A stretch of DNA of 64,000 bases from Chrysomallon squamiferum (GCA_012295275.1 CM022671.1:9982001-10046000), one strand, 5' to 3'; numbered from the stretch's first letter, positions 1 through 64,000 are shown. The notes: generated by a model from the letters alone, not told the origin. Numbers and translations: made by a program.

Positions 1-240
1 GGTACCATTTATACTAATGAATTTCATTTATATTTGGTAACCGTTTAGTTTAAATTTCTAGTACTGTATAGAGAATAAGAGACATGTTCACATGTAGAAA
101 TTATTTTTCTCTTTGACACAGGTTTTCTTGTCACAGTATTCAATTAATTTTCAGTTTAGTAATTCACTGTACATACTCAGTTTCTGAAGAAATGAGCTAG
201 CACTTCGGTCACAGAAGACGCTGGACGGGTCAGTTTATAT

Positions 241-482
241 CAGTGGCGTGCAGACGTCTGGTGATGCCTGGGGCCAACTCGTTGCTTGTATGCCCCAAAG
301 ACTGAAGTGTAAGGCCTGGTACTGAGAAATATTATAAAAGAGGAAGATATTTTGAATATGTAAACACAGATGAAACATAAAATAAACATAAATATAAATC
401 AACCTAATTTATTTAGTTCTTTTCTCTGACTGGATTACCGGAGCCACCGTCCCTCGCCCCCCCCCAACTCTGCACGCCACTA
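241..482 (+). mobile_element. hAT-type MITE, copy 1
   Basis: TIRs CAGTGGCGTGCAGA...TCTGCACGCCACTA; 8-bp target-site duplication GTTTATAT (233-240) / GTTTATAC (483-490); related copy in opposite orientation at 2693-2957. Confidence 0.85.
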
Positions 483-875
483 GTTTATACATTTTGTTTA
501 TAACTGCTTTTTTTTTTTAATATAACAGTTGAAGGCGATGTAAAACTTATTAACAGTGCAATGCATTGTTTTTCATGGTGTGGTTACAGAGCACGAAACC
601 CCCCCAAAAAAAAACTCTGTCATTCAGTATTCGTGTTATTCGAATTTCAAAATTTGTAATTGTCATGCATCGTCTGTAACAGTGGTGGAACAATCATTGT
701 GACATTATCAGACAAAAATAACTTTTCAGCTGAAATATGAGATAGAAATATCACCTACCAATTCTTTCAAATACTCAAACTGCCAAGCAGAGTAATCCTT
801 TCAGAAATAACTACACGTTGACTAAACTGTTCATCACTGAACGGTAAAAATAAAATATGAATTATTTCATATTTT

Positions 876-970
876 AGTGCCGCAGTCTTTCCTCCGAGTT
901 TCACGTGCATCCGCCAGAATCAGACCGGAATTGACGAATGCGGTGAAACTCGGGAAAAGTTTGCGGTACT
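876..970. other. ~95-bp imperfect inverted repeat (hairpin)
   Basis: agtgccgcagtctttcctccgagtttcacgtgcatccg pairs with cgaatgcggtgaaactcgggaaaagtttgcggtact; GC-rich in an AT-rich background. Confidence 0.75.
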
Positions 971-1144
971 GATGGATAGTTAATGTTACAGTGCTCGCAG
1001 TGATTTCTGACGTTTGTTTTTGTTTTTTTTATTATTATTAGTTATTATTTCTTTTAGACTATTTTTGAAATGAGACAAAAAATGATGTATTTGATGTCAG
1101 TTATGCCGTTTATCGCAACGCTGTCGGTAGACTTCAAACGGTAT

Positions 1145-1146
<2 letters not shown>

Positions 1147-1202
<56 letters not shown>
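1147..1202. repeat. (AG)n microsatellite
   Basis: pure AG run; explains the ERER ORF. Confidence 0.98.
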
Positions 1203-1205
<3 letters not shown>

Positions 1206-2692
1206 TATATTTTCTTTTGTTTACTTTCAATTCATTTTGTTTTGTATTTTTTTAACTTTTTTTTTTTTTTTTTTTTTACTTTTTTTTTTTCGTATTAAAC
1301 AAATCCAAAAAGCATTATAACCAATTCATGGCAGTTTCATGAACAATTTTTAATTTTATATAACTGCCATTTAGAAAATGTGTAAAATATTTTATAACTA
1401 CTAGACAAAAATAGCTATAACTGTTGTGAAATGCAGTTAAATTCCCTTGTATAATTTTCCACAATGTTTATAATAATGAAATTCATGCCAATGATCACAA
1501 ATTAATTGGAAGTTAAGATCATATCGTCCAGTGTTAAGGAACATAGCTCTTCGGTCGTTGTTTTTAAAACAACAAGAGAATTCTTTTTTGTAAAAATACA
1601 GCCTGACTACAAAGATTCAATATTCTGCAACGATATTATGCATAAGCGCGTAAGTGAACGTAAAAACTGTTTTTAATGTTAGGTACATGATAAGAGTCAT
1701 TTATTCAAAACTGGGAATAGATAAAAGTATTAGCTCTTCAAATTACACACAGTTTCAACAGGAAAATCTACAGTTAAAAAAAGGATTGAATATTGTTTTT
1801 TCGTATTAGTTTTTTCTTTCTTCCGGACAGTAGTAGTAATAGAATAAAGGTATTATTTTTATAATTCCAGACAATAATTCTAGACATAATTTGTGACGCT
1901 GGACAGAGTTTACGTTCTATAAACAAATAAGATTTCAGTTTTATATGAATAAACCGAGGTTCAACCAAAAATAGAATGATAAAGTATAAATAATCGTTAA
2001 GAAACATTACGATTTACTTCACAGTAAAGATGTTGCTATGTTTTAATAGGATGAATCAATTTCGACTAGCTAACTAAAAACATCCTCATATCTCATAAAA
2101 CACTAGTTCAGAAGGCCAGGCATGTTTTCTATGATGTAACTTAAAAATTATAAATATTAACTATATAAGATTTCTCCTAGTAGAATAAAATGTACTTGAA
2201 ATTATCAGTATTTTTTTTTGTGATGCAAAATAAAAGTAAACATAATAAAACATCACGTTATTTTCACTCAGTATCAATTTAGAATATAAACGTCGCTGGT
2301 TTTATGTATAACGTGAATTACGTCGCCTTTTCTCATTCAGAAAACTTCGCTGTCGAGCAGTCAAACATTTGATTACTTTAAAAAAACTACGCTCATCCAA
2401 ATTAAATATGATAATATACATATAAGTTAAATGATTAAGCTGTGAAATATTGTTACTCTATTTAAAAACCTTTATTTGAAAATCTCCTCTGAATTTCTCC
2501 AAAAAGAAGAAAAAAAAAGTATATAGAGTTATTTCCCTTAGACCATTAATGCATATAAAAGTTATTTGCAGAAAATTATTTATCTTATTAAAATATCACG
2601 TTAATGCTGTTTACAATTAAATATTTCCTTTTTCTCACACTCCATAACCTTTTCCTGTGCAGTCTCTACCAGTGTAATTAAAGGCACATTAA

Positions 2693-2957
2693 CAATGGCG
2701 TGCAGCGGTGGGGGGGATCGAGGGACTGTTTTCCCAGGCATCCAAATGGGGAGGGCATCCAATCAGAGAAAAGAGGTTAATAAAATTGGTTGATTTGTAT
2801 TTAAACTAATGAAGCGTTTATTTTATTTTATTCTGTTTTTATATATTCAAAATATATTCCTTTCTCAAAATATTTCTCGATACTAGGCCTTGAGTCTTTG
2901 GGGCATACAATCAAGGAATTGGCCCCGGGCATCATCAGACCTCTGCACACACCCATT
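2693..2957 (-). mobile_element. hAT-type MITE, copy 2 (same family as 241-482)
   Basis: reverse complement of copy 1 (e.g. gtctttggggcatacaa...ggccccgggcatcatcagacctctgca); perfect 8-bp TSD CACATTAA at 2685-2692 and 2958-2965. Confidence 0.85.
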
Positions 2958-3841
2958 CACATTAATATGTATTTCTAAATATTTCTTAAAATAATCCTTC
3001 TAATTTAATGATTATATGTTTATTGCCTTATAAAATATAACATCACTTCCCACGAACACTATCTGTTTTAATATTATGATTGCAAAAGACGCGAATTCTT
3101 AATAAAAATATCACGTAGTTTTTGGCTCAGATTCTTGTAAATCAAAGATAATTGCCGTTTTGTTATCTCAAGTTATCGGCTGAACATTTTGTCAGAATGT
3201 GATAAAGTAAGCTAATGTATTTATAATATATATATATATATTTTGAATATTAGTTTTATCGTATAAACGGCTGTAATGGTAGGAGACTTTTTAAAAATAA
3301 ATATGTTAGAAATGCAGGAGAAATTAATGTAGTTTTCTGGTAGTTAAACGACAATCTTACAGTGATAATTAAGTAGGCCTAAAGATATCAAGAAATAAGA
3401 GATTCATGTTTTAACGAGATCAATCAGTATTAAAGAGTATAAAAAGAAAAAAATGTTTTTATTTTGTCTTGGCCTCCGAAATATTTTCTTTTGGATGACG
3501 CGAAACTAATATTGTTATCGAGACTCATTTCCGACTCGTACGTCACTTCGCGTCTGCTAGAAAAACATTTTAATCTTCGTTTACCATTGAACGACAACAG
3601 ATAATTTTGAATTCGCTGATAAGAAATATTCACTTACTAATAATGTTAATGATATCAAGGTAGGCATCAAACAAAAATATAAATAAATAAAGAAAGAAAG
3701 AAAAACGATTGGGAACGCTCACGATTCGGAACTAAGGACCTCAAAGATTGTAGTGTTTATATCAGTTCTCATTTTCTAAAACAACAGAAATTTGAACTAA
3801 ACAAACTTTTTTTTAAATTTTATTTATTTATTTATTTATTT

Positions 3842-3886
<45 letters not shown>

Positions 3887-5101
3887 TTATTTCAGTAAAT
3901 TTAAAATAAATAAATAAGAATGCAATATCATGAATATGAAAATTAATATTGAACAGTCTATGCATTTTTCATTATTAACAATGGAAGATATATAAATACT
4001 GATTTTCAAAACCAGTTTCATTCACAATAAAAAATAAAAACGTATTTTAAAATTATTTTAAAAACATTTCTTAGTAATTGTTTGTGTTTTTCCAAAATAT
4101 TTAAATTGCCTACTGACTTATTGGACTTATTATCTGTTATTTTTGTTTCAGAATGGATGACAATAAGCCTGCTGAATATGCAGAAAATGGTAGCTGTGAA
4201 AAGGTAAGTAAAGTTTTAATTATGTTTTGCTGTCAAGTTTTCACATGTGATCATAGTAAAATAAAATTAATAGATAAGAATGATGATTATTTGTTTTAAG
4301 TACGTTATCATTAGCCAATAATTGTTAAGAAGTATGTTTTTGTAAGTTTGGTTAACAATAGGCATTTTCCTTCTTTATTTTTACTAAAGTAAAAACATTA
4401 ATTGTTGTGCATTTCATTTTTTTATTTACTATTGGTCTTAATAAAAATCAAAATGAGTTTTTTAATCAGTTAAATAAAACACCTTGTTTTTAATATTGTT
4501 AAATTTTTATATTTATCAAGTATACCTTCACTTTCTGTGTTCACACGTTACTGTTACTGAGAATATTAACTAGCAAAACACATATATTTATTTATTTTCA
4601 CTCTCCTGTTTTCTTATCAACACTACAGCTGTGTGACGATTATATTTAAAGATGATGAATTTAAGGATTAATAGAGAAAATGTTTAAAAAACAAATATCT
4701 TTTCTTAAGGTTATCTTCAGCATTTATTTGTGTATAATCATTTAAAATATGTAATGTACTACAGGACATTAGTAAAACAAAGAGAAAATTATATATATAT
4801 TTATATTATATATCAACATCAGCAACAAAATTAGAATTATATTTTAAAAGCTTGGTTGATCTCATAATTTTATATAGGAATGTGATTTCATATTTTGTTT
4901 TATTTTCTTTCTTTCCTAAAGGGTTATGCAACAACTGCACCATTTGGAAAAGCTCTGAAGACGTCAAGGCAATACACAGAAGGTGAACTATCTTTTCATA
5001 TTATTACCTATCAGTTCTTAGTAATGAGCATCTAAGAAAACATAGTAACAGTAATTATTATGATAAAAGTGGTGGCGATTATGCTAATGCTAATGTAGTA
5101 G

Positions 5102-5180
<79 letters not shown>

Positions 5181-8100
5181 ACAAATTTTTGTGTTAAGAC
5201 AAAACTGTATTTTTATATCATATAGTTTATTAATATTCAGTGTTGATCCTAACAATTAAGGAAATCTAAATTTTTTTGTAAATAAATTTAAAATTTTACC
5301 AGTTCTTGCACTTTTTGTCATAATAAACCTTAAAAGTTTTTAAGTAAAGTTATGACTTGCACAAACATAGCAAAACTTAATAATCTTTTTAAAACAGATG
5401 TCACCATCAGTTTTATTACGGTATAATAAAATATGAAATGTTTTTAAAAATTCCAGCAGAATATAGAATTTTAATAATATCAAGGATATAACTTCAAAGT
5501 ATAAGCTCAAGGACAATTGTTTGCCTTAATTTTTTTATTCAGATATTAATAATTAAAATTTAATTGGGAAATAAATATTCCTTTTTCATGTTGGCGTTTT
5601 AGTTTTCACCATAAAATAATTTTATAATAATATAATCAAAGAAAATGTAATCGTTTGTTTGTTTAATTCCATGTTATATCTTACTAGAAGTTGTTTTATG
5701 TTTATATAATTAGATAAATATATCACTGAAAATATATTTCAGGTTAGCTATTTTGAATATATATTTATTTATTTTTCCATAGATTTCATAGAATGATATT
5801 TAGATAGCAATAAATTAATATTATTTTTCAGGCCATATAATAAATATGGTATTTACAATTTTGTGTTTTGTTATTTGTTTGTAAGGCTGAAATTTATCTT
5901 CATTGTAATTAAAATATTTTTATTTTAAGTAATTTTACAACTGCGAATAAAAGTTTAAAATGACAAGCTTTAAGACAGAAATTTTATTTATATTTAGTTT
6001 TTAATTTTATTTTTAATATTTAATTTATTTATATATATATATTTTTTTTAAATACTGGCATTCAAAACTTCTCTGCATGTATATCATTTAAATTAATAGC
6101 ATCCATCTGACTTTCATTCTATTGAAGAATCTAACTAGCAGAAGTAATTAGTGCAGTTTTGGGATTAAACGCCTTTCTTTAACTTTTATTTATAAATTTG
6201 TTTTTTCCCTATGAGATATAATTCTATCCCAATTTTAGGATCATATAATATAATAATAGCCAGGATGCCTGCCAAAACAGTCTGTTAGATCATTATAGAA
6301 GTTCAAGATGAGATGAGAGAGGAAATAAAAGTGAATACAGATAAAACAAACTGTAAGCTGGAAACAATTTTGAGTTAGTTAAATGTGGCTAATCCAGTTT
6401 TACTTCCAAAATTGCTAAAATGTAATCTTGTTTTGCAAATTTAATTGCGCAAGCTGAAACTAAATCTCTTTCTGGTTTTGCAGGTGATTTTGAGAGAAAA
6501 ACACTGAAGATGACAACTTCATCTGATACCGTTACTAGCCAGACAGAGGAAGTCAATAAAACAGAGCGCTGTTCTAAAGTAAGTGGTGCCAATATGTTTT
6601 ATAATAATAAATAACAGTAATGTGTTTAAGTACATCTGTACATATGAATGCAGGGCTTGTAATGGCCAATGGCCATTAATTGTAAGGTTTGCTCAGGCAA
6701 AGGATTTAGTCTAATTTAAAGTTACTTTTGCTGCTTCTTGAATATTACCATCATATCCAGATAAAACAAGTCAGTATTAAAACATTGTTAAAGTATAATT
6801 CATTGATAATGTATAATAATTTTCCATGATTGAGATATTTCTTCCCAAAGATTTTATTGTGCAAATTAATTACATGCTTCTAGCCTGGAATAGGTAAAAA
6901 ATATTTATTTAAATAATGTATGTTAAGATTTAGAATGATAAACTTGATGCTTATTTTTTATTTATTGTTATTTTATTTTCACTTTATTAATTTTTCTTTC
7001 TATATTTGTTTATTTAGATAAATCTGGCTTAAAAAAGGGGAATGTACAAAATCCACAAAATTGCCCGATCATGAACAAATACTAAGAAACAGTGACTCAT
7101 ACATGAAACAAGATAGTTGTTTAAATATAGCTATCATGCCACCAGCACAAACTTTGGATCCACCATTTCAGAGGATTTTCTTGACCAGCTTGGAAGACCT
7201 TTCAGGTAACTCAGATACAAGACAGATCAGTAGATTTTATACTTATGTGGTTTGCTTGAAATTTTAAAATGTTTTTATTTATATTTTTGTGTGGAGAGAG
7301 GAAGAATAATATACATAAATTAGCTGATGAACTGAATGATATTCACAGATAATGTTTATTTTTTATGACTTTATGCAGCTGTCATTTAACGTTATAAATT
7401 TTTATTGTTTTTTTCTTAAATATAACAATAAGATCTGTAGGTATAAAGGACTTTTCTGTGATTTTAATTAATTATATCAACCCATTTTAAAATGTTAGCA
7501 GTTAAATATTTGTAATTAATTGGAATTCTCTTGATCTTTTGGGACTAAAAGATTATTATTGCAGATAAATTTAATGTTGTAGCCAGATTATTAACTTCTT
7601 TTCTTAATCGTCTAAAATTAGATGTCTAGAATCAATTCTAAGTGTTCCAAAAACATAATGTAGCTTGTAATCAAAATGACTGAATTCACATACCTAGTGC
7701 AGAATGACATTACCATTTCGTTATTAGAACTGAAAAGCATTGGTATATATTAATAAACTAATAAATGACAGAACATATCAATTAGTTATTTAACTAAAAT
7801 GCCTGACATTTTTTATATGATTCAATTTCAAGTCTGTGTCAGATTTTGTATTATTTTTAAAGACTTGGACAAAGACAGAGTTCGTCAGATCTCACTCTCT
7901 CCCTTACAGTACAAGGCAGGTCAGTCTGCAGATTTTAGAAGAGTATTCACAATTTTATGGATTTCAGCTCTGAGAAGTATTAGTATGGTGTTGGTATTAT
8001 TATTATTATTATTACATTTTCATGTTATGTTGTATCATAAAGAAATATTTTCAGTTATTTTTATGAATTTAGATATAAAAGAAAATGTAGTTTTTTTAAA

Positions 8101-9193
8101 GTTGACCAGAATGTAAAATTTGTAATTATACTTTTTCATAGACCTGTATTTTTGTTTAAATTATTTGTTATTTATTATTAAAATCTATTACAATAAGAGA
8201 CAGATGATGTTTATTTATAATAAGTTCTTTCTAACATTACAGACAATTAAACACAATGGAAAAATAGTTATTATTTCTATTAAATTTTATTATCTACAGG
8301 AAAGACATGATTCTGGAATCAGCTTCAGTTATAAAAACATGGAGAAGGATATAAAGGTTACTTCAAACAGCTGAGAAATCTACTGATATAGACCAATATG
8401 GATTTTTCTTTACAAAGCAGTTTCCAGACAGAGATGTTGTTGACAATATACGTCAGTGCTGATTGGTTGTTCTCCAATAGTTAACAGTGGATGATTCTTC
8501 GTTTTATCAGGAAGACAATAAAACAACTTCCACTATAATGACTAAGGGCACTGCAAAAGCTCTGTGCAGTTCTACATTACAAATTAGTGCAGAAGAAATG
8601 AAAAGATGTGGAGCAATGTTATTTACAGATAGACAACAGGCAGGTTCCAGCAAATTTAGAGCAGCTGTAAGTGATTTAAAGGAATGGAGAGATGATTGAC
8701 AGAGATATGAGACTGACTGTCTGATGGGAGGTTAACAGGTAAATAGATAAACAGGAAGATATAGAAAGAATGAAAGAGATATTGATAGACTAATAGACAG
8801 TTAGATCAGTAGAAGTTAACAAATGAATTCATTTATGTAGATGAATTTAGGCAGATAGCCAAACATGACAATGTCTGTCTATCTATTCTTTGTATTCTTC
8901 TTTCTGTCATGTATGTGTGTTTGCCAAACTGAGAGTGTAGACATACAGATATATACATAAATCAGACAGGTTGTAATGCAGGCAGAGTTAGTTATGTATG
9001 TAGATAGTTTGACAGGGAATTAGATATATGATTGATGGATGGTTATTGATTTATTGTAATGTGGGTAGATAAACTGATAGGTCTGTAGGTCAGTAGTTGA
9101 GTAGGTTGATATGTAGATATATGTAGATAGTTATGTAGCAGACAGAGAGATATGTGTAGGAAAGTATGGATGGTAATGTGGAAGACTGAATAT

Positions 9194-9224
<31 letters not shown>

Positions 9225-9689
9225 GGTATGCATAAGTTGGAGCAGGGAATAATATATCGAAGTTCTGTTGAAAGGCTCATGTACAGCATGAACGAAGCTG
9301 ACAGACTACAAAGAAACTGGCCACAGAGAAATTTACAAACTTGAAATATGTCAGTTTAAGAAAAGCAAAACTCTACTCTAGTACTTTTGGACAATTGCCT
9401 TTGTTGATGTCACTGACTCAGCTAGCTACCATTAATTTAGATGGGTTGAGAATGGCTGGTACAGATACAGTAAAAGCCATTTCTGATCAGTAGTAGCCAT
9501 TTGATTCAATAAAGGTAACCGTTACCGATTTTAATTTTGTAAATGTTTTTTAATAATTACATATATATCTATATAAATAGATAGATAGATAGATCTACAT
9601 CTCTCTTACTCTGTCTCTGATTCTCTTTCTGCCTTTTATAATTAATTTTGTAATTTTAGCTTTACATATATTTATATTCCTGAGAGTGA

Positions 9690-10306
9690 GTGAGTGTGTG
9701 TGTATCAGCAATAGTGTTAATTGCTACTACTCAGATACTTGTGTGTGTGTGTATGTCAGCAATAGTGATAATTGCTGCTCTGATAATTGTGTGTGTTTGT
9801 GAGTGCTTGTGAGTGTATCAGCAATAGTGATAATTGCTACTCAGATAATAGTGTGTGTGTGTATATCAGCAATAGTGATACTTGCTACTCAGATAATAGT
9901 GTGTGTGTATCAGCAATAGTGATAATTGCTACTCAGATAATAAATAGTGTGTGTGTGTTTGTATGTGTATCAGCAATAGTGATACTAGCTACTGCTCAGA
10001 CTATAGTGTGTGTGTGTGTATATATCAGCAATAGTACTGAGATTATAATGTGTGTATGTGTGTGTGAATGTATGAGCAATAGTGATAATTGCTACTCAGA
10101 TAATAGTGTATGTGTGTATCAGCAATAGTTATAATTGCTACTCAGATAATACTGTGTGTGTGTTTGTATGTGTATCAGCAATAGTGATAATAGCTACTGC
10201 TCAGATTAGTGTGTGTGTGTGTGTATATCAGCAATAGTACTGAGATTATAATGTGTGTATGTGTGTGTGAATGTATCAGCAATAGTGATAATTGCTACTC
10301 AGATAA

Positions 10307-10355
<49 letters not shown>

Positions 10356-11290
10356 TGATAGTACTCAGATAATAGTGTGTATGTGTGAGTATGGTGTCGT
10401 CCCATCTTGTTGAATCCCATTTTGTCAAAATTAATACAGAAATAACAACCTGACCCTACCTCGCTGCTGAATGGGTTAATCCAATGCGGACGAGAGACAA
10501 AATCACGCCCATGCAACAGATCTACAATGATGAGATTGCCCACCAAGACGACAACAATGTTCCTGCCTTGCCTACCTTCCACAGTGTGAAGAGCACCTTG
10601 TACCGTCATCATAAAACCACCATCCCTGTCCTCCCAGCCTTGACAGGACATTCTCCTCTTGCCCTGGTTTGTGGAACCAGTTTTACATTGTGCATGGATT
10701 CTTTGGTTCCCTCTTGTGTTTGCATTGTTGCTGGGTTCTATTCAAGGCTCAACAGAGCTCTACCCCATCAGCACCCCAACATCTACAAGTTTGTAGACCT
10801 CATCCATGGAATCGAGAAGGCATAGCAGGCCAAAAGGATTCAGATCCAGTTTGGAGGTGCTGGGACATCTCAAGAGACAGTTGTAGGCTGGAGCCAAGAC
10901 ACTTCTCCAGTACCTCGATGCAGTTGGACACCTCATGAAACTTAAACTTTGTGTATCTGAGCACAGTATCCCTGAATATAGTGCTTGAACTTTGAATAAT
11001 ACTATCTCTCAGTATAGAGCTTGAATATTAAATACACAAATACACAAATTCAACTTGTTTTGTTATTCCTCTGTGGCCAGTAAATGGGATTCAACAGGAT
11101 GGGATGACACTCAACCCTGTAGCCTAGTCCATTGTTTTATTTGAGGTACCGTGAATGGGATTAGTGATTTATTTATGACTTCGATAAGATGGGATAGAAC
11201 CGTGTGTGTGTGTGAATGAGTGTATGTGTATCAGCAATAGTGGTAATTGCTACTACTCAGATAGTAGTGTGCATGTAGTGTGTGTGTGTG
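9690..11290. repeat. GT-microsatellite-containing minisatellite (tatcagcaatagtgataattgctactcagataatagtgtgtg), interrupted by a MULE
   Basis: more than 10 degenerate units at 9690-10390; resumes at 11202-11290 after the insertion. Confidence 0.9.
10393..11201 (+). mobile_element. internally deleted Mutator-like (MULE) element
   Basis: TIR ggtgtcgtcccatcttgttgaatcccattt (10393-) vs aaatgggattcaacaggatgggatgacac (11082-11110), plus a second TIR-like end to 11201. ORF 10484-10825 joins an N-terminal MULE motif (QQIYNDEI..LPTFHSVKSTLYR...PVLP) to a C-terminal one (GFYSRLNRALPHQHPNIYKFVDLI); the DDE core is missing. Confidence 0.8.
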
Positions 11291-12049
11291 TGTTAAGAAA
11301 TATAATAAATTATTTTTATATTTGTCAGTAAAAAAATGCAAATTTTTATAAAATTAAATTAGATTTTAATACAAAATAATTAGATTTTAATAAAAATAAT
11401 TAGCACCAAAAATCATCAGCAGCAATACGTAATGTGGTTGTGATAGCAGAAACTATGATGTAGTAATAGTTGCAAAAATCATCAGCAGTAGTAATAAATA
11501 AATAAATAAATAAATAAATAGTCTAAACCTAAACCTTACCCTAGTCCTAACCCTAACTCTAACCTAAGCTAATCCAATGGTAAAAATAAGAAAAACAAAG
11601 GAATACTAAATAAAAGGGTTTATTATTGTTATTATTGTTGTTGTGTTGTTTTCTTTTTAAATTATTTATATAAATTTAATTAATTTTAAGTCTCGCTCAA
11701 GAAGTCAGGGGAGAGAATTGAATCATCTTGTAGTTGTCTCCCTTCAGCTGCAGACAGCTTCCTGATTAAACTGACTGGATTGGGACGACATCCTGGTAAA
11801 CAGTTTGAGTTATTTTTTATTTTACCATTTATATGGTTCATATTTATTGAAATTTGTAATTTCATTTATTTATTTATTTATCTTCCTCTAGGAATGCTGG
11901 GTAATGTGATGCGCTGTCCAGCCATTCTCGCAGATAAAGGAAACGGTCAACTTCTGACTGTAGCCATGTTGAAAGGTCATGGTGAGTGATTATATAGTAT
12001 GTAGTAGTGCGGTAATAACAGTTCACAGCTATCTGTTTATCTTTCTATG

Positions 12050-12225
12050 TTATTTATCTGTAATAATAAACATCACATTCTCTAGGTATCTATCTGTAAT
12101 AATAAACAAGACATTCTCTATGTATCTATCTGTAATAATAAACATCACATTCTCTATGTATCTAATTGTAATAATAAACAAGACATTCTCTATGTATCTA
12201 TCTGTAATAATAAACGTCACATTCT
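12050..12225. repeat. 36-bp minisatellite, ~5 copies (intronic)
   Basis: tatctatctgtaataataaaca(tc/ag)acattctctatg tandem units. Confidence 0.9.
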
Positions 12226-12503
12226 TCTTATTTATGAATATTTTTATCTTGTTGTCTTTCCCACTTGATAATTCAGTATGTTCATCTCTCTCACTCTCTC
12301 TCTGTTATAATACTGTAGAAGAGAAGAGAAAGCGATGAAAGTATATCGAATTTCTAGACTCCAAGGAGTGTATTCTGACTGTTGATGAATGGAATAGTAT
12401 CACTGGGGCCAAGAAAGATGGAGAAGTACCTATGTGGCTTCAGGTAATAAACAAAGTATATGTAAGTGTTGTATTGTGTGTATGAAGATTTTGGTTTTTT
12501 TCA

Positions 12504-12541
<38 letters not shown>

Positions 12542-12769
12542 CATACATGTGCATGTGTAATTTTTGAATAAATAGTTTTAAAAAGTTACTATTATTTTTA
12601 TTAACTTTATTTTCTTTACAAATACATACACAGATTCTATTATAAGAAACAAACACATACACAGATCTACAAATGTATTTTGTTTTAATAAAAATCTATG
12701 TATTTATAAATAAAAGAACAAGAATATAAAGTTAACAAAAGAATGTAGTTTCTGATGTGTGTTTTAAAG

Positions 12770-13400
12770 GGTTGATCAGGGCCTAGATCCTTGATGAGAT
12801 GTTTGTTACCGAGAGTAGATTTTAACACAGTATTTTAGTATGTGTAGGTTTTTGTCTGTATTTCAAGTGTTGGTGTATGTTTTATTCTAACAAGAGACTG
12901 TCAGGCTGTGTGATGCTTGGTAAAAGTTTTTACAAGATGTGATTATTTTCTGTATGTGGCATCCAAAGTTGGCTGTCGAATGTGACTAATAAAAATTTGA
13001 ATGATTTTCTTTGTTATTAAACAGTTATTTATTTATTTTTTATTTTTTTTTACTTTGTTAGAGAGGAGGCATGCTGTCTAAGTGAAATCTTTATATCTCA
13101 GTTTTAAGGCAGTCATTCAAGTTGTTTAGGTATGTTTGTATTTGGTTGTTTCAGATCTGCCTGCACACCAGAAATCTATGAAAACTGTAATTACTTTGTT
13201 TGATATTGTGCAGTGTTTTGTTATTTATTTATTAAATTGTTGTTGTTTACGTGTTTGTTTAGGTGTGTGTCAAGGGTTTTACAAATATGATATTAGTGTA
13301 ACTGGTCTCCAGTTGATTGGTAGTGAAGTATCATTACTAATGTTTTTGACTATTTTGTATTTTTCAAGTGTGGACTGATTTTATTTTTAGATTTTGTTTT
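12770..13400 (-). mobile_element. degenerate non-LTR retrotransposon (LINE) reverse transcriptase fragment
   Basis: minus-strand remnants in the correct order: DTSLPINWRPVTLIS (~13290-13335, cf. NYRPISLL), AFDS (~12975), QGS-like (~12790); many stops and indels. Confidence 0.65.
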
Positions 13401-14590
13401 TGATTTTATGTTGTCTTCTGTATTTATTTATTTCCAATAAGCTTAGTCCACCACTCAGTGGATATTTTGATAGTGCAGTTTTTGGTTTTAGGTTTGTGTT
13501 TAGAGACAGATGAGTCTATCATGTTGGTAAATGAAGTGCAATGTATGTCAGTTTCGTTTGTGATTTTTACTTTAATATTTTTTTAATGCTTTATAGAATC
13601 CTTCCCAGTCTGCTTTGGTGAAATTTCATTTGGATGTAAATATTGAGTTGTTGGAGAAGGTTTTCTAGTTATAGTAATTTGTGAGTATAGGGTGGTGGTC
13701 ACAATTCAACTCATGTAGAACTTCTCATAGACTCAGTGCTGCAGTGTGTTTGCTGTTAGTGTTAAATCAGTGGTGAACTGGACACACTGGTGAAGGTGAA
13801 TGTAACATCATTAAGACAAACAAGAATGGAAAGACCTGTGTTAGGTGTTTATCATGTGAGAGATATGTGTTGTGTTTGAAACCTTATAATTGTTTTATTA
13901 AAAAATAAATAAATAAAAAATAGATGATCTGAAAATGATCTATGAAGAGATCTGTGTTTCCTTTCATGAACTTTTTTCCTACAATACAGTTCAGTTCAGT
14001 TATTAATGGAATAAGATTTAAAATATTTAATCACATGTCTCTTTAAAAACACATTTCCTCCTTCCATCATAATGCAAAATCAAAAACATATCATATATAT
14101 GTTGTTAAATAAAACATCAATTCCTTCTTTTTCTTATTAACATATATTACATATTATGCTTATTACAATCAATAAGTACTATTATAATGTGTTTTTGTTA
14201 TCATTGCTAATATTACTACTACTGATGCTGCTGCTGTTACTACTACTTTATTATTGTTGTTAATTATTATAATAATAATTATTATTATTATTATTTAATT
14301 TATTTTCATCATTATCATTATTATACATTATAATTATACAGACAAAGAGAGGTAGGTGAATGTAGACGTAGCTGTACAGACAGACAGAAACAATATAAAA
14401 TAGTTTTAAAATTTAAATGAAATAATGACAGAAGAATTTTATTTTTATCATATAAATATGTTATTGGAGTTTTGTTTGATTACACTGGACTATGTACAAG
14501 TATATTTTAATTATCACAACATTCATTGAAATAACTACTTTACATAATAATAGAATGGTTTTGGTGGGGGTCTGATTGTGTGTCTGTGTG

Positions 14591-14593
<3 letters not shown>

Positions 14594-14666
<73 letters not shown>
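14594..14666. repeat. (AG)n microsatellite
   Basis: pure AG run. Confidence 0.98.
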
Positions 14667-14670
<4 letters not shown>

Positions 14671-14882
14671 GCAGGTGTATACATAGAAGACAGACAGCCA
14701 GATAGATTGATACATTGATACTCGGAGAGCAGGTTGACAAAGACATACACATACACACAACATACTCAAATACATTGACAGCAGCATATACATGTAGATA
14801 TAGAGATGAATACACTGATAGATAGATAAACAGAACTGACAATGAGATGGGTACAGGATAGTGTGCTTTGTTATGTTGAGAC

Positions 14883-15090
14883 AGAAAGGATGACAGTAAG
14901 ATGTACAAATGTATAACTGTAGAGATTCTCATGTAGACAAGCAGGTTTATAGAAAGGATGACAGTAACGTACAAATGTATAACTGTAGAGATTCTCATGT
15001 AGACAAGCAGGTTTATAGAAAGGATGACAGTAACATGTACAAATGTATAACTGTAGAGATTCTCATGTAGACAAGCAGGTTTATAGAAAG
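14883..15090. repeat. ~68-bp tandem repeat x3
   Basis: agaaaggatgacagtaacatgtacaaatgtataactgtagagattctcatgtagacaagcaggtttat starting near 14884, 14952, 15018. Confidence 0.92.
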
Positions 15091-15424
15091 AGATTTTTAC
15101 TGGACTTTTGAAACCAGATTTAAAAAATTAATTTAAAAATGACAGTAAATTTACGAATAAATGATGCTGCATGGATACTGAAATATTTTTAATATTTTGA
15201 TATATAGAATTGTAAAAAGAAATTACCTTGAAAAACTGGGTATATTGAAACATCTTTAGTATTCTTAGCTTTTAGGAATTATTTTACTATTAATATGTCA
15301 TTGATACTCCAAACAAACAGCTTTCTATCCACTGCTCTATCCCTATGTTCATTCATAATAATGTTATATCCAAAATGTCCTTATTGTGTCTCTCTACCAA
15401 TCAATTTACTTGGCTACCAGTATG

Positions 15425-15502
<78 letters not shown>

Positions 15503-15525
15503 CATCTATCTATCCATCTATCTAT
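15425..15525. repeat. (TCTA)n / GATA microsatellite
   Basis: pure TCTA run; explains the YLSI ORFs. Confidence 0.97.
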
Positions 15526-17189
15526 AAAACACAGATATACCAACATAAGCACTCTAATCCACTTACTCAAGTACAAAAACCCATCCTCGCTCTCTAACAC
15601 ATGAACTTGCTAACACTTTCTTCCTCATAAACATATGCCTATCAGCTTAGCTCTCTATATATCTCTGTATCTGTCTGTATGCCTCTTATCTTATGTCTTC
15701 CTCTCTGTCAGTCTATCTCGCTAATTATATACCCTTCTCATTATAAACATCTCTCTGTATGTCTGTATCTATGTTTATCAAACTTCCAGTCTATCTTTTC
15801 ATCTTTCTCTCAAAAATACATACACACTCTTACACACACATTATACATATACACCCATTTTCTCTCAATAATAAGAAAACATATTAACACACATACATAC
15901 ATACATATCATATGTAACACTTAGCTAGATGAATGTGACAGTGTAGGAGGGAGACAGGCAAATGCAGATGGTCAAGGAAGGATGAAGTTGTCTTTGTTCT
16001 CCCTGTATTGGTCAGTTGTATTTGACAATATGTTAAGTTTTGACTAATTTACATCACTGTTAGTGTATATTAACAGACAGTCACATTTTGATGGATTGTT
16101 CTCATTTACAATCATCTAAACATCTTTACACTTTACATCTTATTGAAACATAGAATATTTATTTGTCAAAATAGATTATTTTTCTGTTCTTATTATCAAT
16201 AGATTATTTTTCTGTTCTTATTATCATTATAACATAATTTATTTTATGTTTTTTTAATCTTTTCTATTTACTATTTACATTTTTTGATATTGTCATTTTA
16301 TTTTAAAGAGTAATTAGTGGTATTCAGAGGTTGTTAAATGTACAAATAGTGAGAGTGAGTATGTGAGATACTGATTTGTCTTCACAGACATCTTATAAAG
16401 TACACACAAACACACTCTATGGTGTCACACAGTTAGAACAAAATGTTTTATATATCAATATATCATCCTGTAATTAACCACATTTCTGCCCATCCAACTA
16501 CATGTGCTTCTATTCATTTATTCTTTCATTCATCCAGAATTTATAACATCCAGTGATTTATTCTATTTGGATATTATGTGAATGTATCATCCCTTCCATG
16601 ATGTATAATCGCATATTTACTATTGCTGTAATACACATGGACATACATGTGCTCATATCCAGACAAATATACGTGTGCTTATATGCAGAAAAAATATACA
16701 AACACACATAAACAGTCATGTTTTAAACTAATCACATATTCATATAGACAGCCATATACTCGCCAACAATAACTTGTATATACACATAATATGCAAACAG
16801 ACTAACACACACACACACACACACACATACACACTGTAGTTGACATATATCATTCAAAGACACTCTATGTATCTGTTCTTTCTGATTAACATACCATCTC
16901 TTTCCATGTCTCTTTAAATTCCTGCCTTTTACAGTCAATTTTGGTATTACTTGCATACTACTGCTTTAGAGCCACGATGTAACTTTGTTATCTTAAGACT
17001 GAAACCAGTTATACCCTTTTATATAAATATAGTCTAATAAAAAGAAACGCAAAAAAGTAGATTTTATTGACATTGGGAATATCTATCTAATGGATCAACA
17101 GAAAGCAGCATTATACACACACTTTCGCAATTCATTAATATTGATGGTATTACATTGAAAAGGTTAAAGTTCAAGCTTATAACATCAAT

Positions 17190-17350
17190 ATAATATCTAA
17201 ACCGTGTGTGCCCACCATGGGAGTCGAGAACTGCCTGACATCTCCTTCCCATGGCAGTAATGACATTACGAATTACACCTTGTGGAATGGTGGCCCACTA
17301 TGTCTGTAGTAATAATGCCAGCTGAGCACGATTCTGTGGCTGTAGTTTAT
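17190..17350 (-). mobile_element. Tc1 transposase C-terminal remnant
   Basis: minus strand reads PQNRAQLALLLQT*WATIPQGVIRNVITAMGRRCQAVLDSHGGHTRF, matching the Tc1 C-terminus W..IP...I..LI.SM.RRC.AV....GG.T.Y. Confidence 0.85.
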
Positions 17351-17585
17351 CTGCCTCAGTTGTCTGAGTATATATATGTGTGTGCAAACATACAGAAATA
17401 TAGGGAGATTTGAAGGAGATATGTGGGTCTGTAGACAAGAAGATGTTTAAATGACTGATAGATGTTATTGATATAAAATGCTAGGTAGGTTAATTATGTA
17501 GATAGACTAAGAAATTGTGTACATAGATATACATATAGATAGTTGACAACTGCATGCATATGCATCGAAAGTGCATATATGTGAA

Positions 17586-17630
<45 letters not shown>

Positions 17631-18565
17631 CCAGTGATTGATAAGGATCGCTAAATATGGGAAATGTGAATGAGAGTTATAAATGGACAGTAACACAGAA
17701 AGATAGATATAAAAAGTAGTTATAATAATTTAGGGAGATAGGAAGATGAATAGGTGATTCATGGATGGTTATTGATGGATTGTAATATTGATGGATAGAG
17801 AAATATATATATGTAGGGAGGCATTTACTTAGAGTTCAATGGATGGATAAATAGATAGATAGAAAGCAAATATGATGGTAAAGTGGATATGATTATGTAT
17901 ATGTACATAGATAAATACACACAGAGACAGACAGCAGACGGAGAGGATTGGATCCATGTTTGGATCGAGTTGGTGACGAACTGATAACTTAAAGGTAGAT
18001 ATCCAGAGATAAATACATAGGTTATATAGACAGATGAACAGAGATAATACACATAGATTATATATATATATATATAGATAGATAGATAAATATATAGAAA
18101 TAAATAGATAGATTATATAGACAGACATATAGAAATATATACAGATAGATTATGTAGATAGATATACAGAGATAAATACAGATAGATTATATAGATACAT
18201 ATAGAGAGATAAATACAGATAGATAATAAAGATAGATAAAAAGAGATAAATACAGAAAGATGTAACTATTTATATATTCACACACAGAAATAACGTGTAT
18301 AGGAATGATAATGTATTTGTGTGTTTAAAGATGATTAGCATGTATATGTACCTACATATATGTATGTGTGTGTGCCAGTGTATAAAAGGGTGGATAGAGA
18401 GGTAAATTGATAGACAGAAGAAAGCTAGATAGTTTACTAGAAAGATAGATAGATGCAAGGAGGTGTATATACTGCACAACTGTAAGAAAGACTGAGTCTG
18501 TTGCTTATATATATGGGATAAATAGATAAAAAGAATGTATTTAAATAATTAAATACGATACAAAT

Positions 18566-18616
<51 letters not shown>

Positions 18617-18949
18617 GTGCAAGATAGACTGTGCTATTTGTAACCGAGAGAGTAACATTGATTGATGAAGAGATAGTTAGACGTATTGATTGCTTGACAA
18701 ATAGATTGATAGGTTAAGTAGACAGTAATTAGTTACATATATATATATATATAGATATATACAGATTAACATAGATAAATTGATGTGTATGTGTCTTTCT
18801 GTATGTATAAATGTGTTAGAGAGAATGGGTATATAAACGTGTGAAAGTGATTTTTGTGGATTTTTCAGAAAGTCAAATAATTGATAGACAGATGATAGAT
18901 AAAATATTAAAAAATAAATGAATAGTGAATAGGTTTATGTATGTATATG

Positions 18950-21900
18950 TATATAGAGTTATCTCCCTTTAACAGGAAAACGATTTTTCACTATCCTTAT
19001 CATATTTCAAGTTCAGAGTTATATCAATATCTAAATTTTCTTTTTGTAAATTTTAGATTTCAACAAATTAGATATTTTCAACATTTAATTATTATTATTA
19101 ATATAAAAAAAATCTTATTTACTTTTTATATATTGATATACTAATATAACAAATAAAGATATCCTATAAATATTTCCATCTGATCTATAATTTTAATGTA
19201 AAAATCAATCATTATTTAAAATGCTTATCAAATGATTAAACAGTGTCCACTAATTAAATTCAATTAAATTATTGGATTCCATTGGTTGAAAACACACCTG
19301 AACATTAATCACAAGCGAATATATTGACATATAGAGTTATCTCCCTTTAGCATGAAAACGAATAACCTCTCGGATAGAGTTATCTCCCTTTGTAGCATTT
19401 TTCTGCTTGATTATTCAGGTTATAACGAACATATTCTTATATAGAGTTATCTCCCTTTAGCATGAAAACGAATAACCTCTCGGATAGAGTTATCTCCCCT
19501 TTGGTGCATTTTTCTGCTTGATTATTCAGGTTAAAACGAACATATTCTTATATAGAGTTATCTCCCTTTAGCATGAAAACGAATAACCTCTCGGATAGAG
19601 TTATCTCCCCTTCGTTGCATTTTTCTGCTTGATTATTCAGGTTAAAACGAACATATTCTTATATAGAGTTATCTCCCTTTAGCATGAAAACGAATAACCT
19701 ATCGGATAGAGTTATCTCCCCTTCGTTGCATTTTTCTGCTTGATTATTCAGGTTAAAACGAACATATTCTTATATAGAGTTATCTCCCTTTAGCATGAAA
19801 ACGAATAACCTAATTATCTCCTTCGGATAAACGAACATTATTCTCCCTTTTTAGCATGAAAACGAATAACCTCTCGGATAGAGTTATCTCCCTTTGTTGC
19901 ATTTTCCTCCTTGATTATTCAGGATAAAACGAATATATTCTTACATAGCGTTATCTACCCTTGTTACTGTTTATACTTTGATTATTCAGAAAGGGGAGAT
20001 AACACCATCCCTGAATTTATTCGTTTTCATATTAAAGGGACGTAACTCTATTTGCGAATATATTCGCTTGTGACTATTAGTAAGGGATATTTTGTTTAAT
20101 ATAATAAATAAAATAAGTCAAATCAAAAAAATGAAAAAGATAAATTATCACTTTTCATTAAGTATATATATAATTAAATTTTAAGACTATATATTAAATT
20201 ATTAAATAATTGATAATTTTGATAATAATATTAAACGAAAAATAACAAATAATGGCATAATGAATCAATAATAAATTTATTATTACATTAAATATTTTCA
20301 CAAACATTGATGAATCTTCTATTCAGATATTTCCACAAATTGATTTCATATCAAGTAATTCTGATAAACCCTTTTATAATGTAAGAAAGGAGAGATAACT
20401 CCATCCGAGATAGTATTCGTTTTCATATTAAAGGGAAATAACTCTATTTGTGAATATATTCGCTGGTAACTATTATTAAGAAATATTTTATTTAATATAA
20501 TAAATATTCATTTGTTACTCCTTTTACCATCGGACAAAAGTATAGTGTAGAAAACAATTCTTGTACTTTTAAGTTTTCACTATCCTTATCATATTTCAAG
20601 TTCAGAGTTATATCAAAATGTAAATTTTCTTTTTGTAAATTTTAGATTTCAACAAATTAGATATTTTCAACATTGAATTATTATTATTAATATAAAAAAA
20701 AAAATTTATTTACCTTTTATATATTGATATACTAATATAACAAATAAAGAACATCCTATAAATATTTCCATCTGATCTATAATTTTAATGTAAAAAAATC
20801 AATCATTATTTAAAATACTTATCAAATGATTAAACAGTGTCCACTAATTAAATTCAATTAAATTATTGGATTCCATTGGTTGAAAACACACCTGAACATT
20901 AATCACAAGCGAATATATTGACATATAGAGTTATCTCCCTTTAGCATGAAAACGAATAACCTCTCGGATAGAGTTATCTCCTTTTGTAGCATTTTTCTGC
21001 TTGATTATTCAGGTTATAACGAACATATTCTTATATAGAGTTATCTCCCCTTTAGCATGAAAACGAATAACCTATCGGATAGAGTTATCTCCCCTTCGTT
21101 GCATTTTTTTTCTGCTTGATTATTCAGGTTAAAACGAACATATTCTTATATAGAGTTATCTTCCTTTAGCATGAAAACGAATAACCTCTCGGATAGAGGT
21201 ATCTCCCCTTCGTTGCATTTTTCTGCTTGATTATTCAGGTTAAAACGAACATATTCTTATATAGAGTTATCTCCCTTTAGCATGAAAACGAATAACCTCT
21301 CGGATAGAGTTATCTCCCTTTGTTGCATTATTGAAACAGCTTAAAGAATGAACAAAAAAAAAAAAATGAATAAAAAAAAAAAATCTAAGGAAACAGAACG
21401 AAACTATTTAAACGGAGCATTCTTTTCAGACTTTATTCATAATAAAATATAAAATCGTATGTGGACTGCATTGATTATCATGATAGGAATTTCCATACTG
21501 AATTTCTTTATTTGATTACTGACAAAGAAAACAGAGAATACTGACTGACTGAAGAAAAAAAATAAATAAATAAAAGCTTATGCGAAATATGTTCACTGAT
21601 ATATTTAGAATCGCCTCCCTTATGTGAGAAGTGTTCACTTCTATATTTAGAGTTACTTTCCCTATGTGAGATGTGTTCACTGGTATATTTAGAGTCGCCT
21701 CCCCTTATGTGAGATGTGTTCACTGGTATTTAGAGTCACCTCCCTATGTGATATGTGTTCACTGGTATATTTGGAGTGGCCTCCCTTATGTGAGATGTGT
21801 TCACTGGTATTTAGAGTCACCTCCCTATGTGTTATGTGTTCACTGGTATATTTGGAGTGGTCTCCCTTATGTGAGATGTGTTCACTGGTATTTAGAGTCA

Positions 21901-24900
21901 CCTCCCTTATGTGAGATGTGTTCACTGGTATTTTGAGTCGCCTCCCTTATGTGAGATGTGTTCACTGGTATATTTGGAGTGGCCTCCCTTATGTGAGATG
22001 TGTTCACTGGTATTAAGAAAATAAGATAGAAAGCTCCAACACAAAAAAAGCAAAATAAATAATCAGTGAGAGAAGAGTGTTTAAACTGATTAAAGTATTT
22101 CATAAATAAATAATAAAGAAATGGTAGCACGTAGAAAAAAGAAGGAAGAATGGAATGAAAAAGATAGGAAATAAAAAAGATGGAAAAAAAAAGAAAAAGA
22201 AAAGAAGGAAGATCGAAAAAAAAGAAGGACAGAAAGAAAAGAAAGATAGGAAAGAAAGAAAGAAAGAAAGAAAGAAAATATTGAAGCAGCTTAAAGAATG
22301 AACAAAAATGAATAAAAAAAGAAAAGAACTAACTTAACAGAATGAAGCGTGGTACTATTTAAATGCAGCATTCTTTTAACTTTTATTCATAATAAAATAT
22401 AAAATCGTATGTGGACTGCATTGATTAGCAGGATAACAATTTCCATACTGAAGAAAAAAAATAAATAAATAAAAGCTTATGCGAAATATGTTCACTGATA
22501 TATTTAGAGTAGCCTCCCTTATGCGAGAAGTGTTCACTTCTATATTTAGAGTTACTTTCCCTATGTGAGATGTATTCACTGGTATTTAGAGTCGCCTCCC
22601 CTATGTGACATGTGTTCACTGGTATAACTAGAGTTGCCTCCCCTATGTGAGATGTGTTCACTGGTATATTTGGAGTGGCCTCCCTTATGTGAGATGTGTT
22701 CACTGGTATTAAGAAAATAAGATAGAAAACTCGAATACAAAAGCTCAACAAAATAATCAGTGAAAGCAGAGTGTTTAAACTGATTAAAGTATTTCATAAA
22801 TAAATAATAAAGAAATGGTAACACGTAGAAAAAAGAAGGAAGGATGGAATGAAAGATAGGAAATAAAAGATGGAAAAGAGAGAAAGAAAAGAAAGAAAGA
22901 AAGATAGAAAAGAAAGAAGGAAAGAAAGAAAGAAAATATTGAAACAGCTTAAAGAATGAACAAAAATGAATAAGAAAAGAAAAGAAAAATCTAAGGAAAC
23001 AGAACAAAGAGTGGTACTATTTAAACGCAGCATTCTTTTCAGATTTTATTAATGATAAAATATAAAATGGTATGTGGACTGCATTGATTATCAGGATAAG
23101 AATTTACATACTAAATTCATTTGATTACTGAGAAAGAAAACAGAGAATACTGACTGACTGAAGAAAAAATAAATAAATAAAAGCTTATGCGAAATACGTT
23201 CACTGATATATTTAGAATCGCCTCCCTTATGCGAGACGTGTTCACTTCTATATTCAGAGTTACTTTCCCTATGTGAGATGTGTTCACTGGTATATTTTGA
23301 GTCGCCTCCCTTATGTGAGATGTGTTCACTGGTATTTAGAGTCACCTCCCCTATGTGATATGTGTTCACTGGTATATTTGGAGTGGCCTCCCTTATGTGA
23401 GATGTGTTCACTGGTATTTAGAGTCACCTCCCTTATGTGAGATGTGTTCACTGGTATTTAGAGTCACCTCCCCCCCTGTGATATGTGTTCACTGGTATAT
23501 TTGGAGTGGCCTCCCTTATGTGAGATGTGTTCACTGGTATTTAGAGTCACCTCCCTTATGTGAGATGTGTTCACTGGTATTTTGAGTCGCCTCCCTTATG
23601 TGAGATGTGTTCACTGGTATATTTGGAGTGGCCTCCCTTATGTGAGATGTGTTCACTGGTATTAAGAAAATAAGATTTTCCTCCTTGATTATTCAGGATA
23701 AAACGAATATATTCTTACATAGCGTTATCTACCCTTGTTACTGTTTATACTTTGATTATTCAGAAAGGGGAGATAACTCCATCCCTGAATTTATTCGTTT
23801 TCATATTAAAGGGACGTAACTCTATTTGCGAATATATTCGCTTGTGACTATTTGTAAGGGATATTTTGTTTAATATAATAAATAAAATAAGTCAAATAAA
23901 AAAATGAAAAAGATAAATTATCAGTTTTCATTAAGTATATATATAATTAAATTTTAAGACTATATATTAAATTATTAAATAATTGATAATTTTGATAATA
24001 ATATTAAACGAAAAATAACAAATAATGGCATAATGAATCAATAATAAATTTATTATTACATTAAATATTTTCACAAACATTGATGAATCTTCTATTCAGA
24101 TATTTCCACAAATTGATTTCATATCAAGTAATTCTGATAAACCCTTTTATAATGTAAGAAAGGAGAGATAACTCCATCCGAGAAAGTATTCGTTTTCATA
24201 TTAAAGGGAAATAACTATTTGTGAATATATTCGCTGGTAACTATTATTAAGAAATATTTTATTTAATATAATAAATATTCATTTGTTACTCCTTTTACCA
24301 TCGGACAAAAGTATAGTGTAGAAAACAATTCTTGTACTTTTAAGTTTTCACTATCCTTATCATATTTCAAGTTCAGAGTTATATCAAAATGTAAATTTTC
24401 TTTTTGTAAATTTTAGATTTCAACAAATTAGATATTTTCAACATTGAATTATTATTATTAATATAAAAAAAAATGTTATTTACCTTTTATATATTGATAT
24501 ACTAATATAACAAATAAAGAACATCCTATAAATATTTCCATCTGATCTATAATTTTAATGTAAAAATCAATCATTATTTAAAATGCTTATCAAATGATTA
24601 AACAGTGTCCACTAATTAAATTCAATTAAATTATTGGATTCCATTGGTTGAAAACACACCTGAACATTAATCACAAGCGAATATATTGACATATAGAGTT
24701 ATCTCCCTTTAGCATGAAAACGAATAACCTCTCGGATAGAGTTATCTCCCTTTGTAGCATTTTTCTGCTTGATTATTCAGGTTATAACGAACATATTCTT
24801 ATATAGAGTTATCTCCCTTTAGCATGAAAACGAATAACCTCTCGGATAGAGTTATCTCCCCTTTGGTGCATTTTTCTGCTTGATTATTCAGGTTAAAACG

Positions 24901-27900
24901 AACATATTCTTATATAGAGTTATCTCCCTTTAGCATGAAAACGAATAACCTCTCGGATAGAGTTATCTCCCCTTTGTTGCATTTTTCTGCTTGATTATTC
25001 AGGTTAAAACGAACATATTCTTATATAGAGTTATCTCCCTTTAGCATGAAAACGAATAACCTATCGGATAGAGTTATCTCCCCTTCGTTGCATTTTTCTG
25101 CTTGATTATTCAGGTTAAAACGAACATATTCTTATATAGAGTTATCTCCCTTTAGCATGAAAACGAATAACCTATCGGATAGAGTTATCTCCCCTTCGTT
25201 GCATTTTTCTGCTTGATTATTCAGGTTAAAACGAACATATTCTTATATAGAGTTATCTCCCTTTAGCATGAAAACGAATAACCTCTCGGATAGAGTTATC
25301 TCCCTTTGTTGCATTTTCCTCCTTGATTATTCAGGATAAAACGAATATATTCTTACATAGCGTTATCTACCCTTGTTACTGTTTATACTTTGATTATTCA
25401 GAAAGGGGAGATAACACCATCCCTGAATTTATTCGTTTTCATATTAAAGGGACGTAACTCTATTTGCGAATATATTCGCTTGTGACTATTAGTAAGGGAT
25501 ATTTTGTTTAATATAATAAATAAAATAAGTCAAATCAAAAAAATGAAAAAGATAAATTATCACTTTTCATTAAGTATATATATAATTAAATTTTAAGACT
25601 ATATATTAAATTATTAAATAATTGATAATTTTGATAATAATATTAAACGAAAAATAACAAATAATGGCATAATGAATCAATAATAAATTTATTATTACAT
25701 TAAATATTTTCACAAACATTGATGAATCTTCTATTCAGATATTTCCACAAATTGATTTCATATCAAGTAATTCTGATAAACCCTTTTATAATGTAAGAAA
25801 GGAGAGATAACTCCATCCGAGATAGTATTCGTTTTCATATTAAAGGGAAATAACTCTATTTGTGAATATATTCGCTGGTAACTATTATTAAGAAATATTT
25901 TATTTAATATAATAAATATTCATTTGTTACTCCTTTTACCATCGGACAAAAGTATAGTGTAGAAAACAATTCTTGTACTTTTAAGTTTTCACTATCCTTA
26001 TCATATTTCAAGTTCAGAGTTATATCAAAATGTAAATTTTCTTTTTGTAAATTTTAGATTTCAACAAATTAGATATTTTCAACATTGAATTATTATTATT
26101 AATATAAAAAAAAAAATTTATTTACCTTTTATATATTGATATACTAATATAACAAATAAAGAACATCCTATAAATATTTCCATCTGATCTATAATTTTAA
26201 TGTAAAAATCAATCATTATTTAAAATACTTATCAAATGATTAAACAGTGTCCACTAATTAAATTCAATTAAATTATTGGATTCCATTGGTTGAAAACACA
26301 CCTGAACATTAATCACAAGCGAATATATTGACATATAGAGTTATCTCCCTTTAGCATGAAAACGAATAACCTCTCGGATAGAGTTATCTCCTTTTGTAGC
26401 ATTTTTCTGCTTGATTATTCAGGTTATAACGAACATATTCTTATATAGAGTTATCTCCCTTTAGCATGAAAACGAATAACCTATCGGATAGAGTTATCTC
26501 CCCTTCGTTGCATTTTTCTGCTTGATTATTCAGGTTAAAACGAACATATTCTTATATAGAGTTATCTTCCTTTAGCATGAAAACGAATAACCTCTCGGAT
26601 AGAGGTATCTCCCCTTCGTTGCATTTTTCTGCTTGATTATTCAGGTTAAAACGAACATATTCTTATATAGAGTTATCTCCCTTTAGCATGAAAACGAATA
26701 ACCTCTCGGATAGAGTTATCTCCCTTTGTTGCATTATTGAAACAGCTTAAAGAATGAACAAAAATGAAAAAATGAATAAAAAAAGAAAAATCTAAGGAAA
26801 CAGAACGAAACTATTTAAACGGAGCATTCTTTTCAGACTTTATTCATAATAAAATATAAAATCGTATGTGGACTGCATTGATTATCATGATAGGAATTTC
26901 CATACTGAATTTCTTTATTTGATTACTGACAAAGAAAACAGAGAATACTGACTGACTGAAGAAAAAATAAATAAATAAAAGCTTATGCGAAATATGTTCA
27001 CTGATATATTTAGAATCGCCTCCCTTATGTGAGAAGTGTTCACTTCTATATTTAGAGTTACTTTCCCTATGTGAGATGTGTTCACTGGTATATTTAGAGT
27101 CGCCTCCCTTATGTGAGATGTGTTCACTGGTATTTAGAGTCACCTCCCCTATGTGATATGTGTTCACTGGTATATTTGGAGTGGCCTCCCTTATGTGAGA
27201 TGTGTTCACTGGTATTTAGAGTCACCTCCCCTATGTGTTATGTGTTCACTGGTATATTTGGAGTCGCTCCCTTATGTGAGATGTGTTCACTGGTATTTAG
27301 AGTCACCTCCCTTATGTGAGATGTGTTCACTGGTATTTTGAGTCGCCTCCCTTATGTGAGATGTGTTCACTGGTATATTTGGAGTGGCCTCCCTTATGTG
27401 AGATGTGTTCACTGGTATTAAGAAAATAAGATAGAAAGCTCCAACACAAAAGCTCAAATAAATAATCAGTGAGAGAAGAGTGTTTAAACTGATTAAAGTA
27501 TTTCATAAATAAATAATAAAGAAATGGTAGCACGTAGAAAAAAGAAGGAAGAATGGAATGAAAGATAGGAAATAAAAGATGGAAAAGAAAAAAGAAATGA
27601 AAGAAAGGAAGATCGAAAAGAAAGAAGGACAGAAAGAAAAGAAAGAAGGAAAGAAAGAAAGGAAGAAAATATTGAAGCAGCTTAAAGAATGAACAAAAAT
27701 GAATAAAAAAGAAAAGAACTAACTTAACAGAATGAAGCGTGGTACTATTTAAATGCAGCATTCTTTTAACTTTTATTCATAATAAAATATAAAATCGTAT
27801 GTGGACTGCATTGATTAGCAGGATAACAATTTCCATACTGAAGAAAAAATAAATAAATAAAAGCTTATGCGAAATATGTTCACTGATATATTTAGAGTAG

Positions 27901-30900
27901 CCTCCCTTATGCGAGAAGTGTTCACTTCTATATTTAGAGTTACTTTCCCTATGTGAGATGTATTCACTGGTATTTAGAGTCGCCTCCCCTATGTGACATG
28001 TGTTCACTGGTATAACTAGAGTTGCCTCCCCTATGTGAGATGTGTTCACTGGTATATTTGGAGTGGCCTCCCTTATGTGAGATGTGTTCACTGGTATTAA
28101 GAAAATAAGATAGAAAACTCGAATACAAAAGCTCAACAAAATAATCAGTGAAAGCAGAGTGTTTAAACTGATTAAAGTATTTCATAAATAAATAATAAAG
28201 AAATGGTAACACGTAGAAAAAAGAAGGAAGGATGGAATGAAAGATAGGAAATAAAAGATGGAAAAGAGAGAAAGAAAAGAAAGAAAGAAAGATAGAAAAG
28301 AAAAGAAGGAAAGAAAGAAAGAAAATATTGAAACAGCTTAAAGAATGAACAAAAATGAATAAGAAAAGAAAACAAAAATCTAAGGAAACAGAACAAAGAG
28401 TGGTACTATTTAAACGCAGCATTCTTTTCAGATTTTATTAATGATAAAATATAAAATGGTATGTGGACTGCATTGATTATCAGGATAAGAATTTACATAC
28501 TAAATTCATTTGATTACTGAGAAAGAAAACAGAGAATACTGACTGACTGAAGAAAAAATAAATAAATAAAAGCTTATGCGAAATACGTTCACTGATATAT
28601 TTAGAATCGCCTCCCTTATGCGAGAAGTGTTCACTTCTATATTCAGAGTTACTTTCCCTATGTGAGATGTGTTCACTGGTATATTTTGAGTCGCCTCCCT
28701 TATGTGAGATGTGTTCACTGGTATTTAGAGTCACCTCCCCTATGTGATATGTGTTCACTGGTATATTTGGAGTGGCCTCCCTTATGTGAGATGTGTTCAC
28801 TGGTATTTAGAGTCACCTCCCTTATGTGAGATGTGTTCACTGGTATTTAGAGTCACCTCCCCTATGTGATATGTGTTCACTGGTATATTTGGAGTGGCCT
28901 CCCTTATGTGAGATGTGTTCACTGGTATTTAGAGTCACCTCCCTTATGTGAGATGTGTTCACTGGTATTTTGAGTCGCCTCCCTTATGTGAGATGTGTTC
29001 ACTGGTATATTTGGAGTGGCCTCCCTTATGTGAGATGTGTTCACTGGTATTAAGAAAATAAGATTTTCCTCCTTGATTATTCAGGATAAAACGAATATAT
29101 TCTTACATAGCGTTATCTACCCTTGTTACTGTTTATACTTTGATTATTCAGAAAGGGGAGATAACTCCATCCCTGAATTTATTCGTTTTCATATTAAAGG
29201 GACGTAACTCTATTTGCGAATATATTCGCTTGTGACTATTTGTAAGGGATATTTTGTTTAATATAATAAATAAAATAAGTCAAATCAAAAAAATGAAAAA
29301 GATAAATTATCAGTTTTCATTAAGTATATATATAATTAAATTTTAAGACTATATATTAAATTATTAAATAATTGATAATTTTGATAATAATATTAAACGA
29401 AAAATAACAAATAATGGCATAATGAATCAATAATAAATTTATTATTACATTAAATATTTTCACAAACATTGATGAATCTTCTATTCAGATATTTCCACAA
29501 ATTGATTTCATATCAAGTAATTCTGATAAACCCTTTTATAATGTAAGAAAGGAGAGATAACTCCATCCGAGATAGTATTCGTTTTTTCATATTAAAGGGA
29601 AATAACTATTTGTGAATATATTCGCTGGTAACTATTATTAAGAAATATTTTATTTAATATAATAAATATTCATTTGTTACTCCTTTTACCATCGGACAAA
29701 AGTATAGTGTAGAAAACAATTCTTGTACTTTTAAGTTTTCACTATCCTTATCATATTTCAAGTTCAGAGTTATATCAAAATGTAAATTTTCTTTTTGTAA
29801 ATTTTAGATTTCAACAAATTAGATATTTTCAACATTGAATTATTATTATTAATATAAAAAAAAAATGTTATTTACCTTTTATATATTGATATACTAATAT
29901 AACAAATAAAGAACATCCTATAAATATTTCCATCTGATCTATAATTTTAATGTAAAAATCAATCATTATTTAAAATACTTATCAAATGATTAAACAGTGT
30001 CCACTAATTAAATTCAATTAAATTATTGGATTCCATTGGTTGAAAACACACCTGAACATTAATCACAAGCGAATATATTGACATATAGAGTTATCTCCCT
30101 TTAGCATGAAAACGAATAACCTCTCGGATAGAGTTATCTCCTTTTGTAGCATTTTTCTGCTTGATTATTCAGGTTATAACGAACATATTCTTATATAGAG
30201 TTATCTCCCTTTAGCATGAAAACGAATAACCTATCGGATAGAGTTATCTCCCCTTCGTTGCATTTTTTCTGCTTGATTATTCAGGTTAAAACGAACATAT
30301 TCTTATATAGAGTTATCTTCCTTTAGCATGAAAACGAATAACCTCTCGGATAGAGGTATCTCCCCTTCGTTGCATTTTTCTGCTTGATTATTCAGGTTAA
30401 AACGAACATATTCTTATATAGAGTTATCTCCCTTTAGCATGAAAACGAATAACCTCTCGGATAGAGTTATCTCCCTTTGTTGCATTATTGAAACAGCTTA
30501 AAGAATGAACAAAAATGAAAAAATGAATAAAAAAAGAAAAATCTAAGGAAACAGAACGAAACTATTTAAACGGAGCATTCTTTTCAGACTTTATTCATAA
30601 TAAAATATAAAATCGTATGTGGACTGCATTGATTATCATGATAGGAATTTCCATACTGAATTTCTTTATTTGATTACTGACAAAGAAAACAGAGAATACT
30701 GACTGACTGAAGAAAAAATAAATAAATAAAAGCTTATGCGAAATATGTTCACTGGTATATTTAGAATCGCCTCCCTTATGTGAGAAGTGTTCACTTCTAT
30801 ATTTAGAGTTACTTTCCCTATGTGAGATGTGTTCACTGGTATATTTAGAGTCGCCTCCCTTATGTGAGATGTGTTCACTGGTATTTAGAGTCACCTCCCC

Positions 30901-33900
30901 TATGTGATATGTGTTCACTGGTATATTTGGAGTGGCCTCCCTTATGTGAGATGTGTTCACTGGTATTTAGAGTCACCTCCCCTATGTGTTATGTGTTCAC
31001 TGGTATATTTGGAGTGGTCTCCCTTATGTGAGATGTGTTCACTGGTATTTAGAGTCACCTCCCTTATGTGAGATGTGTTCACTGGTATTTTGAGTCGCCT
31101 CCCTTATGTGAGATGTGTTCACTGGTATATTTGGAGTGGCCTCCCTTATGTGAGATGTGTTCACTGGTATTAAGAAAATAAGATAGAAAGCTCCAACACA
31201 AAAGCTCAAATAAATAATCAGTGAGAGAAGAGTGTTTAAACTGATTAAAGTATTTCATAAATAAATAATAAAGAAATGGTAGCACGTAGAAAAAAGAAGG
31301 AAGAATGGAATGAAAGATAGGAAATAAAAGATGGAAAAGAAAAAAGAAATGAAAGAAAGGAAGATCGAAAAGAAAGAAGGACAGAAAGAAAAGAAAGAAG
31401 GAAAGAAAGAAAGGAAGAAAATATTGAAGCAGCTTAAAGAATGAACAAAAATGAATAAAAAAGAAAAGAACTAACTTAACAGAATGAAGCGTGGTACTAT
31501 TTAAATGCAGCATTCTTTTAACTTTTATTCATAATAAAATATAAAATCGTATGTGGACTGCATTGATTAGCAGGATAACAATTTCCATACTGAAGAAAAA
31601 ATAAATAAATAAAAGCTTATGCGAAATATGTTCACTGATATATTTAGAGTAGCCTCCCTTATGCGAGAAGTGTTCACTTCTATATTTAGAGTTACTTTCC
31701 CTATGTGAGATGTATTCACTGGTATTTAGAGTCGCCTCCCCTATGTGACATGTGTTCACTGGTATAACTAGAGTTGCCTCCCCTATGTGAGATGTGTTCA
31801 CTGGTATATTTGGAGTGGCCTCCCTTATGTGAGATGTGTTCACTGGTATTAAGAAAATAAGATAGAAAACTCGAATACAAAAGCTCAACAAAATAATCAG
31901 TGAAAGCAGAGTGTTTAAACTGATTAAAGTATTTCATAAATAAATAATAAAGAAATGGTAACACGTAGAAAAAAGAAGGAAGGATGGAATGAAAGATAGG
32001 AAATAAAAGATGGAAAAGAGAGAAAGAAAAGAAAGAAAGAAAGATAGAAAAGAAAGAAGGAAAGAAAGAAAGAAAATATTGAAACAGCTTAAAGAATGAA
32101 CAAAAATGAATAAGAAAAGAAAACAAAAATCTAAGGAAACAGAACAAAGAGTGGTACTATTTAAACGCAGCATTCTTTTCAGATTTTATTAATGATAAAA
32201 TATAAAATGGTATGTGGACTGCATTGATTATCAGGATAAGAATTTACATACTAAATTCATTTGATTACTGAGAAAGAAAACAGAGAATACTGACTGACTG
32301 AAGAAAAAATAAATAAATAAAAGCTTATGCGAAATACGTTCACTGATATATTTAGAATCGCCTCCCTTATGCGAGAAGTGTTCACTTCTATATTCAGAGT
32401 TACTTTCCCTATGTGAGATGTGTTCACTGGTATATTTAGAGTCGCCTCCCTTATGTGAGATGTGTTCACTGGTATTTAGAGTCACCTCCCCTATGTGATA
32501 TGTGTTCACTGGTATATTTGGAGTGGCCTCCCTTATGTGAGATGTGTTCACTGGTATTTAGAGTTACTTTCCCTATGTGATATGTGTTCACTGGTATATT
32601 TGGAGTGGCCTCCCTTATGTGAGATGTGTTCACTGGTATTTAGAGTCACCTCCCTTATGTGAGATGTGTTCACTGGTATTTTGAGTCGCCTCCCTTATGT
32701 GAGATGTGTTCACTGGTATATTTGGAGTGGCCTCCCTTATGTGAGATGTGTTCACTGGTATTAAGAAAATAAGATAGAAAGCTCGAATACAAAAGGTCCC
32801 TAAATAATCATTTTGTAGATGTGTTATTCAGGTTATAACTATTCTTATATAGAGTTATCTCCCTTTAGCATGAAAACGAATAACCTCTCGGATAGAGTTA
32901 TCTCCCCTTTGTTGCATTTTTCTCCTTGATTATTCAGGTTAAAACGAACATATTCTTATATAGAGTTATCTCCCTTTAGCATGAAAACGAATAACCTCTC
33001 GGATAGTTATCTCCCCTTTGTTGCATTTTTCTGCTTGATTATTCAGGTTAAAACGAACATATTCTTATATAGAGTTATCTCCCTTTAGCATGAAAACGAA
33101 TAACCTCTCGGATAGAGTTATCTCCCTTTGTTGCATTTTCCTCCTTGATTATTCAGGATAAAACGAATATATTCTTACATAGCGTTATCTACCCTTGTTA
33201 CTGTTTATACTTTGATTATTCAGAAAGGGGAGATAACTCCATCCCTGAATTTATTCGTTTTCATATTAAAGGGACGTAACTCTATTTGCGAATATATTCG
33301 CTTGTGACTATTAGTAAGGGATATTTTGTTTAATATAATAAATAAAATAAGTCAAATCAAAAAAATGAAAAAGATAAATTATCACTTTTCATTAAGTATA
33401 TATATAATTAAATTTTAAGACTATATATTAAATTATTAAATAATTGATAATTTTGATAATAATATTAAACGAAAAATAACAAATAATGGCATAATGAATC
33501 AATAATAAATTTATTATTACATTAAATATTTTCACAAACATTGATGAATCTTCTATTCAGATATTTCCACAAATTGATTTCATATCAAGTAATTCTGATA
33601 AACCCTTTTATAATGTAAGAAAGGAGAGATAACTCCATCCGAGATAGTATTCGTTTTCATATTAAAGGGAAATAACTCTATTTGTGAATATATTCGCTGG
33701 TAACTATTATTAAGAAATATTTTATTTAATATAATAAATATTCATTTGTTACTCCTTTTACCATCGGACAAAAGTATAGTGTAGAAAACAATTCTTGTAC
33801 TTTTAAGTTTTCACTATCCTTATCATATTTCAAGTTCAGAGTTATATCAAAATGTAAATTTTCTTTTTGTAAATTTTAGATTTCAACAAATTAGATATTT

Positions 33901-34345
33901 TCAACATTGAATTATTATTATTAATATAAAAAAAAAATGTTATTTACCTTTTATATATTGATATACTAATATAACAAATAAAGAACATCCTATAAATATT
34001 TCCATCTGATCTATAATTTTAATGTAAAAATCAATCATTATTTAAAATACTTATCAAATGATTAAACAGTGTCCACTAATTAAATTCAATTAAATTATTG
34101 GATTCCATTGGTTGAAAACACACCTGAACATTAATCACAAGCGAATATATTGACATATAGAGTTATCTCCCTTTAGCATGAAAACGAATAACCTCTCGGA
34201 TAGAATTATCTCCCCTTTGTTGCGGTTTTCTGCTTGATTATTCAGGTTAAAACGAATATATTCTTACATGGAGTTATCTACCCTTGTTACTGTTTAAATT
34301 CTGGGATGGAGTCATCTCCCCTTTCTGAATAATCAAAGTATATTC
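18950..34345. repeat. composite higher-order tandem repeat (112-bp A arrays, 40/42-bp B arrays, AT-rich spacer blocks)
   Basis: A unit tatagagttatctccctttagcatgaaaacgaataacctctcggatagagttatctcccc...; B unit atgtgagatgtgttcactggta(ta)tttagagtcrcctccctt. A marker string recurs at ~21431, 26838, 30589 (periods ~5.4 kb and ~3.75 kb); copies are nearly identical. Confidence 0.95.
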
Positions 34346-35159
34346 TTTTTCTTTGTATGTTTTTCTTTTTACACTAAATATGAATTAAATATAAAAATCC
34401 CAAAACCTAGAAACAAACAAAAATGAACCATTAAAAAAAGAAAAGAATAACAAACAATGATATAGAAAAAAATGTAAATAGTGATAATTGTGATTATATG
34501 TATTGTGATCAAATATGTATTGATACATATGGCTCAACAATTCTCTTAATATAAACAACAAAATTATATATAGACTGTTTTGTATAATGCACGACTATGC
34601 AATTGTAGTCATTATGATGATACTGTGACAGAAAATAATTTGTGCTCTCTTACATATGGTTATCATAACATCATATCAATACTAAATTATACAAGTTAAT
34701 TTTATCTTCCATCAAGTAACATTGAAAAATTAGTCACAATACTATTATCACAGTACATAACAATTTGAGATATATAAAAAAAGCATATAATAAATTATTC
34801 ATGACAATTTAAGAACATTTGAAATGAAAAATACCAAAACATCTTCTGATGCTTTTTCATGGAGTAAAAGTTATAAAGGTGTATGTCGTTATTAATCTTG
34901 TTGCCCCTGCTTAAACACTAAAATTTTAAACACAGTTCTTATGTCACATTTAAACAAGAAGCATCCTATATATATTAACAACAATATGAAAATGTATAGA
35001 TAGGTCTATACAAAATAATTATCAAAATATTAATTAAACTTATAAAGAATAAACAAAATAAGAATAATAAAGATAAAGAAAGTGACAGCACTGCTTTCAA
35101 GGAAGGGAATGTATTTTATATTTGTACTGCAGCTCTTTGCTTTGACTTATCAGCAAACA

Positions 35160-36550
35160 TTAACAACTTCTGGACATGGGATCAAGTTCTCCTCGGAACT
35201 GAAGAACAGCTTTCACTACTGCCCCAGGTCTATCCATGAAAACTGAGTGACCACACTGGTCAATAATATCCACGCGTTGGCAGTTACGAAGATGTTTCTC
35301 CAGCAACTGCAGACCACTTGGGTGTATCACCTGCAACACAATATCCTCAATATATTAATATAACGTGAAAATGTTGCATGTATGAGAATAAAAATATTTA
35401 TTTAATTCTACATATGCAAGTATAACTAAACAGGTGTACACTATTCTATATAATTTTAGGAAATAATTATAATTCAATTTGTACTTAAAATTAAGATAAT
35501 ATAATTCTTATACACTGTTAATAACCATAAGATGAATTACTTAAAATAAGAAATTATTATTTATTCTGTTCTTAATCTGAACACAATTATTTATATTAAT
35601 GAAATGCACATAGGCAACATGAGCTAGAAGTTCAGTCTAAAACATGAAATGAAATAAATACAAAGTAAAGTAAAATGAAATAAATATGAAATAAAATGAA
35701 ATATAAATACAAAGTAAAATGAAATGAAACAAATATAAAATGAAATAAATATGAAATAAAATTCAAATGAAATAAATATAAAGTAAAAAGCAAATTAAGT
35801 CAAAAACAATATTTCAAACAATTATGATCGCTGATAAAATTCATGAAAAATACTGTCCAGAATCCCATTGAAATAAGTGAAGCCAAATTCAAATTAGCTA
35901 AAGAAATACTGATGAAAAAAGAAAAATACAAATGACAGAACGTTTAACACTGTTTTGAAGGAAAGTTCTTAAGTCACATTGTTTACTGATGTTTAAATAC
36001 CTTACTCCTTTGGAAATGAACACTGGTTTGTTTTTTGTTTTTTGTGGGTTTTTTTACTAGTTTAAAAGGCAAATGAATCTACTACCATTTCATGTATACT
36101 GTAATAAAATAATTACAGTGTATATAAGATGACAAATTCATTAAAATTCACTGGCAATATATATATTATTTCACTAGGATTGTTGTAATAAGGATCAAAA
36201 AGACAGTACAAAACAAGGTTAACATACAAAATAGTTACATGCAGTAAAATGTTAATAAAGACTTAAAACAGTTATGTGTAGTTTACATGGAGCCAACACA
36301 GTGTATTAGTAATTCATGCAGCTAGAATAAGATGGTTAAATAAACATATTAACTTGATAAATTACCTGGTCATGTTTGCCCCACATTAGATGAGTTGGCA
36401 TGGTCAGTTTCTGAACAAGTTCTTCTAACAGTTTCTTGTTGTCGACAGATGACAACTTTTTAAATACTGAAAAAAAAGAGAAAAAAAAATGAAATAAATA
36501 ACAATAATATTTTGCATAGAAATTGTTTTATGAAAAAGTAATAAATAATG

Positions 36551-36586
<36 letters not shown>

Positions 36587-39500
36587 TTTTAGTTTCATGA
36601 TATATATTTTCATCAAAATAATTTTTAATTTAATCATAAAGTTTATTACAAACGACATTGTCATAAATAAAAAAAACATTCTGAAGCAGACCAATATTTA
36701 AACAAATGATCATATGGAAAATGTTTTGTTTGTATTAAATTTGCCAAAAAAAAAAAATGAAATAATAATAATATGCAAATACTGTAACTGTGATAGCAAA
36801 GAAAAATAAATGAATGTGACCCTAAAAAGTTTTCTACATATTTAAGCATCAAGCATAATGACAACTTGACAGCTGCAACAGTTTTTAACACTACAGCTAA
36901 ATATTTTTAATATGCATCTTTCCATATACAAAAAAACAAATCAGTCATGGTGCACTCACTGAAAGGAAAATGACCAGTGAGTGAATTTTGCAGACTGATC
37001 TTTCAGCCCGTCACATCTAGACAATTTCTGTCACTACTATTCCAAGAAAGATCATTTATTATCCACAACATTTACCTTTCAGAAAATAAGCATTCTGTCT
37101 CTTTCTTAGATCAACAAATCCCTTAAGTATCTGCAAAGTAGTATTTCTGAATTTGAATAATTTGTATGAATTATTAATTAAAATAGCAAAAATTAGCTAC
37201 TCACTCATCCATTAGACAATTTGAGTATTATCCTTTCAGTTGCTGATCTCTATTCCAATTTATCATTTTAAATAAATTATAACTTAATTTATGTAATTTA
37301 TATATTATAAATTTTAAATAATTTTAAATAATTTTAAATATTAATTAGTTGGTTAAACAGTTGCAAAATGAAAGAGTACAACTACATGAATCTTATAAAT
37401 ATTAAAATCAATCTACATTTACCTGTTTGTCAATCTTGGTTTTGTGGTACACACACATGTTGATCATGTTCTGCAGAGACTGGGGATCTTGTGGAAGGAG
37501 GGAACAGTCATTAACTGTAAACTCATCTCCCTTCTCTATGGCCTTGTCCACTTCCTTGAAAAAATCAGTTTCTGTTGGTGTTTTCACTATAAACATAAAG
37601 AAAACCATGAACAAAAATAAAAATATGTTTGTTATGTACCATGTCTGATCCAAACATAAAGGTAGTATATCTAAATTAACAAACAAGAATGATTTTCTCT
37701 TTCTGGGGAGAAGAAAAGTAAAAAACAAGACAGGTGGAGTTGATTTACCTAATTATTATTATTATTTAAAAAACCAAAAAAGAAATAAAATAAAATAAAC
37801 AGCTAAATAATAAATAATAATAAATAAACAGCTGTCTATGGAGACCATTTAGATTTTTATCTCAGTACATTAAAATATAATTTACGACAACAAAAATAAA
37901 CATTTTGAAAAGACTCACTTGCAGGGCAGATCAGGGTGAGTCGTTCAATTTGTTCTGGATACCGTGCTGCATATAGACCAGATATTGCCCCACCCAGAGA
38001 TGTTCCTATCAAGTGGAATGGTGCTTTGTCTAGGCCAACAAGTTCTATAAACTGGAAAGATAAAATATCCAGCAAGTTAGAGCCATCAACAACAATGGAA
38101 AGAATAATAAAATATTAAAATAATAATAATAATAATAAAATAAGATATGATAAAAATAAGATAAGATAAGATATAAAATAAAACAAAACAAAACAAAATA
38201 AAATAAAAAATAGAACTGAACTGAAATAATACTAAAAGACACATATACACCTACAATTAAAAGCTATTGGTTCATACCTTATGGATTCTCTCCAAGAAGA
38301 GGTCAAAACATATTTCCTCATTTTCACCTGGGGTGGATGATGCCCCATGACCAGGCAGATCTAATGCAATGAGATGTATATCACTGGACAGCTTCTGAAA
38401 CAGGTAATAATAAAGATTTAATTTGTTCCTTGACCAAGCTAGTAACTCAATTTGTTCATATATCAAATCAATTTTCCAAACTGAAATTAACTGAAATACC
38501 ATTAATCCATTCCAGCCCCCAAAAACCACCCCATTTATTTGGTAATGTGTTTTTAAAATATTGAATAAAAACAAAATAAAAGAGAATGTAAAGAAAGAAA
38601 TTGGTTTTGTAAAGTGTATTTATCTTGGAGATCAGACAAACTATTTTAATGACTTTGGCTGACGTTACAGCCTTTATTGATTCATTCTGCTTCAGTATGG
38701 TACATATCATAAAATTACTACACTGGAGCTGTCTAGCCAAGTTGACTACATGCACATCTCACTCATGTTTCTCTTTGCTTTCATGCTTTAATTCAATGGA
38801 CATTATCTACTTCTTCTTCTCAGCACTGTCCTTTGCACTCACTTTCTTATGATCCATGGTAGGCAAAACAAAATTTGGCAATATACTGCACAAAATGCAA
38901 ACACAACTCAAAGGGTCATTCCATGTCAAATCACCCCCCAAAAAAAAGAAAATTTAAACCCATCCGTCTCAGATTTTTATGAAACTTGGTATACTTGTTG
39001 ACTGAGATCCCACAGCACCAAATCTGAAATTTTAGGCCAATCAGACAAGTGATGTTGGAGATATGGCCCACCGAATTTTGAGATTTTTGGCAAAAATGGG
39101 TGCGACCACCAACCTTTGAACCATCATATCTTGGGAACTACTGGGCCAATCTTCATAAAATTGGTATTGTTGAAAAGGCAATATGACAAGGATTCCAAAT
39201 CTGCCATTATTGTTCAGTTTGGAAAAATTTGGGGGTCACTGACCTTTTGACCTTTGTTATGACCTTGAAATAACCATGTGGATCACATGACCTTGAGATG
39301 ACTTATATTGAAATTTAATCTCCCACATGTTAACTAAAGCATATAAAAGTTTCCTGGGTGTAATATTTTTTATTTAGCCACAATAGAGATTTAAAAAATG
39401 CACATACATGAAAATAACACCTTTTCAGCCATTAACATCTGATTAACTAAATGCTAGGATGCTAGGAATCACCATCTCTCTTGATCACTGAGTAAGACAT

Positions 39501-42500
39501 TGTAGGCCTACATGTATGCATAAAGTTCACATAAATTTGAGAGAACTAGGTGTTTCTGATGTTTAACCTTCTCACCATCTTTGTTTCAAATGCTCACTTA
39601 TCCTTCATTCCCAGACACATTCTACTGTTCTCGTCACTTTCGTAAAATTGGACTATTTCCTCCTTCAATTCATTTGACAGAACTTTCCCTTGTTTCTTAT
39701 CACAGAGGGATAGAACCCCTTTCTCTTTCTTAACCACACGGCTTTTTTTTTTTCACAAGGTAATTTGTTGTTTCAAATTCATTCATTGTCCTTTCAATGG
39801 TAAAGGGTGACAAAGTCAAGACTTGCACACGATCTGGGTAGGATTTGGTCTTGTTGAATTTCTCTTTTAACTCCAACATGTTCCTGAAAAAATGAAGGTC
39901 CGATTTTTCTGATGGGTCACTTTCAGGAGAATGAAGCGGAATATCATAGACTGTTTCAAGATATCGTTTTAATGTTACTGTACCTGATTTTTTCTGTCCT
40001 TTCATTCGTTTACTGGAACGTGCTAGTGAATGGAGTTTAACAGGAGTTTCTCCTAAACTTGACAGGATAGAATTAAAATCAAAGTCCTTTTCTGGGGAAA
40101 CAACAACCAGTGGTTTGTCTGACAAGTTATCATCAAATTCTCCCATAGTAATGCCACCCATACTAAAGCCATCCTCTGCAGGGTTTTGAACCTTTGATTT
40201 TTGAAGGCTAATCAAACAGTCACAGTGCAACTTGTCTCCTGGCACTAGTGTCTTTGGCTTCACTAAGCATTTGTAAGTGCCCATGCTAACAATTCTTAAA
40301 GATCTAGTGCATGCTTGCTTAGGATGGTGATTAAGGAGATCACAATTCTTTTTTGATAATGTTGAAAACTTTATTAAAAGTTCTTGTTCATGATGTGAAC
40401 AGATACTCTTGATGTCCCGTGTTTTGATCCCACTTTGAAGAGTGAGGAGTTAGACTTCCTCAGTTTTCCATACACTTCGCAACAACTCCTTTTTGGTATG
40501 ATAGTGTTGATAACACACATTTTCAGGAGAGTAAAAGCTGCAGTTAGTCCTGGAAGAAATAAGGATTTTCAATATTGCCTGCACCTTCAATTCAATGGAA
40601 CAAAGTCAGTGCTCTCCTAAATATCAAATAAAACCCTGAAACCCTTTCAGTAAAGTAAAGCAGGTCATAAAATGGCAGCAGAGTACATATGTCTTCGCCA
40701 ACGGCATTTAGGTCAAACTTTTCAAGTATAAATCACAGTTTATCAAGGTGAAGGTAGACCTTGTTCATACTCTGTTCTGAAGACTGGGTGTACAAATACA
40801 TTATGCAGTACATCACTTGATGAAGTCTGATTTCAGACTGGGTTGTACTGTTGTTGAACAAAACCATTGGCAAGGCCACCTGACATGATAAAATGACTTA
40901 ATAGGTTTTATGAAGAAAACATAATGTTTACATATCAACATCTGACATTGTGTCCAACTTGAAAACTTCAGACTGTCAAAGAAATGCAGATGAAGAAACT
41001 TCTTTGTCTTAAACTTGTAATTGCAACGTGCTCAATGGGGATTTCACCAGGGGATTTCAAGGATCCTAACATGCCTGTTAACCCTTTGAGACTGATTGTG
41101 TAGAACATATCATGCCATTTGGCATCTTTTCATATCCTTCAGGCATTCCTTCAGACATGTCAGGGGGGTTTTAACTCCAAAGATGAGCTTTTGGTCTCAG
41201 AGAAAATGTACATTGTAATGCATTTATCAATCATCCATGCAGGTATGCATTTTTTAAATCTATATTGTGGCTGAACAAAAAATATTACACCCAGGAAACT
41301 TTTATATGTTTTAGTTACCATGTAGGAGATTAAATTTCAATAAAAGTCATCTCAAAGTCACGTGATCCACATAGTCAATTTCAAGGTCATAACAAAGATC
41401 AAAAAGTCAGTGACCCCCAAATTCTTGTCATTTTGCCTTTTCAACAGATTTGGTGCTGTGGGATCCCAATCAACAAGTATACCAAGTTTCATAAAAATCT
41501 GAGATGGTCAGGTTTAACCCATTGGGTGATTTGACACAGAATGACCCCAAAGCAAAACATCAACCAAGTGACTGCTTGTAACTAGGAAAATTTTGTAAGT
41601 CAAGGTACCACTGTATATATATATATATATACACACACACGTCTAAAATAAGGTAAAAATAGTTGAAAATAAAATTTTATAAAAAGTAACTGATGTTGTA
41701 CAGTGATTTGAAATAGTCACATAGGAATAATAAATTTAAATTATTGGTTAGAGTTCATTACTAAATATAAGTCAATTTACTAATTTTGTATAATTTTATG
41801 TTCTGTGATTAAACAAGTAAAATTAATAAAAGCAAACTGCATGTAATAGAAAATCAGTTTTAAACTATCAAAAGGTTTATTTCAATAATTCTAAAGGTTT
41901 CTTGAGGCCATTTCCTAAAAACATTACCATTCATCGGCTGTGTATATTTTTAATGTTAAAAATATTTAGTAATTTACAAGTGGTAAAAACCTTGAAAAAT
42001 GGAACAAACATATCCTTTGAAGCTGTGAAGCCATGAATAAGTAAAATTGATGACTTGTCCGGCATGGGGTGACCTCGCTCACCGTAGCAATAAATAAAAC
42101 CATCTTCTCCAATGTACTTGATGTTCATATGACTCATATAGCGATAAAACCTTAAAAAAAAAAAATAATAATAAATTAAAATATGCCAGTGTTATAATGC
42201 TAAAATATGTAAATAATATATTTTCATAATGTAAATATTATTGTACAGTTAATGTTAATATTTGTATTAATAGTTGATAAATCATCATAAATTCATCTGT
42301 CACTTAATAATTTATTTCAGAACACAACTTTATATCATGGTAAAATCAATAAAGATTCATTTCTCTTTTTATAATTTGGTTCCTAAAAGTTAAAACATTA
42401 TTCTGCCACAGCTACACTGGCAAAGAAAGTATAATTTCTGTTTATGATTTTAAAGAAATTGTTTAATAAAAAATAAATAAATATAATTTTTTTATTTAAG

Positions 42501-42612
42501 TGAAAAATGTATACCTCATACCAGCTTTCACCAGAATTTGAGGAAAGAACAAATAAAGACTAAACAACCCCACCAAAGCTGTTGCTGTGGGATAAAGAAC
42601 AAGTTGCCACAT
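35160..42612 (-). CDS. ABHD6: monoacylglycerol lipase ABHD6-like alpha/beta hydrolase, 8 coding exons, ~332 aa
   Basis: exons 42612-42515, 42150-41991, 38394-38278, 38051-37919, 37586-37423, 37130-37076, 36466-36366, 35330-35160, all GT-AG and in phase (999 nt). N-terminal TM segment (MWQLVLYPTATALVGLFSLYLFFP), HGF oxyanion motif, DLPGHG, GTSLG nucleophile, WGKHDQ (Asp), CGHS (His). Confidence 0.92.
38625..41613 (-). mobile_element. Tigger/pogo 5' remnant split by a Sola2-type insertion (pieces 41548-41613 and 38625-38912)
   Basis: TA + CAGTGGTACCTTGACTTAC terminus at 41613; decayed ORF from 38857: MDHKKVSAKDSAEKKK*IMSIELKHESKEKHE*DVHVVNLARQ...ICTILKQNESIKA, a CENP-B-type HTH N-terminus typical of Tigger. 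Confidence 0.8.
38913..41547 (-). mobile_element. Sola2-type DNA transposon, internally deleted
   Basis: GGGTC...GACCC termini; long imperfect TIRs (~38913-39410 vs ~41240-41547); 4-bp TSD CAAA (38909-38912, 41548-41551). Broken transposase (ORF 39730-40284, then frameshifted): RVQVLTLSP..FETTNYLVK, QFYESDENSRMCLGMKD, QKHLVLSNLCELY; catalytic region absent. Confidence 0.8.
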
Positions 42613-43319
42613 AGTAATCCAGTTACATAAGGATAATGTAAAACTGCAAAAAAATTAAAAATTAAAAAAATAAAAATAAAAATATTTTTTGTTATAATAG
42701 AAACCTCAAGCAGTCAAGGATTAGAAAACATTAAAAACAGAATGCCATTGAAATTAACTAATAAATAAACAATATGTTCCAGAACTGTATTTTTAGAAGC
42801 TGTAGATCTAATGCTGAATAATGAAAATAACTGTTATAACAGAAAACAAATAATTGGTTTTTGAACTGATTTTATAGAGACAGTTAGATTTATACAAACA
42901 GATGAAACAAGTGAAAATGTAATTTAAAAAAATAAAAACAAAAATGAAATGAAATAGACATAGGATGCAACATGTTTAAAAGTGAAATATCTTTCTTCTT
43001 CTTTTTTTCTCTCCTTTTTTTTAAAGATTTAATATGATGTTTTTTCATTTGTGTAAAAAAAAATAGAAACTTTATAATATAATTGAATACAAAAGACTGC
43101 AGTGGCTCATAATTGTATGTTATTTATCCTTTGCTATTTTATAACTTTCGTATTTATTATTTATTTTGTTGACATTAGTTTGACGTTTTGGCGTTTTCTT
43201 TGTACACGATTGCAGTCAAACATCGATAATCGTGCTAATTATAATTAAACGATATTACTATTAAGAATTTAATAAATATATTTCAGTATATTTAATAAAT
43301 AAAAAATGTATAAATGCTT

Positions 43320-44518
43320 ACCGTGGTTATTTTTTAATGATGCTGTATAACTATTAATCATTAATGTCACTTATTCACTGTATCAGCATGATCATGATGA
43401 TGAGTATCACTGTTAGTGTTACTGTAAACAGTATAATCATGATGATGATGTATCAGTTCAGAATGAATATAATCTAATTAGTCAATAGATTCGAACTTAC
43501 ATTGTAATAATGCGCTATAACTGATACCATAATCATAGTATGGTAACTTTTATAAATGCATGACTCAGTCATTGACTGCATACAGAGATAACCAATGACT
43601 GATTAATCAACGGTTCCGTTGCCCTGATAGGTTGACTGTCAACCGTTCTAATTGCAACAGCAGCAGTCTATTTTGAAAAACTATGCACATGAAACGAACA
43701 CGTTTACGTTAGTTATTGTATTATAGTAGTCTTCTGCACACTCACGAATGATGAATATAGTGGTGTCAAAAAAACATGAAATAAATAAATAAATAAATAA
43801 GTAAATAAAACATAACTCGGAATAATTACCTTTAAAATACATATTTAAAAATCACTTCTAGTACCTCTGAACTCATATGCTTTTGCAAATGCGGACGAAA
43901 TTACACAAAAACAAATTGCCCCAGAAGAGACTTCCGATCTTATGTTATTAATGTGGCAATTTTTTATTTTTTGTTTTTCACGTTAAAATATAATTCATAA
44001 AAAAAAAGAAGAAAAAAATTGGTAGCAGGTATATAATCATTTGCAGTTAAAAAAATTATATTTAACAGGGGAGTTTTCATTAAGTATTTGTGTTATAACT
44101 AGTTAATGTACGACTGTTTTAGAGAAACATATATAATATAATTATATAACAATTAACATGTTCATGATCATGATGTTATTTATTAAATTATTACATTTAG
44201 TGATTTATTGATTTAGTAGTGATTTACACTTAGTTACTTTTGTTTTAAACTTACTACAGACTATAGTCTATATTATAGTATCAATATTATTACTAATGTT
44301 TACCTTTTCATTTTATTATTTTTTTAATTTAGTATTTTTGTTTCAAATTTAGAAAAATATTTTTTATTTATTTATTTATTTATTTATTGTTATTTCAGTA
44401 CGCCAGTGTTAACAGATTTCATTATTTGTATTGAGTATAAAATATATATATATATTTAATAATTCATTTCATTGTTAATGTACTTTTTTTTGCTTATGAG
44501 ATATCTATTTACTTTCAG
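43320..44518. promoter_or_regulatory. putative bidirectional promoter / 5' UTR region between ABHD6 and RBM17
   Basis: divergent genes; both ATG exons are preceded by splice acceptors; minus-strand donor GTAAGC at 43321; TGACTCA (43561), CCAAT (43592), palindrome GGTTGACtGTCAACC (43630-43644). Confidence 0.5.
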
Positions 44519-44534
44519 AAATTAATTTTCAAAG

Positions 44535-47500
44535 ATGTCATTATACGATGATATAGATGAAGGAGGAAGTGGAACAAAGCGAGTTGTCCGTAAGTAGATA
44601 TTTGTTTATATTTAAAATTAGCATTAGCATAAATAATATTCTTGACAGCAGACAGTTCAGTATTTTAAGAGCAAAGCGTTTAGTCAGTTTTGATAGAAGT
44701 CTGCGAAGCTTTGTAATGGTATATGAATGTAGCAATGCTGTGTTGTAATGAAACACAAAACTGATAGGTTCCATTCATATTTTCAATTGTTGTGAAGGCT
44801 GAGAACATAGCAAAACAGATCACTAAAACCAACTGAACAAAATAAACAAAAATAATTTGGCCATGTAAAAGATAAAACAAATAGTACAGGTTCAATTGTT
44901 GTAAATATAAAATATACAATAATAATAAATTTGTTTATAATTAATACTATATCCCAGTTATGATACTTAAGATATAACACACTGCTGTTTTAACAGCATA
45001 TGTAATAGTTATTGAATTGAACAACTGGATGATTTTAAAGAAATAATGTTTTTAATGCATATTTTTCATGATTGTTTCAGCTGGTTGGTCTTCTGGTTAC
45101 AAACTATTACAATCTCATGTACAAGCAAAGAAAGCTTCTCTGTTACAGACAAAGGTGAGAATGTTATCTCCACTGTAAACCACAGCATCTTCCATCTGTA
45201 TGAAAAATACCATTTTATACTTATTTAGTTTCAGGGTACCTCATGGTTTGATCTTGGAGTCAAAATAAGTTTTGTGATAATACAATTAATCAAAACCTAT
45301 TTAAAAAAAAAAATAATAATAATAATCTTATTAAAATTATTAAGATGTATGATTTACCTTTTTATAATTGATTTCAAATTTCATTTCATTCTGTGAATAC
45401 TGATGAATGATAGATAAAGACTGAAACCATCTTAAATTCAGTTCAGAATAATTTTCATTGTTTTGTTTATTTAAATGACGGCAAAAGTATTTATTATTTT
45501 TATTAAAGGAAATGTTACCCTATAATTAAATTAAATTTTTTTATTTTACCTTTACTAATTTGCTTATTTTACTGTTTTTGTATTTATTTTTGTATTTACT
45601 TATTTGGAATTTCTGTATTTTTTATTTCTTTATTTTCTCTTTTGTTTATTGATATTTCATATAAATATGAGTTAGTATTCAGCATTTCTCTGTACTTTTC
45701 ACTGATAGAAGCCTCGTTCTGGATCTACGACTTTGGCTCCAGTAATTGACTTGAAGAGGAGTGAAGGCTGTGAGATGCACTTTAACACATTAACAGGGAG
45801 GGTGAGTTTATTAATGTTAGATTTATTCATATTCCTTAATTCTAGAATTATCACCTAATTATAAGTTATTAATTACTAGTTATTTACAAAATGTTAATTA
45901 ACTTATAAGCACAATGGTTGGCTTTGTCATTTTTGAATTTTCTAGAGTCATTGAACAAACCGAAAAGCTTGTGTATATTATATATATATATATATATATG
46001 CTGGTGTTCAGGATGAATATAAAACCTTAATAAAACCTGAAAGTTTATCATATATGTGTGTGTGTATATATAATTCCATTTCTAATGATGCAAACCCATT
46101 ATTTTTTAATTCCATCCTTTATGATCACCATTAATATAGTAAATGAATGCTGTACACATCCATGCAATATAATGAATATATATATTTTTTTTGTATTTTA
46201 CACTGTTACATTAACATGATATTAAATTACAGTTAGAGGCAGTTGCTCCAACTGTTGGGAGTGTTTCTCCTTTTGTGCCATCTGCTGCAGTTCCTTCTAT
46301 CACAGGTGTTCAGGATGAATATGATCCTTTCAGGCCAAATGAATATGAAGATCTTGTAAAGAAAAAGAAGGAACAGAAACAGCGAGACAGAGAAGAAGAC
46401 AGAAAAAGAGATGAGGAATTACGGTGACAGTAGAACATGATAATTTAGTATTTGATTTCAACAGTGTGTAATTCAACTTTTTAAAAAAAACATGTCATAA
46501 TGTTTTACTTATTGTTTGTTAATGAAATTAAATTTAAATGTTATTTTGTGGACATTTGTACATGCTATAATATACATTAAGACTCATAACAAGTAATTCA
46601 GTGCTCATACACTATGCATTTTAAACTGAGTAATGATTTTATTCATGACAAATATTTTGATGTTACAACAGAATTTTTTTTTCTTTCAGGCATGCTAGAA
46701 GAAAAGATCGTGACAGAGACAGACTGATGAGAGATGATGATGCAGAGAAAGAATTTGACAGAGCAAAGAGACGACGTGATGAAACTGAAGAAGAAGAATA
46801 TATGGACAGACCAAGAGGTCAGGGTTATCTTTCTGAATGATACTTCTTAGTGAATAAATCAAAGATGCTTTGCTACATTTGTAATGTTGACTTAAAATAG
46901 AAAACTAACAGAAAAGAAAAACTTATCTTAATCATTAAAACAGGAATAAAACAAATGCATGTAACTTTTAGAGGGAAGTGACAAACTGACATATTGCTTC
47001 TATATACTTTATAAATACTGTAAAGCAAATCCTGTCAGATTAGTTGATTTTAAAACCAATGATGTTTACTTCTTTCTACTCCACGGTTTACTCTTTATTC
47101 TGTTTTTTAGTTTTTTAAACAAATTTTTGCAATTAATATTTTTAGTAGGAGGAGGAGCAGCTATAGCACCACCAAAGTCTTTAATTGAAGATGATGTTCC
47201 ACCATCTGAAGGTTAGTGTGAAAAGGATACTTAACTAAATACGTATATATACACAGGCACGCAAAATAAAATACATACACAGTTACCATGGTTATATGAA
47301 AAGCACAGAGCTGAATATTTCCAGCTCATACTATAAATTCAACATGATATATTTTTTTTAAATTGATTGATATATATTAGATGACACAGATAGATTTTAA
47401 GCTATAATTAGAAATGTAATAAATTGTTCAATAATATTCCGTTCACACTTAATTTATTACTATGGGTAACAGAAATTTCTTTTATACTACTCATGAAGAA

Positions 47501-50289
47501 TATTTCTGCATCATTAAGGTACCAGAATCAGCTAGATTTAAAAAAAAAAAAAATCATTATTTCATGCAAAAAGTGATTAATTACTCATATGAATAATCAA
47601 TGAAGTTTGTTATGCAAATTATCTTTTTTGTCTGGAACAGATTGTTCTATAGATATTTATATTTCAAACGGTGCTTATAGTTGTGTTTTGATGAAAAAGT
47701 TCTATATTTTCTTTATATTCAAAGATACAAATCTGAAATTTCACCTACCAAAAATTACTGACCTTTTTGACTCCTTTTAGTAAGAAAGCAGTGTAACATA
47801 TATGTATTGATCAGCTTCAGATAAAAAAAAAAAAAAATTGGCTAATTGTTGTTGGATTATGAGCAGAAAAAATTCTGTGGGTTATTAAATTTTCATCATT
47901 GTTCTGTCCTGTTAAAAGACATAGAAATTTAATTTTATGATTATTACAATCATTTACATACACTGAACTGAATTTCCACAGCAGTGCAATGATTTTTATT
48001 GTATGTAATAACTGACTGTACCTATCAGTTAATTTTTAAGGTAATTATATCAAACTAAAATAATTGCTGTTGATTTTAACAAGTATTGCAAATGTTATAG
48101 CTGTAATTATGACGACTGTTTAAGTACATGTTAAAATTGTTCAATTTAAGAGCCAGAGGCATCTTCAGAAAGGCCAAACTCACCACCATCATTTGGCTAC
48201 AGTATTGGTGTCGGGTATGTATTTCATATTTTCTGTCACCCCTAGACTAAATCAGTATTTCTTGAGTAATATTAATGTAGATCATATAGTTGTATTTATT
48301 GGTAGGAAAAATGCTATCACCAAAAGATAAAAATGTCATTTAATGGCATTATTTTTATTGTTTAATTTTTAAATGATAACTGATCTGAACTAAATTAAAT
48401 CAGTAAGAGTTACTGGTAAAACAAAAATCAAATTTGTATTTAAAAACTGTAAAAACTCATATTGCTGCTGAGAAAATTACTAAGAGATAATAGTCTAAAA
48501 AAATATAAATGAAATTTTATTTTTTATTTCCAGTGGATCTGTTGCTTCAAGAATCATGGCCAAATATGGTTACAAAGAAGGTCAAGGTCTTGGTAAGAAG
48601 GAACAGGGAATGAGCACAGCTTTATATGTGGAGAAGACTAGCAAGAGAGGAGGAAAAATTATACATGAAAAAGATATACCCAAAGGTTTGTAGTTACGTC
48701 ATACACATTATTGTTTAAAAAATTTAAATTGTTATTTTTTTATTTTTTAAATTGTTATATATACTGAACCTCTAGTAATGTCAATTTTTTTAATAGTGCA
48801 TTTACCTAAACAAATATTTATAATGCTTTTAACAAATTGTTCTATTCCTTGTGCTTATTTCTGGACTAATTTATTTATAACTCCATTATGAATATAAACA
48901 ATCTCAAGATGGATTATGCAATATAATGAATTTGCTAACATCAAAATACTAAATTGTCCAATATCTATAATCTGTCAATTGAAGTAACATTTAACAGAAA
49001 TATGTTTTTTTATTAGGAAAGAATTGTTTATATTTTTGTTTTTTTTCAGAAGTTCCCAAAGAACCAGTAACAAATGCAAATCTAATCAAAAATCCTTCAA
49101 AAGTTATTCTTTTACGAGTAAGTAACATGCAGTTTGTCTCTCTTGTTTTTATTATTTTACTATTCTGTTAAAACTGATAGTTGTTAGGGTTTTTTTGTGT
49201 TCTGAAAAATCATTTTACTTTAATGATTTCTGTGAATCAGTAAATTAATCAATTGTTGTTAATCATTTAGATTTCAAAATAGTAACTTTAATTAGTAAGT
49301 GTATTTATTTATTTAATATTATTTCGTATGTATTTTGATGGCCTACAGAACATGGTTGGTCCTGGTGAAGTTGATGATGAACTTGAACCAGAAACAGCAG
49401 AAGAATGCAGTAAATATGGAAATGTTGTGAAAGTTTTAATATTTGAGGTTAGTGAGTCTTATAAAAATACTCAACAAATATTTTGTGAGATATGTGATTA
49501 TACAAATAACAGAACTGTTTGGTAATAGATGGAACTGAAACCAATTAAAGTAGATCATTTCTAAAAAATAATACTATAATTAGGGGTTTTTAAAATTATT
49601 TCTCATTCATTTTTTTTTCTAAATAAGACATTTAAAATATACTAGATGATAGATATTTAATATTTTTTTCAGATACCTGCACAAACTGATGATGAGGCTG
49701 TCAGGATATTTATTGAGTTTGAAAGAGTGGAATCTGCAATAAAAGGTAATAAAAAATCACTTTAACAGATAGGATTCAATGTGATATATTTTTTTTAATT
49801 GAATCTTATACAGCCAGCTGCAAAAACATCATATTATTTGTTTATATCAGTGAAATGTATTTTCAAACTGACATTAACCAGTTAGTCAAGTTTTATTTTA
49901 ACCCTGTTTTATTAATAAGCATTTCAAGCTTTTGTGGCAGTTTCATTTCTGCATAGGTGGGCTGTGTAAATTTGGCCAAAATTGTTAAAAAAATAAATAT
50001 AAAATTTACTTTAAATAAAACCAGAAAGAATAATATATATATATATAAATTTTGAAGTCAGAAATAATTCTACTATTTGGGTTTTTTGAATTCATATTTA
50101 TATTTTATTTTGTTTTTTTTTGTTTTTCTTAGTAGTTGATATATTTTATATTTATTCATTTTTTTTTTTAAATGTTTTACAGCTCTTGTGGACCTGAATG
50201 GAAGGTTCTTTGGTGGACGTATTGTTAAGGCATCGTTCTATAACTTGGACAAGTTTAGAAGATTAGATCTTGGTGACAGTGTAGACTGA
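44535..50289 (+). CDS. RBM17: splicing factor 45 (G-patch + UHM/RRM), 12 coding exons
   Basis: exons 44535-44589 (MSLYDD), 45081-45154 (GWSSGYKLLQSH), 45709-45801 (LAPVIDLKR), 46233-46423 (EYDPFRPNEYE), 46690-46817, 47146-47211 (GAAIAPP), 48151-48214, 48534-48685 (G-patch IMAKYGYKEGQGLGKKEQG), 49050-49117, 49349-49447 (NMVGPGEVD), 49673-49745 (AVRIFIEF), 50183-50289 (LNGRFFGGR); phases consistent. Confidence 0.96.
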
Positions 50290-51429
50290 TTGTTTTATTA
50301 AAACACTTCTGCTAAAAGCAGAGCTTTGTTTCTAAACTGTATTTCAGAAAATGATTTTGAAGAAATGAAATTAGATTATGTGGTCTGTGAAAAGAAATCC
50401 ATTAAAATGTTCAGTTGGATTTCACAATGATGTTTTATTGGAAATACCTAAACTAATTATAATTCACAACTGAAAAACGTGAATTAAAAATACTTCTGGT
50501 GATTATACAAACACAGTGTCCAAAAACAACTTTCCAGTTCTGCAATGTAATTGAAATAAAAATCCTGTCTTATTCCTCAGCATTTTATCACTAGCAAAAA
50601 CTTTGTTTTGTTTATGAATCCATGAATTATCATTTATCATCATTTGGTATTGGTATTTGTTTTTTGGGTTGTTTTTTCTAAATATATTTTAAGCATATGT
50701 AACTTGTTTTTATATCATACCAATAACATTATAAATAATTTCCAGACATAAAATATTTATTATGTGTTCTTTCTTCTTCTCTTCTTGTACCTCTTTTATA
50801 TTATTGTGTGTGTTTTTTTAAAAAGAAAGAAATCCGCTTCAGATAATTATTTTATGAATGCTCTGTTATACGTATGTGTGGATGAACAGATACATTCAGT
50901 TTCAGCTGTTAATAATAATGATACAGAGGTAAAGAAAAACAAAATTTACTAGTTGCAGGACATATAGTTTTTATAAACTGACAACAACTTATTTATTTTG
51001 ACAGCATAAAAATCTTACTATGTCACTTTACTTTGAATTTCAAGTATGCCGACTTAAAATAAAATTTAACTTAAAAATATTTTTAATTTTATTGTTACAC
51101 AATGTTAAAAGATAACAACAATGATGTAATTTTTATTATTATTTCTACTGTAAATGCACATATAATTTCAGTATGTGCTAAATCCTGTAATTCCTGTTGT
51201 TTTAGAAATGATCCCTTTTGTCTTCATTAGCACCATCCCTCACATTAATATGAGATTAGGAATAAATTTCATTTCAGTATGGTTTTTGAGTAAAGTTAAA
51301 AAGCAAAATAATACAAATGAAAAAAAAAAAAAAAAAAAGCCATCGAGTCTAAAATCAGATAAACATGGACATTGTTTTACAGGAAGGTTTTTATATCTGC
51401 TTGTGTAGTGAACTATTATTTTGATGTTG

Positions 51430-52470
51430 TTCTTTATCCAGAGTTAATAACAATGCTTCCACCCATTCATGGCAATCTGGGTTTACGAGAAGACAGTGTT
51501 CATAATGACAGTTCAGCCCAGCAGACATGATATGGATCAAATGATTTGGTACCTGTAGTTGCTTGACTGGGTGATTATCTGTATACCGAGTCAGGTGTTT
51601 TGTGTTAAATACCTGGTCCTTTCTGTTTTATATGTACAATACCTGGACTTTTCTATTAGATACCAGGTTCCTTCTGTTCAGTTCCAGATTCATTATTTTC
51701 TGTACCAGGTTTTGTTTTCTTGGCTTCAGAAATAAATAAACTGCAGTAAAAATAATAGCAAGGTATGTCAAATGCTATAGTTTAAATAGTATATTTAGAA
51801 TAAATAAGTCATTATACTTGCCTTGAACAACATAGGCAAAATTTAAATATGATTTCTTGGATAGCCTTACAGTTTTATTTTCAATTTGCAGTTAACAATC
51901 TTTATTACATACCTGAATTATCAATCCTGAAGTGTCCCACAAAGATTGTGTGTTTCATTTGTATCACTTTTGAGAAATTTTTGTGGTCATTTATAAAAAT
52001 ACCTGTTTAAGTGATATTCTCCACTGAATTAATTGTCAGAATTTTATGTTTAATGCAATTATTTAGTGGCATCTTATTGGCACAAAAATCAACTAATGAC
52101 ACTTGTTGCAGTAACGTGATATATTTAAACAGTTGAAGGAATTTCAAGAACTTGGAACATGCCTCTGTTCTTTACCACGTTAATAGGAATTTGGGAAGCA
52201 AAAGTGTATTGTAATTTGAGACTGGCAGTTACTGTAAGATATCTGACAGGTTCTTTACTTCTTCAGGTATTAAATGTGGCCATGCTTTTTAACCACTCCA
52301 AATTCAGAATGTGATTCTGTACCAGAGGGTTTACCTAAAATATGTTTGGAGAAGAGACATTAACTGGAAAAATTATCACACATACTACCAATAGAATCAT
52401 ACAGTCACCCAGGACGACTTTCAAAAATTAAATCGGGTTAATGAATCTGTATTCCAATAAGTTTCTGAAA
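51430..52470 (-). pseudogene. possible decayed coding sequence (weak RhoGAP-like motifs, short xQKxPGI repeats)
   Basis: minus-strand fragments EEVKNLSDILQ*LPVSNYNTL, LLQQVSLVDFCANKMPLNN and KTKPGTENNESGTEQKEPGI**KSPGI; many stops. Confidence 0.25.
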
Positions 52471-53493
52471 AAATGTAAACCAACCTACCATGTATATTAA
52501 TAAATGTGTTGGTGTCAAGAATAAAGGACCCACACTGTTAAACATACCAACTTGCATGTGACAATGTTGAAACATCTACAGGTAAATATGCTAGTATTAC
52601 ATTAGAGAACATTTAAATCATTTCTATAATATAACCTGTATAATGAATTGGGCCTTGAGCAGACATCAATCTTTTGTACACTTGCATGCAAGCAGTCAGA
52701 TATTGTGAGGCCCATTTTTTTTTTTGGGGGGGTGATTTGTAAAAACAAAAAAATTCTTTAATTTTTCATGTTTGGTTTGGTTTTCAAATACAGATCCTGA
52801 ATAACTGAAGAAAAGCTTTTAGCGTAATAAAATCCTGAGACCCAACACCGTTTAAGATCGAAGGGCAACATTTAATTTTCCTTCTATCCAACCATTATTT
52901 AGAATGTAACAAAACTAAATTAACATTAAATTATTTTTGAAAGTCATGTGTTTTCTGTTCTAGCTTGTGGTTCAATATGGATATTCCAAAGATTGCAGTA
53001 TGTGCTTATTTTTTTATGAAACAAAATATAAAATCCCACATGCTGCTTCTGAAAAAGCATGTAATTGGCTGATTAATCAATCTGCATGTTTTATTAAAGA
53101 CTACAGGTGTAATTACACCAGACAGCACTGTACTGTTAATGTACTTAACAAAAAAGAGAGTCTGTGCTTTTCCATAGATCCAATTACACTTCTCAGAACT
53201 CTGTAATTTCAGATTAGTAAAAATCAGATTTTGGCCAATGAAAATTTAGCTGAGATGACCATTAATAGAATGATTATGGATCTGAAAAAAGTTGCCTACT
53301 TTTCTTCTCTGTGTGACAAAAAAATTTAATGTAAAATGTCCGTTTATAGGTTATGATTAAATAAAAGTTAACTTTAAATATTAACTCAAGTTTTTGTTTT
53401 TTTTAGTTTTTTGTTGTATTTAGATGATTATTTACACAATGGATTGAATAATGTTATTTCCTTATATTAGTATTTTAAGAATCATACCATTAC

Positions 53494-53527
<34 letters not shown>

Positions 53528-54613
53528 GAGAAAATACAAAAGACGAAAGCAATAATTAAAATGTCTTCTCCTTGAAATAATTCAATAAAATGATGCAATT
53601 TGTTTTAACTTATTGAGGTGAAATACCCTTTACACCTATTGCTGAATTTCAATACACTCATTCCTTTTTAAAGCATTTTATTTCAATCATCAAAATATTT
53701 TATTTGTTATGTTGTAGAAAAAAACATTAGTTTTTTAATTTTTTCATAAATTATTCAAACCATACTTTGATATATTTCTGAATGTTGTTTGTGATGTTTT
53801 TATCAATTATTTATTTATCTGCATCTATGATAACTGGGAAATAATAATATGTTCCATTTATTTTAATTTTAAAAAAAATGTACGTGCTTGTGCCTTTAAA
53901 TACTTCTAGAAATGATATTTAAAAAAAAAAAAATGTTGGTTGTTGTCCTTTCCTTTCTCTGTTTTGTTTCTCCCTTTTCTTCCCTCCCTATCTAGCTGCT
54001 TTCATTTTTATCATGATCATAACTGTTATAACTAATATGCAAACATTTAAATAATAATATTTGTATACCAGTAAAAAAATTACCATTCCTAAGTCTTTAT
54101 TTAAAGGCTTAAATTCTGGTGAAAGAATATGAAAATATTTGTCAAATAACTTAATCTAATTATGTTTAACATTTATTTAAAAGATAAAATTATAATGAAA
54201 CTTTTCTGACTGGGACAAAAATTACACAAAAATTATGAATTTTTTCACAATTAGAAGTAGTAGTTGTTGTAGTAGTATCTAAAATGAATTGTTCTAATCT
54301 ATTACATCCTAAGCTTCTGGAAATATGTATCTTTACCACAGCATTGTTAATGATTAATGTTATTAACAAAGTTTTGCACTAATGTTAGTGTGACTGAATA
54401 ACTAAAGGGATTATGGGTTGATGAGTCAGTGAATATCAATGAATCGAACTTCAAATATGTTTTAATGAACTGAATTTCCAGTGCCTGTTCTGCATTACTC
54501 TGATTATGAGGAGGTGCATATAAAACATTTATTTTCCACTGATTGGCAAGTGTCAAAGCTGAAGCTAAAACAGCAAATATCTTGAGGTGAAATATTTCTT
54601 TCCTTATTTTCAG

Positions 54614-54867
54614 GCTGCTCTGCTATTCAGCAAAATCAGTACACAATGTAATCTCAAATGCGCCACTGACCAGTGCTGCATTTATTATTCAGCCCCTCTG
54701 GTCAGTAGAAAGAGAGCTCAAACTGATCCTATTGTTGGCCCAATTTACCCTTTGAGCAAGATGTCAGCCAATAAAACAACATGGAGAAAGATGTATTGAG
54801 GGTTTGACATGTCATGCAAATGGACCATCTGGTTAAGATGCTTATTTTGGAACCTGTATGGCGTGAA
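54614..54867 (+). pseudogene. decayed prokineticin/colipase-like Cys-rich secreted peptide exon, copy 1
   Basis: acceptor tttcag, then QCNLKCATDQCCIYYSAPLVSRKR...; after a 1-nt frameshift CQPIKQHGERCI/EGLTCHANGPSG*DAYFGTCMA*; the CPC segment is missing. Confidence 0.6.
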
Positions 54868-55243
54868 TTAATTACTGCTGCTGCTTCAACTACTATTACT
54901 GTTATTTACTACTATTATTTCTACTGCTACTAATAATAACTATATGGGTTCATCTTTGCATGAACAAAGACTGAATAAAAATTTGACATTTAATAATTTG
55001 TTTTGAATAAACTTGACAAAGCTGTTCTCCCCTCTTACATATTTCACAAGAATTTCAAAGACAAAGTGTCAAAATAACTTTAACTTTTTTAAAAACCTAC
55101 TAACACAGTTAGATTGAGTTACTTTTTCTTTCACCAGAATTTAAACCTTCAATTTGTATGTAAATATCCCTACTTTTAAATGTTGTATGAGTAATTTTAT
55201 GATTAAATTTTATGATAAATAAACATATTAAATGAAACAATAT

Positions 55244-55247
<4 letters not shown>

Positions 55248-55310
<63 letters not shown>
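55248..55310. repeat. (AG)n microsatellite
   Basis: pure AG run. Confidence 0.98.
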
Positions 55311-55313
<3 letters not shown>

Positions 55314-55519
55314 CTGAGTATGGCTTTGATTTGTAACTTAAACAGTTTTTAATTATTAATGTTGTTTTGTGGGTATGTATCTGTGCACGTGTATATTTTC
55401 TCTTTCGTATTATATGAATATCTAAGAAAACGTTGATGCATTCATTACATTAGTTAGCTTCATGGTACTGAGGTAATACCGGTGTTAAATCCTAATTACT
55501 GAGTACATTTTATTTCCAG

Positions 55520-55737
55520 TGTCAAGACTGTGGTAATCGGTGCCCACCAGGAACATGTTGTGTTCATATATTTTGCCAGGTAGACGTCGAATGCTTGTTG
55601 ATGGGTACTGCAGAAAACTGAATCAAGAAGGAGACACCTGTGAGAGAGATGTCAGTTTTGGTGATTGCCCAAGCACAGACGGCTTGAAATGTTCAGTTAC
55701 AGCAGATCAAATGACTGGTCACTGTGTCAAAAAATAA
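55520..55737 (+). pseudogene. decayed prokineticin/colipase-like Cys-rich secreted peptide exon, copy 2
   Basis: acceptor ttccag, then CQDCGNRCPPGTCCVH / frameshift / ILPGRRRMLVDGYCRKLNQEGDTCERDVSFGDCPSTDGLKCSVTADQMTGHCVKK*; CPS replaces the usual CPC; AATAAA follows at ~55760. Confidence 0.65.
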
Positions 55738-55963
55738 AAATGTTTTAAACATACTGAGAAATAAAGGCAAGGGATGTTTTTGTTTGTTTGCTTGTTCAGT
55801 ATATAAAAGTATGGTATTTACAGCTACCCCAAAAAATAAAAAAATTAAGGGATAAATGCATCATTGACATTATTTGTTTGAGACAAGGTAATAATCTATC
55901 TAATTATTGTCAGAATTTCTATAACAATTCATGAGGTTATTTGCATCCCTTTACTTTTTAATC

Positions 55964-56537
55964 CATTGGTTCTCAAAAGGTGTGCCCCATGAAATTCTAG
56001 GATCTAGGAAGATATTTGTGATGATAAAAAATTGATTATGTTAAGAGCATAAATTTATCCAGTTAGAAATAGCCGGTTGCTAGAAGATTTTATACACGTT
56101 GTACACTCGTTCGAGACGAAACTTTGGCTGATGAGCAAGTGCGGCTGCTCAACGCTGCTCAAGGCTGCTCAGTAGTTTACCAGTGACAGTATGAGTGATA
56201 GCATGTGCAAGTGTGATAAATAACCTATCACTGTCACAGTCACTACCGATCTAAAACTTTAATACTTTATGGAATCTTATCCTTTAATTTTACATTTGTT
56301 AAAAGCAAACAGTTGATAAAAGTTTTCCCTCACTGCACCATGTACACCATTAAAAATATAGCCTTTGTACAGTTTTTTGACATTTTAAAAATCCATTGCT
56401 TTGTATTTCATATTACAATATTTTTGAAGAAATTGCCCATACTTCTCAACACAAAATAGATAATGAATAAAGATATATACTCACACAAGGGCGGTAACTC
56501 TAAATATATCAATGAACATCTCTCACACAAGGGCAGT

Positions 56538-56579
<42 letters not shown>

Positions 56580-57019
56580 CAGTGTACATCTCTCACACAA
56601 GGGCGTTAACTCTAAATATATCAGTGAACATCGCTCACACAAGTGCGGTAACTCTAAATATATCAGTGAAGATCGCTCACACAAGGGCGGTAACTCTAAA
56701 TATATCAGTGAACATCTCTCACACAAGGGCGGTAAATCTAAATATATCAGTGAACATCTCTCATAGAAGAAAAACAAACGGTACGGATTCCAGACGAGAA
56801 CTGTTTATACGCGAAATGATAAAGAATCTGACGTAGATGTAGACAGTGAGGATAGACAACCTCAGCAGTCTGCTCCGCAACTTATTCACCCGCAATATCC
56901 CGCTTTCAGTTATTTATGTATTTTTGTAAATTTTTCATTATATTTCTTAGCATTTTGTGTGTCGTGTGCCTGCAATTTTTTCAAGTGTCCTCCGACTTCA
57001 AAACGTTTGAGAACCACTG
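55964..57019. mobile_element. non-autonomous hAT (Charlie-like) element containing a 39-bp minisatellite
   Basis: TIRs CATTGGTTCTCAAA...TTTGAGAACCACTG; perfect 8-bp TSD TTTTAATC (55956-55963, 57020-57027); internal tandem tctcacacaagggcggtaactctaaatatatcagtgaaca at ~56470-56765. Confidence 0.88.
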
Positions 57020-57796
57020 TTTTAATCTATTGGGATGTATTATGAAGAAAGCGTAGCCTATCATATGGCGCCCAGCAGTGGTCACGATCAAATGAAATGT
57101 AAATGTAAACTTAAAATCTAAGTAGTTAATTCTGTCCTTAATTATTAATTGTGAGGCTATACTTGTTTTTTCATTCACACACACACACACATGGGCCAAG
57201 AAGAAGAATATCCATTAATGCTATGATAATGAATAAAACATTTTTTTTTTTTTTTTTTTTTTTTACAGCAACAGATTGCAAGTTCTCAGACGTGTTGTTG
57301 ATAAAAAGTGTATAAGATTTGTGGAAAAGATCGAGCCTAAATAACTACATATAAAATACTACATTTAAAAAAAAGAAAAGAAAAAAAAAAAAGAAAAAAG
57401 GAAAACAAAAGAAACAATAATAATAATAATAATAATAATAACAAAAAGAAACAGAATTTTTTATTATTATTATAGAATGTTTAAAAAAGATCATTGAATT
57501 AATATATTATAAAATTTAAAGATAATTTTGCTGAGTTTAACATATAAATATTCAAGAAATTTTGAGATTTGGGATAAATCGCATATTGACTATCTTACAG
57601 ATAATTCAGTATTTATATTGTATTTATCTGTCTATCTATCAGTCTACACACACACATGCACACAGACATAAGTAGACTGGTAAATAGAGAGAAAGAAAGA
57701 GAAAGAGTGAAATAGAGGTACAAACACATGTATGCAAAATAAAATATAAAAAAATTCTGAGTATACGAGTGTGTGTCGTGTATTTGTTCCATATGG

Positions 57797-57904
57797 TGAG
57801 TCATGGGAATACTAGAGTACGCTCACGTCACGCAGCTAACCCAGTAAGATAATATTTAAACATTTTATATCTGTCTCTTCAGTTTTCACTTCAATCAGGT
57901 AAGC
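57797..57904 (+). promoter_or_regulatory. putative core promoter and non-coding exon 1 of the peptide-precursor gene
   Basis: TGAGTCA (57797), TCACGTCA (57823), TATTTAAA (57853) 28 nt upstream of Inr-like TCAGTT (A at 57881), donor CAG|GTAAGC at 57899; the next acceptor precedes ATG 58308. Confidence 0.55.
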
Positions 57905-57947
57905 AGAGTTTGGTCCTTTTTCACAAATGTGATTTAAAATAATAATC

Positions 57948-57985
<38 letters not shown>

Positions 57986-58307
57986 TTTCAAAACACTTTG
58001 TGTACTCTGAACAGAACGCAACGCTTAACGTCTTTCAGATAACATTTATTTGTTTAATAATTCAAAAATAATCGATTATTATTATTAATATTATTATTAT
58101 TATTATTATTATTATTAAAAACAAAAAGAAAGACAGCTTTCTAAGTAAGAATTCAACATTAGAAACTAAAACGAATTTAAAAGGTTATGATTTCAAATAG
58201 ATTCTGTAAGAAAATATATTATATAAAATTTAAAAAATACTTTATTCTGAAATAATGTGTGTGTGTGTGTGTTTGACAGATCATTCTTACATTTCAGACG
58301 GAGCATC

Positions 58308-59943
58308 ATGAAGGTTTTAGTTATCGTGACTCTGTGTATTGCAGTAACTTCAGCTTACGATGGTAACTTTTATCATAAATATAAAATTATACTTTAACAA
58401 TCAGTAAACATTCTTCGGGTGTTATTATTTCATTTTAATCTGTTCTTCAATAAATATTTTAAAATAACAATTTTAATCAGTTATTTTAGGTAGATCAAGC
58501 TAAAGTGACACTTAAAATTCATATATATGAAAATATTGTGATAATAAATTTTGAAGATCAGTAACTTTGTTATTTTAATAAATTATAAAGATTTAATATA
58601 CAGGGTGACTGGAAAGTCATTCCCTATTTTAAACAGTCCATAATTTTTTTATTTGCACTTGATTAAAAGGATTTCCAAACTTCGTACGTGATTCTACCTG
58701 GGCACGTTCTTTTAGAGTCAACTTTCTTTGCATCTTAATAGGGTTTTTGAATTTTAAACAAAATAATTAATCTGAAAAGAAAAACAATAATACTTTTAAA
58801 CAAAATAATCATCTGAAAAGAAAATAACAATCTAGATTTAATTTTCATATATTAAATAACATAAATGAAGGAACTGAGAAAAAAGTAAGAGCAAATTAAA
58901 AAATTATGAACTGTTTAAAATAGGGAATGACTTTTCAATCACCCTGTATATAATATACAAACGTTATATTTCATTATAAAAAAATATTTCTTTATTTCAT
59001 GAATTCTTCATATTATTTTTATTTTATTATTATTTTTTTTTTTCTCTTTAATTTATTGTTATTGCAGAGAGAGGCCTTGCAGACTTTCTTGAAAATGCCA
59101 CCAAAGGAACAAAACTGGGTACAGCATTTGAAGTGATCAGTGCTTTTGGAAAAGTTAGCAAATTCATTCATGATCTTAAGAGTATAGCACCAGCTGCTCA
59201 TGCTGCTCTGACTGACAGCATCAGAGACATCAAAGGAAGCATTAATAAGGTCACAACCAAACTCACAGGACAGGTGGAAGATAAATTAGGTACTGATTAT
59301 GATTTTTTTTTCTTTCTGTTTTGTTATCGTAAGGCTTCCTGTAGCTACGTGGTTGTCTCAAGATGGTTGTAGCAAAATGATAATAAGCATTGTAGCATAA
59401 TGACTGTGGCAAGATGGTCGTGGCTAAACTGTTGTTGCAAGACGGATATTGCAAAGAGTTTTGTGGCAGTATATAATTAGAAAGTTATAGCTATATGAAT
59501 CTTGCATAACTATATAATGATAGAGTAAGAGAATAGATAATGTTCTGTTTAGAAATAATTTTTGAAAATATTTATTTATTGTTGTTAACCATTCATTTAT
59601 ATTATTTTCTTAAAAGGTAAACGCGGCCTAGCAGATCTTCTTGCAAGTGCTACGAAGGGAACTAAATTGGGAGCCGCCTTTGATGTCATCAGTGCTTTTG
59701 GAAAAGTGAGCAAGTTTATCAAAGATCTGAAAAACATCGCTCCCACAGCCCATGCAGCCTTGACCGACAGCATCAAAGATATCAAGGAAAGCATGAATAA
59801 CATCACAACAAAACTCACAGGAGAAATCGAATCCAATTTAGGTATGTAATGGAAAAGTCTTTGTTATTATTATCATCATCTCCGTTATAATTAATATATA
59901 CAAATATTTAAATATTAGTTTAAATTAGTAAACAAAGTACAGA

Positions 59944-60001
<58 letters not shown>

Positions 60002-60353
60002 TTATGTCTATAATTTTATTTTCTTAAAAGGAAAACGCGGCCTAGCAGATCTTCTTGCAAGTGCTACGAAGGGAACTAAATTGGGAGCCGCCTTTGATGT
60101 CATCAGTGCTTTTGGAAAAGTGAGCAAGTTTATCAAAGATCTGAAAAACATCGCTCCCGCAGCCCATGCAGCCTTGACCGACAGCATCAAAGATATCAAG
60201 GAAAGCATGAATAACATCACAACAAAACTCACAGGAGAAATCGAATCCAATTTAGGTATGTAATGGAAAAGTCTTTGTTATTATTATCATCATCTCCGTT
60301 ATAATTAATATATACAAATATTTAAATATTAGTTTAAATTAGTAAACAAAGTA

Positions 60354-60450
<97 letters not shown>

Positions 60451-61019
60451 TTATGTCTATAATTTTATTTTCTTAAAAGGAAAACGCGGCCTAGCAGATC
60501 TTCTTGCAAGTGCTACGAAGGGAACTAAATTGGGAGCCGCCTTTGATGTCATCAGTGCTTTTGGAAAAGTGAGCAAGTTTATCAAAGATCTGAAAAACAT
60601 CGCTCCCGCAGCCCATGCAGCCTTGACCGACAGCATCAAAGATATCAAGGAAAGCATGAATAACATCACAACAAAACTCACAGGAGAAATCGAATCCAAT
60701 TTAGGTATGTAATGGAAAAGTCTTTATTATCGTCATCGTCACCTTTATAGTTAATATTTGCAATACCATTAAACAAAGTACTTATGTCGATAATATAATC
60801 GCAAACCTTTAGCCTAGGCTTTTATCCATAACAGTTTCCAGCAGCAATCCTATTTGTATATGTGAATATTATTGTATATGTGTAATTATATATAATATAT
60901 AACATATTCAGTTCTGAGAAAGAGAAATATATAGAGAAGGGATACAGAGATACAGGCAGTAAGCAATAACAATATTAACAACAACAACATATTAATAATA
61001 ATCACAGTATAATTCTTAA

Positions 61020-61079
<60 letters not shown>

Positions 61080-61360
61080 GAACTGGAAATTCTTGAATGT
61101 TTTATTTTTACTTTGATAAATAATTATTCAGATTTGTTCTTGCAGGGAAACGATCATTAACAGATCTTCTTGCGAGTGCTGCAAAAGGAACGAATTTAGG
61201 GAAAGCTTTTGATATTATAAGCGCATTTGGAAAAGTGACCAAACTTATCACTGATGTAAAAAATATTGCTCCAGAGGCGCATGCCATCTTAACCGACAGC
61301 ATCAAAGACGTGAACGTCGCCATAAGCAGCATCGTAAAAGGACTCATTCATGCTTTGTAA
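58308..61360 (+). CDS. secreted polyprotein precursor of five linear amphipathic ~70-aa peptides (~388 aa; family not recognised)
   Basis: exons 58308-58362 (signal MKVLVIVTLCIAVTSA-YD), 59068-59289, 59617-59841, 60031-60255, 60480-60704, 61146-61360; all phase-1 GT-AG introns, open frame of 1167 nt; G-K-R between units; AATAAA overlaps the stop. Confidence 0.9.
58601..58946. mobile_element. Tc1/mariner-type MITE in the precursor gene intron
   Basis: TA|CAGGGTGACTGGAAAGTCATTCCCTATTTTAAACAG...CTGTTTAAAATAGGGAATGACTTTTCAATCACCCTG|TA; ~60-bp TIRs, TA TSD. Confidence 0.92.
59600..60730 (+). repeat. recent exon+intron tandem triplication (periods 414 and 449 bp)
   Basis: exons and flanking intron sequence are nearly identical; the period difference is due to (CT)n length (~59945-59995 vs ~60358-60444). 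Confidence 0.95.
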
Positions 61361-61394
61361 TAAAGATAATGTTACAAAGATAAACATCATTATC

Positions 61395-61451
<57 letters not shown>

Positions 61452-63437
61452 CAAGATTGTTGGAAGATTATTTATTATTTGTCTTACTATTATGCTGAAA
61501 TTAAAATTAAGTATTTTGAAATTAGAAATTATCTGTTTACTTCTTTATACAGGTCGTCTTACAGTCCCGCTACAATACTTAATTAATGTTGTTGATTTCT
61601 ACTTAATATGAATATAAAGTTTTTTTCATTTCTTTTTACATATTTAAGATGTTTCACTTTCTCACATTCGTTAGTACTAGGCCATGTACATGAGCCTTGG
61701 CAGACAATCAAATATCTCTACACGTCACTAACAGCAAAACAACTGAAAAACCTAAACTCTGCGACTGGTTAAATTAAAATAAACTGCGTCATTTGTTTCA
61801 TCAACGATCAAATTTTGGCATAGGTTAAACAACGTAAACTAAAACGGTGCAGAACTACAACATGTACAGTGCGGGAGTACAACAATTATATTTTTCATAT
61901 ATTTTGAGTTGTTTCCCTCTTCTTTTTTTTTCTCTTAATCTGTGGAAAACACTGCGTGTTTTGTTTGGTTTTTAGGTGTTTCATTTATTTATTTATTTTA
62001 TTATTATTTTTTTTTTTTTTTTGATATATGAGCGGTTTGGTATTTTAAAAGATATTGTCCTGTAATAAACTGAGTACTCACTCTTCAATCTATTATACTG
62101 CAGAATACTTAATCATCGTCATATTTTATTTCAGTGAAATATTTTGTCATAATCAGCTGTGTAATTTATATCCATCGAGAGAACTTTAGAATCAGCCTGA
62201 CATTGGAAAATAGTCGATTATTTTTGGCTAAATAATGACCTCTAAGGTTAGTTTTTGGTTTCACATAATTATATCACTATGTTTAGATAGTGACCAAATT
62301 AAATCTCATTAGAATACCTCAGACATGTTGAGAATAATGATAGTTATTTATTCGTGCCATTTTACTTTTTAAGATACTGTAACCAACGCTGAACTAGCAA
62401 GTCACTCCAGTAAACTAAATTATCTCATCTACGATCGTTCGAAAAACTGCATTTTCGATATCATTGAAAAAACAATAATTTTTCTTGGGACTGCCAAATA
62501 ACATAAAATACGAATATTCACAATTGAATTATGACTTATTTATTAAGTTTAAATTGGACGTAAGGAATATATAAACATAACAAATAATATGAACAATTAA
62601 CTTTCGAACAGCACATTTTTAAACACATATTAATTGATGAATTACTGATATTTTAAATTCTGTTATTTCTACTGTATTTTAGAAACTTGAAATTATTGGT
62701 TCGTTAAATTGTGTATACTGTTGTTTTGTTGTTTTTACACAATATGTTTATTAATACAGTTCCGTGATCTCATACAGAAACTGTGATCTTTGTGTCTGAG
62801 TAGTAAAAGTAGTAATGACAACAAAAGCAACAATAAACAACATTTAACTTTAAGAACCTTTTTAATTTTTGATGAAACATGTGTCGCAAACGATTTATAT
62901 GTGAAATTTCAGAACATTTCATTTATTTATTTATATATATTTTTTTTTTTCGTTCTGGTGAAAATAACACATATAATACATTTTACTTATTTACTATTGA
63001 TCATATTTTGATAAAATTTTGGGAATTGGACCTTCTACAGTTATACATACTAATTTATTATCGGTTGACATTTGAAGATTGGACCCAAGTCGATTTTAAC
63101 CTAGGTCGGACATTACTATTCATAGAATCCATATTATTATATGTAATCATGGCATATCAAACTTAAGTCACCCATAGCTTTATTCTTCTTCTTCTTTTTT
63201 ATGAACCCTTTAATTAGTTTAAATCAAACACAGTTCACTCTACAATGTGTTTAATGACTGATACAAATAAACAACAAAACAACAACAAAAAATAACAATG
63301 AAATAAATAAAATAATAAAAATAAATAAATAAATAAATAAAGCCAGAATATTTACTGGTGCTGGAGAATGAACCAAACATTTCGCTGCCTTGGTTAGCTG
63401 ATGGAGTCGTTTTCTTCATAAATCTAGCGGTAAGGAC

Positions 63438-63481
<44 letters not shown>

Positions 63482-64000
63482 TTTTGAATAAAAACATTAA
63501 AAAATGTATCTTTGTTTATTTTTCAAGTAAAGTTCCTGATAGAATGATATTCATTCCACTTACCATTACCTAGGTCGATCTCCTAAGTCTACTGCTACTA
63601 CAGCTACCACTGCTCCTAAAATAACAGTTGTAAGTTTTCTCATGTGTAAAGATAAAAATAACATTATCAGTCCGCCGATACCCTACATTACGCGCATACA
63701 TACATACATATACAGATACATAAAAATGAGTAATCTGATCAGAATGTAGTACGAACTGAAATAATATAAATAAGTTGAACTAAAAAAATGTTGACAAAGG
63801 AGATCTTCAAAGGTACCTTAGATCCATAGCTTTCCCTAAATTAAGTCAGTTTATCTGCGAAATGGTATTTTGTTTTCAAATAAATAATTGTTTTACTGAT
63901 AAAACTAGAATCATTTTCTAAGTTAATTCAAAATTTTATATAAGCTATCTAAGGAATAATAATTAGTAGTATTTCAACAAAAGGAAGCTTTATTTCAGTA

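Follow-up and report, generated by a model that had tools for sequence, protein, structure and literature searches.

A gene of six coding exons (58308-61360, plus strand) in a 64,000-nucleotide stretch of Chrysomallon squamiferum DNA, hereafter the window, gives on splicing a 388-residue open frame. The encoded precursor consists of a 16-residue hydrophobic leader, the tetrapeptide Y-D-E-R, four 72-residue units with G-K-R after each of them, and a final 68-residue unit. The unit is an unnamed domain, set in the already known architecture of tandemly repetitive polyproteins. With a confidence somewhat short of even, the gene is read as belonging to a new family of such polyproteins that may release apolipoprotein-like binders of lipid surfaces. 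What is distinct here is the layout of one unit per exon, together with an apparently uncut form in chelicerates.

The spliced gene proposed in the first-pass annotation holds up: there are six exons and five GT..AG introns, and RNA contigs cross introns 1 and 2. All five introns are in phase 1. The four between units split the Gly codon of G-K-R; therefore, each unit corresponds to one symmetrical exon. Read by eye and against homologues, the 16-residue N-terminus resembles a signal peptide, and export of the product is likely. The features of the locus are as follows.

57896-57903, plus strand: candidate splice donor CAG/GTAAG of a putative upstream non-coding exon, by pattern only
58298-58362, plus strand: first coding exon, with a 10-base 5' UTR after an AG acceptor, the ATG at 58308, the 16-residue signal-like peptide and the start of YDER
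58308-58362, plus strand: coding part of exon 1, from splicing
58591-58960, no strand assigned: inverted-repeat, MITE-like element with arms of about 74 bases in intron 1, from sequence and contig depth
59068-59289, plus strand: exon 2, with the putative E-R site, unit 1 (59073-59288, 72 residues) and the first base of the Gly codon, from splicing and contigs
59617-59841, plus strand: exon 3, with a putative G-K-R site and unit 2 (59625-59840, 72 residues); GT..AG joint in X2 and X3
60031-60255, plus strand: exon 4, with a putative G-K-R site and unit 3; 2 bases different from exon 3, and a copy that the contigs do not separate
60480-60704, plus strand: exon 5, with a putative G-K-R site and unit 4; identical to exon 4, with a diverging downstream intron; X1 record 2 maps here
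61146-61360, plus strand: exon 6, with a putative G-K-R site, unit 5 (61154-61357, 68 residues, no amidation Gly) and the stop codon

The locus is partly present in five sequencing runs; four, from one study, are recorded as RNA, and the kind of X5 is not on record. Contigs of X1, X2, X3 and X5 were mapped to 57700-60850, with X4 (share 0.06) left out, and the last exon, beyond that interval, was matched through loose contig ends only. A spliced transcript was sought and found in the RNA contigs of X1-X3 from this single study. Intron 1 is bridged by contigs of X1 and X2, and intron 2, with its GT..AG borders, by those of X2 and X3; the X5 contig is unspliced across intron 2. The match of X2 record 3 begins at 58298 after 7 unmatched leading bases, with a TTTCAG acceptor immediately before it. 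An X2 contig runs through exon 1, exon 2 and one repeat exon, and its loose end is the start of the last exon; an X1 contig follows the same path. The loose ends of the X1 and X2 contigs equal the last exon letter for letter (61309-61338 and 61147-61176).

In the contigs, exon 2 is followed by one middle exon only and then by the last exon, and at position 59745 the base in X2, X3 and X5 is that of copies 3/4; the three genomic copies are therefore taken from the window itself. The single middle exon may reflect collapse by the assembler, a shorter allele or an isoform. The converse, that the three middle copies are an assembly artefact of the window sequence, was also considered. Against it, the copies are told apart by two exon bases and by the length of their microsatellites, and near-identical internal repeats are also present in homologues.

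The surrounding window is AT-rich animal DNA (GC 0.294) with many microsatellites; the mean GC of the Gigantopelta aegis genome is given as 37.22% (PMC7895826). The MITE-like element in intron 1 reaches an X5 contig depth of 190-490 versus 30-80 nearby, which indicates high copy number by that measure. Elsewhere, a large tandem duplication occupies 18985-34285, with blocks of about 3.7-5.3 kb at about 98% identity that consist of 111-bp and 42/82-bp satellites. An alpha/beta hydrolase exon with a G-x-S-x-G motif lies at 37860-38060 on the minus strand (Abhydrolase_1, 35.6 bits versus a cut-off of 25.8). GC-richer frames resembling decayed transposon coding fragments occur at 10298-11027, 17067-17297 (minus) and 39733-40449 (minus), the last without a Pfam match. 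A small Cys-rich protein has its terminal exon at 55520-55737 (plus), with a break in the reading frame near 55565, as in a pseudogene or an assembly error. Its C..C...CC...C...C...C...C...C spacing resembles that of proteins of the prokineticin/colipase fold; scanning its two frames separately gave no Pfam match.

Recomputation reproduced the unit sequences of the first-pass annotation, their lengths (72, 72, 72, 72 and 68 residues), the proline at position 40, the absence of Cys, and the nine Lys versus eight Asp plus Glu in unit 2. The window units also contain no Trp, are 57-100% identical to one another and have masses of 7.0-7.6 kDa. For unit 1 as an amide the calculated average mass is about 7598.7, for units 2-4 as amides 7518.6 and 7488.6, and for unit 5 as a free acid 7014.1. 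Diverged units show dN of 0.09-0.32 versus dS of about 1.2-2.5 (unit 1 against 2, dN 0.10 and dS 1.86; unit 2 against 5, dN 0.245 and dS 1.18). Here dN lies far below dS, as in an old gene under purifying selection. Over 64 codons, units 2-4 are at most one base apart, which points to very recent internal expansion or homogenisation.

A phmmer search of 1.84 billion representatives returned 23 matches, of which 19 fit the unit profile. The phage-tail-like and HEAT-like repeats P0017 and P0022-P0024 scored at most 7 bits, or not at all, against that profile and were set aside as chance. In these word-limited searches, tandem units of about 70 residues were found in nine named genera or species groups of molluscs, a brachiopod and chelicerates. 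The closest relative is an orthologue in the vent snail Gigantopelta aegis, LOC121369178 (XP_041350026/7), which has 7-8 units and is 89% identical to unit 2. Further members come from Patella (two species; P. vulgata LOC126828323), Lottia (LOTGIDRAFT_237655), the chiton Liolophura (LOC135471470), Batillaria (BaRGS_00009160), the brachiopod Lingula (LOC106178393), Limulus (LOC106478509), Tachypleus (LOC143258433) and the scorpion Centruroides (LOC111632277). Like the window protein, the homologues have the unit of about 70 residues, Pro40, a G-T-K-L-G turn, the tandem layout and mostly a signal-like N-terminus. Unit number ranges from 4 to 8, and isoform pairs drop units (P0001/P0002, P0003/P0035, P0006/P0025).

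Every named member is annotated as uncharacterized or hypothetical. The description of the protein as unrecognised therefore keeps its force for function and for the lack of a described family, not for relatives, which are deposited in RefSeq and GenBank as uncharacterized proteins. Searches of Pfam, PDB sequences and folds likewise pointed to no characterised family. No Pfam family fits a unit, and at E<=1 single units gave two weak, unrelated families only. Dozens of low E-values on full-length homologues are artefacts of weak scores summed over repeats, and were rejected because almost no single stretch passes alone. Sequence searches of the PDB gave designed bundles and coiled coils and nothing else, the ESM Atlas gave weak unnamed matches only, and a metagenome locus scan confirmed none of 386 pattern matches. 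Full-text literature searches found no description of the family, which subscription papers or unseen supplements could hold. Motif searches yielded no family member in the searched parts of the supplements of PMC7333891, PMC4094399, PMC8557429, PMC6425005, PMC7895826 and PMC7142155, tables of this kind often giving identifiers rather than sequences.

The mollusc-type and chelicerate-led alignments matched in hhalign with a probability of 99.5, the second alignment also holding two limpet rows. A tree of the units, built from 72 rows and 71 columns and with an unresolved backbone and a bootstrap that had not settled, places the window and Gigantopelta units in one clade (100/98), within which their last units pair (100/98). 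In Lottia, in Lingula and, weakly, in Liolophura, units cluster with others of their own species, so spiralian arrays appear to have been homogenised within lineages. The chelicerate units group by position (A1/A3, B2, B4), with horseshoe crabs and scorpion together; therefore, the four-unit A-B-A-B layout appears old and fixed. Although deposited as a hypothetical protein of Acinetobacter baumannii, P0031 (KAB1093444.1) opens with a signal-like leader, and each of its units groups with its counterpart in the Centruroides protein, which makes arachnid contamination or mislabelling likely.

Cleavage of the window precursor is predicted from its motifs at E-R before unit 1 and then at four G-K-R sites, with probable amidation of units 1-4. 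The five amidated peptides claimed at first thus become four at most, because unit 5 reaches the stop codon without a Gly. Across six full-length precursors from Gigantopelta, Patella, Lottia, Liolophura and Lingula, all 40 of the 40 units have Arg at position -1, which lies beyond the profile that served to detect the units. Cleavage is therefore probably conserved in most spiralian members. The same Arg occurs in 0/3 Batillaria units and 0/15 chelicerate units (one sub-threshold scorpion unit left out). The linkers differ accordingly: G-K-R in the vent snails, K/Q-x-R types in limpets and chiton, R-K-G-R in Lingula, and none in chelicerates and Batillaria. G-K/R-R is found at 4/4 window and 6/7 Gigantopelta internal junctions versus 0/27 in the others, so amidation would be largely lineage-specific, even if R-K-G-R of Lingula could still give an amide through G-R. 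In chelicerate P0010, P0029 and P0034, and in P0031, an aromatic Y-G/S-F motif precedes each B-type unit instead of Arg; it could be another protease site or a bundle cap.

Neuropeptide precursors typically combine a signal peptide, G-K-R repeats and amidation; these features, together with a conserved free N-terminus, would suit a precursor of long, receptor-acting hormones, with multiple helical amidated peptides like those of CRF, DH44 or ELH. This role is nevertheless highly improbable. Units of about 70 residues speak against it, as do the chelicerate members without Arg sites, the limpet and chiton members without the amidation Gly, and a Pfam result at E<=1 with nothing beyond the two weak, unrelated families. 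A CRF, DH44 or ELH row was absent from Pfam for 3 units, and for 25 units absent among the 25 of 30 families listed, short-peptide models of this sort being insensitive. Moreover, the motifs were not found in the searched supplements of two large spiralian neuropeptide surveys.

Charge bears on a second possibility. Side-chain net charge is zero or negative in 44 of 62 distinct family units (related units counted separately) and at least +3 in 5, and family units span +5 to about -10. Binding at lipid surfaces is supported by this mostly neutral or acidic composition. A cationic cytolysin family is disfavoured because cytolysins predict strongly cationic, diversifying peptides and the charge trend is the opposite; together with a net charge of only +1 to +3 in the window peptides, these counts weaken the cytolysin or antimicrobial assignment first given to the family. 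The contrast of a basic N-half with an acidic C-half, also part of that assignment, is found in units 2-4 (+3/-2) and weakly in unit 5 (+2/-1), not in unit 1 (+1/+1).

The main rival holds that the units act in defence by disrupting membranes, as antimicrobial or cytolytic peptides of mucus, haemolymph or an organ that houses symbionts, in the vent-snail lineage if not more widely. It draws on the charge of the predicted mature peptides, which is positive in 13 of 13 from the window and Gigantopelta (+1 to +5) versus 5 of 33 from Patella, Lottia, Liolophura and Lingula, and on the G-K/R-R junctions, through which the vent-snail peptides would mostly be amidated. The Gly-Leu N-terminus of the window units, their Lys-rich first helix and the Pro hinge resemble linear antimicrobial peptides, and lytic peptides that are amphipathic yet neutral or anionic do exist.

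The first processing site favours the same rival. The PQM rule asks for Arg at -1 and Glu at -2 to -4 (PMC8290080), and Y-D-E-R accords with it through Glu at -2, like the first site of spider linear cytolytic precursors (PMC8290080). The earlier reading of the tetrapeptide as acidic-X-X-R fails at position -4, which is Tyr. Cupiennins, latarcins and cyto-insectotoxins also share multi-peptide precursors, a PQM-type first site and, by prediction, amidation with the window protein (PMC8290080, PMC7889660). The spider peptides, however, are strongly cationic and have anionic iPQM/PQM linkers between them, whereas the window peptides contain 10-14% Lys plus Arg and are divided by G-K-R only. Unlike them, the window family is deeply conserved across phyla. 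The absence of anionic linkers and of Arg before any chelicerate unit weakens the suggested likeness to a venom-type linear-peptide precursor, and lipid-surface binding is the likelier role.

Strong purifying selection with homogenised repeats, in place of diversification, also tells against a defence role, as does the single copy of the gene, with no second one elsewhere in the 64-kb window. Most of the animals with the repeat-precursor gene graze or are fed by symbionts and are not known to be venomous. Overall, a defence function is considered somewhat unlikely. It is also compatible with lipid binding, since a lipid binder with gained charge and amide could act as an antimicrobial in vent snails.

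The trait common to all members is neither charge nor amidation but an amphipathic hairpin with a conserved N-terminus and the G-T-K-L-G turn. Averaged over the family, hydrophobicity has its maxima at 104, 110 and 97 degrees in three segments, a helical periodicity; Pro40 is invariant (62/62 units), Cys amounts to 0.1%, and Trp is absent across the family. An AlphaFold2 model of one unit from a 25-row alignment (pLDDT 84.5, pTM 0.64) has helices at 2-9, 14-38 and 40-71, predicting a short N-terminal helix followed by two long helices hinged at Pro40. The amphipathic helical units with a Pro hinge described at first are thus borne out by periodicity, by the invariant proline and by the hairpin model. 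For the window units, the maximal hydrophobic moment exceeds that of shuffled sequences only modestly (10-26 of 300 reach the same value). No transmembrane-grade stretch occurs in 60 of 62 family units or in any window unit. In the first long helix, 39 of 114 K/R versus 6 of 80 D/E lie within 90 degrees of the hydrophobic face, which we take to be the class-A lipid-binding pattern; this pattern was not found in the second long helix. Ordinary packing of helices into a bundle, in which lipid plays no part, would account for the amphipathic pattern just as well.

Fold comparison gave generic results. The best structural neighbours of the unit model are generic two-helix hairpins (best VIA-align Z 7.7), and a four-unit Limulus model, poor overall (pLDDT 59, pTM 0.43), reached a best Z of 11.4; both values lie within the range expected of common helical arrangements. 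WXG100/Esx hairpins ranked high structurally and were not accepted as relatives. Foldseek returned nothing at E<=0.001 for either model. Within the Limulus model, residues of about 208-335 (units 3 and 4) and about 50-183 (units 1 and 2) align to helical bundles of about 110-125 residues at about 3-4 A. This suggests with low confidence, for the horseshoe crab and not for the window protein, that two units form a four-helix bundle.

Such pairing in the Limulus model would also serve a bulk secreted structural or storage protein, for instance of mucus, egg or seminal fluid, an adhesive or an amino-acid store, the hairpins of which would assemble with one another into bundles or filaments without lipid. 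The polyprotein layout suits mass production (PMC3079579), and the variable unit number and unit-dropping isoforms suggest dosage over architecture. In contrast, the N-terminus and G-T-K-L-G turn, sharply conserved from molluscs to chelicerates, suggest a specific interaction. The motifs were not found in supplements on Patella pedal mucus (2 files) or the Lottia shell proteome (5 files), which may not list sequences. This explanation is judged unlikely.

Among known systems, the window protein shares with tandemly repetitive polyproteins its repeated similar units and regularly spaced predicted proteinase sites. The type example is the nematode polyprotein allergens (NPAs; ABA-1), tandem helical binders of fatty acid and retinoid released by cleavage (PMC3079579). 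Tandem similar units, basic cleavage motifs and all-helical units are common to both (PMC3079579). However, each NPA unit is built of seven helices and conserves one Trp and two Cys, whereas the window unit has a three-helix model and neither residue; with antigen B of cestodes, the allergens serve as the nearest working analogues. The repeat regions of NPAs and filaggrin are described as lacking introns or containing only very small ones (PMC3079579), a trait absent from the window gene, in which an intron of 189-441 bases separates each pair of units. Antigen B of Echinococcus, an 8-kDa oligomerising fatty-acid binder (PMC4358968), and related cestode hydrophobic ligand-binding proteins (HLBPs) belong to a similar size class, but they are encoded by separate genes instead of one polyprotein gene. 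The corresponding Pfam model, Taeniidae_ag, reached at best 16.2 bits (Limulus) versus a cut-off of 31.9, matching weakly 1 of 25 units and no window unit.

Exchangeable apolipoproteins and apolipophorin III are secreted bundles of amphipathic helices. Unlike the window precursor, exchangeable apolipoproteins are not cut into hairpins, and fold searches single out no structural match to them. Summed over repeats, the best Pfam scores were 45.3 versus 90 bits for Apolipoprotein and 24.6 versus 36.3 for ApoLp-III; the ApoLp-III score of the Limulus protein (22.6 versus 36.3 bits) is one among many generic helical matches. These apolipoprotein-like scores, which several members give, stay below threshold and amount to noise alongside many other helical families.

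Under the favoured reading of lipid-surface binding, a tandem-repeat precursor would be secreted by way of its signal-like N-terminus, and a prohormone convertase would cut after Arg to give amphipathic helical hairpins of about 7.5 kDa. Two units would then pair into a four-helix bundle that hides their hydrophobic faces in water. In the chelicerate proteins, which appear to stay uncut, the pairing would be covalent, A with B; in molluscs it would presumably take the form of post-cleavage dimers. Such a bundle could open onto lipid droplets, lipoprotein particles, membranes or the mucus surface, the hairpins binding there in the manner of small exchangeable apolipoproteins. The polyprotein layout would provide many copies per transcript, as in the nematode allergens. 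A more speculative extension, regarded as very unlikely, begins with a lipid-surface module in the protostome ancestor. It would have been kept as uncut A-B-A-B in chelicerates, and in spiralians it would have become a cleaved polyprotein that homogenises its own repeats. In chemosymbiotic vent snails it would finally have given cationic, amidated, membrane-active peptides of 72 residues that control or harvest symbionts.

Tandemly repetitive polyproteins have been called rare (PMC3079579). The present case adds an unnamed, predicted-secreted domain family of molluscs, brachiopods and chelicerates, in which cut and apparently uncut versions of one module occur; the gain of processing sites, amidation and positive charge can therefore be studied directly. 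Additionally, the units are short enough for chemical synthesis. If they bind lipid, they would represent a new kind of small apolipoprotein-like carrier, of which, to our knowledge, few are known in these animals. If the vent-snail versions kill bacteria, they would constitute a new class of long antimicrobial peptides in a chemosymbiotic host.
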